Positions 1 through 64,000 of a DNA stretch of 64,000 nucleotides are shown one piece after another (within the stretch, counting starts at the first letter, position 1; every line of letters starts with the position of its first letter). The notes under the pieces were generated by a model. That model did not search any database. It was not told the DNA's origin and worked only from the letters and a program-made list of their open reading frames with translations. The stretch comes from an uncultured Bacilli bacterium. Its GTDB lineage: Bacteria > Bacillota_I > Bacilli_A > RF39 > UBA660. The stretch spans positions 9,861-73,860 of the forward strand of contig CAKPHH010000006.1 of NCBI GenBank assembly GCA_934157235.1, written 5' to 3'. Both the position numbers and the translations under genes were made by a program.

Positions 1-1035
1 TATTTAGTGTATCGATTAATTTAGCAACATACTTTGAGTTATCTCCCATACGAAGCCACTCTTGTTCTCTTGCTTCTTCTGGAATATAACATAAATTACT
101 AGTGTAACATCTTGTAAAGACACCTTTTTCATAAGCTTCATTGAAAGCTTCTATACTTTTTTGTCCATCACTAAATAAAGCAAATGACGCTATTAAATAA
201 ATATTTTGGGCTCCTCTTTGTTTTAATTGTTCGGCCACTTCTAGCATAGATTGACCGGATGCTATCATATCATCTACAACAATAACATTTTTACCTTCTA
301 CTGATGTTCCTAAATATTCATGAGCGATTATAGGATTTTTACCATTTACTACTCTAGTCATATCTCTTCTTTTGTAGCAAAAGCCAAAGGGAGTATTTAG
401 CATTTCAGCGTAACATTTAGCTCTTTCTATAGCACCCATATCCGGACTGGCTACTAAAACATTAGAAAAATCAATAGGTTCATTTTCAATAAACTCCTTT
501 AAGATATTATAAGTTGGATAAATAGAGTCAAATGAACAACTATGTAGAGAATTTCTAATACTAGGGTCATGAGCATCAAAAGTTATAAATGAATCAACAC
601 CTAAGGATTCTAATTCTTGAAGCATTAAAGAACAATCTTTAGACTCCCTACCCTTTCTTTTATGTTGACGACCTTCATAAAGAAAAGGCATAATTACAGT
701 TAGTTTATCCTCAGCGCCATCCATGGCTGAAATAATTCTTTTTAAATCTTGATAATGGTCATCTGGACTTTTATGATTTAGATAACCATGCATTTCATAA
801 GTACAACTATGATTCATGACATCAGTTAAAATATAGGTTTCTTTTCCTCTAATGCTTTCTAGAATTTCTCCTTTTCCTTCACCTGATGCAAAGCGAGTTA
901 ATCTAGTTGGAACGATAAAAGTAGCATTAGGATTCATTACTCCACGCATTAATTTTAGATGAGTATCTACCTTTTGTCCAAATTCTTTAAAATTGTCCAT
1001 TACAAGTAGGCGTAAATTGTTTGCTTTAATTTCCA
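1..1035 (-). CDS. prs: ribose-phosphate pyrophosphokinase (PRPP synthetase), C-terminus runs off window start
   Basis: Own minus-strand translation from ATG at 1033-1035 gives MEIKANNLRLLVMDNF...RFASGEGKGEILESIRGKETYIL...TVIMPFLYEGRQHKRK...FDAHD...VVDDMIASGQSM, matching the PRPP synthetase motif pattern. No stop before position 1. Confidence 0.75.
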
Positions 1036-1508
1036 TTTTTCCTCCTTACAATAATAAAAAGAGAATGCAGTATTCCCTTTTTATCTTACATTAATATTAG
1101 TCGATGGATTTAGTATGTGGTTATCCCTTGTGTGAAACTTTATAAATAAATTGTTATTTATAAATAGTAACATACCTTATCCCTCATCTTTATTATAACA
1201 TTATTCAGGTAACATTTAAAAGTGTTTTTAAAATTTATTTAGATTAATATTGGTGACACCTTATAACTTATTGGCAATCAATCTATGTCTCTTTCCATCT
1301 CTTTTACAACCTATTGACAATTCATGTTGTTGGCAATTTAACTTATTTACAATTAACTAACAACTCATTATCAATCTTCCTTATTCTTTTATTCCATCAG
1401 ACAAGATAAATCCAAAACTAAAAAAACTACCTCAAACCATAATTTTTATATATACAACTATAAAACAAAAAAAACAACTCCTTTTCTTGAGTTATTTTTT
1501 TAGTATCT

Positions 1509-2615
1509 TTAATTACTTTGTAATGTTACTTTAGTTGTATGTTCTTTATTATCTCTTATATAGGTTATTTCGATAGTGTCTCCCGCTTGATGTTGATATA
1601 ATTCATATCTTAAGTAAGCATAGTTCTTTACATTATTACCATTAATTTTGGTAATTACATCACCTTTTTTGATACCAGCTTTTTCAGCTGCTGAGTCTTT
1701 TACAGCTTCAACAACAACTGTTCCGGAAGTTATTTTACTATTGACATTGATACCATATTGACGAAGAGTAGCAGTATCCGTAGTATTAGCCATTCTTATT
1801 CCTAATACTGGCCATTTTATAGCCTCACCCTTTTCTAGAGAGTCTGCATGGTTCATAGCATATTCTATTGGAATAGCAAATCCCATTCCTTCAATTTCAT
1901 CATCGACTAATTTCATAGAACAAATACCAATTACTTCACCATTAACATTTAATAATGGACCACCTGAATTACCAGGGTTGATAGAAGCATCTATTTGTAA
2001 TACACGCATTACCCAATCACTACTTCTAGTATTTGAAACATTTACAGATACCATTCTATCCTTACCAGATAAAATACCAGACGTTACACTACCACGATAA
2101 TCAACACCTAATGGAGATCCTACAGTAAATATGGAATCTCCAATACTTACTTTCTCACTGCTACCAATATTTGCGACCATAGTCACTTCTTCTTTAGGTA
2201 CACGTAAGACAGCTAAATCTAAGTATTCATCTCCACCAAGGATAGTTGTTTCTACTTCTTTATCATTAGTAAATAAAACGTTTACTTTACTAGCACTACT
2301 AACAACATGTTGGTTAGTTAAAATATAACCATACTTGTCATCTGTTTTGTAGACAAAACCAGTTCCAGTTGACGCTAGCTGATTATTGGCATATGATTGA
2401 ACAACTACAACTGCATCATATATTTTTTCAACAGAGGCTGCTAGAGAGCTTTTTTCATAAACTTGGGTACCATTTTTAGTTATAACTGTATTTCTATTTC
2501 CAATTATTTGATCTAAAATTGGAGTCCATTTTAAAATTGATAAAGTAACGATACCTCCAATTACAAAAGAAAAGATAATTAAAGGTACTAATTTAATATT
2601 TTCTTTATTCTTCAT
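1509..2615 (-). CDS. htrA: HtrA/DegP-family trypsin-like serine protease with N-terminal TM anchor and C-terminal PDZ domain
   Basis: 368-aa ORF with a GNSGGPLLN catalytic serine motif, an N-terminal hydrophobic segment and a PDZ-like C-terminus. Confidence 0.85.
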   Translation of the reverse strand: MKNKENIKLVPLIIFSFVIGGIVTLSILKWTPILDQIIGNRNTVITKNGTQVYEKSSLAASVEKIYDAVVVVQSYANNQLASTGTGFVYKTDDKYGYILTNQHVVSSASKVNVLFTNDKEVETTILGGDEYLDLAVLRVPKEEVTMVANIGSSEKVSIGDSIFTVGSPLGVDYRGSVTSGILSGKDRMVSVNVSNTRSSDWVMRVLQIDASINPGNSGGPLLNVNGEVIGICSMKLVDDEIEGMGFAIPIEYAMNHADSLEKGEAIKWPVLGIRMANTTDTATLRQYGINVNSKITSGTVVVEAVKDSAAEKAGIKKGDVITKINGNNVKNYAYLRYELYQHQAGDTIEITYIRDNKEHTTKVTLQSN

Positions 2616-3558
2616 TATACATTGGCCTTTCTATTTTTGATAATTCTTTCCAATTTAATGGAAAGCCCATTTGATTTAATATTTTATCTATTTTTATAAT
2701 GGTTAAATTATAATTTAGAGTTTCAACAACATTTTCTAATTCATAAATCATATTTTTAAAGTCTTCTGTTACTAACATTTGCTTCATAATAATTATTAAG
2801 GCAAATAAATCACATTTTCCATAGATATATCCTTCTTCATCTTTAGGAATATTTAATAGTTTATGATAAATAGTATCAGATATTGCCTTTTGAGTTCTAT
2901 TTTCATATAAGATATCTTCATGGGCACAAAGATTTCTATAATTAGCTAGAATTGGTAAATAACCAATAAAATCATCAGTATCAATACCATAAATATTACT
3001 AATATCACGTTGGTCTTCAGGCTTTAGAATAGATATCATTTCACTAACTACACCAAATGATAGAACTTTTACTAAGATCCATAAAGGAATATAACCATAA
3101 TGGGATACATAATGCGAAGTTGCGGAATGTTGAGATCCATTTATTCTAATTTGACGTTTCATTTTTTTGATAAGATCATTTACTTGACGTTGACGCTCAG
3201 GAATCTGGGTAAAATTCTTGGCTCTTAAATAATCTTTTTCCTTGTAGCCATACTTCTTAGATAATTGGTATGAAGTTATAGACTTTAAGTTATTTTCAAT
3301 TACTAAGATATACTTAAATAAGACATTTCGAAAAGAACGATCAAATAAAAATAAACTATATAGCTCTTCAAAAGTTGTTCCTGGTATAAAGACCTTCTCT
3401 GTTTGTGACTTATAAAATAGATGACGATAACCATTTAAAAAGAAATAATTTTCTCTTAATAGAATTTGTTTAGCATACTTTTCATCTTTTATGACTAAGC
3501 CTTTATGCTTAAATATTTCTATTTGTTCATCTAATGTTTTAAATTGTTTCTCTATCAT
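2605..3558 (-). CDS. Abi_2 (AbiD/AbiF-like) abortive infection family protein
   Basis: 317-aa ORF. The N-terminus KQFKTLDEQIEIFKHKGLVIKDEKYAKQILLRENYFFLNGYRHLF matches the conserved Abi_2 N-terminal signature recalled from AbiD/AbiF. The stop overlaps the htrA start by 11 bp. Confidence 0.6.
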   Translation of the reverse strand: MIEKQFKTLDEQIEIFKHKGLVIKDEKYAKQILLRENYFFLNGYRHLFYKSQTEKVFIPGTTFEELYSLFLFDRSFRNVLFKYILVIENNLKSITSYQLSKKYGYKEKDYLRAKNFTQIPERQRQVNDLIKKMKRQIRINGSQHSATSHYVSHYGYIPLWILVKVLSFGVVSEMISILKPEDQRDISNIYGIDTDDFIGYLPILANYRNLCAHEDILYENRTQKAISDTIYHKLLNIPKDEEGYIYGKCDLFALIIIMKQMLVTEDFKNMIYELENVVETLNYNLTIIKIDKILNQMGFPLNWKELSKIERPMYNEE

Positions 3559-3701
3559 AATCTCACCTATTATAGATTATACCATAACATTATTTGTAAA
3601 GTATGGTAAAAATATGAAAATTTTAAAAATTATGATATAATAATTAAGAATTTTTTAAGAAGAAATGAACTGTTATTTTATATGTTTGGGAGGAGTTATT
3701 T

Positions 3702-4673
3702 ATGCCAGCTACTGTTGTTCATGGGTATTTTGCACAAGATGTATGTGATATATTACCTAGTAATATAAAGGAAAAGTTAGATGTTGGACGATTAAGAATG
3801 TTTGGACAAAGTACAGATTCTTTAATGTTTTATAATTTATTTAGTTTGTTACCGGGAAAAGATATTAGAAAATTTCAAAAGTATTTTCATGAAAATAAGA
3901 CACAAGAATTTTTTGTTAACTTAATTAACTATATTAAAGAAAAGGATTATAGTGAAGATGTAGACGTTTGTTCATACTTAGTTGGGTGTATTTGTCATTA
4001 CGTATTAGATTCAATAGTACATCCTTATGTTTTTTATAAGACTGGTTATTTTAGAAAAGAAGAGAAAACAACATATAAATATAATAATATACATACATTT
4101 ATGGAAATTTTCTTAGATAATGATATGATTAAAAGAAGAGAGAGTATTAATCCTTATAAATTCAAAATACATAACTTTTGCTTTGATACTAGGAGTTTTT
4201 CAGATGAATTAGATGATACAATTAATCATACCTTTGAAATGACATTTGATATTAAAAATATGGATAAAATATATTATAAGTCGCTTAAACAGATGAAGAG
4301 TGCCATTAGAATATTTAGAGAAGATCCTATTGGTATAAAAAAATTCTTTTATAAATTAGTTGATACTTTTACAAGTAGAAGAACATTTAGATTTGAAGCA
4401 GTTAGTTATCATTATCCTTTAGTGGATAGACATAACTATTTAAATGAAAATCATAAATTATGGCGTAATCCAACAACTTATAATATTACAAGTACTGAGA
4501 GTTTTTTAGATTTATACCTAAAAGCTCTTAAATTAGCAAAAGTGATAGTATGTGCCAGTTTTGATTATTTAAATGGAAAAGATATTGAATTAGAAAAGGT
4601 ATTTACTAATATTAGTTATATTACAGGACTTGATTGTACATTAGAAAAAGAACTTAAATATTTTGAATTTTAA
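3702..4673 (+). CDS. hypothetical protein, zinc-dependent phospholipase C-like fold (HYxxD...HPY motif)
   Basis: 323-aa ORF with RBS GGGAGG upstream. CHYVLDSIVHPYVFY resembles the Zn-PLC HYFGDIDTPYHP metal-binding motif. The assignment is tentative. Confidence 0.4.
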   Translation: MPATVVHGYFAQDVCDILPSNIKEKLDVGRLRMFGQSTDSLMFYNLFSLLPGKDIRKFQKYFHENKTQEFFVNLINYIKEKDYSEDVDVCSYLVGCICHYVLDSIVHPYVFYKTGYFRKEEKTTYKYNNIHTFMEIFLDNDMIKRRESINPYKFKIHNFCFDTRSFSDELDDTINHTFEMTFDIKNMDKIYYKSLKQMKSAIRIFREDPIGIKKFFYKLVDTFTSRRTFRFEAVSYHYPLVDRHNYLNENHKLWRNPTTYNITSTESFLDLYLKALKLAKVIVCASFDYLNGKDIELEKVFTNISYITGLDCTLEKELKYFEF

Positions 4674-4727
4674 GTTCTTTTTTGTATATTTATAAATAAT
4701 AATTACATACTAATTTTAGGTGATATT

Positions 4728-5798
4728 ATGTTTTATAAATATGAGATTAGGAATAATGGCGTTGAAGATGTTTTATACTTATTTTTGACTATGAATTATG
4801 AGTTTTCTAAAGAGATTGGGTTTAATTCTTCAGATAAGGAGATTACAAGAAGGACTAAGAACTTTATTAATAATAATGGGATTGATTATGATGGAGATAA
4901 AGTTTATTTAGTTATTGATGGAATTGTTGTTAAGAGTTTAGATATTAGTAAGAATAAGAGTGATATAGAGGTTTTAAAGGAAAATTTATATTATTCTAAT
5001 GATTATTATATGGTTACTATAAAACTTGAGAATATGGCGACAATAGAGGTTAATTTAAGGGAATATTTAATGGGATGTTTAGCTAGTGTATATTATAAAG
5101 GGCTAGAGAAGGAGACTTTGAAGGCATTAGCGGTTTTATATCGAACTTATGCTTTTAAGGAGATGAGTGAAGCTAGGGTTATAATGGCATTTAATGATTT
5201 TGTTAATTATAGACCATTATCATATTATAAATTATCTTGGTTTAATAGTTATGATGAGAATGAAAAGATATTAGATGAGGCTATTAAGGAGACTGATTGT
5301 TTATTTCTTACTTATAATCATTATTATATTTTACCGTTTGTACATTTTTGTAATTATGGGAAGACTTTAGTTGATGATAAATATAATTACTTGAGTAGTG
5401 TTTCTAGTAGTTGGGATATGGCTTCTCCTTACTATGTTAATATAAAAGATTATTCATATGCAGAACTTGGGAGATTATTGAAGAGTAATATTAGTGAGAA
5501 TAGTGATATTATGGCAATAGAAGTTGATAGTAATGGATTTATTAATAAATTACAGATAGATAAAGCTATCTTTATTGGGAAAGATATTGTTAAGTTACTT
5601 AATTTAAAATCTAGAGCAATTAATATAATAGTTAATAAAGACTATGTTAGATTTATTTGTAGAGGGTTTGGGCACTTTTTAGGTTTTAGTATATTTGGAG
5701 CTAATGAGATTGCTAAGAATGGGTGTGACTATGCAAATATTTTAAAATACTATTTTCCTAAAGTTACTTTAAACAGATATATAAAAGAACTTTCATAA
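4728..5798 (+). CDS. SpoIID/LytB domain-containing protein
   Basis: 356-aa ORF. EYLMGCLASVYYKGLEKETLKALAVLYRTYAF matches the SpoIID core EYLKGVVPSEMP...EALKAQAVAARTYAL. Confidence 0.6.
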   Translation: MFYKYEIRNNGVEDVLYLFLTMNYEFSKEIGFNSSDKEITRRTKNFINNNGIDYDGDKVYLVIDGIVVKSLDISKNKSDIEVLKENLYYSNDYYMVTIKLENMATIEVNLREYLMGCLASVYYKGLEKETLKALAVLYRTYAFKEMSEARVIMAFNDFVNYRPLSYYKLSWFNSYDENEKILDEAIKETDCLFLTYNHYYILPFVHFCNYGKTLVDDKYNYLSSVSSSWDMASPYYVNIKDYSYAELGRLLKSNISENSDIMAIEVDSNGFINKLQIDKAIFIGKDIVKLLNLKSRAINIIVNKDYVRFICRGFGHFLGFSIFGANEIAKNGCDYANILKYYFPKVTLNRYIKELS

Positions 5799-5819
5799 TA
5801 ATGAAAGTTCTATTTTTTT
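5787..5819. terminator. bidirectional rho-independent terminator between convergent genes
   Basis: Perfect 10-bp inverted repeat GAACTTTCAT-aata-ATGAAAGTTC followed by a T-run. It overlaps the stop codons of both the 4728..5798 gene and the 5810..6022 gene. Confidence 0.6.
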
Positions 5820-6022
5820 GAATTGATTAAGCCTTGAAGAGCTTTATTAGCAGCTTCTTCTAGTTCTATAATACTATCAATATATTTAGCATAATTTTCT
5901 ACAACATCAACAAATTCAGCTAGTTGAGGAGCATCTTTTCCTTGAATTAAGTTTCTAATAATACCAGCACTTTCTCTTAACTCAGAGGCTATTTTATCAA
6001 TACCTATAGATTCATTAGTCAT
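5810..6022 (-). CDS. small helical hypothetical protein in the essC operon (possible T7SS substrate or accessory protein)
   Basis: 70-aa ORF overlapping the upstream ORF by 8 bp. Predicted helical hairpin, no signal peptide and no WXG motif. Confidence 0.4.
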   Translation of the reverse strand: MTNESIGIDKIASELRESAGIIRNLIQGKDAPQLAEFVDVVENYAKYIDSIIELEEAANKALQGLINSKK

Positions 6023-6221
6023 TGCCTAATTCCTCCATTCTTTGAGTAGTTACTTTTTTATTAGGATCAAAGAGATTAGCATTATTTATAACTATTTGTT
6101 TATATGTTTCTAAGTTGTCTAGATAATTAATATTATCTTGATCAGTCCAAACTTTTTTCATTGCTTCTAAGTAGCCATAAATTTTATTAACTGCTTGGAC
6201 ATATTGTTCATATTCAGACAT
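6015..6221 (-). CDS. small hypothetical protein in the essC operon
   Basis: 68-aa ORF lying 10 bp downstream of the YukD-like gene, in the same orientation. Confidence 0.4.
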   Translation of the reverse strand: MSEYEQYVQAVNKIYGYLEAMKKVWTDQDNINYLDNLETYKQIVINNANLFDPNKKVTTQRMEELGND

Positions 6222-6230
6222 AAGTACCTC

Positions 6231-6488
6231 CTATACAAGAATTATTCTTGATCCATTTTTTAGGTCTGTATCTTTAACTGTTTTATTAACATCATACACT
6301 TGACCTGTTTCTTTACTGTAAAAGTTTGTTTCAGGACTAATGATGTAATCATGTTCAGTTATTTCTAAAAGTCCTTCTTCGATTAGTCTTTTTATGGTGC
6401 CAATCTTTTTATTGATAGGAATGAACAAGTCATAAGACTTCTCTATTAGAGGAATATATAAACATATTAATATTTTATTTTTATTCAT
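6231..6488 (-). CDS. esaB: YukD/EsaB-like ubiquitin-fold T7SS protein
   Basis: 85-aa ORF immediately downstream of essC. Its size and position are typical of EsaB/YukD. Similarity is weak, so the call rests on context and size. Confidence 0.5.
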   Translation of the reverse strand: MNKNKILICLYIPLIEKSYDLFIPINKKIGTIKRLIEEGLLEITEHDYIISPETNFYSKETGQVYDVNKTVKDTDLKNGSRIILV

Positions 6489-6497
6489 AATTACCTC

Positions 6498-9400
6498 CTA
6501 CTCATCAGATAAGAATTTAACAACGTTGGCTTTACCTTTAGTGATAACATAACCAAAGTTTGGCTCTAACTCTGCTCTTAAAAGACGAGAATTTGTTGTT
6601 ACTTTAAATGTAAATTGATTACCAATACCATTACCTATCCAAATACCTTCTGATAAATCAATATTAGTTTTATACCAAGCTTCATAATTAAGAGACTTGA
6701 TATTATCAATTGTTTCTACAACAATAAACTTAATTGTACCTAATTTAGATGTTTCAGAGATAGCGGTTGTAAATGAAGCTTTCTTAGTAGAATCCAGTTT
6801 AGTTAATAAAGTATTTATGCCAGTTATAATAACAACAATAGGATCTTCACTATTATCCGTTTGTTTAGCAGTAATAGCATTTAAAACTTCTTCTATTCCA
6901 GTTTGACAATTTCCACTATCATAAATTGTATTTTGTGGTGGATTGTCAGATAAAATACTTAGAGCATCTAGAATTAGACATTTACTATTTTGAATTTTTA
7001 GAATCATTTTAGCTAAACCAGAAATAAATGGTTGAAGTGATGTAATATCCTCTCCTGTTATATTGTAAATAGTATTTTTTAGAGAAATTGTAGATATTTC
7101 TAGAGTTTCTTTTTCGATACCTACTGGTATTGATAAAATACCTCTTAGAGATTGGATAACATCATTTTCAGTTACTGTTTCTGGTAGAATTGGAATTTTC
7201 TTAGCCTTGTATTCACAAATTTGATTTAATTTATTACAAATTACCTTAACGTAGTCAACAATCTTTTCTTCTTTAAATGGATAAGCTGTTTGGAATTCGA
7301 AGATACCATCTAAATTTATTAGACCACGGCCAAAACCTTTTGATGGTTCTTTTTTACGAACTCCAGGTAAGACACTTGAATAGTCTGAAGGATCATTAAA
7401 TTGTAAAACAACGTTTTGGGCAAAGTTTTGACGAAGACGGTATCTAACAGTATTAGGTCCATTTGTACTTAGAATAAAGACAATACCATACTTTAGACAT
7501 TCTCTGGTTATTTGACCTAGGGCTTCTTCGTAATCTGGATACATTTCTAAGAAGCCTTCAATATTATTGATAACAACAACAATTAAAGGAATTTGTTTAC
7601 CACCATGATTAATATAGAAATCATAAGAACCATTATAGTCAACAAATACTTTCTTACGATCATCCATAATTTGATTAATCATCTTAAATAAATTAGCAAT
7701 CTTTTCATTTTCAGATGATAATAATACTTCTCCAACATGTGGAGCATTTCTAAACATTGTTAATGTTTCAGCACCAAAGTCTAGTAGATAGAAATTTACT
7801 TCACTAGAGTCATGAGTTGTTATAGTGGAATAAATGATTGTTTGTAACATTAACTCTTTTCCAGAACCAGCAGATCCAAAAATAATAGCGTTCCCGTTTG
7901 AAGACAATGGTAGGGTTAAAACGTTTTGTTTTTGGTTATCTGGATCATCATATTCACCAATAATTGGGTTAATATTATTGGTATTAATTTGATAAGAGTA
8001 TTTTTGTTTTAAATCTTCAACATATATATTATTTGGTATTCGATCTAGCCATAGTTGAGGAATGGAAACAGATTCTTGTTTAGCTTCTTCTACTATGTAT
8101 TTAATAATATTAGTGATTTCCTCACCTTTAGAGGCTACTTGAACTTCATTTTGTTTATTATCAAGACTTTTTATATTATTTCCAGTATCATCGATAAAGG
8201 TAATACTTTGATCGGTCTTTTTCTTTCTCTTTTCGGCCGGATAATACTGAGCTCCTGCCCAAGCGGCTTGTCCTTCTGCAAACAACTCGTTGTAGCCTAC
8301 TTGTAAGTAGAAACGCCCTGCATTTTTTAATGAAGCAGCATCTGGACATTTAATCATATCCATACTGTCTGATTTATCTTGAACTTTTAAACAGACACGG
8401 AATTTAGAGTTTGACCAAATTTGATCATTAACTACTCCGGCTGGTTTTTGGGTTGCTAGAATAAGATGGACACCTAAAGAACGACCGATACGAGCTGTAG
8501 AAATTAATTGTTCCATGAACTCTGGTCTTTGATCCTTTAATTCGGCAAACTCATCAGAGATAATAAATAGATGCGAAATTGGGTTATCTACTAGACCTTT
8601 ACGATAAAGGGCTTGATACTTATAAATATCAATAGTACTTTCATCCAATTTATCTCTGGCTTCATTAAACATTCTTTGACGTTTACGAAGTTCACTTTGA
8701 ATAGAAGCTAAGGAACGGTTCATTTCAACAGTATCTAGGTTGGTGATAGTTCCAGCTAGATGAGGTAATTTCATACCTGTCTCTTTATTTTGGAAAACTC
8801 CGGCTAGACCTCCACCTTTATAATCGATAAGAACGAAGGATACTTCGTATGGATGGTAGTTTAGAGCCATTGATAAAATATAAGTAATGATAAATTCAGA
8901 TTTACCAGAACCGGTCATACCAGCAATTAAACCATGTGGTCCATGAGCTTTTTCATGTAAATCTAGTTTGAATAATTCGCCGGACTTATCAACGCCAACT
9001 GCTGTTTGAAGACTTTTGGTAGGATCATTTGATTTCCATCTATTTAATATATTTAACTGTTCTACCATACCAACATTATACATTTCTAGGAAGGTTAAGC
9101 TTAATGGTAGCGTTTGGTTTGCTTTAGCAATATCGATTGGAATGTTGGCTAGTTGTTTGCAACATTCGTACATATTTAAGTTTAAGTCAAAGTCAGCATC
9201 AAATTCTTTTTGTTTATTTGAAACTAACTCATTTTCAAAAATACCAGACTTTTTATCACCAATACTAATAAATGTTTTACATTCATTTGGTAAATTTACT
9301 AATCTTGGACTGATGACAATTAAACTGAAACCAACGTTTACTTGCATATCAGAAACATCTTTTAATATTTCTAGATCACGAACTGTTTTATAATCATCCG

Positions 9401-11072
9401 TTATGATTACATAGTATGGCTTATATTTTTTATAATCAGCACTATTTAGTTCTCTAGTACCATTTACATCTTTATATTTTCTTGCTTGTAGTTCTTGTTC
9501 TAGGGCAAGAGATATTTCTTTGGCTTCATCTAGAGTATTGGCAAAATAACGGATACTGCGATCATTACTCCAACAGTGTGGACATATTTTTAAATATTCC
9601 CATTTACTAGAATTTTTTTCATTAGTCATTAGAACTATTTTCAAATCTTCATAACTATGATAAGCAATCATTTGAAGAATTAAGCCTTCAATGAATTGTT
9701 GTTTATTTTCAGCAGTACCGATAATTGCGGTAATATTTTTTTCCACAAAAGATGTGGAAATAGGAACATTTTCTAGTAATCTTGATTCAGCTCCTAGTTT
9801 ATAAACTTCTTGTAGAAGATTATCGGAATCAATAGAAAAGTGTTCTTGTGGGAAGTTTATACTACCGGCTAATTCAGTAGTACCAATTCCTAAACGTAGG
9901 TCAAGAAAGTCTGGTTGATCAATTTCTCTTTCCCATAAATTTCTTTTCTTACCAAAAATTATTTCTTTTGTTTCTTGAATTGGTAAGTAATTATCTACTA
10001 GTATTTGACGTTGAATTTTCATAGCGTTTTGAATTTCTGTTCTTTTAGAGTCAACATACTTTTTATACATAGCTTGACGAGTTTCTTCTTTTTTGCGGTT
10101 TTGCTTAGTTTGATATATTTTTGTTAAACTTGGCCATAAAATCATTGTAGATAACATTACTCCGGTTGTTATTAAGGATGGAGCAGCTGTTTTAAAATCC
10201 TTTGAACCATCGGCTAAGCCTTGTAAAGCGGTTATTCCGGTAGTTGCTGACATCATGGACATGGTAAGCATTGGACCAACAGTATATATTAGAGGTGTTT
10301 TATCTTCTTGTTGTTTACCAGGAGGTGTATCAATATTAACATTTATTGGTTCTATTTTAGTTTTAAATCTTGGAGCACGATAGAAGTAATCATCTTCTTT
10401 ATAAAATTCAATGTTTTCTTCATCAGGATTATCCATTTCTGTTTGATTTTGAATCCATGGATGATCTTCTTCAAGAACTCTTTGATCATAATTAACAATA
10501 TTACTGATTCGATTAAGGATTATAGAGTCTTTTAAAACTATTATTTTTAGACCCATGATAAAGATAATGTCTCCATACTCTAGTTGTTTAGAGGCAATAG
10601 CAACATTATTAGCATAAGTTCCATACTTACTATTTAAATCTTGAATTACCCAAATTCCTTTGTTGTATACTAATCTGGCTTGTTGTCTTGAGATTAAGGG
10701 ATAATTATAACAGATTGTTGAGGAAGGATCATTTCCAATAGTTATTTCGCAGTCTCCACGGACACGAAGACGATTTATATTAGGTTCGATTGAGGGAGAA
10801 CAATATAATATTACATATTCGTTATCGGTATTTATTTTTAAGAAGAAAAGGCTGTATTCACTTAAGATAGCTGATTCTATTTCATTTTCTCCTAACATTA
10901 TTTTTGTTTCAAAGTCACTCTTTATTTTCCAGTGACCGTCAAACTCTTCAACATTAATTAGATTTCTGGTATTTCCTAAGTAATCGTTATCCGTTATCCA
11001 ATAATTTCCGGCTATTTTAGTTGGTAGTGTGAAATTGTAAATTTTAGTTTTTTTGATAAGTCTAACTATCAC
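6498..11072 (-). CDS. essC: type VII secretion system ATPase EssC/YukB (FtsK/SpoIIIE family with N-terminal FHA domains)
   Basis: 1524-aa ORF with two FHA-like modules at the N-terminus, a TM segment (VGPMLTMSMMSATTGITAL), and multiple P-loop ATPase domains (GLIAGMTGSGKSE etc.). Confidence 0.85.
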   Translation of the reverse strand: MIVRLIKKTKIYNFTLPTKIAGNYWITDNDYLGNTRNLINVEEFDGHWKIKSDFETKIMLGENEIESAILSEYSLFFLKINTDNEYVILYCSPSIEPNINRLRVRGDCEITIGNDPSSTICYNYPLISRQQARLVYNKGIWVIQDLNSKYGTYANNVAIASKQLEYGDIIFIMGLKIIVLKDSIILNRISNIVNYDQRVLEEDHPWIQNQTEMDNPDEENIEFYKEDDYFYRAPRFKTKIEPINVNIDTPPGKQQEDKTPLIYTVGPMLTMSMMSATTGITALQGLADGSKDFKTAAPSLITTGVMLSTMILWPSLTKIYQTKQNRKKEETRQAMYKKYVDSKRTEIQNAMKIQRQILVDNYLPIQETKEIIFGKKRNLWEREIDQPDFLDLRLGIGTTELAGSINFPQEHFSIDSDNLLQEVYKLGAESRLLENVPISTSFVEKNITAIIGTAENKQQFIEGLILQMIAYHSYEDLKIVLMTNEKNSSKWEYLKICPHCWSNDRSIRYFANTLDEAKEISLALEQELQARKYKDVNGTRELNSADYKKYKPYYVIITDDYKTVRDLEILKDVSDMQVNVGFSLIVISPRLVNLPNECKTFISIGDKKSGIFENELVSNKQKEFDADFDLNLNMYECCKQLANIPIDIAKANQTLPLSLTFLEMYNVGMVEQLNILNRWKSNDPTKSLQTAVGVDKSGELFKLDLHEKAHGPHGLIAGMTGSGKSEFIITYILSMALNYHPYEVSFVLIDYKGGGLAGVFQNKETGMKLPHLAGTITNLDTVEMNRSLASIQSELRKRQRMFNEARDKLDESTIDIYKYQALYRKGLVDNPISHLFIISDEFAELKDQRPEFMEQLISTARIGRSLGVHLILATQKPAGVVNDQIWSNSKFRVCLKVQDKSDSMDMIKCPDAASLKNAGRFYLQVGYNELFAEGQAAWAGAQYYPAEKRKKKTDQSITFIDDTGNNIKSLDNKQNEVQVASKGEEITNIIKYIVEEAKQESVSIPQLWLDRIPNNIYVEDLKQKYSYQINTNNINPIIGEYDDPDNQKQNVLTLPLSSNGNAIIFGSAGSGKELMLQTIIYSTITTHDSSEVNFYLLDFGAETLTMFRNAPHVGEVLLSSENEKIANLFKMINQIMDDRKKVFVDYNGSYDFYINHGGKQIPLIVVVINNIEGFLEMYPDYEEALGQITRECLKYGIVFILSTNGPNTVRYRLRQNFAQNVVLQFNDPSDYSSVLPGVRKKEPSKGFGRGLINLDGIFEFQTAYPFKEEKIVDYVKVICNKLNQICEYKAKKIPILPETVTENDVIQSLRGILSIPVGIEKETLEISTISLKNTIYNITGEDITSLQPFISGLAKMILKIQNSKCLILDALSILSDNPPQNTIYDSGNCQTGIEEVLNAITAKQTDNSEDPIVVIITGINTLLTKLDSTKKASFTTAISETSKLGTIKFIVVETIDNIKSLNYEAWYKTNIDLSEGIWIGNGIGNQFTFKVTTNSRLLRAELEPNFGYVITKGKANVVKFLSDE

Positions 11073-11160
11073 TAGAAATCACCCTCTATTCTTTTACTCT
11101 ATGCTAATTATAGCTTTTTTTCTAGCTTTTTACAATAGATAATTAAATAATTAGTGTAGG

Positions 11161-11191
11161 AAAAAAACGTTTCTTTTTTAGAAACGTTTTT
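11161..11191 (-). terminator. rho-independent terminator of pilin-LRR paralog 1
   Basis: AAACGTTTC-ttttttta-GAAACGTTT hairpin flanked by A/T runs. The essC promoter region follows. Confidence 0.6.
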
Positions 11192-11192
11192 A

Positions 11193-13250
11193 CTATTTTG
11201 TTATAGTGATGTCGCCATACCAGTTTTCAACGACTCCTGTTTCGAAGGTTGCTTCACTTGGCCCATCAGTAATTGCTTTCCAGTCAAAGACTCTACCTGT
11301 TTTATTGACAATTTCGACTAAGTCGCCATTCATTAAAACCCAAGGATTATATTTCTGGAAGGCATTTCTTCCAATATAGGTTACAGTGGATGGAATTACA
11401 ACTTTACCAGTTAGATGACAAATCGTAAAGGCATTATCTCCTATTGTTTCAACACCTTCTGGAATGATTACAGATTTAATTTCACTATAGTGGAACGCAC
11501 TGTTTCCAATTGTTTTTATAGTTGAAGGTATTTGAACATTTTCTTTTTTAGCTCCAGAATAACCATACAAGTAAGTATTATCAACGGTTCCATCGGCTTT
11601 TCGACCATAAATGAAACCATCTGTTAGTACTCCATCGCCATTATCAACGCTTGTTAAATAACCAATTGTGAATATCGAAGTACCATCAAATTTTATTTTA
11701 GCAGGTAAAGTTAGTTTACCGGTTAGGCTAAGGAAGTTTAGAGCATTTCTGCCTAATGTTTTTAGAGTTACACCATTTTTCTCTGTAGGTACGGTGATAT
11801 TATTTCGATTTGCTCCAGAGTAACCAATTATTTTTTCATAGTTAATACCACTTTTAGTTCTTTCATAGATCCAAATTTCACCGGAGGTTACTTTATTTAC
11901 ATTAAAGGCTTGAATATCTATAGATGTTACAGATGATGGAATATGAAGTTCTTTTAAACGATTACTGTATAGGGCTGAGGAACCAATGGTTTCTAGACCA
12001 TCAGGTAGATTTATTTCACTGATACCATCATAAGCAAAGGCTAGACTTCCAAGGGTTTTCAAAGTACTTGGAAGAACAACTTTCCAGTCATAAAGAGACA
12101 TACTGGTAAAAGCACCATTTGCTATTGTAGTTAGTTTTACATTTTCTTTTTCAGCTGGAACTATGAATGTTTTATCACTAAATTCCTTTAAATCACCGAT
12201 ATAGCCGATTATAGTACTGTAGTCATATGAACTATCACTATTTCTCTTATATAAGAATGAAGAACTTGGTAAATTATTATTACAAAAAGCACAGGTTCCA
12301 ATAGTGGTGTTTGGTCCAGGAACTAAAGTTGATATATCTTCAGATATCTTATTGTATTTAAAGGCTCTTGCCCCAATCTTTACTAATTCTTTTTGTAAGT
12401 TAAGTTTGGTTATTTGATTATTTAAAAAAGCTTCCTCTCCTATTTCTTGAACATTTTTAGGAATAGTTACGGTTGTTAATTTATTGTAAGCAAAAGCTCT
12501 ATAACCGATTTTTTTAACTGTACTTGATATAACTACGCTTTCTAAGCCCATATTGGCAAAGGTGGCATTATATATTTCGATGATATCTCTATTTTCAATG
12601 CGATTTGGAATTATAACATTTGGTCCACAATTAGGATTATACCAAGTTAGTCTAGCAGTGGTATCACTTAAGTCTTGAAAACTAAAACACTTTTTAGCTT
12701 CAGTCCTACTCATTTCAGTATAAGGAGTTTTGGTTGTGTCTATATTGCCATTGGCATCATAAACAACTATTTTACTTCTTTTACCTATTGGTCGGTAGTC
12801 TACTGTTTTTCTTGTATCTTGAAAAACATCAGTTTTCTTTAGCTTAGTTTTTTCTTGTAGAGCTATTTTCCAACCGGCGATGTCAGCACCATTAAAATAG
12901 TAACTTAAGTTTACTTTATCATTGATTAAATCCATGGCTGTTACAACGTAGGCATCTCCCCAGGTAGCAAATCCACTCTTTCCTAAATTGGTACGATCAT
13001 CTACGAGATTAGCTATATGGATATAGTAAGTCGTATCTGGATCATCTATTTCAAAAGTAGAATTTAGAACTTCTTTTTCAGCTTCATTTATGAAAGTTAA
13101 GGCGCTATTGATAAAAATATCTTTTCTTGAATTTGTTATTACTAAACTGATTGATGGAATAGCAATAGCCATTAGAATACCCATGATGACAATCACCGCT
13201 AGTAACTCAATTAAAGTAAAACCTTTTTTATTAATGTTTCTCATAAGCAT
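11193..13250 (-). CDS. type IV prepilin-like N-terminus fused to BspA-type leucine-rich repeat protein (paralog 1 of 5)
   Basis: N-terminus KKGFTLIELLAVIVIMGILMAIAIPS is a class III signal with a G|FTLIE cleavage/methylation motif. It is followed by repeated IPxSVxxIGxxAF LRR_5-like units and a conserved C-terminus VNKTG..FDWKAITDGPSEATFETGVVENWYGDITITK. Confidence 0.8.
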   Translation of the reverse strand: MLMRNINKKGFTLIELLAVIVIMGILMAIAIPSISLVITNSRKDIFINSALTFINEAEKEVLNSTFEIDDPDTTYYIHIANLVDDRTNLGKSGFATWGDAYVVTAMDLINDKVNLSYYFNGADIAGWKIALQEKTKLKKTDVFQDTRKTVDYRPIGKRSKIVVYDANGNIDTTKTPYTEMSRTEAKKCFSFQDLSDTTARLTWYNPNCGPNVIIPNRIENRDIIEIYNATFANMGLESVVISSTVKKIGYRAFAYNKLTTVTIPKNVQEIGEEAFLNNQITKLNLQKELVKIGARAFKYNKISEDISTLVPGPNTTIGTCAFCNNNLPSSSFLYKRNSDSSYDYSTIIGYIGDLKEFSDKTFIVPAEKENVKLTTIANGAFTSMSLYDWKVVLPSTLKTLGSLAFAYDGISEINLPDGLETIGSSALYSNRLKELHIPSSVTSIDIQAFNVNKVTSGEIWIYERTKSGINYEKIIGYSGANRNNITVPTEKNGVTLKTLGRNALNFLSLTGKLTLPAKIKFDGTSIFTIGYLTSVDNGDGVLTDGFIYGRKADGTVDNTYLYGYSGAKKENVQIPSTIKTIGNSAFHYSEIKSVIIPEGVETIGDNAFTICHLTGKVVIPSTVTYIGRNAFQKYNPWVLMNGDLVEIVNKTGRVFDWKAITDGPSEATFETGVVENWYGDITITK

Positions 13251-13361
13251 TACTCCTATTATCTAGATTTTAACATAGATTAGTTGTTTTTTAAAGAGCT
13301 TGTTTTGTAATACTTGTCTTTACATTTTGACAAAGTAAAATGTTTCCTTTTAGAAATGTTT

Positions 13362-15422
13362 TTATTCATTAGTTACAGTAATGTCACCATACCAGTTTTC
13401 AACAACTCCTGTTTCAAAGGTTGCGGCACTTGGTCCTCCGGTGATAGCTTTCCAATCAAAGCTTTTTCCCGTTTTATTAACTATCGTTGCAAAGTCTTTA
13501 TTGTTGGTACTAGTTTTGTAAAATGACATTCTACCTATTGTTTTCATAGTTGATGGAATTGTTATATCTTTTAATTGACAAGTACAAAAGGCATATTCAC
13601 CGATTTCTTCCACTCCTTCTGGAATAATTACCGATCTTGTGTCGGTGTAATAGAAAGAAAAAGGACCAATGGTTTTGATAGTTGAAGGTATTTGAACATT
13701 TTGTGCTCCAGACCTGGCGTAACCATATAAATAGGTTTTATCAATACTACCATCCGATTTTCTACCATAAACAAAACCTTCTGTTAATACACCATCACCA
13801 TTATCAATACTTGTTAAGCGATTTAAATTAAACATGTCATTTCCTTCAAAAATTATCTTTTCTGGTAAAGTTAGGGTACCTGTCAGCGATAAAAATTTGA
13901 ATGTGGAAGCTCCTAGCGTTGTTAGTTTTACACCATTTTTCTCGCTAGGTATGATGATATTATTTCTATTGGCACCAGAATAACCTATTAATTTCTGATA
14001 ATTAATACCACTTTCTGTTCTCTCATAGATCCAAATATCCCCGGATGTAACGTAATTAACATTAAAAGCTAAGGCACTAATATGAGTTACAGATGATGGA
14101 ATATTTAATTTTTGGAGACGGTTATTATAGAAAGCGTAAGTTCCAATGTACTTTAAATTACTTGGCAAGTTAACCTCAGCAATTCCGGCGTGTTGAAAGG
14201 CGTAATCTGAAATTTTAGTTACGGTGTCTGGTATTACGACCTTCCAATTTTTGGCGGATAAACTTTGAAAAGCTGCCGTACCGATTGTTTTTAATGGAAT
14301 ATTTTCCTTCTCAGGAGGAAGTATCAAGGTTTGATTTGGAAATTCACTTAAGTCTCCAATGTAACCAATTATTGTTGAATAATCATAACTTCCATCAGAA
14401 TTTCTTTGATACATAAAGAAAGCACTATCTAATTTATTATCACAAAAAGCGCAATTGCCTATCTTTGTATTAGCCCCAGGAACTAATGATTCAATAGTAC
14501 CAGTTAATTGATTTTTTTTAAAAGCATTAGCACCAATCGTTTGAAGCGTGGTTGGGAGTGTTAGCTTGTTGATTTCGTTATTTGTAAAGGCTTGAGAATC
14601 TATTCTTGTTACACTGCTTGGAATAGTTACGGTTTTTAGTTTATTATCTTGAAAGGCTCTTGCCCCAATAGTCTTAACTGTTTCTGGAATTCTAACACTA
14701 GTTATACCCATATTTTTAAAAGTATCAGAATATATTTCGATGACAGTTCTATTTTCAATTCGATTAGGAATTATAATGTCTGTTCCACAATTAGGATTGT
14801 ACCAAGTTAGTCTTGTTGTTGTGGCATTTAGGTCTTGAAAACTATAACATTTCTTGGCTTCCGTCCTACTCATTTCAGTGTAAGGCATTTTAGAAATATC
14901 TTTATTGCCATTTTCATCATAAACGACTATTTTACTTCTTTTACCTATCGGTCTATAATCAACGGTCTTTTTAGAATCTTGAAAGACATCAGTCTTTTTT
15001 AGCTTAGTTTTTTCTTGAAGAGCTATTTTCCAACCGGCGATGTCAGCACCATTAAAATAGTAACTTAAGTTTACTTTATCATTGATTAAATCCATGGCTG
15101 TTACAACGTAGGCATCTCCCCAGGTAGCAAAGCCACTTTTCCCTAGATTGGTACGATCATCTACAAGATTTGCTATATGGATATAGTAAGTCGTATCTGG
15201 ATCATCTATTTCAAAAGTAGAATCTAGAACTTCTTTTTCCGCTTCATTTATAAAAGTTAGGACACTATTTATATAGATATCTTTTCTAGATTCAGTTATT
15301 ACTAAACTAATTGATGGAATCGCAACTGCCATTAATATTCCCATGATGACAATTACGGCTAGAAGTTCGATTAAGGTAAAACCCTTTTTACTCATTTTTC
15401 TCATATGAATTACTCCTATCAT
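13362..15422 (-). CDS. prepilin-like LRR protein, paralog 2
   Basis: Same architecture as paralog 1. The N-terminal ~190 aa are nearly identical to paralog 1 at the nucleotide level (approximately 12880-13250 vs 15040-15420). The true start is probably MSKKGFT rather than the upstream M. Confidence 0.8.
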   Translation of the reverse strand: MIGVIHMRKMSKKGFTLIELLAVIVIMGILMAVAIPSISLVITESRKDIYINSVLTFINEAEKEVLDSTFEIDDPDTTYYIHIANLVDDRTNLGKSGFATWGDAYVVTAMDLINDKVNLSYYFNGADIAGWKIALQEKTKLKKTDVFQDSKKTVDYRPIGKRSKIVVYDENGNKDISKMPYTEMSRTEAKKCYSFQDLNATTTRLTWYNPNCGTDIIIPNRIENRTVIEIYSDTFKNMGITSVRIPETVKTIGARAFQDNKLKTVTIPSSVTRIDSQAFTNNEINKLTLPTTLQTIGANAFKKNQLTGTIESLVPGANTKIGNCAFCDNKLDSAFFMYQRNSDGSYDYSTIIGYIGDLSEFPNQTLILPPEKENIPLKTIGTAAFQSLSAKNWKVVIPDTVTKISDYAFQHAGIAEVNLPSNLKYIGTYAFYNNRLQKLNIPSSVTHISALAFNVNYVTSGDIWIYERTESGINYQKLIGYSGANRNNIIIPSEKNGVKLTTLGASTFKFLSLTGTLTLPEKIIFEGNDMFNLNRLTSIDNGDGVLTEGFVYGRKSDGSIDKTYLYGYARSGAQNVQIPSTIKTIGPFSFYYTDTRSVIIPEGVEEIGEYAFCTCQLKDITIPSTMKTIGRMSFYKTSTNNKDFATIVNKTGKSFDWKAITGGPSAATFETGVVENWYGDITVTNE

Positions 15423-15521
15423 CTAGATTTTACCATGGATTGTATTTTTTTTAAAGAGCTAGTTTTGTAATACTTGTCTTTACATTTTGACAAAGTAAAA
15501 CGTTTCCTTTTAGAAACGTTT

Positions 15522-17597
15522 TTATTCATTAGTTACAGTAATGTCACCATACCAGTTTTCAACAACTCCTGTTTCAAAGGTTGCGGCACTTGGTCCTCCG
15601 GTTATCGATTGCCAATTAAAACTCTTTCCAGTTTTGTTAACTATTTTTGTTAGAGAGCCATTACGACTTACCCAAGATATTTCTTTATAGAAGGCTTTTG
15701 AACCGATTTGAGTTACATTTTTAGGTATTACGACTGTTCCTTCTAACTGGCAAAGGTCAAAGGCATTATTTTTGATAGCAGTTACACTATCTGGTATTGT
15801 TACTGATTTAATATAACTACGCGAAAAAGAATTTGGGCCAATTGTGACAATAGTATTTGGTATCATTACATTTTGAGTATTTATTCCACCATAGGCATAT
15901 AAGTATGTATTGTTGATGGTGCCATCAGAATTTCTTCCGTAGATGAAACCATCTGTTAAATTTCCATCGCCATTATCGACTTTTGTTAATCTGTTTTGTT
16001 CAAAAGTCATGGTGCCAGTATACTTTATCTTGGCTGGTAATTTTAAGGTTCCTTTTAAGGATAAATGACGAAAGGCACTTTCACCTAGAGTTGTTAGAGT
16101 TACACCATTTACTTGGGTTGGAACAGTTATATTATTTCTACTTGCTCCAGAGTAACCAATTATTGTTGAATAATCTATTCCAGATGTTGTCCTTTTATAA
16201 ATCCAGATATCTCCTGAAGTTACAGAGTTAACATTAAAGGCCATTGCTCCTATAGAGGTTACAGATGATGGAATTTGTAATTGCTTTAGTTTATTATTAT
16301 AGAAAGCTTCTTTACCAATTGTTTTGACATTATTAGTTAGGTTTACCTCACCTATTGAAGATGATGAAAAAGCACTATTTTCAATAGTCGTTACAGTATC
16401 CGGAATTATTACTTTCCAGTTTGATAAAGCCATACGTTCAAAAGCACCTGATCCAATAGTTTTTAAAGAATAAGTCTGATGGGTTTTACTATCTTCTTTG
16501 GTTGCAGGAATTTTAAATATTTTGTCTGGAAATTCTGATAAGTCACCTATATAACCAGTTACTTTAGTATAGTCATATTTTCCTGAGGCATCCCTGGCAT
16601 AGATAAATGAGGCATTAGGGATATTATTATTACAAAAAGCACAAGTTCCGATAGTTGTGGTTGGGCCTGGGACTAAGATTCCTAGTTCTTCACTTAATTT
16701 ATTATATTGAAAAGCTCTAGCACCGATCGATTGTAGTGTTTTTTCTAGACTTAGTTTAGAAATATTTTGATTTCTGAAAGCTTCGCCATCAATTGTTGTG
16801 ACACTGGCAGGAATAATTACAGTGGTTAGTTTGTTATAAGCAAAGGCTCTGTAGCCAATTGTTTTTACAGATGAAGGAATCATAATATTTGTTAGACCTT
16901 TGTTATTGAAGGCATAAGAGTATATTTCCTCAACTGTTCTTCCTTCTATTTTACTTGGTATAACAACATCTGTTCCACATTTAGTATTATAGAAAGTTAA
17001 CTTGGCAGTAGTAGCATTTTTATATTGGAAACTGAAGCATTGTTTAGCTTCTTCCTGACTCAGTTCAATTTCTGGTTCAACAGATATCTTAATACCACTT
17101 TTATCATAAACTACTACTTTACTTCTAGTACCGACTGGTCTAAAACTAACAGATTTTCGAGTATCCTGATAGACGTCTTTAGCTTTCATTTTGTCTCTTT
17201 CAACTAATGTTATTTTCCAACCTGCTCTATCGACGCCATTATAGTAGTAATTGGTATTAACCTTAGAATTAATTAAACTCATAGTAGCAACGACATATGA
17301 ATCACTCCACTCGGCAAAACCACTTTTGCCCCAGTTACCACGATTATCAACTAAGTTAGCTATATGAATATAGTATGTTGTATCAGGATCATCTATTTCA
17401 AAAGTAGAATTTAAAACTTCTTTTTCAGCTTCATTTATAAATGTTAGAGCACTATTTACATAAATGTCTTTTCTGGCATTAGTAATGACTAGTCCAATCG
17501 AAGGAATGGCAATAGCCATTAAAATACCCATGATAACTATTACGGCTAAAAGTTCAATTAAGGTAAATCCTTTTTTACTGCTAATTACATTTCTCAT
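15522..17597 (-). CDS. prepilin-like LRR protein, paralog 3
   Basis: N-terminus SSKKGFTLIELLAVIVIMGILMAIAIPS, a BspA-like LRR body, and C-terminus GGPSAATFETGVVENWYGDITVTNE. Confidence 0.8.
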   Translation of the reverse strand: MRNVISSKKGFTLIELLAVIVIMGILMAIAIPSIGLVITNARKDIYVNSALTFINEAEKEVLNSTFEIDDPDTTYYIHIANLVDNRGNWGKSGFAEWSDSYVVATMSLINSKVNTNYYYNGVDRAGWKITLVERDKMKAKDVYQDTRKSVSFRPVGTRSKVVVYDKSGIKISVEPEIELSQEEAKQCFSFQYKNATTAKLTFYNTKCGTDVVIPSKIEGRTVEEIYSYAFNNKGLTNIMIPSSVKTIGYRAFAYNKLTTVIIPASVTTIDGEAFRNQNISKLSLEKTLQSIGARAFQYNKLSEELGILVPGPTTTIGTCAFCNNNIPNASFIYARDASGKYDYTKVTGYIGDLSEFPDKIFKIPATKEDSKTHQTYSLKTIGSGAFERMALSNWKVIIPDTVTTIENSAFSSSSIGEVNLTNNVKTIGKEAFYNNKLKQLQIPSSVTSIGAMAFNVNSVTSGDIWIYKRTTSGIDYSTIIGYSGASRNNITVPTQVNGVTLTTLGESAFRHLSLKGTLKLPAKIKYTGTMTFEQNRLTKVDNGDGNLTDGFIYGRNSDGTINNTYLYAYGGINTQNVMIPNTIVTIGPNSFSRSYIKSVTIPDSVTAIKNNAFDLCQLEGTVVIPKNVTQIGSKAFYKEISWVSRNGSLTKIVNKTGKSFNWQSITGGPSAATFETGVVENWYGDITVTNE

Positions 17598-17730
17598 AAT
17601 ATGCTACTCCTCTTATTATGAGTTTATCATGATTTAAATTTTTTTGAAATAGCAATAGACAATTTTGTGATTAGTTAGATTACATTACATATAAAAACAC
17701 TTCTGCAATTAGAAGTGTTTGTTAGTTAGT

Positions 17731-19794
17731 TTAACCTTTTGTTACCGTTATATCGCCATACCAGTTTTCAATAGTACCTGTTTCAAAAGTGGCAGCACTT
17801 GGTCCTCCTGTGATTGTCTGCCAGTCAAAACTTCTTCCCGTTTTATTAACTATGGTTGTTAATTCACTATTAATGCCTGTCCAACTCATTTCTTTATGAA
17901 AGGCATTTCTTCCTATTTCCGTAACTGTTGAAGGGATTACAACAGTACCTTTTAAGTGACAAACATCAAAAGCAGTTTCTCCAATACTTGTTACGCCTTC
18001 TGGTATAGTTACTGAAGCGATTTCACTATAGAAGAATGCATTTGGACCGATTATCTTGACTGTATCAGGAACAGTGACGTTATAACGACCATTTCTACCA
18101 TAACCATATAAGTAAGTTTTATTGATACTTCCATCAGAATTTCTTCCATAGATGAAACCATCAGTTAAGATACCATCACCATTATCTACTTTAGTTAGTT
18201 TGCTTAAACTAAATACGGTACTACCGGTAAATTTAACTTTTGCTGGTAGGGTTAGTGTTCCTGTTAAATATACATAGCGAAACGCTCCATCGCCCAAGGT
18301 TTGTAAAGCTACACCATTTTTTGTAGTGGGTATTGTAAGATTATTTCTATTACCACCAGAATAACCAATTATTGTTGAATAATCTATACCAGATGTTGTT
18401 CTCTTATAAATCCAAAGTTCTCCCGATGTTACTTTATTGTTATTGAAAGCTAACATATCAATTCTAGTTACTGAGGTTGGTATTTGAAGAGTTTTTAGAT
18501 TATTAACATAGAAAGCTTGATAACCTATTGTCTTTAGATTAGTCAGTTTATCTAAATTGACAGATTTAATTCCGGCGAAAGCAAAGGCATCAGATTCAAT
18601 ACTAGTTACAGTGGTTGGTATTTCAACATCCCAGTTATCTAGTGTCATACGATTGAAGGCTCCATAGCCAATTGTTTTAAGTGCAACGCCTTCTTTTTGT
18701 GCAGGAATTACAAACTTATTGTTACTAAATTCCTTTAAATCACCAATATAGCCAGTTATTCTTGTATAATCCGTTGTACCATTGGAATTTCTTTTATATA
18801 GAAATGCAGAACTTGGAAGATTATTATTACAAAAAGCACAAGATCCAATTGCAGTGTTAGCACCTGGTACTAGGACCTCTATTGTATCTGATAATAAATT
18901 ATATTGAAAAGCTCTAGCACTTATTGTATTTAAGGATTCAGCTAAATTTATTTTAGTAAGACTATTTTTCATGAAAGCTTCTGTACCGATTGTTGTGACA
19001 CTTGAAGGAACAACTACAGTAGTTAATTTATTATAGGCAAATGCTCTACTACCAATTGTTTTTATGGTACTTGGAATTTTTACGTTTGTTAGACCTTTGT
19101 TGTTGAAAGTATAAGAATGGATTTCATCAACTGTTCTACCTTCAATTTTACTTGGTATTGTTACCTCTGTTCCACAATTAGTGTTATAGTATGTTACTTT
19201 GGCAGATGTTGCACTTTTATATTGAAAACTAAAACATTTCTTGGCCTCGCCTTCACTCATGATAAGTTCTGGTTCGACAGATGATTTTATACCATTTTTA
19301 TCATAAACGATTACTTTACTTCTACTACCGATTGGTCTAAAAGATATCTTTTTTTCAGAGTCTTGATAAATGTCATGCTTGTTTAACTTTTCTTTTTCGC
19401 GTAAAAGTATTTTCCAACCTGCTCTATCTACACCATTAAAATAGTATGTAATGTTAACTTTAGAATTAACTAAATCCATAGCGGCAACAACATAGGAATC
19501 TTTCCAAGCGGCAAAGCCACTTTTTCCCCAGTTTGTACGATCATCCACTAAATTAGCAATGTGAATATAGTATGTTGTGTCCGGATCATCTATTTCAAAA
19601 GTAGAATTTATTACTTCCTTTTCAGCCTCGCCAATAAAAGTTAAAACACTATTTATATAGATATCCTTTCTGGCCTCTGTAATGACTAGGCTAATAGATG
19701 GTATAGCAACAGCCATTAAGATACCCATGATTACGATTACTGCTAAAAGTTCAATTAGGGTAAAACCCTTTTTACTGCTAATTATTTTTTTCAT
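17731..19794 (-). CDS. prepilin-like LRR protein, paralog 4
   Basis: Same N- and C-terminal modules as the other paralogs with a divergent LRR core. Confidence 0.8.
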   Translation of the reverse strand: MKKIISSKKGFTLIELLAVIVIMGILMAVAIPSISLVITEARKDIYINSVLTFIGEAEKEVINSTFEIDDPDTTYYIHIANLVDDRTNWGKSGFAAWKDSYVVAAMDLVNSKVNITYYFNGVDRAGWKILLREKEKLNKHDIYQDSEKKISFRPIGSRSKVIVYDKNGIKSSVEPELIMSEGEAKKCFSFQYKSATSAKVTYYNTNCGTEVTIPSKIEGRTVDEIHSYTFNNKGLTNVKIPSTIKTIGSRAFAYNKLTTVVVPSSVTTIGTEAFMKNSLTKINLAESLNTISARAFQYNLLSDTIEVLVPGANTAIGSCAFCNNNLPSSAFLYKRNSNGTTDYTRITGYIGDLKEFSNNKFVIPAQKEGVALKTIGYGAFNRMTLDNWDVEIPTTVTSIESDAFAFAGIKSVNLDKLTNLKTIGYQAFYVNNLKTLQIPTSVTRIDMLAFNNNKVTSGELWIYKRTTSGIDYSTIIGYSGGNRNNLTIPTTKNGVALQTLGDGAFRYVYLTGTLTLPAKVKFTGSTVFSLSKLTKVDNGDGILTDGFIYGRNSDGSINKTYLYGYGRNGRYNVTVPDTVKIIGPNAFFYSEIASVTIPEGVTSIGETAFDVCHLKGTVVIPSTVTEIGRNAFHKEMSWTGINSELTTIVNKTGRSFDWQTITGGPSAATFETGTIENWYGDITVTKG

Positions 19795-19914
19795 AATACG
19801 CTACTCCTATTATCTAGATTTTAACATAGAATTTTATTTTTTTAAAGTGTTATTGTTGTGGAGGGTAACTTTTTGGTTTACAAAGAAAGAGACTTTCTAT
19901 AGTTAGAAGTCTCT

Positions 19915-21954
19915 TTAATTTTTGGTTATTTCGATATTTCCACTAGATGTTTTAACTGTACCTGCTTCAAAAGTGGCTTTTTCTGTTCCTCCAGTGATTA
20001 CTTTCCAATCAAAGCTTTTTCCTGTTTTATTTATAATTTTTGTTAAGTTAGGATTGGATGATGAACTTTTATAGAAAGCTTGGTTATCTATAGAAGTTAC
20101 TGTTGATGGAATTGTGATAGTACCTTTTAACTTACATGCATTGAAGGCAAATTTATTTATTTTTTGTACACCTTCAGGAATGGTTACTGATATAGTATTA
20201 CTATATTGGAAAGCTCCAGGGCCAATTATTTTTACTGTTGATGGAATAACTACATTTTCTTGATTTGTTCTAGCGTAGGCAAATAAATAATTCTTATTAA
20301 TGCTTCCGTCGGTGTTTCTGCCATAAACAAAACCATCCGTTAATGTTCCATCACCATTATCTATTTTAGGAATGTTTGCTCCTAAGAACATTGTTTCTCC
20401 TTTTAAAAGGACATTAGCTGGTATTTTTAAAGTTCCTGTTAAGCTTAAACTTCTAAATGAGGCATCAGCTATACTTTCAAGTTTTATACCATTAGTGGTA
20501 GAGGGAATTGTTATATCAGATTTGTTTGCTCCGGCATAACCAATTATTGTTTTATAGTTAATGCCATTACTGTTTCTGCCATATATCCAAATATCTCCAG
20601 AAGTAACTTCATTTAAGTTAAAAGCTAGTTGGCCTATTTTAGTAACAGAGCTTGGGATATGTAAGGTTTTAATCTTGTCTCTTTCAAAGGCATTGTTACC
20701 AATCGTTTTTAGGGTATTTGGGAATTCTACACCTGTTAGTCCTGTATAAGCAAAAGCTAATTCACCGATTGTTTCTAGACCATCTGGTAATACCAGAGTT
20801 CTTCCTGATAAATTCATACTCATGAAAGCTCTATTTGAGATATTCTTTAATGTTACACCTTTCTTGGTTCCTGGTATAGTAAATTTATCTTTAGGGATTT
20901 CGTTTGCGTCACCCATAAAACTTACTATTGTTGTATAATCCCAGCTACCATCAGTATTTCTCTTATATAAGAAAGATGCATTTGGTATTTTATTATTACA
21001 GAAAGCACATGATCCTATTACAGTTGATGACCCAGGGACAAGCGCTTCGATATCTTCAGTAATTTCATTTGATTTAAAGGCGCGCGCTCCGATTTTTTGA
21101 AGAGAAGCATCTAATTTTAACTTGTTTATTTTATTATTTACGAAGGCTTCGGTACCGATTGTCTTAACACTTTTGGGAATAGTTACAGAAGTTAGATTGT
21201 TTACCGCAAATGCTCTTTCGCCAATTGACTCTACCGTATCTGGTATTAGAACATTAACAAGTCCTTTACCTACAAATGCTGAGTTATCTATTTTTACAAC
21301 ATCCATTTCGCCGATTCTATTTGGGATAGTAACATCATTAATACAGGTTGGACTATATGCGGTAATACTTATTGTAGAAGCGGTTAGTTTTTTGTAAGTA
21401 TAACATTTCTTGGCCTCTTCTTCCTCTAATGAGAAGAAAGGAGATTTAGTTGTATCTTTTAGACCATTGACATCATAAACAATGATTTTAGTTCTATTAC
21501 CTACAGCTCTATACTCAACTTTTTTTCGGGATTGTTGGTAGATGTTACTTTTCTTCAATCTAGTTCTTTCAACTAATCTTATTTGCCAACCAGCTTGATC
21601 AACGCCATAAAAATAGTAATTATGTTCTTCTTTATTATTAATTAGATCCATAGTTGCGACTACATAAGCATCAGCCCAGGTAGCAAAACCGCTTTTACCT
21701 AAATTGGTAGGATCATCTACTAAGTTAGCTATATGAATATAATAAGTTGTATCTGGATCATCTATTTCAAAAGTAGAGTTTACAACTTCTTTTTCAGCCT
21801 CATTAATAAATGTTAAGACACTATTTAAATAAATATCTTTTCTAGCATCAGTAATTATTAATCCGATTGAAGGTATCGCAACAGCCATTAAGATACCTAT
21901 GATGACAATTACCGCTAATAACTCGATCAATGTAAATCCTTTTGCATTCTTCAT
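19915..21954 (-). CDS. prepilin-like LRR protein, paralog 5 (most divergent C-terminus)
   Basis: N-terminus MKNAKGFTLIELLAVIVIIGILMAVAIPS with an LRR body. The C-terminal module is related but diverged (GGTEKATFEAGTVKTSSGNIEITKN). Confidence 0.8.
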   Translation of the reverse strand: MKNAKGFTLIELLAVIVIIGILMAVAIPSIGLIITDARKDIYLNSVLTFINEAEKEVVNSTFEIDDPDTTYYIHIANLVDDPTNLGKSGFATWADAYVVATMDLINNKEEHNYYFYGVDQAGWQIRLVERTRLKKSNIYQQSRKKVEYRAVGNRTKIIVYDVNGLKDTTKSPFFSLEEEEAKKCYTYKKLTASTISITAYSPTCINDVTIPNRIGEMDVVKIDNSAFVGKGLVNVLIPDTVESIGERAFAVNNLTSVTIPKSVKTIGTEAFVNNKINKLKLDASLQKIGARAFKSNEITEDIEALVPGSSTVIGSCAFCNNKIPNASFLYKRNTDGSWDYTTIVSFMGDANEIPKDKFTIPGTKKGVTLKNISNRAFMSMNLSGRTLVLPDGLETIGELAFAYTGLTGVEFPNTLKTIGNNAFERDKIKTLHIPSSVTKIGQLAFNLNEVTSGDIWIYGRNSNGINYKTIIGYAGANKSDITIPSTTNGIKLESIADASFRSLSLTGTLKIPANVLLKGETMFLGANIPKIDNGDGTLTDGFVYGRNTDGSINKNYLFAYARTNQENVVIPSTVKIIGPGAFQYSNTISVTIPEGVQKINKFAFNACKLKGTITIPSTVTSIDNQAFYKSSSSNPNLTKIINKTGKSFDWKVITGGTEKATFEAGTVKTSSGNIEITKN

Positions 21955-22027
21955 AACATTCGCTCCTATTATAATAGTAGTTTATCATATTTTTGTTATT
22001 TTTTAAATGCAAACTATGGGTTATTCT

Positions 22028-22732
22028 TTAAAACTCATAGTTTTCTAATGGAGATTGCTTTTCAATTTCTTTTAAGTAGTCCTTTATGCCTTCGGTAATA
22101 GAATAAGCCAACTTTTCTTGATAATCTTTCGATTGGAGAAGTCCACGTTCATAAGGATTTGATAGAAAGCCTGTTTCTACTAGGACTCCTGGCGTTGTTG
22201 TGTTTTTATACATGTAGAGATTTGTTTTTTTGATGTTGCGTTTACTCTTCTGATTGGTTTTAAATTGTTCCATTATTTTCTCAGCTAATATTTTATTATT
22301 AGGATTGATTGTATTATATAAAACTTCTGCTCCTCTATGTTTAGAATTTTCATACCAATTAATGTGAATAGAAATGTATAAGTCACTTTTATTTTCTTTA
22401 ATTTTTAGAAGGCGTCGATATAAATCTCCCCTTTTCTTTTTTGAATCGTATATGGAAGATAAGTCGATATCGGAGTCTCTAATCATATAGACTATAGCGC
22501 CATTTTTTATTAGTTCCTCTTCTAATTTTTTGGATATTTCTAGATTTAAATCTTTTTCCTTTATAGTTCCATACATAGTTCCTGGATCTCTACCGCCATG
22601 GCCAGGATCAACAGTTACAATAACTCCAAGTAAGGGTAATCGTTGAGCTGAAATAAGATCAATAGATAAGAGAAGAATTGTTAGAGTAATAATGATTATT
22701 GCTTTAAGTTTATATTTTAACATAAGTTTCAC
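22028..22732 (-). CDS. N-acetylmuramoyl-L-alanine amidase (Amidase_3 family) with signal/TM anchor
   Basis: 234-aa ORF with a VDPGHGGRDPG motif and an N-terminal hydrophobic segment. Confidence 0.8.
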   Translation of the reverse strand: MKLMLKYKLKAIIIITLTILLLSIDLISAQRLPLLGVIVTVDPGHGGRDPGTMYGTIKEKDLNLEISKKLEEELIKNGAIVYMIRDSDIDLSSIYDSKKKRGDLYRRLLKIKENKSDLYISIHINWYENSKHRGAEVLYNTINPNNKILAEKIMEQFKTNQKSKRNIKKTNLYMYKNTTTPGVLVETGFLSNPYERGLLQSKDYQEKLAYSITEGIKDYLKEIEKQSPLENYEF

Positions 22733-22893
22733 CTATGTAAGTATATGATTGTCGTGATAAAGATAGAAAAGACACTTTTATAGTAGTTTTGATAATATGC
22801 GTAAAGAAAAAGAAGACATTACCTTCTTGTATTTAATACAGCGTTAACTCATTTCTGTTCAATTGTCAATATTTTACAAACTTTCCTATATAA

Positions 22894-22932
22894 AGCACAA
22901 TGTCTTCTTAGTGAAAACATTGTGCTTTTTTA
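22894..22932. terminator. stem-loop terminator
   Basis: AAGCACAATGT-loop-ACATTGTGCTT followed by T-run; downstream of the 22950..23495 gene. Confidence 0.5.
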
Positions 22933-22949
22933 TAATGTATAAGTTTATG

Positions 22950-23495
22950 TTAATGGAAAATTTTTATTGTTCCCTGAATCGCATTATAAGCCAGTGGATC
23001 TCTTATGGCAGTAAACGCCAATGCATAGTGTTGGTTAGTTTTCAATTCTTTAATTTGTATACAAGCAGCAGTTGGAACTCCGCCTGTTTCATAATACTTT
23101 ACAAACTTACCAGTACTGATATTGTATACACCTATATTCATTCTAGTTCCCTCAGTATTATAAGGCTTTATATTATAATCTAGATACATAATCCCATTAC
23201 TATTAGGTGCAAAATAATAATTAGTGTATAACCAATTTACTCTTACCTCAATCAAGTTTCCAGTGTATGGGTTGTTAGTCAAATTCCAGTATTTTGTTGG
23301 GACTGTTTTTGAACGCATAGTGCCATTTAAGACATCAGATGGATTCATATAAAAAGTATCAGGGGCACTACTCTGCATTGACTTACTTATTTTTATATTT
23401 TCATCTATCTCATAGCTTTCTTTGGCATTCGCACTGATTGTTCCCATAAGAAATAACATGATTATAAATACTATCATCGTTGCAAACTTTTTCAA
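22950..23495 (-). CDS. secreted hypothetical protein (signal peptide MKKFATMIVFIIMLFLMGTISANA)
   Basis: 181-aa ORF overlapping the upstream regulator gene by 4 bp. Beta-rich composition, no recognisable domain. Confidence 0.5.
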   Translation of the reverse strand: MKKFATMIVFIIMLFLMGTISANAKESYEIDENIKISKSMQSSAPDTFYMNPSDVLNGTMRSKTVPTKYWNLTNNPYTGNLIEVRVNWLYTNYYFAPNSNGIMYLDYNIKPYNTEGTRMNIGVYNISTGKFVKYYETGGVPTAACIQIKELKTNQHYALAFTAIRDPLAYNAIQGTIKIFH

Positions 23496-24202
23496 CTTCT
23501 TTCATCTCCTATCTTTTTACTTATATAGAATATCAATACACCTATTGTTATTCTTATCAATATATCATTTATATCAAAAATGCCAAGTAGAAATAACCAT
23601 TTTATAATTTCAAGAATTACATTTATTATGAGAGTTAGTTTAAAAAAGTTCTTACTATTTTTTATATAAAATAATAAACCAATGTTTATAAAAAATGAAA
23701 TAGCAGTATTAACAAGGATATTTTGGAGACAACTTATGATACTTTTATTTATTATTGCCGAGTAAATATTACTGAATGGTATTAATGAAATATTATTGAA
23801 TAGTTTAAAAATATAGCTATTGTCTAAGCCATAAAACCGAAAATTAAAATATACTATTGAGATTATTACTGATGTGAACAGTATAATTATCGATATTATA
23901 AGCGTTTTATTATATTTATTTTTCTCATTTATTTTTAACAAAGTTTGTAATAAAACATTTATATCTTTCTTTTCAGCCTGACTTTTTTCTTTAATATATT
24001 CACCGTTCAATAATTCTAATATTGATATATTTAAAACTTTTGATAATGGTTCTAATAAAGATATATCTGGGAAACCAATTCCTCTTTCCCAACGAGAGAC
24101 GGCCTTATTTGTTACATTAATTTTTGTAGCCAACTCATTTTGCGTGAGATTATTTTTTACTCTTAACTGATATATAAACTTGCCAACTTTTTCTGAATCC
24201 AT
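23492..24202 (-). CDS. XRE-family HTH regulator with C-terminal multi-pass membrane domain
   Basis: The N-terminus LTQNELATKINVTNKAVSRWERG is a typical XRE HTH. It is followed by 3-4 hydrophobic helices. Confidence 0.7.
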   Translation of the reverse strand: MDSEKVGKFIYQLRVKNNLTQNELATKINVTNKAVSRWERGIGFPDISLLEPLSKVLNISILELLNGEYIKEKSQAEKKDINVLLQTLLKINEKNKYNKTLIISIIILFTSVIISIVYFNFRFYGLDNSYIFKLFNNISLIPFSNIYSAIINKSIISCLQNILVNTAISFFINIGLLFYIKNSKNFFKLTLIINVILEIIKWLFLLGIFDINDILIRITIGVLIFYISKKIGDERS

Positions 24203-24425
24203 AATTTCTTTTCTCCTTTTTATTAATTATAAGATTTTTTCATAAATAAAAGCAATCGATGGAACATAGACTTGCTGAATTTTTAAGCCTATTTAGACTT
24301 TTTAATTAGATACTTGATTATCATAGAACTTCATTTACAGATGTTGTGTATACTTTGGTATTTAAGAATTGAAAAATATGTAAAGTTACTTTTTTTATGC
24401 TATTCTATAATAAAGAGGTGAATAT

Positions 24426-25289
24426 ATGGAAGAGAAGAAAGAAGTAAGTGTTAAAAATACTAAAAGTACGACATTAGTGATTGTGATGCTTATGATAGTA
24501 ATACTTGGGCTAGCTGGATTAGTTTTTTATCAAAATAAATTGTTAGATAAAGAAAGAGAAAAGGTGAATTCCAATAAAACGGATAACACTACTAGTGAAG
24601 TAGAGCAAAAAAGGTTTAGTGAAGAGGAATTAAATAACTATTTAAAAATGGTTCCTTATTTACAAGAATATAATTCTGATGCTGGTTATGAAGAAATGTA
24701 TGATTATAATGAAGATGCTTATACTGGCAAATTGGTAACGGCTAATGATTTGAATGTAAAACTATTATTAGCTCAGGCCTATAGATATGCTGAACGTACT
24801 AATGTACAGCATTCAATTAATCATCCCATTTGTGGTAATGATCTTTGTACAGCAGATATATATGTAGAGGAGAAGACATTTAAAGAAACTGTTAAAGATA
24901 TGTATAATATCGACACAATAAAAGTTGATGGTTTTAATACCGGAGAAGGGTATGTTAAGCTTTCTAAAGGCTATTACGCAGCAATTATGACTAGAGGAAG
25001 CACTCCGATACATAAGTATAATAAATTAATTAAATATGAGGTTAAAGATAATGATTTAATTATTTATGAAAAGGTTTTATTTACTGCTGGAGTATCTGCA
25101 GTAACGTACGTATTGAAAACTACTAATAGTGACCTTTCTACATCATTAATTCAACCTACATTAGGTAATTTTGATGAAGCTGAGAAATATGCTTTAAACA
25201 ATATTGATTCAGGAAATACTTATAAACATACATTTAAAGTAAATAATGAAGGTAATTATTATTGGTATAGTAGTGAATTAAGTAACTAG
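24426..25289 (+). CDS. membrane-anchored hypothetical protein
   Basis: 287-aa ORF with RBS AGAGGTG. Single N-terminal TM (TLVIVMLMIVILGLAGLVFY) followed by an extracytoplasmic domain. Its 3' end is duplicated at ~28945-29026. Confidence 0.5.
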   Translation: MEEKKEVSVKNTKSTTLVIVMLMIVILGLAGLVFYQNKLLDKEREKVNSNKTDNTTSEVEQKRFSEEELNNYLKMVPYLQEYNSDAGYEEMYDYNEDAYTGKLVTANDLNVKLLLAQAYRYAERTNVQHSINHPICGNDLCTADIYVEEKTFKETVKDMYNIDTIKVDGFNTGEGYVKLSKGYYAAIMTRGSTPIHKYNKLIKYEVKDNDLIIYEKVLFTAGVSAVTYVLKTTNSDLSTSLIQPTLGNFDEAEKYALNNIDSGNTYKHTFKVNNEGNYYWYSSELSN

Positions 25290-25305
25290 TATATAAAAGA
25301 AAAAA
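25224..25305. repeat. direct repeat copy A (3' end of the 24426..25289 gene)
   Basis: ATTATTGGTATAGTAGTGAATTAAGTAACTAGTATATAAAAGAAAAAAG is exact in both copies and embedded in a ~80-bp near-identical stretch. The other copy is at 28945-29026. Confidence 0.8.
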
Positions 25306-25385
25306 GTCATCGGAATAGTCCGGTGGCTTTTTTTGCTTTTGTAAAAGTATATGTTATACACATACTTCTTGTTTAAATTATTAAT

Positions 25386-27077
25386 TTAATTTTCCTTTGT
25401 CCAGTTGGCTTTATATATTAGGTCCCCTGTTGTTCCTATTGGAATTTTTACATCTAATTCTGGGGTAGTTCCATTACTTCCAGTCCAACCTATAAATACA
25501 TAACCATCTTTAGTTGGAGTCTTTAAAGTTACTTCTGAAATATTATAATATGAATTTATAATTGAACCTTGTCCTCCATCCAAATCTGTACTTATTTGAT
25601 ACTTTGTATGTCCTGTATATGGAATGGTTATATTGTAGCCTTCTGGATCTGTTTTTACTCCATCTACGATATAACAACTTAGTATTTGGACATCAGCGCT
25701 ATCTATTACTCCATCATTGTCTACATCGGCTAATTTCTTTTGAACATCAGTTAATTCAGTCATTCCATCTACGTATTGTATTATAAGTAGAGCATCTTTT
25801 GATTCTATTTTGCCATTTTGGTCAGCATCACCTAATAGTATCCAGTTTGCTTTATACGTTAGGTTTCCAGTTGTTTTTGATGATATTTTCACTTCTAATT
25901 CTGGAGTATCACCATTACTTCCTGTCCACCCTATAAATATATAGCCTTCTTTTTTTGGAGATTGTAGTGTTAATGTTGAAATATTATAATATGAATTTAT
26001 AGTTGTACCTTGTCCACCATCTAAATCCATACTTATTTTATATTTTGTATGGCCTGTATATGGTAGTGTTATATTGTAACCATCTGGATCTGTTTTTACT
26101 CCATCTACGATATAACAACTTAGTATTTGGACATCAGCGCTATCTATTACTCCATCATTGTCTACATCGGCTAATTTCTTTTGAACATCAGTTAATTCAG
26201 TCATTCCATCTACGTATTGTATTATAAGTAGAGCATCTTTTGATTCTATTTTGCCATTTTGGTCAGCATCACCTAATAGTATCCAGTTTGCTTTATACGT
26301 TAGGTCTCCAGTTGTTTTTGATGATATTTTCACTTCTAATTCTGGAGTATCACCATTACTTCCTGTCCAACCTATAAATACATAGCCTTCCTTTTTTGGA
26401 GATTGTAACGTTAATAACGAAATATTGTAATATGAATTTAAGATAGAGCCTTTTCCTCCATCTAGGTCCATACTTATTTGATACTTTGTATGTCCTGTAT
26501 ATGGAAAGGTTATATTGTATCCATTTGGATCTGTCTTTAAGCCATCTACGTAATAACAACTTAGTACTTGTGCATCGGCACTATCTATTACTCCATCATT
26601 ATCTACATCAGCTAGTTTCTTTTGTTCATCTGTTAACTCAACAGTTCCTTCAACATATTGCATTATAAGTAGAACGTCATTGGAATCTATCTTGCCATTT
26701 TGATCAACATCGCCGTATAGTATTGTTTCCTCATACTTTTTTGTGTCCTTATGAGTAATTTCTAATTCTGCTGGTAAAGTGACTTTATCACCAGTTAGAC
26801 CATTTATCCATATTCCTCTTGGAGTTTTATAGTAAATTATCATGTCTTCTAACTTATCACTTCCAATAGTTGTGGCACCTAGCATAATATGACTTGTTGT
26901 TAGAAGCATATCTTCAGTGAACATATGAGTTCCAATAACATAGGTGTTATTTGGTATGTCTGCAACTTGTGTTTTTTGTGCAAAGACATTAGTTGGATTT
27001 ATGATTATTGTTAAATAAAATATTGTAACTATTGTATAAAATAATTTCTTCATTCGTTTTTCCTCCTTAAACAACAT
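25386..27077 (-). CDS. secreted protein with three tandem dockerin-like Ca-binding repeats each followed by a Listeria-Bacteroides (Flg_new) repeat
   Basis: Signal peptide present. DQNGKIxSxDALLIIQYVDG...DVDNDGVIDSADVQILSCY dockerin type I-like pairs are each followed by EGYxFIGWTGSNG and KANW motifs. The unit is ~145 aa, repeated 3 times. Confidence 0.7.
   Translation of the reverse strand: MLFKEEKRMKKLFYTIVTIFYLTIIINPTNVFAQKTQVADIPNNTYVIGTHMFTEDMLLTTSHIMLGATTIGSDKLEDMIIYYKTPRGIWINGLTGDKVTLPAELEITHKDTKKYEETILYGDVDQNGKIDSNDVLLIMQYVEGTVELTDEQKKLADVDNDGVIDSADAQVLSCYYVDGLKTDPNGYNITFPYTGHTKYQISMDLDGGKGSILNSYYNISLLTLQSPKKEGYVFIGWTGSNGDTPELEVKISSKTTGDLTYKANWILLGDADQNGKIESKDALLIIQYVDGMTELTDVQKKLADVDNDGVIDSADVQILSCYIVDGVKTDPDGYNITLPYTGHTKYKISMDLDGGQGTTINSYYNISTLTLQSPKKEGYIFIGWTGSNGDTPELEVKISSKTTGNLTYKANWILLGDADQNGKIESKDALLIIQYVDGMTELTDVQKKLADVDNDGVIDSADVQILSCYIVDGVKTDPEGYNITIPYTGHTKYQISTDLDGGQGSIINSYYNISEVTLKTPTKDGYVFIGWTGSNGTTPELDVKIPIGTTGDLIYKANWTKEN
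25395..26715. repeat. ~441-bp intragenic tandem repeat x3 (copies 2 and 3 nearly identical)
   Basis: Antisense ORFs 25562..25786 and 26003..26227 are near-identical. The protein-level repeat is LGDADQNGKIESKD...KANWI. Confidence 0.7.
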
Positions 27078-28326
27078 AGGCGGTTACTTGTGTTCCATCT
27101 TGTAAAACCACAATAAATGTTGTTTCACCAGTAAGTGCATTTTTGTTTACGTTTGGATTGGTTCCTGAACATAAACGAGTTCCATCGCTATACCTTATTT
27201 CATTGACTGTTATTTGAGTTCCATTTTCATATACTGTTAATATTCTGGCTGGTGAATAGTCATCAACTATAGATATTTTTATTGTATATGATTTTTGATT
27301 CCATGTGGCAACAAGAGTTATGTTACCAGTTACAATTGAATTAAAATTATAGGCATTTCCATTTAGAGTCCAACCGGCAAAGGTATAACCTGTTCTTGTT
27401 GGGGCTGCTGGTTGTGTTACTTTATTTCCTTCTTCTACAATTTGATTTGCTACAGCAGTTCCACCATTGGAATTAAAAATTATCGTATATTTAGCCTTTT
27501 CTTTTTCGTTCCATTTTGCAACTAAAGTTATATTACTTTTGACTTGTGTATCAAAATTGTAGATATTTCCGTTTAGGGTCCACCCAACAAAAATATAACC
27601 ATTTCTAGTAGGATTTGCTGGTTTTGTGGCCTTACCATTTTCTTCAATTACTTGTTTTGAAACAGCACTACCACCATTTGAATTAAAAGTTACAGTATAT
27701 TTTTTTACTGATGGTTTATTATTGTTACTGCTTGAAGTATTGTTGTTATTGTTGTTACTTGATGAGTTTTGATTATTATTAGGTTGATTATTGTTATTCT
27801 GTTCTTTTTCAGGTTCCTTTTCCCATTTTGCCTTAAGTTCAATATTCTTATCAATTACTGTTTCAAAATCAAAAGTTTTACCATCTAATAACCAACCCTT
27901 AAATATATAACCTTCCTTAGTTGGATCTTTTGGTTTTGTAAGCTTGTTTCCTTTTTCAATAATTTGATTTGCTATTGTACTACCAGTATCAGTATCAAAT
28001 TTTACAACAAAAGTTTCAACATCTGCTTCAATTTTAGACCATTTGGCAGTTAAGACTAAATCTGAATTTACTTCTTTGCTAAAATCATAAGTTTTATTTT
28101 GATAAAGCCAGTCAACAAATAAGTAGCCATCCTTAATTGGGTCTTTAGGTTTAGTTGCTTGTTCTCCTTTATTGATTATTTGTGTCTCTATAGGTGTTCC
28201 TCCATCCGTTTCAAATGACACATTATAAGTTATTGTTTTTTTATTGCCTGTTAATAATAAGATAATACCTACTGCTATTATGACAGCAGATAAAATAAGA
28301 ATTATTAACAATTTCTTTTTATTCAT
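27067..28326 (-). CDS. membrane-anchored protein with four Listeria-Bacteroides (Flg_new) repeats and an N/S-rich linker
   Basis: GYLFVDW, GYIFKGW, GYIFVGWTLNG and GYTFAGWTLNG units each end in AKW/ATW. There is an N-terminal TM helix, and the 3' end overlaps the start of the downstream (dockerin-like) gene by 11 bp. Confidence 0.75.
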   Translation of the reverse strand: MNKKKLLIILILSAVIIAVGIILLLTGNKKTITYNVSFETDGGTPIETQIINKGEQATKPKDPIKDGYLFVDWLYQNKTYDFSKEVNSDLVLTAKWSKIEADVETFVVKFDTDTGSTIANQIIEKGNKLTKPKDPTKEGYIFKGWLLDGKTFDFETVIDKNIELKAKWEKEPEKEQNNNNQPNNNQNSSSNNNNNNTSSSNNNKPSVKKYTVTFNSNGGSAVSKQVIEENGKATKPANPTRNGYIFVGWTLNGNIYNFDTQVKSNITLVAKWNEKEKAKYTIIFNSNGGTAVANQIVEEGNKVTQPAAPTRTGYTFAGWTLNGNAYNFNSIVTGNITLVATWNQKSYTIKISIVDDYSPARILTVYENGTQITVNEIRYSDGTRLCSGTNPNVNKNALTGETTFIVVLQDGTQVTAYVV

Positions 28327-28538
28327 TTTTCTCCTCCTTTTTATTTTATTAAAAGGTAAATATAGCTTACTTCTTAATTATTTATGATATGAATTAAGTT
28401 GTTTTTTCAAGTATACTTCCCAATGGCATTATAACATAATTTTTACAAAATGACACTATTTGTAGAACTTTTTTATATTATATGTATATAAATAAAATCT
28501 ATTATAAATGACAAAATATATATAGGTGGTGATATTAA

Positions 28539-28829
28539 ATGAAGTTTAGTCCGGCAGATGATCGATATATATATGAAGTGGTAAGTAAAAATATTAAATA
28601 CTATAGGTTACACAATAATAGTAAATTTAGTAAATATGGGAAGATGACTCAAGAGAAATTGGCTGAGTGTTGTGATTTAAGTCATAGTTTAATTAGCAAT
28701 ATAGAATCATCAAGGGTTCAGCAGTCATTTAGTTTAGCCGTTCTTTATAGGATTTCTAAAGTCTTGGAAATTGACATTGGAAAGCTTTTTGAGGAAAGAG
28801 ATGAAAACGGACAATTAAGTAGTTCATAA
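28539..28829 (+). CDS. small XRE-like HTH regulator
   Basis: 96-aa ORF. QEKLAECCDLSHSLISNIESSR resembles an XRE HTH. It is divergent from the Flg_new gene pair. Confidence 0.45.
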   Translation: MKFSPADDRYIYEVVSKNIKYYRLHNNSKFSKYGKMTQEKLAECCDLSHSLISNIESSRVQQSFSLAVLYRISKVLEIDIGKLFEERDENGQLSSS

Positions 28830-28944
28830 ACATACTGACTAACAACTTTTTAGAAAAATTTATATTCCAACTTTTAGTATGATGGTTGTCTTTTAAGGTC
28901 TTTTCTATTATGTGTATATTAAAAAAGTCTTTATTTAGGCAATA

Positions 28945-29026
28945 TGCATTAAAGTAAATAGTGAAAGTCAGTATTATTGGTATAGTAGTGAATTAAGTAA
29001 CTAGTATATAAAAGAAAAAAGAGAAA
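28945..29026. repeat. direct repeat copy B (orphan duplicate of the gene 3' end), followed by a GAGAAAAT-tag-ATTTTCTC terminator hairpin
   Basis: Same sequence as 25224-25305 with 4-5 mismatches. This copy is not attached to an intact ORF. Confidence 0.8.
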
Positions 29027-29036
29027 ATTAGATTTT

Positions 29037-29434
29037 CTCCTTTTGTTTGGAATATTAATTTATAGCTTTTCCATTTACATATAATTTATAACCATTAAAA
29101 TCAATATTAGAATAACTTTCATCGGCATCTTCTAAACTTGTTACATAGGAGTCTCCTGTTAATTTTATTTTAGAGGCTTTATCTAAAGTTACTTTTATTG
29201 ACTTGGCTGTATTATCTGTATTTATGGTGCCTTCATAAATTGATTTATTCTTTAGATTTATTTCTAGCGTCGAGATGAATCAACTACAATATTTCCTTTT
29301 ACTTGTTGATTTTTCATATCAAGAGTTACTTCTCCACCATCTACACAGATATTAACAGTATATTTTTCTTTTACTAGGTGATCTTTTATAATATCAGCTA
29401 AATTGTATTCATCTTCAACAATTAATATTTTCAT
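29037..29434 (-). pseudogene. truncated OmpR-type response regulator receiver fragment joined out of frame to the 3' remnant of another gene
   Basis: Translation from ATG 29432-29434 gives MKILIVEDEYNLADIIKDHLVKEKYTVNICVDGGEVTLDMKNQQVKGNIVVD then a stop after 56 aa, which is a receiver N-terminus. A different frame continues as STLEINLKNKS...NGKAIN to the stop at 29037. Confidence 0.4.
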
Positions 29435-29531
29435 ATTATCATCCCTCAATATAATTGTAGTTACATTTATTAAATAAGAATTAAATATATTATAACATAA
29501 GTTAGAAAAATAAAAGAAATAGTTGATTAGA

Positions 29532-30479
29532 CTATTTCTTAGTAACTCTTTTTTTAATACTTTGAGCAAAGTATTGATAGACTTCTTTTCTTTGTTTTTT
29601 ATCAGGCATGTAATTTAAGTAAAGATTTGGATCTAAAAGCTCTACTTCCATTATTTCATAATTTGATTCATTTTTAATTATGTCAATACGCATAAATAAA
29701 TAATCTTTATAATTAGATATCTCATGAGTATTGGTAGCAAGAGAAAGAACTTCTTTAGGAATGTCTTCTTCTTTAATGTATTTTACAGAGTTACTATTCA
29801 TAAAGACATCATTATATTTTAAAACTACATTTACGAGCTTGTTATCAATATAAATTAGGGAGTATTCTCCTTTATCAATATCTTTTATATAGGGTTGAAC
29901 TAGTATTTTCTCATGTTTAAATTTAGGGAGACATTCTTCTAACTCTTTTTTACTTGATACTTTATAAGTATTATAACCACTTTCGGAAATGGCTGGTTTT
30001 AGGACGATTGTTTGATATTTCTTTAGAAAGCCTTCTATTTTATTTAGAGATGTTTCATCATTCATGATAAATAAAGTGTCAATATGTTTAATATTATGTT
30101 TATCTAGAATGGTAAATTGTTTTTCTTTATCAAAATTATCTTTTATTATATTCAAAGGGTTTAAAACAGTTATTTTATTCTTTTCTAAATAGTCTAGCCA
30201 GTTATTCCAAGTAGATAATTTTTTATGAAAGCCCCACGTTGATTTAATTAGAATTGTTTCATCAGTTAGAGAAGATAAGTCTTCCCAAGGCATTATTTTA
30301 GCATTAATACCTTCTTTATTTAGGGCATCTTTTAGGAAGAAATCTTCCCTTAACTTATTGGACCAAGTGCTAGAGGAGGCAATTATTACATTGTTTTTTA
30401 ATTTACCTTTATGAAAGAAAACATAGATAGAGTTTATTAATTTTAGTAAGTGAAATTTTAAACTTCTTAGTTTTTTCAT
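29532..30479 (-). CDS. ATP-grasp family protein (RimK/D-Ala-D-Ala ligase-like)
   Basis: 315-aa ORF with VLKPAISESGYNTYKV and ILVQPYIKD motifs resembling ATP-grasp nucleotide-binding elements. It overlaps the upstream gene by 4 bp. Confidence 0.55.
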   Translation of the reverse strand: MKKLRSLKFHLLKLINSIYVFFHKGKLKNNVIIASSSTWSNKLREDFFLKDALNKEGINAKIMPWEDLSSLTDETILIKSTWGFHKKLSTWNNWLDYLEKNKITVLNPLNIIKDNFDKEKQFTILDKHNIKHIDTLFIMNDETSLNKIEGFLKKYQTIVLKPAISESGYNTYKVSSKKELEECLPKFKHEKILVQPYIKDIDKGEYSLIYIDNKLVNVVLKYNDVFMNSNSVKYIKEEDIPKEVLSLATNTHEISNYKDYLFMRIDIIKNESNYEIMEVELLDPNLYLNYMPDKKQRKEVYQYFAQSIKKRVTKK

Positions 30480-32101
30480 TGTAATTCTCTCACCGCCTTA
30501 TTAATTAAATATAAATTATGAATTAAATCTTTCTTATCGATAGCAAAGTTTATTCTAGCAACTATTTCATCTTCGTTAGGCCAAGAGAAACTTAGACCAA
30601 TTAAAAAGTTGATTTTTGTTTTTAGATAAATATATTTTACTAAATCTTCATCATTGTTTATAACCATATCTTTATATTTTTTACCTTTTAATTCAGTAAA
30701 GTCTCCAACGATAAAGAAACCTGCCTCTGGATAAGTATGAGCTCTTATTTTTAAGCCCGGAGTACCGGCAGTAATTAATTTTATTTTGGCTGGATCATTT
30801 GTGTATTTTTTGATGTCTTTCATTATTTTTTTGCGGTTACTAGAACATTTTTCATAATCTATTCCGTATATTAAGGCTTCAATTAGATTCAATTGATAAT
30901 GATACTTCTTCATTAGAGTTTTAAAATATTTCTTAGCTTTTTTATAACGTCTAGTTGTACCATTAAAAGCTCCGGCTAGAGCAGCAGATTGAATTTGAGA
31001 AAAACCATCTACTTCATGAGATAATTGAGCAGATAAATCATTACAGATTGGAATAGGGGCAATGATCGCTCCAGCTCTTACTTGAGCTAGACCATATGAT
31101 TTAGATAGACCAATTAAAGTAATTGTATTATTAAAGTATTTAGGAATACTTGCTAAAAAGAAAGCTTTATCTTCTTGATCAAAGCCAATATCACGATAAA
31201 TTAAATCATCTATTATGAAGACACCTTTTTCTAGGCAGATATCACCAAGTTCTTCTAGGAGATCCTTCTTTTTACGATTTAAGACTTTACCTAGTGGATT
31301 ATGAGGATTCATATTTAAAAAAGCAACAACGTGTGGAATATAATCATCTTTAGCATGTTCTTTTTTTAATTGGGCATTTATTTCATCAATTCTTTTTCCT
31401 AATAATTTAGGATTAATATAGAAGTCATCTTCTTCTCGTAAAGGTACTACTTCAAGGCGAGCATTATCTATTTCAGTAAAGGAAGCAAAGATACCATAGT
31501 TTGGACCAGTCATTAGAATTACATCACCAGGTCTAGCAATAGCATTTACAATCATGTTGTAGGCATGAGAAGTAGAATATGTAAATACAATATTTTCAAT
31601 ACCTAGACCATCATAATTAGCGGTTTTATTGATTTGGAAGCCTTCCTTTTCAAGATAATTAACAACACTAGCACGACAAGTTGATTCTCCTTGAACAGAA
31701 GTTGGATATATATATAAATGACGACTAAAGATTGACTTTAACATATATTCACGGCATAAAGGAAATGGTTTATGTCTAATTGGGTTGCCATTACGTACTG
31801 AGAACCATTCATTGATTGGAGGAATATCCTTATCATTGTACTCTTCTATGTCACGATATAAAAGATTATAAGCTTTATCAATCTTTTTTATTTCTGGATA
31901 AAACTCTTTATTATCTTTTCTTTTACCTAGACTTCTAAATGAAGATAAGTTCTCAGGATCTTTTTTAGCAAAGTCTTTTAAAGCTTTAGAAAAGTTCTTT
32001 TCATCAAAAGTTGAATGAACCATAGTGTTTTCATAATGAAGAATGCCATGTAGTTTTCTTTTAATAGTTTTTTTATCTAATGCCATGTTGTTATTACCCA
32101 C
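30476..32101 (-). CDS. PLP-dependent aminotransferase class I/II with ~150-aa N-terminal extension
   Basis: NPHNPLG, GLSKSYGLAQVRAG (PLP-lysine motif) and FIIDDLIY are typical of fold-type I aminotransferases. Confidence 0.75.
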   Translation of the reverse strand: MGNNNMALDKKTIKRKLHGILHYENTMVHSTFDEKNFSKALKDFAKKDPENLSSFRSLGKRKDNKEFYPEIKKIDKAYNLLYRDIEEYNDKDIPPINEWFSVRNGNPIRHKPFPLCREYMLKSIFSRHLYIYPTSVQGESTCRASVVNYLEKEGFQINKTANYDGLGIENIVFTYSTSHAYNMIVNAIARPGDVILMTGPNYGIFASFTEIDNARLEVVPLREEDDFYINPKLLGKRIDEINAQLKKEHAKDDYIPHVVAFLNMNPHNPLGKVLNRKKKDLLEELGDICLEKGVFIIDDLIYRDIGFDQEDKAFFLASIPKYFNNTITLIGLSKSYGLAQVRAGAIIAPIPICNDLSAQLSHEVDGFSQIQSAALAGAFNGTTRRYKKAKKYFKTLMKKYHYQLNLIEALIYGIDYEKCSSNRKKIMKDIKKYTNDPAKIKLITAGTPGLKIRAHTYPEAGFFIVGDFTELKGKKYKDMVINNDEDLVKYIYLKTKINFLIGLSFSWPNEDEIVARINFAIDKKDLIHNLYLINKAVRELQ

Positions 32102-32248
32102 CTTTTTTATATATTATAATTACCATTATGCTTATATTTTATAATAATTATAGGGTTTTTACAATACTTTGTCTTACTTTGGTAATAGGAAAAAGAACCT
32201 TATTTGGTTTCTTGCCCAAACGTTTTTTTAATAAAAACATAATTTATA

Positions 32249-33061
32249 ATGGTGAGTATAATGTTTAATATTTTTTCAGAGCTTTCTCCAGTTTTTCAAG
32301 CAATGATTGCTGCTATATTTACTTGGAGTGTGACAATGCTTGGTGCGGCTATAGTTTTCTTTTTTAAAGAAGTTAAAAAAAGTATTATGGATGCGTTGTT
32401 GGGATTTTCGGCTGGTGTTATGATTTCGGCATCTTTTTGGTCTTTACTTAATCCTTCAATAGAGATGGCTGATAATTTGGGAATGAATTCTTGGCTAGTA
32501 GCATTTGTAGGTTTTTTAGCTGGTGGATTACTGCTATTTATCGGAGATAAAGTATTTAATTACTTTTCCCCTAAAAGCAATAATTCTAATAATGACAAAT
32601 TAAAAAGAAGTTTAATGTTGATATTTTCAATAACACTTCATAATATTCCAGAGGGTTTGGTTATAGGTGTGGCATTTGGTTCTTTAGCTTATGGAATTGA
32701 AGGAGCTACTTTAGCTTCGGCCATTACTTTGGCAATTGGAATTGGACTTCAAAACTTTCCTGAGGGAAGTGCAATTAGTTTACCTTTGCGAAGGGATGGT
32801 ATGAGTAGAAAAAAAGCTTTTTTTATAGGACAGTTAAGTGGTATAGTAGAACCTATTTCGGCTGTTATTGGAGCTTTCTTAGTACTTAAAATTCAAACTT
32901 TATTACCATTTTTATTAGCATTTGCTGCTGGAGCAATGATTTATGTGGTAGTTGAAGAGTTAATTCCAGAAAGTCAGTCTAATGCGAGAAAAGACTTAAT
33001 GGCCTTATTTACTTTAATTGGTTTTTCAATAATGATGATTTTAGATGTAGCATTAGGATAA
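32249..33061 (+). CDS. ZIP family metal (zinc) transporter, ZupT/GufA-like
   Basis: HNIPEGLVIGVAF and QNFPEGSAISLPL motifs with multiple TM helices. Confidence 0.85.
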   Translation: MVSIMFNIFSELSPVFQAMIAAIFTWSVTMLGAAIVFFFKEVKKSIMDALLGFSAGVMISASFWSLLNPSIEMADNLGMNSWLVAFVGFLAGGLLLFIGDKVFNYFSPKSNNSNNDKLKRSLMLIFSITLHNIPEGLVIGVAFGSLAYGIEGATLASAITLAIGIGLQNFPEGSAISLPLRRDGMSRKKAFFIGQLSGIVEPISAVIGAFLVLKIQTLLPFLLAFAAGAMIYVVVEELIPESQSNARKDLMALFTLIGFSIMMILDVALG

Positions 33062-33062
33062 A

Positions 33063-33097
33063 ATAAAGACCATTTCAATTGATGAAATGGTCTTTTA
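33063..33097. terminator. bidirectional terminator
   Basis: AAAGACCATTTCAattgaTGAAATGGTCTTT perfect inverted repeat between convergent genes. Confidence 0.6.
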
Positions 33098-33742
33098 TTA
33101 TTTGATGTATACCTTTTGTCCAGCCTTTAGATAAATTCCATATAAATCACTTTTTGGACAAGTAAATATAGGTGTTAATTCTTCTGTTGTTGGTTTAGTT
33201 GGTTCTTTGCTTGGAGTTGTTGGTACTTCTTCTGTAATTCGTTTGAAATTATAATTATAATCATTAATTATGTTTACTGATTTGTCTAGCCAGAGACATT
33301 CTTCGGGCTTTTTAGGATTGTTAATTGAGTAATAACCTTGATTATTTTTATGCCATCCAGTACCAGTGAATTTACCTTTTCCACATTCTATATGGCAATG
33401 ATTTCCTGTTGCGAAGCCTTTGGTTCCTTCACTATAGAATTCTTCATTCTGTGCTATTTTTTTGCCTACAAATAAATCACTTACATCATTGGCATGGGCA
33501 AACATCATAGTTAGATAATCTTTAGTACCATCGGGATATTCTACTTTATCTATACTTTCTAGCCATACTTCATTGGCATCATCTGTGTATATCTTTTTTA
33601 TTATTCCGGTAAATGGGGCTCTTAGTTTGCTTATTTCTGTATCTTTGCCAGCATCATCTATGGCATAACTATCTGCATGTGTTCCTTCGCCATATCCTTG
33701 TGTTATACGCATGTTGTAACAAGGATATAGAGGTCTTTCCAT
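33098..33742 (-). CDS. M23 family metallopeptidase (lysostaphin/LytM-like) without signal peptide, Pro/Thr linker and C-terminal small domain
   Basis: GTHADSYAIDD (HxxxD) and GNHCHIE (HxH) motifs. No N-terminal signal sequence. Linker PTTPSKEPTKPTTEELTP. Confidence 0.6.
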   Translation of the reverse strand: MERPLYPCYNMRITQGYGEGTHADSYAIDDAGKDTEISKLRAPFTGIIKKIYTDDANEVWLESIDKVEYPDGTKDYLTMMFAHANDVSDLFVGKKIAQNEEFYSEGTKGFATGNHCHIECGKGKFTGTGWHKNNQGYYSINNPKKPEECLWLDKSVNIINDYNYNFKRITEEVPTTPSKEPTKPTTEELTPIFTCPKSDLYGIYLKAGQKVYIK

Positions 33743-34083
33743 TAGATTCCCTCCTCCTTATTAATTAAATTATCTTTTGATATATATAAACCTTTTTGTT
33801 TGGTTATATCTGTATACGATGACACTTTCCCTTCTAAAGTTTTGTAGATAGTGTCAGCTCCAAGGAAGGAAAACATTCCGATCCATAGACTGTTTGGAAA
33901 ATCAATGTTAGTAAATGTCATACAAAAGACTATTCCAACAAATATATTAACAAATAGTGAATATATTGCTAGATATTTACTACTATGGAAACAACATTTA
34001 GTTTTTTGAACAAAGGCACAAGTTATTGTGCTTAAGGCTACTGCTATTACTAAAGATTCTCTTAAATATTCTAATTTTAGCAT
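33742..34083 (-). CDS. holin-like small membrane protein (3 predicted TM helices)
   Basis: ATG at 34081-34083 with GGAGG 7 nt upstream. 113 aa with 3 hydrophobic helices and a charged C-terminus. The stop overlaps the M23 gene start by 1 bp. The track ORF 33742..34200 over-extends into rpsI. Confidence 0.45.
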   Translation of the reverse strand: MLKLEYLRESLVIAVALSTITCAFVQKTKCCFHSSKYLAIYSLFVNIFVGIVFCMTFTNIDFPNSLWIGMFSFLGADTIYKTLEGKVSSYTDITKQKGLYISKDNLINKEEGI

Positions 34084-34174
34084 TCTTACCTCCTCTATGG
34101 TATTATATGCTAAAGAAGAATTTTTGTCACAAAAAGAAAACCTTGGATATTGTCCAAGGTTTGAAACTGTATAA

Positions 34175-34600
34175 TTAACGTTTTGAGAATTGTGGTGCAC
34201 GACGTGCTTTCTTTAATCCTGGTTTCTTACGTTCTTTCTTACGAGGATCTCTTGTAATGAATCCTGCAGCTTTTAGAACTTTTCTATAGCTGTTTTCAGA
34301 ATCAGCTGGAGTAGTTTTATCATAATCTAATAAAGCTCTTGTAATTCCTAAACGGATTGCTCCTGTTTGTCCTTGGAATCCTCCACCTTTTACTTTAGCA
34401 TCTACATCGAACATTTCTCTAGTGTTTGTAATATCTAATGGTTGACATAAATCCATTACTAATACTTCGAAAGGTAAGTAGTCATGTACATCTTGACCAT
34501 TGATTGTAATTTTTCCTTTTCCTGGAGTTAATGTAACACGAGCTACACTTGTCTTTCTATGTCCAGTTCCAGTATAAATATTTTTCTTTTCTTTTGCCAT
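34175..34600 (-). CDS. rpsI: 30S ribosomal protein S9
   Basis: 141-aa ORF ending ...RRAPQFSKR, the typical S9 C-terminus. Confidence 0.9.
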
Positions 34601-34616
34601 AAACCTAATCCCTTTC

Positions 34617-35048
34617 CTACTTAACTTCTAGCACTTCTGGTTTTTGTGCCATTTGTTTGTGCTCATTTCCTGCATAAACGAATAATTTCTTAGCCATTTC
34701 TCTACCTAATCTGTTATGTGGAAGCATTCCTTTTACAGCTCTTTCCATCATTTCAACTGGGTATTGTTCTCTCATGACTTTTGCAGTTCTTTCTCTTAAT
34801 CCACCAACATATTGTGAGTGATTATAATACATTTTGTTCTCTAACTTATTACCAGTTAAATTAACTTTTTCTGCATTAATAATAATTATGTTATCACCAC
34901 AATCAATATGTGGAGTATAAGTTGGTTTGTGTTTACCACGTAGATATGTAGCAGCTAATGAAGCAACTCTACCTAAAGATTTACCTTCAGCATCAATTAC
35001 ATACCATTTACGATTTACAGTTTCTTTTTTTTGCATATAACTTGTCAT
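34617..35048 (-). CDS. rplM: 50S ribosomal protein L13
   Basis: 143 aa, conserved L13 sequence ([17 protein letters not shown]...). Confidence 0.9.
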
Positions 35049-35334
35049 ATTTTTTCTCCTTTTACTTAAATCGAGTTTTCCCAGGACTCAATTTATGTGG
35101 GGATATTCGAATGTACCGATTATGATTATACTAAAAAAAGTATTAAAAATCAATACTTTTTTTGTTATTATAGTTCAATATTTATTGTGTTATTGTTTAT
35201 ATAAGAATTTTTATCCACAAAATTTAGTGATTTGAAAGAATTAATAAATATTTTATATGAAATAACTTCATTTTGTGGCAATCATAACATATCATTTGTA
35301 TATTTAATTAATATCAAAAAATAATGCTACCACT

Positions 35335-36042
35335 TTATTTTGCTGGCACTTTGGCCTCTTCTTTTTCAAAAAGTAAATCAATAAAGTCTGTTTTTACATC
35401 ACAATGTGCTTTGATTGCTTTTACATTATCATCGTTTAGATACCTTTCTGCTAAATATACCCTTTGTAGATTCTTCATACTTTGTAAAAATTCTAGATTT
35501 TCTCCTAAATCAGTTCCAAGCACAAATAAGGAACTACAATGAGCTTTATTTCCTAGGTAACTACAATTGTTTAGTATGCAATAGTTTAGGACTAATGTTT
35601 CTACACTTTCCGGGATGAGTTTACAATCGATTTCTCCCTCATCATATGGATTACTAAATTCTATTTTTTTCGCACTGTGATTTGAAGTAAGAATGCTGTC
35701 ATAGTCCTCTATTAGGCATCCTTGAAAACAAATTTCTGATATTGCGTTTTCTGGAATTGTAAGACCCTTTCCTATTAAACATCTTCTAAATGTTAGACTT
35801 TTACAATCTGTTCTAAATAGTTCATCAATATCTCTTTGGGATAATTCATAATTTTCAACAAAAATGTTGTTACCATCAGTTAAAGATTTTAAAACATCAA
35901 AATCACCATCGTGATCTTCTGAACAGCACTTAAAAGGATAGTTTTTTATTGTTTTTAACTCTTCATAACTAATATTTTCAATTTTCTTTCCCAATACATT
36001 TTCTAAATAATCCCTTAGCATACGATTTTTTATTTCTACCAT
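35335..36042 (-). CDS. putative immunity protein for the upstream LXG toxin (Cys-rich, LRR-like periodicity)
   Basis: 235-aa ORF 11 bp downstream of the toxin gene in the same orientation. No signal peptide. The call is from position only. Confidence 0.4.
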   Translation of the reverse strand: MVEIKNRMLRDYLENVLGKKIENISYEELKTIKNYPFKCCSEDHDGDFDVLKSLTDGNNIFVENYELSQRDIDELFRTDCKSLTFRRCLIGKGLTIPENAISEICFQGCLIEDYDSILTSNHSAKKIEFSNPYDEGEIDCKLIPESVETLVLNYCILNNCSYLGNKAHCSSLFVLGTDLGENLEFLQSMKNLQRVYLAERYLNDDNVKAIKAHCDVKTDFIDLLFEKEEAKVPAK

Positions 36043-36053
36043 ATTTTCTTCTC

Positions 36054-39000
36054 CTATAATTTTCTTAAGTAATCCATTATAAACTCTTTTGGCATACTAT
36101 CCATAATTGTTCTATAATCGTGATCTCTTGTAATTACTTGACTATTGCCACTTAGGTACGCTTTAAGTGTCGCTATTTTATTATATCTAGTACCATATTT
36201 TGAAGTCATGTAGTCTCCTATTGTATCTAACATTCTGTGACTTGATTGTATATCATTTTGGACAAGGTATGTTAAAATATCTTCTCTTGTCATTGAAGCT
36301 ATTTCCGTTCTACAACCATCAGTTCTTGTAATCTGGTTTATATCACCGGTTTCATAAAATCTTTTTATTCTCTTCAAACCTTCTCCCTGACCAAATTTAT
36401 AGTTCATAATAGATATTGCTTTATCTATCGTTTCTTTGCTCTTAATTACACTTGCATCTATTTCACTAGCATTAGGCAAATAATCTCTATATACTTCATC
36501 AGCATCTGCTACATGTTCCATTGCAAATTTTTTACTACGTCCAAAATAATCTGCACCTGGATTACCTGATTTCCATGTACAATCAACAGGTATTGCATTA
36601 CCGTTGTCATCAAATACTACATTCCATGCGTGTGTTTCTCCTCTGGATTTACCTCTAATGTAATCGCATGGTACATTACACATATCACATAAGTTCTTAT
36701 ATACTTGAGCGTAGCCAGCACATACAATACCAGGTTTACCTAGAATATTATTAGATGTAATTCCCTTTAGACTTGCAACTACCGAATGATGGCCTCCATA
36801 ATCATGGCAGTAACTAAATTCTTTAGCAACCATTTCATATATTTGCTTTGCTCTTTCAACCCTTGGTAATGACATATCAACTCTTGCTCTTAATTCCTCA
36901 AGTTTTGACATGATTGAAATAGCTTCACTTAAGTTAAAGTTAGTTCTTACTGCATAACGAGTCTTAGTGTATTTTGATTTGTATTGACCATCCATGCCTC
37001 TAAACGCACTATCAATAATAACATTACACTTTGAAGGATCTGCATTATCTCTAATATATCTTAATGCATCACTAGAAAATCTGGCATTATTTCCATTTAG
37101 CCTAACTGCTTCTCCAGCATTTATTTTAGCACAAACTTTGTTAGCTATTTCTAATTCTTGTTGTGTTAGTGAATATCTTCTCTCATAATTATAATCTGCT
37201 GCTATATCTTCTTTAAATGATTTTACTAATTTCTCATTTTCTTGACTTCCAACTTTTCTGTGAATCTCTCCATCTATATTATTTTCGTGTGGAAATACGT
37301 TTTCAGCTTTGATTCTTGCTTCTTCTTCAGCTTTTATTCTTGCCTCTTCTTCGGCTTTTACTCTTGCTTCTTCCTCGGCTTTTACTCTTGCCTCTTCTTC
37401 AGCTTTTACTCTTGCTTCTTCTTCGGCTTTTATTCTTGCTTCTTCCTCGGCTTTTACTCTAGCCTCTTCTTCAGCTTTTATTCTTGCTTCCTCTTCAGCT
37501 TTTACTCTTGCTTCTTCTTCAGCTTTTACTCTTGCTTCTTCCTCAGTCTTGATTCTTGCTTCTTCCTCGGCTTTTACTCTAGCCTCTTCTTCAGCTTTTA
37601 CTCTAGCCTCTTCTTCAGCTTTTACTCTAGCCTCTTCTTCAGCTTTTACTCTAGCCTCTTCTTCAGCTTTTACTCTTGCTTCTTCCTCGGCTTTTACTCT
37701 TGCCTCTTCTTCAGCTTTTACTCTTGCTTCTTCCTCGACTTTGACTCTGGCATCCTCTTCTGCATTGATTCTTGTTTTTTCAACACTTGCATTTTTTGTA
37801 TCTTCTTGAACTTTGAATCTTTCATTTTGGGCTGATAAATCTTTTACCTTTTCATTAGAAATGGATTTAATTTCTTCTGATGATACTCTCTTTGACTCTT
37901 CTATTTTTTGTGATTTTATTTCTTTTTCATACGCTGCGATTTGTTCTTTATTTTGGGCGATCATTTCATCGATTTGTCTTACTGCTTCATCATGGCCTCG
38001 TACGTTTTCTCTTTTTGCCCCATCTTCTTTGATTAATAATTCTTTCTCTTCTATGTTTGCTTTTCTGTCAGCCATTAAGCTTTCATTTTCTGCTTTTAAA
38101 GATTCTATTTGTTCTTTTTGTACTACTTTTAATTCTTCTACAGCTTTTTCGAATATTTCATCTGCTTGGGCTCTTGTTAGTTTTCCTTCTTCTACAGCTT
38201 TATCTAACTTTTTAGCCATATCGCCTATTGTATCATTTTCTGTTATTCCATAGTCTCTATAGTTTCCTGATGTTTCACTTGGAGTTTTCTCTATCATTTG
38301 AACTTTCTCGTCTGGTGCGGCTTTTACACTTCCATCTTCTTGCGCAGGTTTTGTGATTAGTTCTGGGGTTTGTTCAACTGGTTTTACTTCTCTTGGAGTA
38401 CTTTCTGGACTTGGTGTTGATACTTCTTTTTCATATGCTGCGATTTGTTCTTTATTTTGGGCGATCATTTCGTCGATTTGTCTTACTGCTTCATCATGGC
38501 CTCGTACGTTTTCTCTTTTTGCCCCATCTTCTTTGATTAGTAATTCTTTTTCTTCTATATTCGCTTTTCTATCTGCCATTAAGCTTTCATTTTCTGCTTT
38601 TAAAGATTCTATTTGTTCTTTTTGTACTACTTTTAATTCTTCTCCAGCTTTTTCGTACATTTCATCTGCTTGTGCTCTTGTTAGTTTTCCTTCTTCTACG
38701 GCTTTATCTAACTTTTTAGCCATATCTCCTATTGTATCGTTTTCTGTTATTCCATAATCTCTATAATTTCCAGATGGTTCACTTGGAGATGATTTTTCTA
38801 TTGTTGGAACTTTCTCATCTTGTACTGCCTTTACATTTACTTCTTCTTGTGTTGAATGATTTATGTTGTTGTTTTGTGAATCTATTTTTTGAGAAGTGGC
38901 TAAGTCATCTTGTACAATTTGGTCTTTTCGTAAATGATATTCGCTTTCTTTATAATTCAATACATCTTGATTACCAGTTAACATTTGATCTACTTCTTTT

Positions 39001-42000
39001 GTCATTGCGGCATTTTGTTTTGGATCATATTCTCCTATGTTTTTACGTGCTGCCGCTATTTCAGCATCTGTCATCTTTTTGTATGAGTTCCCTGTTAGAT
39101 TTTCTTCTGGTCTTACATAATGATATTCATTTTGTGAATTAACATCATAAGTTTTCTTTGCTAAATCATCTTGTACGACTTGATCTTTCCGTAAATGATA
39201 TTCGCCTTCTTTATAATTATGTACACCAATGTTTTCTATTATTGGATCTACTTGTTTTCCTTCTTCTGCTAATCTTTTTGGTTGATATCCAGCTTCATCT
39301 ACTGCTTTTGCACTTGAGTCTACTCGCTTACCTTCTTCTGCTAGTCTTCTTGGTTGATATCCACTTTCATCTACTGCTTTTGCACTTGGGTCTACTCGCT
39401 TACCTTCTTCTGCTAATCTTCTTGGCTGATATCCAGTTTCATCCACTGCTTTTGCACTTGGGTCTACTCTCTTACCTTCTTCTGCTAGTCTTCTTGGTTG
39501 ATATCCACTTTCATCTACTGCTTTTGCACTTGAGTCTACTCGCTTACCTTCTTCTGCTAGTCTTCTTGGTTGATATCCACTTTCATCTACTGCTTTTGCA
39601 CTTGGGTCTACTCGCTTACCTTCTTCTTGTGTAGGTTTTGTGATTACTTCTGGTGTTTGTTCAACTGGTTTTACTTCTCTTGGAGTAGTTTCTGAACTTG
39701 GTGTTGATACTTCTTTTTCATATGCTGCGATTTGTTCTTTATTTTGGGCGATCATTTCATCGATTTGTCTTACTGCTTCATCATGTCCTCGAACGTTTTC
39801 TCTTTTAGCTCCATCTTCTTTGATTAATAATTCTTTCTCTTCTATGTTTGCTTTTCTGTCGGCCATTAAGCTTTCATTTTCTGCTTTTAAAGATTCTATT
39901 TGTTCTTTTTGTACTACTTTTAATTCTTCTCCAGCTTTTTCGTACATTTCATCTGCTTGAGCTCTTGTTAGTTTTCCTTCTTCTACGGCTTTATCTAACT
40001 TTTTGGCCATATCGCCTATTGTATCATTTTCTGTTATTCCGTAATCTCTATAGTTTCCAGATGGCTCACTTGGAGTTTTCTCTATCATTTGAACTTTCTT
40101 GTCTGCTGCGGCTTTTGCGCTTACATCTTCTTGCGCTGGAGCATTTTTCTTGTAGTTTAAGTCGTTTGCGGTTTTGGTATTTATATCTGCCAATTTAGCA
40201 TCAACTGCTGGTGTTACTACTTTTGTATCTTCTACTAAATTGTTTAGTTTATAGTTTCCATAGTCTGCGGATACTTTTCCATTTTTATATAACTCAACAG
40301 TACTAATCACAGGAGTTGCGGCGGTAGTTGCAGTTACTACATTCGCCATTGCTGGATTTTGACCAGTTGTTGATATTTCAACATTATTTTTAACCGATTT
40401 AGAATTTCCTGTTATATTTGTTTCTGATTTCATATCAGATGATACACTTACTGTTTTTGTCTTATTTCCTATGCTATCTTGAACAATTTGATCTTTTTGC
40501 AAACGATATTCACTAGTATTATAATTTGGTGTATCTACTTTTTGTGGGTTTGTATTGGTATTTTTACCTGCCGTTGTTTGTGTCGCAGTTTTAGTTTCTG
40601 TTTGTGCAGGTTTTCCTGAATTATAGCTTGAATTACTTGCAGTTTTTGTATTAGTTTCTACCTTTTGTCCACTTGTTGCTGGTGTTGTAGTTTTTGTTTC
40701 TGTTTTTGTTGTTTTTTCTGGTTTGTAGCTTGAATCACTAGCTGTTTTTGTATTAGTCTCTATCTTTTGTCCACTTGCTGCTGGTGTTGTAGCTTTAGTT
40801 TCTGTTTGCGCAGGTTTTCCTGAATTATAACTTGGATCACTTGCTGCTTTTGTATTAGTCTCTATCTTTTGTCCACTTGCTGCTGGTGTTGCGGTTTTTG
40901 TTTCTGTTTTTGTTGTTTTTTCTGCTTTGTAATTTGGATCACTAGCTGTTTTTGTATTTGTTTCAATCTTTTTACCAGCAGCTGCTTGTGTGGCAAGTTT
41001 TGATGAACTCTCAACATCGGTTGATAATTTTTCTATTTCTACATCAGTTTTCGTTTTACTTTTACTTTCTATTTTGGCATCGGTTTCCTTACTTTTTAAC
41101 AGTTTTCTAGCATCCATTCTTTCTCCAGCACTGGACATTAATCCACCAAGCGATGCTTGTGTTAGAACATTTTTCCATCCACCTGACGTTTCGAAAGCTT
41201 TGTTATACTTTTCAGCAAAAGTTTCTCCTTCGTAGTCTTTATATATCATAGTTAAAGCTGGTTGAACGAATCCCTCTAGTCCAGAATCAACGGTATCTAG
41301 CCCTATACGAGTTAAAGACCCTTTGCCAGCACTTTTTAATACATTAGTGGCAATTTTATCTCCCCAGCCACCTATTTGTCCTATTTTAGCTCCGATTGCC
41401 CATTGAGCACTTTCCCAAGCACCATTTGCCAAACCATACACCAAACCTTCGCCAAGTGTTGCTCCGTCTGCCCAAGCTTCTTCTGAGCCACTGGAAATTG
41501 CCATTACACCTGCTGTCGCTGCTAATTGTCCTACTCCGACACTTCCAGCTGATAATATACCTGCTCCGGAAGCTAGTCCACCTGTAAAGACATTAAGTGC
41601 TATTATACCGGCACTATAACCAATGCCTTTTCCAATACTTCTTACCGTTTCAAAACCATAGGCATTATTTTTGATTGCTTGACCCAATTCTGTTTCATTA
41701 TAAAAACGATTGAAAGCACTTTCAACCTTTTTTTCTGAAACTCTAGCTTTAGTCTCCTCCCACATTTTTTCTGTTGTATTTTCACCGGTAATTACATCAT
41801 ATCCTAAAGTAAAAACAGAAAATATGGCAGTTGCTCCCATATCAAGCAAATCGGCTCCTGTTTCTAAAAATTCCCCAACACCTTCTACTACACCTAGTCC
41901 AGCAGCACCTACATCTGCTAAAATTCCAGATGCAAATAGTTTGGCTTTTCTGCCAAATGAAATGTAGTCATCAATAGCTGATAAATCAAGGTTTTTATAG

Positions 42001-42308
42001 TCAAGCCTATCCAAGGTGTCTAGAAAGGCATTAATTTCATTCTTATCTTGGCTGAATGCAAGAACTTTTATTTGCATTTCTCTAACATTTTGCACTAATT
42101 GATCAATTAGACTTTTGCAATCAGTCGTATATCCTTTGAAAGTATCGCCGGTGATTCCGCCAATATATTCATTAAACCCTTTAGCGGATACTATTTTTGT
42201 AGTTGAACGTTTGATAGTGTCTGATAATGTTTCAAACTCATTGCTGACTTTGATTATATTTTCAACAGCAAAATTAATTTTTTTACCATCATAATTTAAA
42301 GATGCCAT
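36054..42308 (-). CDS. giant LXG-like T7SS polymorphic toxin with repetitive central region and C-terminal transglutaminase-like (papain-fold Cys-His-Asp) domain
   Basis: 2084 aa with no signal peptide. An N-terminal ~130-aa helical domain is followed by Gly-rich GILADVGAAGLGVVEGVGEFLETGADLLDMGATAIFSV, as in LXG toxins. There are multiple tandem repeats. The C-terminus IVCAGYAQVYKNLCDMCNVPCDYIRG...GETHAWNVVFDDNGNAIPVDCTW matches the transglutaminase core (Cys...His-x-W...Asp). Confidence 0.65.
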   Translation of the reverse strand: MASLNYDGKKINFAVENIIKVSNEFETLSDTIKRSTTKIVSAKGFNEYIGGITGDTFKGYTTDCKSLIDQLVQNVREMQIKVLAFSQDKNEINAFLDTLDRLDYKNLDLSAIDDYISFGRKAKLFASGILADVGAAGLGVVEGVGEFLETGADLLDMGATAIFSVFTLGYDVITGENTTEKMWEETKARVSEKKVESAFNRFYNETELGQAIKNNAYGFETVRSIGKGIGYSAGIIALNVFTGGLASGAGILSAGSVGVGQLAATAGVMAISSGSEEAWADGATLGEGLVYGLANGAWESAQWAIGAKIGQIGGWGDKIATNVLKSAGKGSLTRIGLDTVDSGLEGFVQPALTMIYKDYEGETFAEKYNKAFETSGGWKNVLTQASLGGLMSSAGERMDARKLLKSKETDAKIESKSKTKTDVEIEKLSTDVESSSKLATQAAAGKKIETNTKTASDPNYKAEKTTKTETKTATPAASGQKIETNTKAASDPSYNSGKPAQTETKATTPAASGQKIETNTKTASDSSYKPEKTTKTETKTTTPATSGQKVETNTKTASNSSYNSGKPAQTETKTATQTTAGKNTNTNPQKVDTPNYNTSEYRLQKDQIVQDSIGNKTKTVSVSSDMKSETNITGNSKSVKNNVEISTTGQNPAMANVVTATTAATPVISTVELYKNGKVSADYGNYKLNNLVEDTKVVTPAVDAKLADINTKTANDLNYKKNAPAQEDVSAKAAADKKVQMIEKTPSEPSGNYRDYGITENDTIGDMAKKLDKAVEEGKLTRAQADEMYEKAGEELKVVQKEQIESLKAENESLMADRKANIEEKELLIKEDGAKRENVRGHDEAVRQIDEMIAQNKEQIAAYEKEVSTPSSETTPREVKPVEQTPEVITKPTQEEGKRVDPSAKAVDESGYQPRRLAEEGKRVDSSAKAVDESGYQPRRLAEEGKRVDPSAKAVDETGYQPRRLAEEGKRVDPSAKAVDESGYQPRRLAEEGKRVDSSAKAVDEAGYQPKRLAEEGKQVDPIIENIGVHNYKEGEYHLRKDQVVQDDLAKKTYDVNSQNEYHYVRPEENLTGNSYKKMTDAEIAAARKNIGEYDPKQNAAMTKEVDQMLTGNQDVLNYKESEYHLRKDQIVQDDLATSQKIDSQNNNINHSTQEEVNVKAVQDEKVPTIEKSSPSEPSGNYRDYGITENDTIGDMAKKLDKAVEEGKLTRAQADEMYEKAGEELKVVQKEQIESLKAENESLMADRKANIEEKELLIKEDGAKRENVRGHDEAVRQIDEMIAQNKEQIAAYEKEVSTPSPESTPREVKPVEQTPELITKPAQEDGSVKAAPDEKVQMIEKTPSETSGNYRDYGITENDTIGDMAKKLDKAVEEGKLTRAQADEIFEKAVEELKVVQKEQIESLKAENESLMADRKANIEEKELLIKEDGAKRENVRGHDEAVRQIDEMIAQNKEQIAAYEKEIKSQKIEESKRVSSEEIKSISNEKVKDLSAQNERFKVQEDTKNASVEKTRINAEEDARVKVEEEARVKAEEEARVKAEEEARVKAEEEARVKAEEEARVKAEEEARVKAEEEARVKAEEEARIKTEEEARVKAEEEARVKAEEEARIKAEEEARVKAEEEARIKAEEEARVKAEEEARVKAEEEARVKAEEEARIKAEEEARIKAENVFPHENNIDGEIHRKVGSQENEKLVKSFKEDIAADYNYERRYSLTQQELEIANKVCAKINAGEAVRLNGNNARFSSDALRYIRDNADPSKCNVIIDSAFRGMDGQYKSKYTKTRYAVRTNFNLSEAISIMSKLEELRARVDMSLPRVERAKQIYEMVAKEFSYCHDYGGHHSVVASLKGITSNNILGKPGIVCAGYAQVYKNLCDMCNVPCDYIRGKSRGETHAWNVVFDDNGNAIPVDCTWKSGNPGADYFGRSKKFAMEHVADADEVYRDYLPNASEIDASVIKSKETIDKAISIMNYKFGQGEGLKRIKRFYETGDINQITRTDGCRTEIASMTREDILTYLVQNDIQSSHRMLDTIGDYMTSKYGTRYNKIATLKAYLSGNSQVITRDHDYRTIMDSMPKEFIMDYLRKL
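37296..37790. repeat. 24-bp coding tandem repeat x ~21 (EEEARVKA/EEEARIKA)
   Basis: Period-24 repeat GCTTCTTCTTCAGCTTTTACTCTT visible directly. Antisense ORFs 37242..37835 and 37309..37809 are artefacts of it. Confidence 0.9.
37850..40110. repeat. three dispersed ~450-bp coding repeats (approximately 37850-38330, 38390-38830, 39680-40110) plus five 72-bp tandem repeats (~39230-39620)
   Basis: The protein repeats PSEPSGNYRDYGITENDTIGDMAKKLDKAVEEGKLTRAQADEM...AAYEKEVSTPS (x3) and EEGKRVDPSAKAVDESGYQPRRLA (x5). Near-identical antisense ORFs 37813..38253, 38353..38757 and 39640..39960 reflect the same repeats. Confidence 0.85.
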
Positions 42309-42586
42309 TATTTTGCCGCCTTTAGACTACTTGCTAGTACACTTCTAAACTTTTTATCTTCATCATCTGAATATCCAACACTTACTACTTTCTCAATTTG
42401 ATCTTTATTAAACAATAAATTTTTCTCACTTGAAACCATTCCAATGGGATAGGCACAACCTATATAGTCCCACATTTTCTTGCTTCCTTCTTCCATTCCT
42501 GCAAAACCTATAATAACAATCTTTCTAGTAGCTTCTTTTAATAAAACTACTGATCCAATTGGTAAAAATTCATCATTTTCCTTCAT
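42308..42586 (-). CDS. DUF4176-like small protein (LXG-toxin export accessory factor family)
   Basis: 92 aa. The N-terminus EFLPIGSVVLLKEATRKIVIIGF...DYIGCAYPIG resembles the DUF4176 signature as I recall it. Its stop overlaps the toxin start codon. Confidence 0.5.
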   Translation of the reverse strand: MKENDEFLPIGSVVLLKEATRKIVIIGFAGMEEGSKKMWDYIGCAYPIGMVSSEKNLLFNKDQIEKVVSVGYSDDEDKKFRSVLASSLKAAK

Positions 42587-42598
42587 ACTTATACCTCT

Positions 42599-42988
42599 CT
42601 ATCCTTTACTTTGACTATTCTTTTGTGCTTGTATAGCTCTATCCCTTGCTTTAGCATTTTCATTGTATTGGCTTTGAATTTGATTATATATATCTTCTGT
42701 TACTTGTCGTATATAATCTGTCGCATCTAAAATAGCTTTTCTTCTTTCTTCTATTCCAGCGCTGCACTCATCTACATTTTCCTCCATTGTTTTATTATCT
42801 ATTGATAAAGATGTTTTATCAATTCTTGCAGCTTCACTTTTAAATAAGTTTGCTAAACGTGAAATTTCGTTCGCATCATTATCAACGGCATTACAACCTT
42901 TAATTATGGCTGTTGCATCTATTTTAGTACTGGCAGATGTTGCGGTTACATATTTTCCTACATATTGTCGCATTAATCCCATAAACAT
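42599..42988 (-). CDS. small helical protein, candidate LXG-associated (Lap/WXG100-like) targeting factor
   Basis: ~125 aa, all-helical composition, immediately upstream of the DUF4176-like gene in the same orientation. Confidence 0.35.
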   Translation of the reverse strand: MFMGLMRQYVGKYVTATSASTKIDATAIIKGCNAVDNDANEISRLANLFKSEAARIDKTSLSIDNKTMEENVDECSAGIEERRKAILDATDYIRQVTEDIYNQIQSQYNENAKARDRAIQAQKNSQSKG

Positions 42989-43078
42989 ACACCTACTTTT
43001 ACTTTCCTATTATCTACTATTTATAGGATATCATAAAAAAAAAGCAAGTACAATACTTACCCTTCCTAATCTATTTAC

Positions 43079-43435
43079 TTATAAAGTTTTTATTAGTTGT
43101 TTATTTTTCTCTATAGTATTTTCGTCTGGTGCATCAATTAAGTCTTCTAGCGATACTTCGGCAGATAACTTTTCGATATCTTCATCACTTAATCCGGCAA
43201 GAATAGATAGTTCTTCATCAGTCGTGTAACTCATGTATTTTGCGGCATTGGCTAGAGTAGCCCTTTCAGAGATACCTTGAATAGTTACGGCTGCTGCTGT
43301 TACAGCTGTTCCTATTGCTAAAGTACGTGCTTTCTTTTCATCACTCATATTACTAGTAAAGTATAGATAAGATGTTCCTCCGGCTGTTGATGTTGTAACT
43401 CCCACTGCAGTAGTGGCTGCTGGTTTTATTATCAT
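43079..43435 (-). CDS. hypothetical small protein (Ala/Thr-rich N-terminus, acidic C-terminus)
   Basis: 118-aa ORF overlapping the upstream gene by 4 bp. No recognisable domain. Confidence 0.35.
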   Translation of the reverse strand: MIIKPAATTAVGVTTSTAGGTSYLYFTSNMSDEKKARTLAIGTAVTAAAVTIQGISERATLANAAKYMSYTTDEELSILAGLSDEDIEKLSAEVSLEDLIDAPDENTIEKNKQLIKTL

Positions 43436-44229
43436 TTTGCATTTCCCCCTTCTTTATTTTGGCTAAAACCTCTTTGAATTTGTCTTTCTCTTATTTCTCG
43501 TTGAGCCATGGCTCTAAGTTGTAATAATTGTTCTTTTGATTTTGCTCCATTTATTATTTCTGTTACTGTTGGTAAAGCAGTTGGTGTTATAGTTTTTTCT
43601 TTTTCTTGCATAGCTTCAGCAATAACCTTTATTGCTTCGCCACAGTTTTCTTCTTCTTTTTTCTGTTTTCTTTCAGCAATCTTTTTTAGTTGTGTTTCAT
43701 TTTGTTTAAAGCGATAAATATTATAATCTTGAATGTTAATACACTCAAAATTTATAAAAGCTGAGAGTGTTTCTATCGCTACAAATGGCAGCACTATTGG
43801 AAAACCAGCAACTGCTACACCAACTAGGATTGGTAAGACTATTAAGTCTGTTATTAGTCCTTCTTGATGAACTCTTTTATTCCATTTCAAGTAACCTAAT
43901 GTTTCTTTAGGATTTTTCATATCCAGATGATAGTTTCTATTTTGTTCTCTATTTAGTTCTTTTCCAAACATAAGCTTTTGTTCGCGAAAGTTAGCTATTA
44001 TCATACGCTTTTCCGATTCAGTTTTAGCCTTTCTCAAAGCTTTTTTACATTTTCTGTCACATGATTTTTCATATTTTTCTTTAGCGTTTGGAAAATAGTT
44101 TTTTAGAACTTTGAATTTTAACTTTTCTACTTTGAATACAATCTGTTGAAACCATTCAGCACCTAGTCTTTTACAGCGATTAATTTTCTTTTGATATTCT
44201 TCTTTCGTTAATTCACTTTCCATAACCAA
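43432..44229 (-). CDS. hypothetical membrane protein (two adjacent TM helices, highly charged K/E-rich flanks)
   Basis: 265-aa ORF with a central LIVLPILVGVAVAGFPIVLPFVAIETLSAFI segment. It is the first gene of the inserted block after truA. Confidence 0.45.
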   Translation of the reverse strand: MVMESELTKEEYQKKINRCKRLGAEWFQQIVFKVEKLKFKVLKNYFPNAKEKYEKSCDRKCKKALRKAKTESEKRMIIANFREQKLMFGKELNREQNRNYHLDMKNPKETLGYLKWNKRVHQEGLITDLIVLPILVGVAVAGFPIVLPFVAIETLSAFINFECINIQDYNIYRFKQNETQLKKIAERKQKKEEENCGEAIKVIAEAMQEKEKTITPTALPTVTEIINGAKSKEQLLQLRAMAQREIRERQIQRGFSQNKEGGNAK

Positions 44230-44282
44230 ATCCCCTTTTATCTAGTTATTCCTTTTTGAATGGTTCTTATTATAACATAAAA

Positions 44283-44316
44283 GCAAGCAAAAAGCAATCC
44301 AAACTTATTTTTGAGA
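44283..44316 (-). terminator. putative terminator of truA
   Basis: AAGCAATC-loop-GATTGCTT inverted repeat followed by a short T-run. Confidence 0.4.
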
Positions 44317-44328
44317 TTGCTTTAGCTA

Positions 44329-45078
44329 TTAATATTCAACACCTGTTAAATATAGGCCTACGGCTGGAGCTGTTTTTCCAGACTTTGTGCGGTCTTTGCT
44401 TTCTAAAATTTTTTCAACAGTTTCTGGGGATATTTTATTTTCTCCTACTCTAATTAAAATACCGACCATGTTGCGAACCTGATATCTTAAAAAACCATTG
44501 CCATGGAAAGTTATAATTAACTTATTAGAATTTTGTTCAATTGATGCTTTATCGATAGTTCTATTACAATTTTCTTTTTCTTTATTTTCAGTTACAAAGG
44601 CCCTATAATCATGAGTGCCAATAAAATATTTTATAGCTTTAGACATATTTTCTATATTTAGTTCATGATTATACTGAAAAACATAATTTCTTTCAAGAGG
44701 ATTATATTCTCCTAGATTAATATAATACTTGTACTCTTTTCCTTTTACATTATATCTAGCGTGAAAATTATTATCCACAACTTCTGTGGAAATTATATGA
44801 ATATCGTCTGGTAAATTACTATTTAGGGCTCTTTTTAGTTTTGCTTCAGTTATATCTATTGATAAATCAGTATGGGCACATTGGCATAGAGCGTGAACGC
44901 CTTTATCTGTTCTACCAGTTGCACAGATAGTTGTCTTTTGTCCGTTATTGACTTTTTCTAGAGCATTTTCTAGTTGCTGTTGGATGGTGTTTAGGCCTGG
45001 TTGACTTTGGAAGCCTGAATAGTTTGTTCCATCATAGGAAAATTTTAAAAGAAAGCGCATTTCTACCTCCTTATACAT
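44329..45078 (-). CDS. truA: tRNA pseudouridine(38-40) synthase TruA
   Basis: 249 aa with DGTNYSGFQSQ and GRTDKGVHA catalytic motifs. Confidence 0.9.
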   Translation of the reverse strand: MYKEVEMRFLLKFSYDGTNYSGFQSQPGLNTIQQQLENALEKVNNGQKTTICATGRTDKGVHALCQCAHTDLSIDITEAKLKRALNSNLPDDIHIISTEVVDNNFHARYNVKGKEYKYYINLGEYNPLERNYVFQYNHELNIENMSKAIKYFIGTHDYRAFVTENKEKENCNRTIDKASIEQNSNKLIITFHGNGFLRYQVRNMVGILIRVGENKISPETVEKILESKDRTKSGKTAPAVGLYLTGVEY

Positions 45079-45847
45079 GTTTGTATATATCTTTTATTAA
45101 GTCTCTAATATCTTTATGATAAATTATTTTGGTACCTTTGTTTTTCCTGGCTAAATAAGTGAGTTTAATAATACTTGGAACAGAAAAACGATGCTTACTT
45201 AAGAAATCCACTCTGGTATAAGCCTCTGTTGTAGGAGCTTCTAGAATGACTTCATTATTCTTTATAAATATCATTTTATTGGTATGTCTATATAACTTAT
45301 CACAGTTATCATCAATGATGACAATAGTTTTATGAAATTGTTCTTTTAATCTTAGAAGAAGTTGCATTAGTCTTTTTTCCTGTTGAAGATCGATATAAGT
45401 GAAAGAATTAACGAAGATTAAAATATTGGGATTTGATAATAGGGCAATAGCAACTTGAACTAGAAATTTTTCTGAAGAAGAAAGTGTTATTAACTCTCTA
45501 TTTAGATAGGTTGTCTCTAGACCTACTATTCTTAAGGAATCTTCCTTCTTTTTAGATGGATTTTTGATGTTTAGTAAATCTTTCTTGATGATATAATTCA
45601 TGTAATCTTCAATTGTTCTTAGAAATGGTAATTGATTTAATTCGGAGATTACACTTATTTCTCTTTTTATTTTTTCTTTTTCTTCAGCTGTTTGTTTAAT
45701 ATTATTTATGTATAGTTCTACTTTATCTGAATTTTCTAAGGATAATACTTCTATGGTTTCATCTTTGTTTGTTGTTGCGATGCCAGTTATTTTGGTGTTA
45801 TCTAGGGAGAAGTTTAATTTTTCAGTTACTTCATATTTTATTTCCAT
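45071..45847 (-). CDS. degenerate ABC-ATPase-like protein at the ecfA2 position (Walker A/B not conserved)
   Basis: LSSSEKFLVQVAIALLSNPNILIF resembles the ABC signature and Q-loop region. There is no GxxGxGKS/T P-loop and no DE in Walker B. Confidence 0.5.
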   Translation of the reverse strand: MEIKYEVTEKLNFSLDNTKITGIATTNKDETIEVLSLENSDKVELYINNIKQTAEEKEKIKREISVISELNQLPFLRTIEDYMNYIIKKDLLNIKNPSKKKEDSLRIVGLETTYLNRELITLSSSEKFLVQVAIALLSNPNILIFVNSFTYIDLQQEKRLMQLLLRLKEQFHKTIVIIDDNCDKLYRHTNKMIFIKNNEVILEAPTTEAYTRVDFLSKHRFSVPSIIKLTYLARKNKGTKIIYHKDIRDLIKDIYKHV

Positions 45848-46641
45848 AAGATATTCACCATCCTATCCATGTCTGTTTCTATGGTTGTTAGGAGTTCGTA
45901 GTCTCTTAGTTTTACGGATAAGTCTATCATAAAAGGTAATTCTAGGCCTACTTTATTGATTATATTATCATTTTCTAGGACTTCAAGTGGTTTTCCTTCT
46001 AAGATAATTTGGCTATCTTTTATTACATATAGGTAGTCTCCATATAAACTATCATCTAAGTTTGAACAGGTCATAATGATAGATATTTTGTTTTCTTCAC
46101 GATAAGTGTTAAGATAAGTCATTATTTCTGTTTTTTCAGAAGGTGTTAACTTGGCTAAAATATTATCTAGGAGTAATAATTCTGGTCTTTGAATAAGGTC
46201 AAGACATAAAGCTAATTTTAACCTATGAAAATAGTCTAGTGAGTTAGGATTACTCTTTTGATATTTAGTTAACTTACTTTGTTTTAAAGTTTCTTTAATA
46301 GCTGTTTTCTTAATGTTTGAAAAGCGTTTATTTAGGGTTGTTGCGACTTCTTGCTCGACAGTTTTGGTAGAAAAGTAATATTCATCGGGAATTATAGTTT
46401 TAACTTTTAGAGCTATATCGGTTATTTGGTAATGTTCTAAGCCTACTGTTCCTAAAAAAATATTATTTTTAGTCTTTATTTGGCCGTCTAAAGTTCTTAT
46501 TAATGTTGTTTTCCCACAATTATTTGGACCTGATACTATTGAAAGTTTATTTTTTGAAAAAGTAATAGAAAATTCCTTAAAGGCGTATGGTAGAGTTAGA
46601 TTATTTATCTCAATTATATTATCATGCATTTTTACCACCAA
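45838..46641 (-). CDS. ABC-ATPase-like protein at the ecfA1 position (Walker A present, signature and Walker B degenerate)
   Basis: SGPNNCGKTTLIRTL P-loop. The LSGGQ signature is replaced by LDYFHRLKLALCLDL, and LLLLDN lacks the catalytic Glu. Confidence 0.55.
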   Translation of the reverse strand: MVVKMHDNIIEINNLTLPYAFKEFSITFSKNKLSIVSGPNNCGKTTLIRTLDGQIKTKNNIFLGTVGLEHYQITDIALKVKTIIPDEYYFSTKTVEQEVATTLNKRFSNIKKTAIKETLKQSKLTKYQKSNPNSLDYFHRLKLALCLDLIQRPELLLLDNILAKLTPSEKTEIMTYLNTYREENKISIIMTCSNLDDSLYGDYLYVIKDSQIILEGKPLEVLENDNIINKVGLELPFMIDLSVKLRDYELLTTIETDMDRMVNILWK

Positions 46642-46685
46642 CTTTGCTTATTTATTATATAATATAAAGAAAGAAAAGCCAATAA

Positions 46686-47438
46686 TTAGTTGACTTTTTT
46701 CTTTTGTATACGATAGGTAATTCTTAATAAGAATTTATCTGATAAGAAACGACTAAAGAATTTTGCACATTTCATTTTGAATCCGGGTATTATTAGCATC
46801 TTTTCTTTCAACATTTGATCAATAGCGTATTTAGCTACATAAGGGCTTGATAATGGTTTTACGCCAAATTTCACACCTGCTACATTATTAAAATTAGTAT
46901 TAACAGGGCCTGGGCAAAGGACTGAAATATGAACATTAGTCTTTTTCTTCTTTTGTTCATAATTGATTGCCTCAGTTAATTGATAGACATAGGACTTAGT
47001 GGCGTAGTATGTTGCCATTAAAGGTCCTGGTTGGAAAGCCGCAGATGAAGCTACGTTTAATATATAACCAGAGTTTCTCTTTTCCATATCTTTTAAAAAT
47101 GATTTAGTTAAGACATGGACAGCTTTTATATTAGTATCAATCATAGATAACTCTTTATTTAGATCTGTTTCGGTGAAATAACCAAAGTCTCCAAAGCCAG
47201 CATTATTTATTAAAATATCAATGTTTTCTTTAGCTGTTAAAACATATAACTCTTTTACTTTTTGAAGGTTTGCTAGATCTGCTACAATGATTGTTACTTT
47301 AGTTGGAAGGGTTTCTTGGAGTTCTTCTAATTTTCCTTTATCACGTCCAACTAAAATTAGCTCATATTTTTTACTGGCTAAATATCTAGCCATATCTCTT
47401 CCAATACCAGATGAAGCTCCAGTTATTAAGGCTTTCAT
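46686..47438 (-). CDS. SDR-family short-chain dehydrogenase/reductase
   Basis: TGASSGIGRDMA Rossmann motif, NNAG, and YxxxK (YYATKSY). Confidence 0.85.
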   Translation of the reverse strand: MKALITGASSGIGRDMARYLASKKYELILVGRDKGKLEELQETLPTKVTIIVADLANLQKVKELYVLTAKENIDILINNAGFGDFGYFTETDLNKELSMIDTNIKAVHVLTKSFLKDMEKRNSGYILNVASSAAFQPGPLMATYYATKSYVYQLTEAINYEQKKKKTNVHISVLCPGPVNTNFNNVAGVKFGVKPLSSPYVAKYAIDQMLKEKMLIIPGFKMKCAKFFSRFLSDKFLLRITYRIQKKKVN

Positions 47439-47487
47439 ACAATCCCTCCTTGATACTTTTCTATATATAATTATACATTACTATTTC

Positions 47488-47516
47488 TTTTTTTTACAGA
47501 AAAAAAAACACTATTT
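47488..47516 (-). terminator. rho-independent terminator after rplQ
   Basis: ACACTA-tttc-TAGTGT hairpin followed by T9 on the minus strand. Confidence 0.55.
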
Positions 47517-47529
47517 CTAGTGTTCTCTA

Positions 47530-47940
47530 TTATTTTTCTTCTTTTGTTGCTTTCTTAGAAGTTTTCTTTTCTTTTTTTTCTTCGCTTGGTTTAGCTTCAT
47601 CAACTAATTTTAAAATAACCATTAACGCATCATCTCCGCGTCTTTCAGTTAGTTTTAAGATTTGAGTGTATCCACCATTACGATTTTCATAGCGTTTTGC
47701 TAAGTCATTGAATATTTTATCAATAACAGCTTTATCGTTGTGTAAGAATGCTAAAGCTTTACGACGAGAAACTAAGTCACCTTTCTTACCATACGTAATC
47801 ATTTTTTCAACGAATTTACGTACTTCTTTGGCTCTAGTTTCAGTAGTAGTGATACTTTCGTTTAATACTACTTGCTTAGTCATAGTAGCTAACATACTTC
47901 TTCTATGTTTGTTATCTCTTCCTAATTTTCTATATGCCAT
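47530..47940 (-). CDS. rplQ: 50S ribosomal protein L17
   Basis: 136 aa starting [18 protein letters not shown]. Confidence 0.9.
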
Positions 47941-47960
47941 AGTTAAATCCTCCTTACTTA

Positions 47961-48911
47961 TTAATCATCATCACGTAATACTAGACCCATATCTCTAATT
48001 TTGTCTAATACTTCTTTTAAAGATTTCTTACCTAAATTACGTATTTTCATCATATCAGATTCACTTTTGTTAACAAGGTCTTGTAAAGTATGAATTCCAG
48101 CTCTCTTTAAGCAGTTATATGCTCTTACAGAGAAGTCTAAATCTTCAATTGATGTTTCTAATGCTTTTACTTTTGGATCTTCTGTTTTTTCAATCATCAT
48201 TCCACTTACGTCAGCAATTGCTGAAAGGTCTGTTAAAATAGTGAAATGTTCAATTAAAATACGTGAAGCTAAAGCAATTGCTTCTTCTGGTTTTATTGAA
48301 CCATTTGTCCAAACATCTAGGATTAATTTATCATAACTTTCATCTTGTCCAACACGAGCGCTTCCTACTTCGTAAGAAACTCTTTCGATAGGAGAATATA
48401 ATGAGTCAATAGCGATAACTCCAGCTTTTTTGATATCATATAATTTCTTGTTTACTTCACTCTTAACATAACCACGACCATTTGTAACAGTCATTTCCAT
48501 GTTTAGTGAACCACCTTTTGATAAAGTAGCAATTACTTTATCTTGATTGATTACTTCGATATCAGCATCGTGCTCAATATCAGCAGCAGTTACTTCTCCT
48601 TCTTTTGTAGCATGTATACGAACTACTTTTGGTTCATTTGAATGATTTTTGAATACTACACCTTTTAAGTTTAAGATAATAGTAGTTACATCTTCATAGA
48701 CACCATCAATTGTTTGGAATTCATGTAAAACTCCATCTATCTTGATACTACTAATAGCGCTTCCTGGTAATGATGATAACATTACTCTTCTTAAAGCATT
48801 ACCAATTGTTGTACCAAAACCTCTTTCTAATGGTTCTAATTCAAATCTTCCGTAAAAATTACTCTCTATAGAATCTGTTATTTTATATATTGGTTTTTCA
48901 AATTGTAACAT
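47961..48911 (-). CDS. rpoA: DNA-directed RNA polymerase alpha subunit
   Basis: 316 aa starting MLQFEKP...[20 protein letters not shown]. Confidence 0.9.
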
Positions 48912-48953
48912 GAAACTAACCTCCTCTTTTTTGCCACTATTTAATCTCTTTTA

Positions 48954-49337
48954 CTATCCACGTGGACGTTTTGGTGGACGGCATCCATTATGTGGAATTG
49001 GTGTAACATCAGCGATTGCTGTTACTTCCAATCCTGCAGTTTGTAATGAACGAATTGCTGTTTCACGTCCTGGTCCTAAACCTTTAACGCGAACTTCAAC
49101 CTTACGCATTCCCATGTCGTAAGCAGCTTTTCCTGCAGCTTCTGCAGCCATTCCTGCAGCGAATGGAGTTGATTTTTTACTTCCTTTAAAACCAATAGCA
49201 CCAGATGATGCCCAACTAATTACATTACCATCTTTATCAGTTAGTGTTGTAATTGTATTGTTAAAAGTTGAGTGAATATGTGCTATTCCTTCTGGAACAT
49301 TCTTTTTAACTTTTTTCTTTCTAGTTTTATAAGCCAT
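48954..49337 (-). CDS. rpsK: 30S ribosomal protein S11
   Basis: 127 aa, conserved S11 sequence. Confidence 0.9.
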
Positions 49338-49373
49338 AAGTCTTACCTCCTTTTTTTATTTTTACCCTTTTAA

Positions 49374-49742
49374 CTAAACTTTCTTCTTATTTGCAACAAC
49401 TTTTCCTTTACCCTTACGAGTACGAGCGTTACGATTAGTTCTTTGTCCTCTTACAGGTAATCCTTTTTTATGACGGCTTCCTTGGTAAGAATTTATTTCC
49501 ATCTTAGTTTTAATATTCATGCTAACTTCACGACGTAAGTCTCCTTCAGTTAGATGCTTATTGATTTCATCACGGATTTTAACTAAATCTTCTTGAGATA
49601 AATCCTTTGTTTTTGTTGCTGGATCAATATTTACTTCTTTAAGAATTTGTTTTGCTAGATTTCTTCCGATACCATAAATGTAAGTTAATGATATACAAAT
49701 ATGCTTATCGTTTGGAATATCTACACCCTTAATACGTGCCAT
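49374..49742 (-). CDS. rpsM: 30S ribosomal protein S13
   Basis: 122 aa starting [10 protein letters not shown]. Confidence 0.9.
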
Positions 49743-49761
49743 TTAATACACCTCCTATTAT

Positions 49762-49875
49762 TATCCTTGAACTTGTTTGTGCTTTGGATTTTCACAAATA
49801 ATTCTTATTTTACCTTTGCGTTTTACAACTTTACATTTTTCGCAAATTGGTTTTACTGATGCTTTTACTTTCATA
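49762..49875 (-). CDS. rpmJ: 50S ribosomal protein L36
   Basis: Own translation [37 protein letters not shown] (37 aa). It is below the ORF-track length cutoff. Confidence 0.85.
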
Positions 49876-49887
49876 ATATCCCTCCTA

Positions 49888-50103
49888 TTATTTACGATAG
49901 GTAATACGCCCACGTGTTAGGTCATAAGGCGATAGTTCTATCATTACGGTATCTCCTGCTAAGATACGAATATAGTTCATTCGTATTTTACCAGAAACGT
50001 GGGCTTCCACAATGTGTCCATTTTCTAGTTGAACTTTGAATTTCCCTCCTGGGATAATTTCAAGAACTTTACCCTCTATTTCAATTGTATCTTCCTTAGC
50101 CAT
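49888..50103 (-). CDS. infA: translation initiation factor IF-1
   Basis: 71 aa starting [13 protein letters not shown]. Confidence 0.9.
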
Positions 50104-50107
50104 CTTT

Positions 50108-50854
50108 TCACTCTCCTGTCAATATTTTATATCCATCGGCAGTAACAACTACTGTATGTTCAAAGTGGGCTGATGGACTTCCGTCTTGTGTATCTATTGT
50201 CCAATCATTATCATGAACAAAGATTCTAGGGCTTCCTAATGTTAGCATTGGTTCTACTGCAATAACCATTCCTTCTTTTAGTCTTGGTCCAGTATTTGGT
50301 GTTCCATAATTTGGAACTTCTGGATCTTCATGAACTGAAGTTCCAACACCATGTCCACATAATTCTCTAACAACACCTAATTTGTGTTCTTTGGCATATG
50401 TTTCAATGGCATGTCCTATATCACCAATTCTATTTCCTGGCTTTACTTGTTCTAATCCGACAAATAAAGATTTCTCAGTATGTTCTAATAAATAGTCTAT
50501 TTCTTTTGAAACATTCCCAACTTTATAGGTCCATGCAGAATCACCATGATAACCTTTGTAGCATGCTCCGATATCTAAAGATATTATATCTCCGTTTTTC
50601 AGAGCATATTCACTTGGAAAACCATGTACTACTTCTGAATTAACACTTATACATAAAGCGGTTGGAAACCCTTCATATCCTTTAAAAGAAGGTGTTGCAC
50701 CTTGGCTTCTAATAAAAGCCTCAGCTAATCTATCTAATTCTTTTGTTTTAATTCCTTCTTTTATATATGGTTTTATGTATTGGTGTGTCCTATAGACAAT
50801 GTTACCAGCTACTTGGAGTAGTTCTATTTCACGTTTACTTTTAATTGTAATCAT
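50108..50854 (-). CDS. map: methionine aminopeptidase type I
   Basis: 248 aa, conserved MetAP metal-binding residues. Confidence 0.9.
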
Positions 50855-50867
50855 TTAATCATCTCCA

Positions 50868-51524
50868 TTAATTATTGCTAATAATTTTGTCTATACTCTT
50901 GAATACATTTTCAACAGTGTCTTCACCATTGACTTCATATAATACACCTTGTTTTTTATAATGCTCAATAATTGGTTCTGTTTTTTCTTGATACATTTTG
51001 TATCGAGTTTGGAAAGCTTCTAAATTATCATCATTACGTTGATATAACTTTCCGCCACAATTATCACAAACAGATTCTATTTGTGGAGCACTATTAGGTT
51101 CGTTTATGTTGAAGATTGTTTTACAGTCTTCACATACTCTTCTACCTGTTATTCTTTTTTCTAATGTTTTTTCATTGATGTTTATATAAATTACATTACC
51201 TATTTGATAACCTAGATTGGCAAGTATTTTATCGTACTCAACTGCTTGGTCTAAGTTTCTTGGAAAACCATCAATTATAAATCCATTTTTGCAATCGTCT
51301 TTTGCTAATCTATCTTCAATTAATTGATAAGTAATTTCATCTTTTACTAATTTTCCAGCTGCTAGTGTTTCAAATACATAGTGTCCTAATTCACTATCTT
51401 CTTTAGCAATTTCTCTTAAGATATCGCCTGTTGAGATATGAGGAATATGATATTTTTCAACTACTAGTTCAGCTTGAGTCCCTTTTCCTGCAGCAGGTGG
51501 GGCTATAAACATTATATTTTTCAT
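50868..51524 (-). CDS. adk: adenylate kinase (with Zn-finger lid, Gram-positive type)
   Basis: P-loop APPAAGKGTQ. LID domain CEDCK...CDNCGG. Confidence 0.9.
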   Translation of the reverse strand: MKNIMFIAPPAAGKGTQAELVVEKYHIPHISTGDILREIAKEDSELGHYVFETLAAGKLVKDEITYQLIEDRLAKDDCKNGFIIDGFPRNLDQAVEYDKILANLGYQIGNVIYININEKTLEKRITGRRVCEDCKTIFNINEPNSAPQIESVCDNCGGKLYQRNDDNLEAFQTRYKMYQEKTEPIIEHYKKQGVLYEVNGEDTVENVFKSIDKIISNN

Positions 51525-51528
51525 TACT

Positions 51529-52803
51529 TTACCTTCTACTATATCCTCTTTTATAGCTTCTACTTAATAAACTTCCTTCTAATTGTTTATACGTTTCTAG
51601 AGCAACACCGACAACGATTAATAATCCTGTACCACCAATTGTTACTGATGTTGGTAGGCTTGTAAACTTAGAGAAAATTATTGGTAAGCCTGAGATAACT
51701 ACTAAGAATGAAGCACCTAATACTGTTAATCTTGATAACACTTTATCAAGATATTTCTTTGTTTCTTCACCAGGTCTAATTCCAGGTATATAGCCACCGT
51801 TTTCTTGTAAGTTCTTAGCAAATTCTTCCGGTTTCATTTGAATGAATGTATAGAAATATGCAAAAAAGAAAATTAATACTATATATATTAGGAATCCTAC
51901 TGGAGTTGTATAGTTTAAATACTTTTGTACAAAGACAGCAAATGATTCATTTTTAATTACTTGTGCAATTATACTTGGTATTGATAATAAACTGGAAGCA
52001 AAGATTACTGGAATAACGTTTGCTGAGTTTAGTTTAATTGGCATAAAGCTTTGTGCGGCACTACCAAATGCTGATGTTGATTTGTTTGCATATTGAATTG
52101 GAATTCTACGTTCAGATTCTTGAATGAAGATAACTCCAATAACGATTGCAAAATAGATAATTACAAAAATTAGGAATTTAATTATACCTAAAGTAATTAC
52201 TTGAGTTGTTCCTTCAAAAGTAATTAAACTCTTGAAAGCATCAATAAACATTTGTGGAAGTGTTGCGATAATACCAGCCATGATTATTAAACTCATTCCA
52301 TTGCCAATACCTTTTTGAGTAATTTGATCGCCTAACCATAATAGAAAGGCAGTTCCGGCAGTTAGAACAGTTGAAATATACATATATTCCATTGGAGTAC
52401 CTGTTTTACCAATGAAGGCAAATGCAAAGGCATAACCTTCGATAAAGGCAAATACAATACCCATATATCTTGTTATTTGATTTATTTTTTGTCTACCTGT
52501 TGGACCTTGTTTACTCAATTCTGAAAAATAAGGAATAATGTCCATTTGTAATAATTGCATAATAATTGAAGCAGTAATGTATGGCATTACACCTAGGGCG
52601 AATATTGAGAAGTTCTTCAAAGCTCCTCCACCCATTGTATTAATTAACTCTAAAAATCCTAAATTACTTGTAAGATCTTTAGTTCCAGGAACTCTGATTG
52701 ATATTCCTAATATGAATATTATTAAGGCTCCTAGAGTGAAGTAAATTCTATGTCTTAAATCTTTATTTGTCGCTGTGAATAATTGCTTCATAGACTTAAA
52801 CAT
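51529..52803 (-). CDS. secY: preprotein translocase subunit SecY
   Basis: 424 aa, 10 TM helices, conserved SecY sequence. Confidence 0.9.
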   Translation of the reverse strand: MFKSMKQLFTATNKDLRHRIYFTLGALIIFILGISIRVPGTKDLTSNLGFLELINTMGGGALKNFSIFALGVMPYITASIIMQLLQMDIIPYFSELSKQGPTGRQKINQITRYMGIVFAFIEGYAFAFAFIGKTGTPMEYMYISTVLTAGTAFLLWLGDQITQKGIGNGMSLIIMAGIIATLPQMFIDAFKSLITFEGTTQVITLGIIKFLIFVIIYFAIVIGVIFIQESERRIPIQYANKSTSAFGSAAQSFMPIKLNSANVIPVIFASSLLSIPSIIAQVIKNESFAVFVQKYLNYTTPVGFLIYIVLIFFFAYFYTFIQMKPEEFAKNLQENGGYIPGIRPGEETKKYLDKVLSRLTVLGASFLVVISGLPIIFSKFTSLPTSVTIGGTGLLIVVGVALETYKQLEGSLLSRSYKRGYSRR

Positions 52804-52804
52804 A

Positions 52805-53248
52805 TTAGATCACCTCAGCTTTGCTACCTGACTCTTTAATCTTTTCTAATGCACTTGCTGAGAATTTATTAGCTTGGATTGTAAGTTTCTTTTCTAATGT
52901 TCCATTACCTAAAACTTTTACTCCATCTAATTGATTTTTGATTATTCCAGTTTCTTTTAATAAAGCTGGTGTAACAACTGTTCCTTCATCAAATCTATTT
53001 AGATTATCTAAATTGATTACAGCGTATCTTGTTCTAAAGTTATAATTTTTGAATCCTCTTTTTGGAATTCTTCTAAACAATGGTAATTGTCCACCCTCGA
53101 AAACTGGATTGATACTACCACCAGAACGTGCTTTTTGTCCTTTTTGACCCTTTCCTGAAGTTTTTCCTAAACCAGAACCTGATCCACGTCCAACACGTTT
53201 TTTTGCATGAGTAGCACCGATATTTTTTTCTAATTCATGTAATTTCAT
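52805..53248 (-). CDS. rplO: 50S ribosomal protein L15
   Basis: 147 aa. Confidence 0.9.
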
Positions 53249-53757
53249 TATCCTAATATCTCCTCTACTGTCTTGCCACGAAGCTCTGCTACTTGCTCTG
53301 GAGTCTTAATTGACTTTAAAGCATTTAGGGCAGCTGTAGCCATATTTAATTTAGTTCTTGCTCCTAATGATTTAGAAACAACATCACGAATTCCTGCTAA
53401 ATCTAAGATAGCACGAACAGATCCACCAGCAATGATACCAGTACCAGCAGCAGCAGGTTTAATTATAACTCTAGCAGCTCCAGCAGTTCCGATTGCTTCA
53501 TGTGCAACTGTTCTTCCATCAATTAGAGGTATTGTGATTAAATTTTTATTAGCATCTTGAATTGCTTTTTTGATTGCATCAGGTACTTCGTTAGCTTTTC
53601 CGATTCCTAAACCAACTTTACCTTTACGATCTCCGACAACTACGATAGCAGAATATCTTCTTTGACGTCCACCTTTGTTAACTTTAACAACGCTTTTAAC
53701 ATCAATTACTAATTCTTCTAAAAGTTTGTCTTTAGTCTCACGAGATTTCTTTTGCAT
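53248..53757 (-). CDS. rpsE: 30S ribosomal protein S5
   Basis: 169 aa. Directly abuts rplO with no L30 gene between them. Confidence 0.9.
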
Positions 53758-53769
53758 AATACCCTCCTA

Positions 53770-54132
53770 TTAGAATTCTAATCCATTTTCACGTGCTGCT
53801 TCAGCTAAAGCTTGTACACGTCCGTGATAAAGGTATCCACCTCTATCAAATACTACTTTTGTAATTTTTGCTTGTTTTGCTTTTTCAGCAATTGCTTTTC
53901 CAACAACCTTTGCTGCTTCTACATTACTTCCGTTTTCAATCTTTAAATCTTTATCTAATGAGGAAGCAGATACTAGAGTAGTATTAGCTGTATCATCGAT
54001 TATTTGTGCATAAATGTCTTTGTTTGAACGGAATACACATAATCTAGGTACTGCACTTGTTCCCATAAGTGTTTTACGAATTCTTTCATGACGATTAATA
54101 CGCATACTATTACGAGATTCTTTTTTTATCAT
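53770..54132 (-). CDS. rplR: 50S ribosomal protein L18
   Basis: 120 aa. Confidence 0.9.
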
Positions 54133-54154
54133 TTTTATTTCTCCTTCCTACCTA

Positions 54155-54685
54155 TTAAGCAGCTTTCTTTCCTTCTTTACGACGAATATGTTCATCTTTG
54201 TAACGAATACCTTTACCTTTATATGGTTCAGGTTGTCTTACTTTTCTAACATTAGCAGCAAATTCACCAACTAATACTTTATCAATACCTTTAATAGCTA
54301 TTTCAGTATTACCATTTGCTTCTACTGTTAATCCAGCTGGAACTTTCATTTCTACTGGATGTGAATATCCAGCACTAATTACTAATTTATCACCTTGAAC
54401 ATTGAAACGGTAACCTACACCAATGATTTCTAATGATTTTGAATATCCATTAGTTACACCAGTAATCATGTTATTGATTAAGGCATTCATTGTACCATGC
54501 ATTGCTTTAGCACTTTCATTTAAACGTTCTAAAATAATTGTGTTACCTTCTTGTTTCATTGTAATATCTTTTAACATTGGTTGTGTTAGAGTACCCTTAG
54601 GTCCTTTTACAGTGACAACATTATCGATATTTTCAACAGTAACTCCCTCTGGAACTGTAATTATACGATTTCCAATACGGCTCAT
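54155..54685 (-). CDS. rplF: 50S ribosomal protein L6
   Basis: 176 aa. Confidence 0.9.
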   Translation of the reverse strand: MSRIGNRIITVPEGVTVENIDNVVTVKGPKGTLTQPMLKDITMKQEGNTIILERLNESAKAMHGTMNALINNMITGVTNGYSKSLEIIGVGYRFNVQGDKLVISAGYSHPVEMKVPAGLTVEANGNTEIAIKGIDKVLVGEFAANVRKVRQPEPYKGKGIRYKDEHIRRKEGKKAA

Positions 54686-54712
54686 ATTGACACCTCCTTA
54701 TATTTTATTCAA

Positions 54713-55111
54713 TTACCAAATATAAGCTAGAACTTCCCCACCTATATTTTCTTTACGAGCTTGTTTATCAGTCATAATTCCTTTTGATGTAGAAATAATT
54801 GCTATTCCTAAACCATTTAATACTTTAGGTACTTCATCGTTTTTAACGTAAACACGAAGTCCTGGCTTGGAAATTCTTTTTAGCCCAGTGATAACTCTTT
54901 CTTTCTTGTTATATTTTAATGTTAAAACAATTGTTCCTTGAGCATCATCTTTAACTATTTTATAATCTTTAATAAATCCTTCTTCTTTTAAAATCTTAGC
55001 GATTTCTTTCTTTATTGTAGAAGCAGGAACGCTTACTTCTTCATAACGCATTTGGTTAGCATTACGAATACGTGTTAACATATCTGCAATTGTATCTGTT
55101 ACTACTGCCAT
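54713..55111 (-). CDS. rpsH: 30S ribosomal protein S8
   Basis: 132 aa. Confidence 0.9.
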
Positions 55112-55130
55112 TTTGACTCCTCCTTTCCAA

Positions 55131-55316
55131 TTACCAACTTGATTTTTTAATTCCTGGTATTTGTCCTTTATAAGCTAATTCACGGAAGCAAATACGGCAG
55201 ATTCCGAACTTGCTTAAAACTGCGTGTGGACGACCACAACGACTACATCTTGTATACTCACGTACTTTGTACTTTTGTGGGCGATTAGCTTTTATAATCA
55301 TACTTTTCTTTGCCAT
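55131..55316 (-). CDS. rpsN: 30S ribosomal protein S14 type Z (zinc-binding)
   Basis: 61 aa from [16 protein letters not shown]... with a CSRCGRP...CRIC zinc ribbon. The track ORF is over-extended at the 5' end. Confidence 0.85.
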
Positions 55317-55329
55317 AATATTCCTCCCA

Positions 55330-55869
55330 TTACTTTTTAAAAGGAATTCCAAGTCCATTTAATAAGTCAAATGATTCTTCATTAGATTTAGCTGTTGTTA
55401 CGAATACGATATCCATACCTCTTACTTTAACAACATCATCATAATCTATTTCAGAAAAGATTAATTGTTCTTTAATTCCCATAGTGTAGTTTCCTCTACC
55501 ATCAAAAGCTTTTGCACTAACACCACGGAAGTCTCTTACACGTGGAAGTGAAATTGAAATTAACTTATCCATAAAGTTATACATATTTTCTCCTCTTAGT
55601 GTAACTTTGCAACCAATTGGTTGACCTTCTCTTACTTTAAATCCAGCAATTGACTTTTTAGCTTTTGTAACTACTGGTTTTTGTCCTGATAATTTAGCAA
55701 GGTCTGCTACAGCAGCATCTAATAATTTAGAATTTGATGTTGCATCACCTACTCCAATATTGATAACAATTTTTTCTAACTTTGGAACTTCCATTTTTGA
55801 CTTATAATTATATTTCTCCATTAAACTTGGAACAACTTCATTTAAGTATTTCTCTTTTAGGCGGTTCAT
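55330..55869 (-). CDS. rplE: 50S ribosomal protein L5
   Basis: 179 aa. Confidence 0.9.
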
Positions 55870-55886
55870 AGTTACCCTCCTTCCAA

Positions 55887-56198
55887 TTAATCAAGCTTCT
55901 CGTTTGATTTTTTTGCTATTCTTATTTTTTTACCTGTTTTTGTATCTGTTGTATGTCCTATTCTAGTTCTTTTTTTAGTTTTAGGATCAATTATCATAAC
56001 ATTTGATGCATTGATTGGTGCTTCTATTTCTAAGATTCCACCAGATTCTTGTCCTGTAGGTTTTTGATGTTTTTTAACAACGTGAACACCTTCAACAATA
56101 ACTTTATTTTCAGCTCTTAATGTTTTAATTATTTTTCCTTTTTTACCTTTATCAGAACCAGCGATAACTACAACTTCATCTCCTACTTTAAAGTTCAT
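55887..56198 (-). CDS. rplX: 50S ribosomal protein L24
   Basis: 103 aa. Confidence 0.9.
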
Positions 56199-56211
56199 AT
56201 TTATCCTCCTC

Positions 56212-56580
56212 TTATAGTACTTCTTTTGCTAAAGATACGATTTTCATGTAATCTTTATCACGAAGTTCTCTTGCTACTGGTCCAAAAATACGAGTACCTA
56301 CTGGACTCTTGTCATCACGAATGATAACACAAGCATTGTCATCGAACTTAATATAACTTCCATCTTCACGACGAACGCCTTGACGACTACGAACGATAAC
56401 TGCTTTTACAACTTTTCCTTTTGGAATTGGTGAATTTGGAATGGCATTTTTTACTGTTCCAACTACTACATCACCAATGTTACCTGTTTTAACTTTACTT
56501 CCACCTAGAACACGAATTACTAATAATTCACGAGCTCCAGAGTTGTCAGCAACCTTCATACGGCTTTCTTGTTGTAACAT
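56212..56580 (-). CDS. rplN: 50S ribosomal protein L14
   Basis: 122 aa. Confidence 0.9.
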
Positions 56581-56607
56581 AGATTATTCCTCCTTCTCAT
56601 CTAAGCG

Positions 56608-56868
56608 TTAAATAATAACTGCTTCTTTTACGATTTCTTTTAAATAGAAATGCTTAGTTTTTGATAATGGTCTAGTTTCTACTATTCTAACTATATCTCC
56701 AACTTTTGCTATATTCTTTTCATCATGTACACAATATTTCTTAGAGCTTTTAACTCTTTTGTGATATAACGGATGGTTTTTATAAGTTTCAACTAATACG
56801 CTGATTGTCTTATCATTAGTTGCGTTAACTACTTTACCAACTAATTCTTTACTAACTTTCTTTTCCAC
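56608..56868 (-). CDS. rpsQ: 30S ribosomal protein S17
   Basis: 86 aa. Confidence 0.9.
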
Positions 56869-56879
56869 TTTATACCCTC

Positions 56880-57083
56880 CTATTCGCTAATCTCACGTTC
56901 TCTTAGAACGGTTTTATATCTTGCAACGGTGTGTCTTAGTTCTCTAATTCTAGAAGGTTTTTCTAGGTTACCTGTTGCTTGTTGGAAACGTAAATTAAAT
57001 AATTCTTCTTTAGCTTCAACTAATTTTTTGTTGATTTCTTCAGTTGATAGCTCTCTAACTTCTTTAACCTTCATTTGATTCAC
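56880..57083 (-). CDS. rpmC: 50S ribosomal protein L29
   Basis: 67 aa. Confidence 0.85.
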
Positions 57084-57495
57084 CTTTGCTTTCTCTCATT
57101 ACGAATTTTGTTGCTACTGGTAATTTATGAGAGGCAAGACGTAATGCTTCACGAGCTACTTCTTCAGTTACTCCAGAAATTTCAAACATGATTTTTCCTT
57201 CTTTAACTACAGCAACCCATCCTTCAACATTACCTTTACCTTTACCTTGTCTTGTACCAATAGGCTTTTTAGTTAATGGCATGTGTGGGAATATGTTTAT
57301 CCATACTTTACCACCACGTTTCATATAACGTGTCATAGCAATACGAGCAGCCTCGATTTGATTAGCAGTAATCCAAGCTCCTTCTTTTGCTTGTAGACCA
57401 TAATCTCCGAAGTGTAATTCTCTGTTTCCACGAGATCTACCTTCATAAGGTAATCTATGTACACGACGATATTTAGTTCTTGACGGTATTAACAT
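57064..57495 (-). CDS. rplP: 50S ribosomal protein L16
   Basis: 143 aa. Confidence 0.9.
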
Positions 57496-57496
57496 A

Positions 57497-58147
57497 TTAA
57501 TTACCTCCTTTAGCCTTTTTATTTAGGATTTCTCCCTTATAGATCCAAACCTTTACACCAATCTTACCAAATGTTGTATCTGCTTCTGATGTAGCATAAT
57601 CAATATCCGCTCTTAATGTATGTAGAGGAATAGTTCCTTCAGTGTATCCTTCGCTACGTGCCATATCAGCACCACCTAAACGTCCAGATACGCTTGTTTT
57701 AATTCCCTTAGCTCCTGCTTTCATTGCATTTTTGATTGCACGTTTTTGAGCCATACGGAATGATGCTCTATTAGTTATTTGATTAGCGATTGAATCAGCA
57801 ACTAATTGAGCGTTTAAATCTGCTTTTTTAATATCAACGATTGTGATTTGAACATTTTCATCAGCAACCTTTGATAGTTGTTTTCTTAATTTATCCATTT
57901 CTTCTCCACCGTGTCCAATAATAACACCAGGTTTTGAAGAGTGAATTACAACTTCGCATCTTTTTGCATTTCTTTCGATTTCAACTTTAGCAACACCAGC
58001 GTTTTTTAGATTCTTTGTAATATAATCACGAATCTTAACGTCTTTTGCTAAAAACTTAGCGAAATCTTTATTATTAGCATACCATTTTGCTTCCCAATCC
58101 TTGTTAATGCCAAGTCTTAGTCCATTAGGATTTACCTTTTGTCCCAT
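57497..58147 (-). CDS. rpsC: 30S ribosomal protein S3
   Basis: 216 aa. Confidence 0.9.
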
Positions 58148-58162
58148 TTTGTAACCTCCTTA

Positions 58163-58498
58163 TTAGTTTCTTGTAGCCACTACTATAACGATGTGACTAG
58201 TTCTATGATCTCTATGTCCAATATGAGAACGTGAATCGAAGAAATGACGTTTCATAACAGGACCAGCATCTACTCTTGCTTCTTTAACATAAAGTGTTGC
58301 AGCATCTGCACCATTATTATTAACAGCGTTAGCAATAGCAGAGTCTAATACTTTTTTTGTAAGTCTTGCTGACTTATTATTAACATTATTTAATATGGTT
58401 AATGCTTCTTGAACGCTTTTACCACGAATCATGTCTGCTACTAAGCGAGCTCTAATAGGTGATAATCTTAATCCTTTAGCAATTGCTTTTGCTTCCAT
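58163..58498 (-). CDS. rplV: 50S ribosomal protein L22
   Basis: 111 aa. Confidence 0.9.
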   Translation of the reverse strand: MEAKAIAKGLRLSPIRARLVADMIRGKSVQEALTILNNVNNKSARLTKKVLDSAIANAVNNNGADAATLYVKEARVDAGPVMKRHFFDSRSHIGHRDHRTSHIVIVVATRN

Positions 58499-58522
58499 AT
58501 ATTTACCCTCCTAGTCATTTTT

Positions 58523-58792
58523 TTATTTCTTTTTGTCTGAACCATGTCCACCAAATTTACGTGTTAAAGCAAATTCTCCTAATTTGTGTCCAACCATATC
58601 TTCAGTAACGTATACTGGTATAAATTCTTTACCATTGTGTACTGCGAATGTATGTCCTATGAAATCAGGAAAAATAGTGGAACGGCGTGACCAAGTTTTA
58701 ATGACTTCTTTTTTTCCAGTCTTATTTAATTCTTGAACCTTCTTTAGTAATCTATCAAAAACATAAGGTCCTTTTTTTAAACTTCTTGCCAT
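58523..58792 (-). CDS. rpsS: 30S ribosomal protein S19
   Basis: 89 aa. Confidence 0.9.
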
Positions 58793-58809
58793 TTTTTAAT
58801 CATCCTTTC

Positions 58810-59640
58810 CTATTTACTATTGCGACGACGTACTATGAACTTGTCAGATTGTTTTTTCTTACGTGTCTTTAATCCAAGTGCAGGCTTACCCCATGGAGTC
58901 ATTGGTGCTTTACGTCCTACTGGAGCACGTCCTTCACCACCACCATGTGGATGGTCATTAGGGTTCATAACAGAACCACGAACTGTTGGTCTAATACCCA
59001 TATGACGTTTACGTCCTGCTTTTCCTACTTTAACTAGTGAAGAGTCTTCGTTACCAACTACTCCAACTGTTGCCATACATGATTCTAAAACTTTTCTTTG
59101 TTCACCAGATGATAAACGAACCATTACATAGTTTCCTTCACGACCAAGAATTTGCGCAGATGCTCCAGCACTTCTTGCTAGTTCTCCACCTTTTCCTGGA
59201 CGAAGTTCAATGTTATGAATCATTGTACCTACTGGGATGTTAATTATTGGTAATGCATTACCAACTTTAATATCAGCGTCTGCTCCTGCTACTATTGTCA
59301 TACCAACAGTTAATCCTTTTGGAGCAATTATATATCTTTTTTCTCCATCTGCATAATTGATTAATGCAATGTTTGCAGTTCTATTTGGATCGTATTCAAT
59401 ACTTGCTACTGTTCCAGGTACGTTTAATTTATTTCTTTTGAAATCAATGATACGATATTTTCTCTTTGCACCGCCACCTTGATGACGAACCGTTATCTTA
59501 CCTTGATTGTTACGTCCACTATTTTTCTTAATTGGAGTAACAAGTGATTTCTCTGGTGTACTAGTTGTAATTTCATCATTTACTAAAGTACTCATTTTTC
59601 TACGTCCTGGTGTAGTAGGTTTATAATTTCTGATTGCCAT
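58810..59640 (-). CDS. rplB: 50S ribosomal protein L2
   Basis: 276 aa. Confidence 0.9.
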
Positions 59641-59654
59641 AATTTTTCTCCTCC

Positions 59655-59939
59655 TTAACCAAGATCAATTGTTTGTCCTTCAGCAAGAGTAACAATTGCT
59701 TTTTTTGAACGATTTGTTAATCCTGTGTAACGACCAACTCTTCTTTTCTTAGGTTTTACATTCATTGTTCTTACTGATGTAACCTTTACTTTAAAGATTT
59801 TTTCAATTGCATCTTTAATTTCTAACTTTGTAGCATTTGGAGCAACTTTGAAAGTATATTTTCCTTCTGCTTTTGCAATTTGTGATTTTTCAGTAATAAC
59901 TGGTGCTTTGATTATTTCTAAATACTTAGTGTCTTTCAT
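59655..59939 (-). CDS. rplW: 50S ribosomal protein L23
   Basis: 94 aa. Confidence 0.9.
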
Positions 59940-60565
59940 TATTTAAGCACCTCCTCAACTGTTTTTAATGCTTCTTCTGTAATTACCATAACGTCTGTGC
60001 TAACTAAGTCTAATACATTGATTTCTTCAGCAGCTATTAATACAACGTTTTGTAAGTTTCTAGAAGCTAAGATTAAGTTGTCATCAAATTCTTTAACAAC
60101 TAGTAATACTTTTTTATCAGCAACTTTTAATGCTTCTAATAAACTAAGCATTTCTTTTGTTTTTGGAGTTGATAAACTGATGTTTTCAACAACCATGATT
60201 GCTTTTTCTAAAGCCTTATCACTTAATGCTGATTTTAAAGCTAATCTTCTTTCTTTTCTGTTTTGTTTTTTACTATAATCTCTAGGTACTGGAGTTCCAT
60301 AATTTCCTCCACCTACCCATTGAACAGCTCTAATTGAACCTTGACGAGCACGTCCTGTTCCTTTTTGTCTCCATGGTTTTCTTCCTCCACCAGACACTTC
60401 TGAGCGGTTTTTAGTTTTATGTGTTCCTTGTCTTAATGATGCCATTGTTAAGATTATTGCATCGTTTAAAACAGCTTTGTTTGGGGTAATTCCAAATATT
60501 TCTTCGTTTAAATTAATGTCCTTTACTTTTTCACCTTTTAGATTTAAAAGTTCTACTTTTTTCAT
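59939..60565 (-). CDS. rplD: 50S ribosomal protein L4
   Basis: 208 aa. Confidence 0.9.
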
Positions 60566-60631
60566 CTACGATTCCTCCTTTCATCACTTATATTATTGAA
60601 TTTTCTTTCTTTATTATATAGCGTGATGATT

Positions 60632-61369
60632 TTATTCAGCTGATGTTTCTGTATTTTCTTCAGTTACTGTCTCTTCAACAACTTCTTCTACAGTTACTGG
60701 TGCAGCATAAGTTATTAAGTCAGCAGCTGCTAATTTAACATTAGGTTTCTTTACTGCAGTACGAATCATAACAAATGATTTCTTTGGACCTGGAACATTA
60801 CCTTTAACTAAAATTACATTGTTTTCAGTATCTACTGAAATTACCTCTAAGTTTTGAACTGTTCTTTGAACATTACCCATTTGTCCAGGCATCTTCTTAC
60901 CTTTTAATACGTGCATTGGTAATAATGTACCTAGTGAACCAACACCTCTATGGTATTGAGAACCGTGTCCCATTGGACCTCTTGTTTGGTTATAACGTTT
61001 AATAACGCCTTGGAAACCTTTACCTTTACTTGTTCCTGTAACATCAACCATTTCCCCAGCTTCAAAAACGTCAACGTTAACTGTTTGTCCTAATGTATAG
61101 TCATTAACGTTTACTCCTCTAATTTCTTTTAAGAAGCGCTTAGGTGTTGTGTTAGCTTTGTTTGTATGACCCATTTTTGGTTTGTTGCTTAAGTTTTCTC
61201 TTACAGTATCTGTTGCAAGTTGAATAGCATCATAACCATCTTTTTCAACTGTTTTGATTTGAGTAACTACATTTGGTTCTACTTCAATAACAGTAACCGG
61301 AATTAACTTACCATCTTTAGTAAATTTTTGAGTCATTCCGATTTTTTTACCTAAGATTCCTTTCATCAC
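60632..61369 (-). CDS. rplC: 50S ribosomal protein L3 (with acidic C-terminal extension)
   Basis: 245 aa. Confidence 0.9.
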
Positions 61370-61381
61370 TATTTCCTCCTA

Positions 61382-61693
61382 TTATTTTGTTGTGATTTGA
61401 ATATCTACTCCGCTTGGTAAATCTAAGTGAGCTAATGCCTCAATAGTTTCCTTGCTAGGATTTTTGATATCAATAAGTCTTTTGTGTGTACGTCTTTCAA
61501 ATTGTTCACGTGAATCCTTGTATTTGTGTACAGCACGTAAAATTGTGATTTTTTCGATTTCAGTTGGTAATGGTACTGGACCAGAAATTACTCCACCTGA
61601 TCTTTTTGCAGTTTCAACAATTTTCTTAGCAGCATTATCAAGTACTCTGTGATCGTACGCTTTAATTCTGATGCGAATTTTTTCTGTTGACAT
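61382..61693 (-). CDS. rpsJ: 30S ribosomal protein S10
   Basis: 103 aa starting [19 protein letters not shown]. Confidence 0.9.
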
Positions 61694-61816
61694 TTTAAAT
61701 CCTCCCTTCGCCTATATCTAGTATAGACTTGCTCCGTGCAAATAACCCAATAGCCAATTAACAACTTAACCTGGCGTATCAGCAACCTCGCACATCTAAG
61801 CAGTCACACAAAGTTA

Positions 61817-61845
61817 ATTATAGCAGCAGTATGTTGATTTTGCAA
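61817..61845 (-). promoter_or_regulatory. sigma-A type promoter of the S10 operon
   Basis: On the minus strand, TTGCAA followed by a 17-bp spacer and TATAAT (-35 at 61840-61845, -10 at 61817-61822). A leader of ~120 nt lies before rpsJ. Confidence 0.6.
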
Positions 61846-61895
61846 GACTTTTTTTGATAATTTCTTTATTTTTCAATATAAAAAGAACGTTGTAA

Positions 61896-63122
61896 TTATT
61901 TTTTTTCTAATCTTTCACGTTCTTTTTTATTATTTGTTATTAATTTTATCGAAGCTGGAGCTATTAAGGACTTTCCAAATTTCTCGTTAATATTGTCCAA
62001 AGTCTTTTGAATATCAGTATCATCAGTACTTTTTTCTTCTTCAAATAAAGAAAGTTGATAATCATTATTATTTGTTAAATCGGCTAACCTTAAACCAATT
62101 AAACGAATAGCATCCTTCTTGTAACTCTTTTCGAATATTTCAATAGCTAATTTATAGATATCTTTTGTATTATTGCTGGGCTTTTTTAATTTTTCTTGAG
62201 CGGAATAATGCTCAAAGTCATTGTTTTTATAAAAGACAGCAACTGTAGTTGCATATTGCTTTTTATGTCTTAAATCACGAGTTGTTTTTTCCACAAAAGT
62301 AAGAAGTGTTTCTTTTAATTTATCTTCATTAGTACAATCGTAAGGAAGTGTTTCTGAAATGCTAATACTTTTGGTCTTACTACTTCTAGCAGCTACTTTA
62401 GAGTCATCAATACCATAGGCAGCATTATGCAAATATTCTCCCTGACTTTTAAAGTGCCTATTTAAAACTTTTACATCTGTCTTTGCTAGTTGCTCAACTG
62501 TATAGATATTTAATTTATTTAATTCCTCTTTTGTTCTTTTTCCGACCATTAGTAAATCTCCTACATCTAAGGGCCATAATTTTTGAACTATTTCATTTTT
62601 AAATAAGGTATGTACTTTATCTGGCTTTTCAAAATCAGAAGCCATTTTGGCACAGAGTTTGTTATTACCTATTCCGATATTTACAGTGTAGCCAAATCTT
62701 TGCTTTATATCATCTTTTATAAAATGGGCTAGTTCTAGATAATCTTTATATAAATAATTTGTTCCGGTCATATCAATAAAACATTCATCTATAGAAAACT
62801 GTTCCATGGTCGGTGAATATCTTGATAAGTAGGTAAATAATTCTTTAGATTTTTGACTATACCATTTATAGTCAGGAGTAAATACTTTAAGAGTGGGACA
62901 TTTTCTTCTTGCTTGATAAAGAGTTTCGGCTGTTACTATGTGAAATTTTTTGGCAATAGGAGACTTGGCTAAAACAATTCCTCTTCGCTCTTTTTCGTCT
63001 CCAGCTATGACAGAGGCAATAGTACGAATATCTTCTTTATAGCCCTCGTTTAAAAGTTTAACGGCACTCCATGATAAAAAAGCATTATTAACATCTATGT
63101 GAAAAACAATTCTTTCTTTCAT
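61896..63122 (-). CDS. Y-family DNA polymerase, UmuC-like subfamily
   Basis: 408 aa. HIDVNNAFLSWSAV (compare UmuC DVNAFYAS) and SIDECFIDMTG catalytic motifs. Confidence 0.8.
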   Translation of the reverse strand: MKERIVFHIDVNNAFLSWSAVKLLNEGYKEDIRTIASVIAGDEKERRGIVLAKSPIAKKFHIVTAETLYQARRKCPTLKVFTPDYKWYSQKSKELFTYLSRYSPTMEQFSIDECFIDMTGTNYLYKDYLELAHFIKDDIKQRFGYTVNIGIGNNKLCAKMASDFEKPDKVHTLFKNEIVQKLWPLDVGDLLMVGKRTKEELNKLNIYTVEQLAKTDVKVLNRHFKSQGEYLHNAAYGIDDSKVAARSSKTKSISISETLPYDCTNEDKLKETLLTFVEKTTRDLRHKKQYATTVAVFYKNNDFEHYSAQEKLKKPSNNTKDIYKLAIEIFEKSYKKDAIRLIGLRLADLTNNNDYQLSLFEEEKSTDDTDIQKTLDNINEKFGKSLIAPASIKLITNNKKERERLEKK

Positions 63123-63254
63123 TGTATCCCTCCATGTACATTATAGAACATTTTTTCGGTGCATTCAATCGAACAATAGCACATTTTGTTGTAAAGGCTT
63201 AGTTTACATATTTTTCAACTCATTTGGTACATACTAAATTTAGTTGGTGATATT

Positions 63255-63506
63255 ATGAATAAATACGAAGTAAATATTTATGAACAGATAGCTCTTAACA
63301 TCAAAAAGTATAGAAAAATGGCTGGTATTACCCAAGCTGTTTTAGCTGAAAAAGTTGGCGTTTCGCATGAGTTTATTAGAAGAATTGAATCAAAGAAAGG
63401 TATAAAGACTTTTTCTATAGATACAATTTGGAAAATTTCTTTGGCTTTGGATGTTGATCCAGGAAAACTTTTTGAGATTGATATTGATGGGGTTGTTAAT
63501 TCGTAA
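63255..63506 (+). CDS. small XRE-family HTH transcriptional regulator
   Basis: 83 aa. ITQAVLAEKVGVSHEFIRRIES is an HTH motif. It is divergent from the Y-family polymerase gene. Confidence 0.7.
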   Translation: MNKYEVNIYEQIALNIKKYRKMAGITQAVLAEKVGVSHEFIRRIESKKGIKTFSIDTIWKISLALDVDPGKLFEIDIDGVVNS

Positions 63507-63514
63507 ATAAAAAA

Positions 63515-63548
63515 TAGGTAAAAATTTAATTTACCTATCTTTTTTTAT
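63515..63548. terminator. bidirectional terminator
   Basis: AATAGGTAAA-aatttaa-TTTACCTATCT inverted repeat followed by a T-run, between convergent genes. Confidence 0.55.
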
Positions 63549-64000
63549 CTATTTTGTTTTCTTTAGGTAATAATGCTTTATTGGCTTTAGATTTTCATCT
63601 AATTCATAGCAGATTGGATTACCTGTTTCTATTTCTAATTGCATTATTTCTTCATCAGACATATTATCTAAATATTTAATTAAGCCTCTTAAACTATTCC
63701 CGTGAGCAACTATTATAACTTTCTTATTTTCTAGAAGGTCTTTTTTTATGTCACTATTCCAATATTTTATAACTCTTTCAACTGTGTCTATTAAGTTTTC
63801 AGTAGTTGGAATATCTTCTTTGGCTAAATCCTTGTACTTTGGATCATTACCTGGATAACGTTTGTCAGTTATTTCTAAGGCTGGTGGTCTTACATCAGCA
63901 CTACGTCTCCATAGACGAACTTGCTCTTCGCCATATTTTTTTCTAGTATCATCTTTATTAAGGCCTTGTAGGGCACCATAGTGTCTTTCGTTTAGACGCC
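63549..64000 (-). CDS. gpmA: 2,3-bisphosphoglycerate-dependent phosphoglycerate mutase, N-terminus outside window
   Basis: Own minus-strand translation ...[33 protein letters not shown]...[55 protein letters not shown] closely parallels the GpmA C-terminal half. Confidence 0.8.

Follow-up and report, generated by a model that had tools for sequence, protein, structure and literature searches.

A holin-like and M23-type endopeptidase gene pair beside rpsI in RF39-type Bacilli: a candidate holin-dependent export route

What is a gene pair with the organization of a phage lysis module doing directly behind a ribosomal protein gene? The question arises from a stretch of 64,000 nucleotides from an uncultured Bacilli bacterium (hereafter the window), in which a preliminary description paired a 113-aa holin-like membrane protein with a 214-aa signal-less M23 endopeptidase. 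Three readings were offered for the pair, namely a domesticated lysis or autolysis cassette, a bacteriocin-release system, or holin-dependent export of a cell-wall hydrolase. The lineage that carries the pair is that of 'Mycoplasma sp. CAG:877', or Candidatus Faecimonas, and CAG-877 belongs to the family CAG-611 within the order RF39 (PMC8035907).

Gene organization and expression signals

The two genes lie between rpsI and a convergent gene for a ZIP transporter (Table 1). The start codon and the strong ribosome-binding site assigned earlier to the 113-aa ORF are both present, and the TAA stop of this ORF and the ATG that starts the 214-aa ORF have one nucleotide in common, at position 33742, as had also been described. 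The same one-nucleotide overlap is found in 58 of 89 loci, and an RBS-like motif precedes the holin gene in 84 of the 89. The two genes are thus predicted to be translationally coupled.

The pair had been placed immediately downstream of rpsI, which is correct as a position but not as an operon. An intrinsic terminator behind rpsI separates the ribosomal protein transcript from the holin/lysin cassette, and it is followed by a sigma-70-type promoter-like site that has 11 of 12 matches and is the best in the scanned region. The -10 element of this site sits within a clade-conserved 'GCATATAAT' box, whose end is 16-18 nt 5' of the holin ATG in most loci. Many related loci have a hairpin and T-run, equivalent to the rpsI terminator, 5' of the cassette promoter, and the box is kept across 89 loci, including those in which other genes split rpsI from the pair. 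An operon with rpsI was excluded on these grounds, and the pair appears to have its own housekeeping-type promoter.

An Rfam scan for a riboswitch or leader RNA (E<=1) gave only two chance-level matches, far under their gathering scores. Codon adaptation values of 0.60 for the holin gene and 0.62 for the lysin gene are ordinary for the window and are uninformative as a proxy for expression.

Table 1. Positions, in window coordinates, of the gene pair, its signals and the genes discussed with it
Feature	Position	Strand	Remarks
rpsI	34600..34175	minus	
rpsI intrinsic terminator	34138..34162	minus	10-bp stem hairpin and T-run
Cassette promoter-like site, sigma-70-type	34102..34130	minus	GTGACA-17-TATAAT
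Shine-Dalgarno sequence	34095..34089	minus	GAGGAGG, 5 nt 5' of the 113-aa ORF ATG
Holin-like ORF, 113 aa	33742..34083	minus	ATG at 34083
Signal-less M23-type ORF, 214 aa	33742..33098	minus	
Catalytic domain, aa 1-170	33233..33742	minus	predicted M23/LytM fold, phi29 gp13 type
Pro/Thr/Glu-rich linker, aa 171-188	33179..33232	minus	hypervariable in alignment; pLDDT <50 at residues 175-185
C-terminal peptide, ~25 aa	33101..33178	minus	consensus LIFTCPKxDLYGIYLKxxQKLYLE
Bidirectional intrinsic terminator	33065..33095	both	13-bp perfect stem; common to the pair and the convergent ZIP gene
ZIP transporter gene	32249..33061	plus	convergent with the pair
EssC-like gene	6498..11072		

The holin-like protein and its enzyme partner

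The small protein had been credited with three hydrophobic helices and a charged tail. By hydropathy, two of its segments are strongly hydrophobic and a third is less so, and the AlphaFold2 model has helices at residues 4-29, 35-57 and 64-84, in keeping with that description, followed by a disordered tail of mixed charge (6 K/R and 5 D/E among the last 34 residues). The protein therefore combines the small size (<150 aa), transmembrane helices and hydrophilic, charged C-terminus of holins. Its topology is probably N-out/C-in, with the lysine-rich loop 1 (QKTK) placed inside. An invariant GAD..K.LEGK follows helix 3, and the tail, placed in the cytoplasm, includes the conserved motif ISKDNIINKE.

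Comparison with holin-family models, one of the checks proposed for this protein, gave a match to the PHROG holin family phrog_1299 (E 1.5e-7). Pfam PF06946 (Phage_holin_5_1) scored below its cut-off (E 0.023; 15.5 bits, with a cut-off of 22.4), and 13 of 43 relatives match that model at E<=0.01. These results suggest that the small three-helix membrane protein belongs to a phage holin family. A tblastn search of 50,697 cultured-phage records returned no match for it. Hol118 of Listeria phage A118, which belongs to PF06946, is likewise a small holin that has three helices and ends in a charged C-terminus, but no internal second start (dual-start motif) is evident in the window protein. The window family has no indels in 43 sequences, and its sequence conservation is far above what is usual for holins.

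The claim that the 214-aa protein has no signal peptide also holds. Its N-terminus has no hydrophobic stretch, and the maximum Kyte-Doolittle mean over 15 residues is -0.41 in the first 40 residues. Of the two M23 motifs that had been read from the protein, HxH is present at residues 115-117, but HxxxD is absent anywhere in the sequence. In its place stands an Hx6D (H22 to D29), which matches the equivalent stretch of phi29 gp13 in an alignment, and H22, D29, H83, H115 and H117 are invariant in an alignment of 35 homologues. A canonical M23 assignment by sequence fails. Searches of NCBIfam and Pfam made no M23 call for the protein, Peptidase_M23 (PF01551) does not match it even at E<=1, and the closest phage relative matches PF01551 at E 0.0053, with 17.4 bits and a cut-off of 28.7.

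The relationship was recovered only by structure and by a family profile. When the AlphaFold2 model (pLDDT 89.8) was compared with the PDB by using Foldseek, the top match was phi29 gp13 (3csq), with an E value of 7.5e-12 and an rmsd of 1.8 Å over 171 columns, and the next matches were lysostaphin, LytM, EnpA and DipM, with E values of about 1e-5 to 1e-4. The family profile matched 3csq among PDB sequences at E 2.9e-7, and the protein matches endolysin phrog_9066 at E 2e-13. At the level of the predicted structure, an M23/LytM fold of the phi29 gp13 type is confirmed, and the protein is probably a cytoplasmically made, signal-less zinc endopeptidase with an intact set of metal-binding and catalytic residues. 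Whereas LytM and lysostaphin have HxxxD, the tail-associated C-terminal domain of phi29 gp13 (3csq) has the same Hx6D and HxH arrangement as the window enzyme. However, the two share only 22% sequence identity, and gp13 belongs to the virion tail knob, carries a lysozyme domain at its N-terminus and acts in entry.

The Pro/Thr linker and the small C-terminal element of the preliminary description are real features of the alignment, and the latter is conserved. The linker varies from about 18 to 75 residues between species, and its dN/dS of about 1.6 indicates no detectable constraint. The C-terminal peptide, for which short beta-strands are predicted, also ends many phage endolysins of the same family. 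Elsewhere in the window, an Amidase_3 protein does carry a signal peptide.

Conservation and phage origin of the pair

A species-representative collection includes 160 genome stretches that encode a relative, and the best 80 of these, all from RF39-type gut MAGs, were kept. The holin gene is directly upstream of the lysin gene in all 80 (best 80 of 160), the adjacency is seen in 88 of 88 related loci, and all 89 gene copies are intact. Whether the pair is conserved at this locus in relatives had been named as a check, and the result shows far more than chance pairing. The species share a setting with rplM-rpsI upstream, a convergent ZIP gene downstream and often an EssC-like ATPase gene next. 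Among the best 80 of 160, rpsI lies at most 300 nt upstream of the pair in 31 species and further upstream, with other genes inserted before the pair, in 35; the convergent ZIP gene follows in 66. The dN/dS is 0.22 for the holin gene, 0.24 for the lysin gene (0.18 for its catalytic part) and 0.26 for the ZIP gene, and divergence of the pair tracks that of rplM and rpsI (rho 0.47-0.66). Purifying selection on the pair is therefore evident in at least 80 species. It would represent a vertically inherited chromosomal unit in at least 80 and probably more than 160 species, in line with the earlier proposal of domestication outside a prophage.

Relatives of both genes occur in IMG/VR contigs of phages of RF39-type hosts. 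At locus L091, a holin that is 43% identical to the window protein over 87 aa is encoded directly after tail genes, and its gene overlaps that of an M23 endolysin. At L096, an endolysin gene that also comes after tail-fibre genes encodes a catalytic domain 63% identical to that of the window enzyme and ends in the same C-terminal peptide. Together with the phrog_1299 match, these identities substantiate the holin-endolysin architecture that had been proposed. The phage cassettes (L091, L096, L097) have catalytic domains 56-63% identical to the chromosomal enzyme, and the holin family, the C-terminal 25-aa peptide and the overlapping gene order are as in the chromosomal pair. Unlike that pair, their lysis genes come after tail-fibre genes, and their endolysins, at about 325-335 aa, contain two further parts, a middle region of ~80 aa and a coiled-coil segment. 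Both are gone from the chromosomal enzyme, where a low-complexity linker takes their place. A candidate SH3 label for the phage middle region found no support in Pfam, which gave only coiled-coil-like matches further on. Both chromosomal genes appear to derive from phage lysis genes.

Docking of the lysin C-terminal peptide by the holin tail was considered, and the idea is speculative because the two do not strictly co-occur. Phage holins of a different family, with an 'IP.EN'-like tail, adjoin peptide-bearing lysins at L096 and L097, and same-family holins with similar tails are paired at L092-L095 with unrelated endolysins that do not carry the peptide.

The neighbours of the pair in the window are rpsI and genes for the ZIP transporter, an aminotransferase and an ATP-grasp protein. 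As noted earlier, no phage genes were found near the pair, and the search also turned up no integrase, tRNA genes or att-like direct repeats. The GC content equals that of the flanks, so that there is no compositional island, and codon usage matches that of neighbouring genes. The genes are clearly phage-type, so an inert prophage remnant, left beside rpsI by chance, might be considered. However, this reading is effectively refuted, and we give it almost no weight: the 89 copies are all intact with a dN/dS of about 0.2, one chromosomal setting is found in 80 species (best 80 of 160), the expression signals are conserved, and phage neighbours, att repeats and a compositional signature are all lacking.

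Export, lysis and other possible roles

The reading that we favour, by somewhat more than an even chance, is that an anciently domesticated phage lysis cassette serves as a holin-dependent export route for a peptidoglycan endopeptidase in RF39-type Bacilli. The holin-like protein would give the folded enzyme its only way across the membrane, and outside the membrane the enzyme would act on the cell's own thin peptidoglycan by cutting its peptide cross-links. The system would have been attenuated from all-or-none lysis to a controlled wall opening that is local or limited to a subpopulation. Attenuation is suggested by the enzyme, which no longer has the coiled coil and middle region found in its phage relatives, and by the unusual constraint on the holin, with its lack of indels. 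Export combined with attenuation would make the pair a Gram-positive counterpart of export by holin and peptidoglycan hydrolase ('type 10'), and non-lytic export of this kind has documented precedents (PMC9527704, PMC10109510).

The most likely physiological purpose would be wall remodelling or separation of daughter cells. RF39 bacteria are predicted to be thin-walled, and most PBPs and lytX/cwlX endopeptidases are predicted to have disappeared in the ancestor of RFN20/RF39/ML615J-28 (PMC10868615); it is this predicted loss that points to such a purpose. As the main alternative, the pair would open the wall so that the neighbouring EssC-like system could export large proteins. Against the export reading, a true holin expressed from a promoter that looks constitutive should kill the cell, so that the protein either no longer makes lethal holes or is under regulation that was not seen.

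Described type 10 systems include Serratia ChiW/ChiX, Salmonella TtsA and ChiA, and Yersinia Tc release, and C. difficile TcdE/TcdL can be compared with them, although its endolysin partner TcdL is only a remnant. Like these, the RF39 pair consists of a phage-derived holin and a predicted signal-less peptidoglycan hydrolase that are chromosomal, lie outside a prophage, are retained by the host and have no lysis-associated phage genes alongside. The described systems adjoin their cargo, such as a chitinase or toxin, and a regulator, and they are confined to a few pathogens. In contrast, no cargo gene is consistently adjacent to the RF39 pair and no regulator is linked to it in 80 species (best 80 of 160), and the pair is syntenic across its clade, in at least 80 commensal species. 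Its predicted hydrolase further differs in being of the gp13-type M23 class with a distinctive C-terminal peptide.

It is also conceivable, if on balance improbable, that the holin provides a regular, non-lethal, Sec- and Tat-independent route for the main peptidoglycan endopeptidase, one needed for normal growth and division. A phage lysis cassette would then have turned into a housekeeping function throughout a lineage of order rank, with the holin taking over once the usual Lyt/Cwl autolysins had disappeared from the RF39 ancestor, and the conserved C-terminal peptide with its variable Pro/Thr stalk might tether the enzyme to the membrane or the holin, so that it might reach into the thin wall. 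Programmed autolysis can be granted a similar, minor probability. A true lytic holin-endolysin would fire in a subpopulation or under stress and burst the cell, and this would release cytoplasmic contents (large toxins, DNA or nutrients) for kin. The architecture is the same as that of phage cassettes, including the translational coupling, and the holin retains all class-I-like features. Moreover, a gene ~2 kb upstream in the window encodes a repeat protein of 2084 aa that lacks a signal peptide and has a transglutaminase-like core, and Yersinia, which releases its Tc toxins by a lytic type 10 process, provides a precedent (PMC10847048). However, the 2084-aa protein is not a conserved neighbour, and relatives have other genes there. 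The promoter looks housekeeping-type, no locus has an adjacent regulator gene, and loss of the phage extra domains from the enzyme suggests attenuation rather than lysis.

Less probable still is a dedicated role as the wall-opening accessory of the EssC-like (type VII-like) system, analogous to EssH of S. aureus and delivered by the holin rather than by Sec. Assembly of the S. aureus T7SSb across the wall requires a dedicated hydrolase (PMC13059805), and EssH is, like the window enzyme, a wall hydrolase encoded near an EssC-type gene. A gene with FHA and FtsK/SpoIIIE domains, which is EssC-like, lies in the flank downstream of the pair in 45 of 80 species (best 80 of 160) and directly after the lysin gene in 7, and the window has one of its own. 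However, 22 kb separate that gene from the pair, the convergent ZIP gene and terminator usually intervene between pair and essC, and a conserved promoter belongs to essC itself, including at loci where no gene separates it from the lysin gene. Of the species with a full 7-kb downstream flank, 15 carry no EssC-like gene there, and the synteny might merely reflect general genome collinearity in the clade. The link between the pair and the EssC-like gene thus seems to be positional only. Pfam models for WXG100, YukD and LXG matched neither the small ORFs after essC nor the N-terminal part of the 2084-aa protein, which leaves a single gene to support the type VII identity. EssH itself is a Sec-exported CHAP enzyme, whereas the window enzyme has a holin partner, an M23 fold, no signal peptide and its own transcription unit.

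A weapon, either a bacteriolysin against related competitors or a resident holin that disturbs the lysis timing of infecting phages, is very unlikely. The fold matches include M23 bacteriolysins, lysostaphin and zoocin A among them, and the phages of the host clade use same-family holins as well as endolysins with the same C-terminal peptide. But all three hallmarks of class III bacteriocins are lacking, since there is no secretion signal, no C-terminal wall-targeting domain and no linked immunity gene of FemABX type beside the pair. On these grounds, bacteriocin release is the least favoured of the three original readings. Also, PADLOC defence models gave no match, and a fixed locus with steady purifying selection and a divergence that tracks ribosomal proteins is unlike loci of fast turnover.

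Reused pairs of holin and hydrolase have so far been seen in a handful of pathogens, where each pair serves a specific toxin or enzyme cargo. The RF39 pair differs in its apparently stable inheritance in at least 80 gut species, which are abundant, uncultured bacteria of humans and animals with reduced genomes, and also in its own housekeeping-type promoter and its lack of linked cargo. The C-terminal 25-aa peptide, common to the host enzyme and phage endolysins, may represent an undescribed endolysin module that is worth characterizing, including for enzybiotic design. If the export reading is true, phage lysis genes would be convertible to core cell-envelope machinery, and a natural, long-tested case of non-lethal holin transport would be open to mechanistic study. 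Such a system could also explain wall turnover in thin-walled organisms that are without canonical autolysins.

Gene organization and expression signals

The holin-like gene and the gene for the M23-type enzyme (lysin) are arranged as a compact pair. A hairpin ends rpsI, the pair has a separate promoter-like site with the top promoter-like score within the scanned region, and a terminator closes it; therefore, the pair is a self-contained transcription unit. Membership in the ribosomal-protein operon is ruled out by the rpsI terminator and this promoter-like site, and the pair sits 3' of rpsI. A Shine-Dalgarno sequence (GAGGAGG) lies 5 nt 5' of the ATG of the holin-like ORF, whose stop codon shares one base with the lysin ATG. 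In most related loci, a 'GCATATAAT' box ends 16-18 nt 5' of the holin-like ATG, and a GAGG-type ribosome-binding site and the 1-nt overlap are also conserved. All three are kept even where unrelated genes are inserted 3' of rpsI. The codon usage of the pair is ordinary, and its surroundings showed neither flanking repeats nor tRNA genes nor a compositional signal.

Features of the pair and of other genes in the window
Feature	Position	Strand	Remarks
rplM	35048..34617	minus	
rpsI	34600..34175	minus	
rpsI terminator	34162..34138	minus	hairpin and T-run
Promoter-like site, GTGACA-17-TATAAT	34130..34102	minus	11/12 matches
Holin-like ORF	34083..33742	minus	113 aa; overlaps lysin ORF
Lysin ORF	33742..33098	minus	214 aa
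Bidirectional terminator	33065..33095		perfect 13-bp stem, between lysin and convergent ZIP transporter gene
Repeat-rich protein	36054-42308	minus	2084 aa; transglutaminase-like C-terminal core (Pfam E 1.3e-4)
ORF after 2084-aa gene	35335-36042	minus	235 aa; no family match
Protein with three type I dockerins and Listeria-Bacteroides repeats, adjoining a second Listeria-Bacteroides-repeat protein	25386-28326	minus	
Five tandem paralogous genes	11193-21954	minus	~680-690 aa each
EssC-like FHA and FtsK/SpoIIIE ATPase region	5810-11072	minus	1524-aa protein
Abi_2 (abortive-infection-like) gene	2605-3558	minus	11-nt overlap with start of HtrA-type serine protease gene (1509-2615)

Several other genes in the window deserve mention. 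The 2084-aa and 235-aa genes are wedged between an r-protein/ECF/truA block and rplM, are not conserved at the equivalent position in relatives, and may be a toxin-immunity pair; no signal peptide or LXG domain was detected in the 2084-aa protein. In the single tandem paralogue scanned of the five (11193-13250), BspA-type leucine-rich repeats come after a prepilin-type methylation motif (N_methyl) at the N terminus; pilin-like LRR adhesins are unusual in a Gram-positive organism with a reduced genome. The dockerins point to surface assemblies of the cohesin-dockerin type, cellulosome-like or other, in an RF39 genome.

The two proteins and their phage relatives

The lysin had been described as carrying HxxxD and HxH motifs and as lacking a signal peptide. 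It indeed has no N-terminal hydrophobic segment, and HxH is present (H115 and H117), but HxxxD is absent, its place being taken by Hx6D (H22, D29). The enzyme fails the Pfam M23 model, and searches of Pfam and NCBIfam gave no match. The PHROGs endolysin family phrog_9066 matches it (E 2e-13), and the lysin family profile matches the phi29 tail enzyme gp13 (3csq; E 2.9e-7). The AlphaFold2 model (pLDDT 89.8) superimposes on the C-terminal M23/LytM domain of gp13 with an rmsd of 1.8 Å over 171 columns. The next structural matches are lysostaphin, LytM, and EnpA; among viral structures, phi29-like 'morphogenesis' proteins and lysins of uncultured phages match. The catalytic residues are intact, with H22, D29, H83, H115, and H117 invariant across 35 homologues. 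By its predicted fold, the enzyme belongs to the gp13 subtype of M23/LytM. Its catalytic domain (residues 1-170) is joined by a hypervariable Pro/Thr/Glu linker to a conserved C-terminal peptide of ~25 aa (LIFTCPKxDLYGIYLKxxQKLYLE), modeled as short strands with high confidence.

By hydropathy, the holin-like protein has two strongly hydrophobic segments and a third that is weaker. Its AlphaFold2 model (43 homologues, pLDDT 69) comprises helices 4-29, 35-57, and 64-84 and a disordered tail. Because loop 1 is lysine-rich, with an invariant QKTK, the positive-inside rule implies an N-out/C-in topology. The family is uniform (mean column identity 69%, essentially without indels), and has invariant polar residues inside and beyond the helices. 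The PHROG holin family phrog_1299 matches the protein (E 1.5e-7), which falls under the cut-off of the Pfam Hol118 model (PF06946); 13 of 43 relatives match this model at E<=0.01. The PHROG match and similarity to a phage cassette holin indicate that the protein belongs with phage holins, with borderline Pfam membership.

In cultured phages, only distant relatives of the catalytic domain were found, in a faecal microvirus (38% identity), a Clostridium innocuum phage endolysin (35%), and Enterococcus tail lysins (31%), and the holin-like protein had no detectable match. Metagenomic viral contigs are much closer. In one IMG/VR contig (L091), a holin 43% identical to that of the window directly follows tail proteins, and its gene overlaps that of a canonical M23 endolysin. 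In two others (L096 and L097), endolysins with catalytic domains 63% and 56% identical to the window lysin lie 3' of tail-fibre genes and a holin. Endolysins of this type (~325-335 aa) contain two additional parts, a middle region and a coiled-coil-like segment, and end in the C-terminal peptide of the window lysin. Among 1.84 billion cluster representatives, 1184 clusters carry the lysin catalytic domain, in many architectures; several phage-type lysins among them have the peptide, and others end in an amphipathic helix. The closeness of the phage cassettes, the shared peptide, and the extra phage domains mark the chromosomal pair, which is of phage ancestry, as a trimmed version of a lysis cassette typical of phages infecting the RF39-type host group.

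Many phage endolysins of this family carry the ~25-aa peptide (approximately phi-F-T-x-x-K-x-D/G-x-Y-x-phi-x-L-x-x-x-x-x-L-Y-phi) at the C terminus, usually preceded by a coiled coil. Carriers occur in L096 (8001-9002), L097 (8001-8975), and L091 (8350-9333) and among individual lysin proteins (P0244, P0249, P0253, P0341, P0342, P0362, P0367, and P0372); in sister lysins, a short amphipathic helix (such as ...LLSAIWAKLFKIK) takes its place. The peptide appears to be a previously undescribed C-terminal module that endolysins can exchange. Docking of the peptide to the conserved holin tail is speculative, because the two do not strictly co-occur in phage cassettes. The faecal microvirus listed above is a member of the Microviridae with a 5.5-kb genome, sampled from moose faeces (MG641182.1). 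Its relative of the gp13-type M23 catalytic domain (38% identity; 2310-3005) is annotated as a 'hypothetical protein', and its sequence marks it as a probable peptidoglycan endopeptidase in a microvirus, whose host is possibly Gram-positive or RF39-like.

Conservation of the pair in gut bacteria

Homologues of the enzyme (>1000) and of the holin (224) are all gut metagenome proteins or MAGs. In the species-representative collection, 160 stretches encode a relative, and the best 80 of the 160 were kept as loci; their labels include 'Mycoplasma sp. CAG:877', uncultured Bacilli, Tenericutes, and Mollicutes, and Candidatus Onthousia and Faecimonas. GTDB genus CAG-877, of order RF39 and family CAG-611, has been published as Candidatus Faecimonas (PMC8035907). 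The holin gene is directly upstream of the lysin gene in all of these best 80 loci. The rpsI gene is <300 nt upstream in 31 of the 80 and farther upstream in 35, with 0.35-5.8 kb of inserted genes between. The ZIP gene is convergent downstream in 66/80, and an EssC-like gene is in the downstream flank in 45/80 and directly after the lysin gene in 7/80. Metagenome contigs whose holins are 80% and 63% identical have the same gene order.

Both genes are intact in 89/89 copies. The dN/dS ratio is 0.22 for the holin and 0.24 for the whole lysin (catalytic part, 0.18; C-terminal peptide, 0.40; linker, about 1.6), and 0.26 for ZIP and 0.16 for rpsI. Non-synonymous divergence of the holin and lysin tracks that of rplM and rpsI (rho 0.47-0.66). 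The pair is vertically inherited under purifying selection. An inert prophage remnant is ruled out because the pair is intact and constrained in a fixed setting, with conserved signals and no repeats, tRNA genes, or composition shift.

Relatives show insertion hot spots on both sides of the cassette, at its junctions with rpsI and with ZIP, and inserts never split the pair. Judged by eye from their translations, the inserted genes include an IS element (rve/HTH_21 transposase), other cargo, and what would be an ABC transporter and its regulator. Inserts occur in related loci L002 (7056-8410) and, between rpsI and the holin gene, L036, L044, and L064.

Possible functions of the pair

By analogy with EssH (PMC13059805), the pair might be a helper that opens the wall for the adjacent EssC-like system. 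However, the link is only positional, essC carries its own promoter, a convergent gene and terminator usually intervene, and the distance in the window is 22 kb. A conserved essC promoter and leader, 'GTTATAATTACATATAGAATAGGAATAATAACTGGGGTGATCT', is common to six of the seven loci with essC directly after the lysin gene (L034, L040, L044, L047, L048, and L064); the seventh, L057, diverges. No WXG100, YukD, or LXG domain was detectable in the three small ORFs after the EssC-like gene (85, 68, and 70 aa), which had no Pfam match, or in the N-terminus of the 2084-aa protein. Another alternative is a weapon or phage-interference device; PADLOC gave no match.

The closest known kind comprises type 10 modules, for secretion by a holin and peptidoglycan hydrolase, and C. 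difficile TcdE/TcdL. In defining gene content the RF39 pair matches them, but it has no linked cargo or regulator and, unlike them, is syntenic across a clade of uncultured commensals with reduced genomes.

The peptidoglycan wall of RF39 bacteria is predicted to be thin, and most PBPs and lytX/cwlX endopeptidases are predicted to have been lost in the ancestor shared by RFN20, RF39, and ML615J-28 (PMC10868615). Genes for a Sec-type Amidase_3 and for a SpoIID-like protein lie in the window, indicating that the cell has a wall and exports wall enzymes in the ordinary way. The lysin is the odd one out among these wall enzymes in having no signal. Most likely, the holin-like protein gives the folded enzyme its passage through the membrane, and the exported enzyme would then cut peptide links in the cell's own wall. 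Non-lytic export of this kind by holins and hydrolases has been described (PMC9527704, PMC10109510). Alternatively, the pair might be an autolysis module acting in a subpopulation. A tamed, non-catastrophic mode is favored because the promoter appears to be of housekeeping type in every species and the enzyme no longer has the additional domains seen in its phage relatives. Such a mode would serve wall remodeling or cell separation.

Follow-up and report, generated by a model that had tools for sequence, protein, structure and literature searches.

Introduction

Among the toxins characterised for type VIIb secretion systems (T7SSb), nucleases, NADases, lipid II phosphatases and membrane-depolarising proteins predominate. 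Loci of the LXG toxins TelA and TelB of S. intermedius run from small open reading frames (ORFs) through a DUF4176 gene and the large toxin gene to the immunity gene, and the DUF4176 family is described as a chaperone of T7SSb toxins (PMC12478183). Papain-like Cys-His-Asp domains of the transglutaminase fold appear elsewhere as the C-terminal toxic part of secreted polymorphic toxins (Tox-TGase), with predicted activities as peptidase, transglutaminase or polyaminating/deamidating enzyme, and the examples described are mostly T3SS, RTX or Legionella effectors aimed at eukaryotes (PMC3482391). Among the characterised T7SS toxins in the literature that we searched we found none whose enzyme domain has the transglutaminase fold, and this literature describes no function for TglA of Streptococcus pyogenes (9crn), a "transglutaminase-like domain-containing protein" of solved structure.

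IreB, ReoM and CcpS (UPF0297, PF06135) belong to a family of cytoplasmic PASTA kinase substrates that control MurA-family enzymes or CpsB, with IreB functioning as a dimer. Unphosphorylated IreB inhibits MurAB directly and the D50A exchange abolishes MurAB binding (PMC12077105), while in Listeria the unphosphorylatable ReoM variant T7A kills the cell, and R57A and R62A are equally lethal (PMC7286690). In the literature searched we found no paper linking IreB/ReoM-like domains with any secreted toxin.

The locus described here brings these elements together. In the window, by which we mean the whole 64,000-nucleotide stretch of DNA that was analysed, a 2084-aa ORF ends in about 380 residues that are one conserved three-part module, made of an alpha/beta subdomain, a transglutaminase-core enzyme and two IreB/ReoM-like domains. 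We consider the best explanation to be a T7SSb-secreted polymorphic antibacterial toxin of an uncultured low-GC Bacillota, probably in the class Bacilli, that carries this enzyme and domain pair at its C-terminus, a reading to which we give a probability of roughly 0.7.

Locus organization and secretion context

The gene order around the toxin (Table 1) is the same as for TelA and TelB, with small ORFs, a DUF4176 gene, the large toxin and a putative immunity gene in succession. The DUF4176 gene lies immediately upstream and its stop overlaps the toxin start; DUF4176 genes are also present in the related loci L002, L005 and L006. The window additionally encodes EssC, with FHA and FtsK_SpoIIIE domains, and in L005 a weak YukD-like gene (E=1e-4, under the Pfam cut-off), a pair of WXG100 genes and a DUF4176 gene precede the sister toxin.

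Table 1. Position of the toxin, its domains and neighbouring genes, in coordinates of the window.
Feature	Coordinates	Strand	Remarks
235-aa cytoplasmic partner, probable immunity protein	35335..36042	(-)	adjoins enzyme gene
Toxin ORF, 2084 aa	36054..42308	(-)	
IreB/ReoM-like copy 2, residues ~2023-2084, to stop codon	36057..36242	(-)	repeat HMM E=2.2e-14
IreB/ReoM-like (UPF0297-like) copy 1, residues ~1957-2018	36255..36440	(-)	
Transglutaminase-core (papain-like) catalytic domain, residues ~1809-1945	36474..36884	(-)	
Predicted catalytic Asp1909 codon	36582..36584	(-)	Asp in 155/156 relatives, Glu in one
Predicted catalytic His1893 codon	36630..36632	(-)	His in 156/156 relatives
Predicted catalytic Cys1863 codon	36720..36722	(-)	Cys in 156/156 relatives
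Alpha/beta N-subdomain of C-terminal module, residues ~1714-1808	36885..37169	(-)	family-conserved
Low-complexity repetitive spacer, about residues 421-1704	37197..41048	(-)	E-, K-, A-rich
Conserved N-terminal ~420-aa domain, residues 1-420	41049..42308	(-)	20 homologues with differing C-termini
92-aa DUF4176 protein, small Ltc-type T7SSb toxin chaperone	42308..42586	(-)	PF13780 99.1 bits, cut-off 25
129-aa small protein, position of Lap-type targeting factor	42599..42988	(-)	position only
118-aa small protein, position of second Lap-type factor	43079..43435	(-)	position only
EssC, T7SSb motor ATPase, about 25 kb from toxin	6498..11072	(-)	NCBIfam TIGR03928 1026.8 bits, cut-off 778.4

The toxin has no signal peptide (the highest 19-residue hydropathy within residues 1-60 is 0.31) and begins with a helical head, behind which lies a hydrophobic region rich in Gly and Ala; the two together make up the domain presumed to serve T7SS targeting and translocation. 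Homologues of this domain, 20 in number and 240-719 aa long, vary in their C-termini, which include EndoU (PF14436) and transglutaminase-like domains, giving the combination of a conserved N-terminal domain with variable C-terminal toxin domains that defines polymorphic toxins. The first-pass annotation had proposed a T7SS effector, and the DUF4176 gene upstream, the essC gene in the window and the N-terminal 420 aa joined to other toxin C-termini all fit that proposal. Its description of an "LXG-like" N-terminus, on the other hand, found no backing in five separate profile tests: Pfam LXG (PF04740) matched neither the window protein nor 12 N-terminal homologues nor nine sister toxins, and the profile of the N-terminal domain matched no solved LXG structure, nor any other solved structure. 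The toxin shares with LXG/Lap/Ltc systems an essC gene, a long middle region before the toxin domain and polymorphic C-termini, but it is far larger than LXG toxins and is without an LXG or Lap profile match, and its repetitive spacer measures about 1270 aa, not the 2000 aa estimated earlier. This spacer is built of three ~117-aa, six 24-aa, 18-20 8-aa (EEEARVKA) and four 34-aa repeats, and the matches to Cornifin, TolA, HTH_19 and Staygreen on the full protein, being low-complexity or sub-threshold and located in the spacer, were disregarded. As for the small ORFs, neither the 129-aa protein, for which no homologue was found in the related loci, nor the 118-aa protein matched Lap or any other family, and both are candidate Lap-type factors by position; the small ORFs next to essC, considered as YukD or WXG100 proteins, likewise matched no family.

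The C-terminal enzyme domain

A transglutaminase-like Cys-His-Asp domain had been suspected at the C-terminus, and Pfam, a solved relative, residue conservation and the AlphaFold fold now agree in supporting the prediction of such an enzyme. The four sequence strings on which the suspicion was based all lie in the 2084-aa ORF, and the two catalytic ones, GIVCAGYAQ...IRG (residues 1860-1886, window 36651-36731) and GETHAWNVV...CTW (residues 1890-1912, window 36573-36641), are separated by three residues (KSR) where ~12 aa had been stated. Within them, Cys and His are 30 residues apart and His and Asp (D1909) 16. Pfam Transglut_core (PF01841, cut-off 23) scores 25.9 bits when residues 1690-2084 are scanned alone and 22.6 bits, just under the cut-off, on the full 2084-aa protein. 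Cys, His and Asp are kept across the relatives, so that the motif is more than chance, and the invariance of the triad in 156 relatives argues for selection on catalysis. In the preceding alpha/beta subdomain, D65, K90 and Y91 are invariant in family alignment A2.

Structure prediction, which might have shown no papain-like fold, instead returned one. In the AlphaFold model of the C-terminal module (pLDDT 88.4, with the alpha/beta subdomain at ~90) helix 174-187 opens with the Cys, the His lies inside strand 202-210 and the Asp directly follows strand 216-219 (model numbering). The Cys is thereby placed at the N-terminus of a helix packed against a sheet, and the other two residues on, or next to, neighbouring strands of it, as is canonical for the triad. 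A single-sequence AlphaFold model of the C-terminal 395 aa (pLDDT 40) was discarded.

The first-pass annotation had named two folds for comparison, transglutaminase-like and BTLCP. TglA, the closest solved relative, matches at E=1.5e-6 with a single sequence and 1.9e-19 with a profile, with all three motifs (VCxGYAQ, HAWN and VDxTW) aligned; in Foldseek it aligns over 351 columns, and its overall identity is 15-19%. It differs in being a chain of 379 residues instead of forming the end of a large toxin, and its C-terminal part goes undetected by the profile of the IreB-like repeats. LapG, the BTLCP representative, has 9% identity to the toxin enzyme with no sequence-level relationship detected, and is a periplasmic calcium-dependent adhesin-processing protease. 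The likeness to Tox-TGase lies in a papain-like Cys-His-Asp domain of the transglutaminase fold that would serve as the C-terminal toxic part of a secreted polymorphic toxin; the passages of the survey consulted (PMC3482391) describe no T7SS example with IreB-like repeats.

Tandem IreB/ReoM-like domains

Two related segments in the last ~60 aa, ITRTDGCRTEIASMTREDILTYL (residues 1993-2015) and ITRDHDYRTIMDSMPKEFIMDYL (residues 2059-2081), had been noticed from the sequence, and while the duplication is genuine its extent had been underestimated, for instead of 23-aa segments it comprises two units of ~59 aa each (about 1957-2015 and 2023-2081), whose alignment needs no gaps. Their alignment scores 57 against 22.9 +/- 4.2 for shuffled sequences, with none of 2000 shuffles reaching 57. 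The first-pass annotation saw this duplication but not its IreB/ReoM-like identity.

Searching with an HMM of the repeat found 148 copies across 78 family proteins, at one to four per protein, with exactly two in 50 of the 78 and a single one in 19. Compared with the PDB, the repeat profile matches 7y8z, 7y86, 6tif and 5us5 at E~1e-4, all of them IreB-family proteins, and the next match is at E=0.28; the repeats have the small helical fold of IreB. Pfam IreB matched 13 of 43 copies (best 1.7e-7), scored 28.1 bits in P0027 and gave the window's two copies 21.2 bits (E=3.5e-4), just under the cut-off of 25. On this basis the toxin repeats resemble, as putative homologues, the IreB/ReoM regulators of cell-wall synthesis.

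At the client-binding loop, SGDPxYIPRxxDAR aligns as TG[N/D]xNxITRxxGAR. Among 140 aligned copies, the equivalent of ReoM R62 is Arg in 138 and that of R57 in 93, the equivalent of IreB D50 is Asn or Asp in 107 (Asn 73, Asp 34), and the loop Pro of IreB is replaced by Thr in 137; given this Thr for Pro and the frequent Asn for Asp50, the binding specificity of the repeats may differ from that of IreB. IreB and ReoM are free homodimers of ~89 aa with a Thr7 segment, whereas the toxin repeats are tandem fused copies in a protein that also carries an enzyme domain and one for secretion. Their alignments start at IreB/ReoM residue ~15-22 and contain no N-terminal phospho-acceptor Thr7 segment, and we therefore speak of IreB-like domains and do not class the repeats with the IreB regulators themselves.

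The 235-aa partner protein

At each of the 13 loci examined, including L003, in which the module is internal, a member of the partner family adjoins the enzyme module, and independent matches in L002, L004, L006 and L007 reach E values of 9e-26 to 3e-42. This constant adjacency makes the 235-aa protein a candidate immunity protein, and likely the one that protects against this toxin, a possibility raised in the first-pass annotation that the context supports. A weak internalin match (E=0.025) suggests that it is possibly LRR-like. We found no signal peptide, membrane segment or hydrophobic N-terminus in it, so that it would meet the toxin in the cytoplasm.

Proposed mode of action and alternatives

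In the producer, the DUF4176 chaperone would stabilise the toxin, EssC would export it, and the 235-aa protein would neutralise it in the cytoplasm. Once in the cytoplasm of a rival, the Cys-His-Asp domain would modify a protein covalently, cleaving, deamidating or cross-linking it, and the repeat pair hints that the toxin aims at cell-wall precursor synthesis in rival bacteria. By analogy with IreB, the pair may imitate an IreB dimer that cannot be phosphorylated. It would dock the enzyme on a client of IreB/ReoM, a MurA-family UDP-GlcNAc carboxyvinyltransferase being the most plausible one, and so shut down peptidoglycan precursor synthesis; we regard this docking as the most speculative part of the proposal, with perhaps one chance in a few of being right. 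The same doubt applies to the idea that the toxin captured the IreB/ReoM core, with a tandem pseudo-dimer that might deliver the enzyme to the first committed peptidoglycan step. If docking on MurA were true, it would be a new toxic mechanism against that step, in which regulator mimicry serves as a targeting device, and would provide a natural probe of the IreB-MurA interface.

The repeats could equally serve to bind the immunity protein or to keep the enzyme stable, and there is a substantial chance, somewhat short of even, that they are unrelated to the IreB pathway and form a generic helical module for one of these two roles or for recognising an unrelated substrate. The sub-threshold Pfam scores of the window copies, the near-universal Thr for Pro, the excess of Asn over Asp at the D50 position, the missing phospho-acceptor segment, the variable copy number and the placement of repeats N-terminal to the enzyme in some relatives, such as P0038 and P0045, would all be in keeping with such a module; a generic module would not, however, lead one to expect conservation focused on exactly the client-binding loop of IreB, with its nearly invariant R62 equivalent, or solved relatives drawn solely from the IreB family. 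Taking the relationship to IreB at its fullest, the tandem repeats might themselves be toxic by behaving like an IreB/ReoM that is never phosphorylated, which would inhibit MurAB or cause ClpCP to degrade MurA, leaving the enzyme an accessory. We consider this improbable, since the triad is kept across 156 relatives and 19 of the 78 family proteins have a single repeat, even though there is no Thr7 segment in the repeats, T7A makes ReoM lethal in Listeria (PMC7286690) and unphosphorylated IreB is a direct inhibitor of MurAB (PMC12077105).

The enzymatic reading that we prefer places the target in the cytoplasm. An action outside it, with the cell wall as target and the module serving, for instance, as an isopeptidase that attacks peptidoglycan stem peptides or as an enzyme that cross-links them, would have a model in PeiW and PeiP, which act on pseudomurein, but it appears unlikely when the partner has neither signal peptide nor membrane segment, the standalone relatives have no signal peptides and IreB-family proteins are cytoplasmic. 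Least probable of all, and by our estimate a long shot, is that the polymorphic toxin uses its Cys-His-Asp module as a protease for self-processing or maturation and not as its toxic part. Transglutaminase-type peptidases are listed as processing proteases of some polymorphic toxins (Zhang et al. 2012, PMC3482391), and the module is internal in some relatives, as in P0034, where an ADP-ribosyltransferase domain follows it. Here and in most close toxin-type relatives, though, it is the last domain, with nothing downstream for a processing protease to release, and such a protease would need no immunity protein, whereas a dedicated partner gene accompanies the module in every locus examined, L003 included; we set this explanation aside on these two grounds. 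A toxic enzyme paired with its partner in 13 loci would, even without MurA docking, constitute a new putative toxin-immunity pair.

Family distribution

An exhaustive search recovered 2158 database relatives of the C-terminal module at E ≤ 1e-3, and a word-indexed homologue search of the C-terminus returned one near-identical, truncated relative only; related loci were found with a 7-sequence core alignment. The module is internal in a minority of 91 relatives, where other domains follow it; 21 of the 91 have more than 150 aa after it. Enzyme, repeats and partner also form a non-secreted cassette in Clostridia, and the MurA docking proposed above, if true, would suggest a function for this large family, including TglA and the standalone clostridial cassettes. 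One candidate for a standalone version, P0001 at 371 aa, was rejected: its contig begins inside the repeat region, and P0001 is therefore not a standalone form.

Catalytic domain of the toxin terminus

All four sequence strings quoted in the first-pass annotation were found in the product of the toxin ORF, with the two catalytic strings GIVCAGYAQVYKNLCDMCNVPCDYIRG (residues 1860-1886) and GETHAWNVVFDDNGNAIPVDCTW (residues 1890-1912) lying 3 residues apart rather than the ~12 that it had claimed, and with 30 residues from Cys1863 to His1893 and 16 from His1893 to Asp1909. Pfam Transglut_core scored 22.6 bits when the whole toxin was scanned and 25.9 bits for the C-terminal 395 residues alone (cut-off 23), and the sole solved structure matched by sequence was Streptococcus pyogenes TglA (9crn; E=1.5e-6 with a single sequence, 1.9e-19 with a family profile), in an alignment that brings the VCxGYAQ, HAWN and VDxTW motifs into register. 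An exhaustive search returned 2158 relatives at E<=1e-3, with 52 of them reaching E<=1e-30, and among 156 aligned segments spanning the triad the Cys and the His were each conserved in 156 and the Asp in 155 (one Glu).

A single-sequence AlphaFold model of the C-terminus was useless (pLDDT 40). The model from a 23-sequence alignment (pLDDT 88.4, pTM 0.65) has Cys1863 starting a helix, His1893 in the next strand pair and Asp1909 right after the following strand, a predicted placement that is the canonical transglutaminase-core arrangement. Foldseek with this model ranked TglA top (E=6.6e-7); next came a Cytophaga putative cysteine protease and then a bacterial TGase. Because the modelled arrangement is canonical and the fold searches concur, the papain-like fold proposed earlier is supported.

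Tandem IreB/ReoM-like domains

The short duplication reported after the enzyme is real, and its two ITR... segments (residues 1993-2015 and 2059-2081) turned out to be just the best-conserved part of two ~59-residue units, whose gapless alignment scores 57 against 22.9 +/- 4.2 for shuffled sequences (0 of 2000 shuffles reach 57). Relatives carry one to four such ~60-residue units after the enzyme, with the consensus ...KYGxGxG...L..Y..TGNxNxITRxxGAR......I..Y; an iterated HMM started from the two window copies detected 148 in total, spread over 78 of the 171 proteins searched, and 50 of those 78 have exactly two.

When a profile of 43 diverse copies was searched against all PDB sequences, the only matches at E~1e-4 were 7y8z and 7y86 (S. 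suis CcpS), 6tif (Listeria ReoM) and 5us5 (E. faecalis IreB), with the next at E=0.28. Individually, 13 of the 43 copies matched Pfam IreB (best E=1.7e-7); one sister toxin exceeded its gathering score (28.1 vs 25 bits), the window's own copies fell slightly under it at 21.2 bits, and several standalone relatives carry precomputed PF06135 annotation. Judged from these profile matches, the units are IreB/ReoM-like (UPF0297-like) domains. Since their alignments to the IreB family begin only at IreB residue ~15-22, the Thr7 phospho-acceptor segment is absent from the repeats, which are not classed as IreB regulators.

The module is mostly terminal, with <=150 residues after it in 70 of the 91 relatives spanning the triad; among the close relatives of toxin type, usually no more than about 10 residues separate the end of the last repeat from the stop codon. 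Some relatives, a minority, are multi-domain polytoxins, for example P0034 (2134 aa), in which the module is followed by an ADP-ribosyltransferase domain. P0024 (2758 aa) has four tandem Cys-His-Asp cores plus weak glutamine-deamidase-like matches; both proteins look like multi-warhead toxins.

Candidate target and partner protein

Aligning 140 repeat copies, ReoM and CcpS to the repeat HMM places the best-conserved stretch of the repeat on the counterpart of the IreB/ReoM loop SGDPAYIPRxxDAR. Here Arg stands at the position of ReoM Arg62 in 138 of 140 copies and at that of Arg57 in 93; the counterpart of IreB Asp50 is Asn in 73 copies and Asp in 34, and the loop Pro has become Thr in 137. ReoM R57A and R62A match the unphosphorylatable T7A in lethality (PMC7286690), and IreB D50 lies on a conserved MurAB-contacting loop, with D50A abolishing both binding and inhibition (PMC12077105). 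Because repeat conservation falls on this loop and because of these published mutant effects, we propose regulator mimicry, in which the IreB-like repeats would aim the Cys-His-Asp enzyme at MurA-family enzymes; we give this roughly one chance in four, and if correct it would be a finding of high interest.

The 235-residue partner, encoded 12 bases downstream of the toxin gene, has no hydrophobic N-terminus, and its sole match is a weak internalin-like one (E=0.025). An HMM built on five family members and searched against all ORFs of the window and 12 related loci gave exactly one match per locus (13/13), each time next to the enzyme gene, with E of 9e-26 to 3e-42 for matches outside the training set (L002, L004, L006, L007). 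The partner gene immediately follows the toxin gene in the window, L001, L002, L004, L005, L006 and L007, is third downstream in L003, whose toxin has extra C-terminal domains, and immediately precedes the gene for a standalone enzyme of ~450 residues in each of the Clostridia loci L008-L012. This pairing in every locus supports a putative immunity or antitoxin role for the partner, and a dedicated partner gene throughout argues against the alternative that the module is a mere processing protease.

Between the internal-module toxin of L003 and its partner gene are two small genes (9069-10123; 177 aa without a match, and 174 aa with a weak HD_4 match) that may be immunity genes for the extra domains. 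In Clostridia MAGs, the ~450-aa enzyme with two IreB-like domains lacks a secretion domain and sits in a conserved three-gene cassette (L008 6252-8810; L011 6299-8751) of partner (223-237 aa), enzyme and a 130-141-aa small protein; in L011 this cassette adjoins the conjugative type IV secretion genes TrbC, PrgI, TraC and TraG.

Secretion context

The DUF4176 family is a demonstrated chaperone of T7SSb LXG toxins, with the gene order lap, lap, ltc, toxin, immunity (PMC12478183). In the window the lap positions are filled by two small ORFs (129 and 118 aa), neither with a match in a family search. A sister toxin with the same terminal module (L005) is preceded by YukD-like (weak, E=1e-4, under Pfam's cut-off), two WXG100 and DUF4176 genes. 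The essC gene is ~25 kb from the toxin gene and is followed by three small ORFs (85, 68 and 70 aa) matching no Pfam family; EsaA, EssA and EssB were not seen beside it, which gives the T7SS locus a minimal or divergent look.

For the N-terminal 420 residues there are 20 homologues that differ greatly in length and in their C-termini, the latter including EndoU nuclease and other transglutaminase-like domains; such variation is a polymorphic toxin's hallmark. The LXG-like N-terminus of the first-pass annotation was not borne out: LXG profiles matched neither the toxin, its N-terminal homologues nor nine sister toxins, and an N-terminal profile found no LXG structure among solved structures. Because the gene context is T7SSb but the LXG profiles are negative, we term the toxin T7SSb-associated rather than an LXG protein.

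An entry in a 2012 catalogue lists transglutaminase-type toxin domains of polymorphic toxins as Tox-TGase (PMC3482391), so this kind of toxin domain was already known. What appears new is the fusion to tandem IreB/ReoM-like domains, the dedicated partner family and the T7SSb link through a non-LXG N-terminal domain; our literature search found no paper joining IreB/ReoM/UPF0297 with T7SS or polymorphic toxins, and no description of TglA.

Toxin island and neighbouring genes

Features of the window
Feature	Position	Strand	Detail
Toxin ORF	36054..42308	-	2084-residue product
Toxin spacer	37197-41048	-	residues ~421-1704
DUF4176 gene	42308-42586		immediately upstream of toxin; 99.1 bits
EssC	6498-11072	-	TIGR03928, 1027 bits vs cut-off 778
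essC and three small ORFs	5810-11072	-
Toxin island	35335-44229	-
Lysine-rich ORF	43432-44229		265 aa
truA	44329-45078
rplM-rpsI	34175-35048
Five tandem paralogous ORFs	11193-21954	-	679-691 aa
Two Flg_new-repeat proteins	25386-28326	-
Abi_2 abortive-infection-like protein	2605-3558	-
Zinc phospholipase C-like protein	3702-4673	+

The toxin island interrupts a conserved block of ribosomal and housekeeping genes, with truA on one side and rplM-rpsI on the other, in a window of about 31% GC. Related loci belong to MAGs of uncultured Bacilli from rabbit gut and sheep rumen, and one ENA metagenome holds a near-identical locus. The spacer, put at 2000 aa earlier, measures about 1270 residues and consists of nested repeats: three ~117-aa units (residues 750-866, 1179-1295 and 1347-1463), six 24-aa units from residue 895, four 34-aa Thr/Lys-rich units and 18-20 copies of EEEARVKA (residues 1525-1675). 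One related metagenome has an assembly break in this region. The lysine-rich ORF of the island matches no family, and its central segment is hydrophobic.

Elsewhere, in both of the tandem ORFs that were scanned, BspA-type leucine-rich repeats (LRR_5) accompany a prepilin-type methylation motif (N_methyl) at the N-terminus, a pilin-like LRR array of an unusual kind. Three dockerin type I domains in one of the two adjacent proteins with Listeria-Bacteroides (Flg_new) repeats suggest that this organism has cellulosome-like surface assemblies. The Abi_2-like protein adjoins the phospholipase C-like one.
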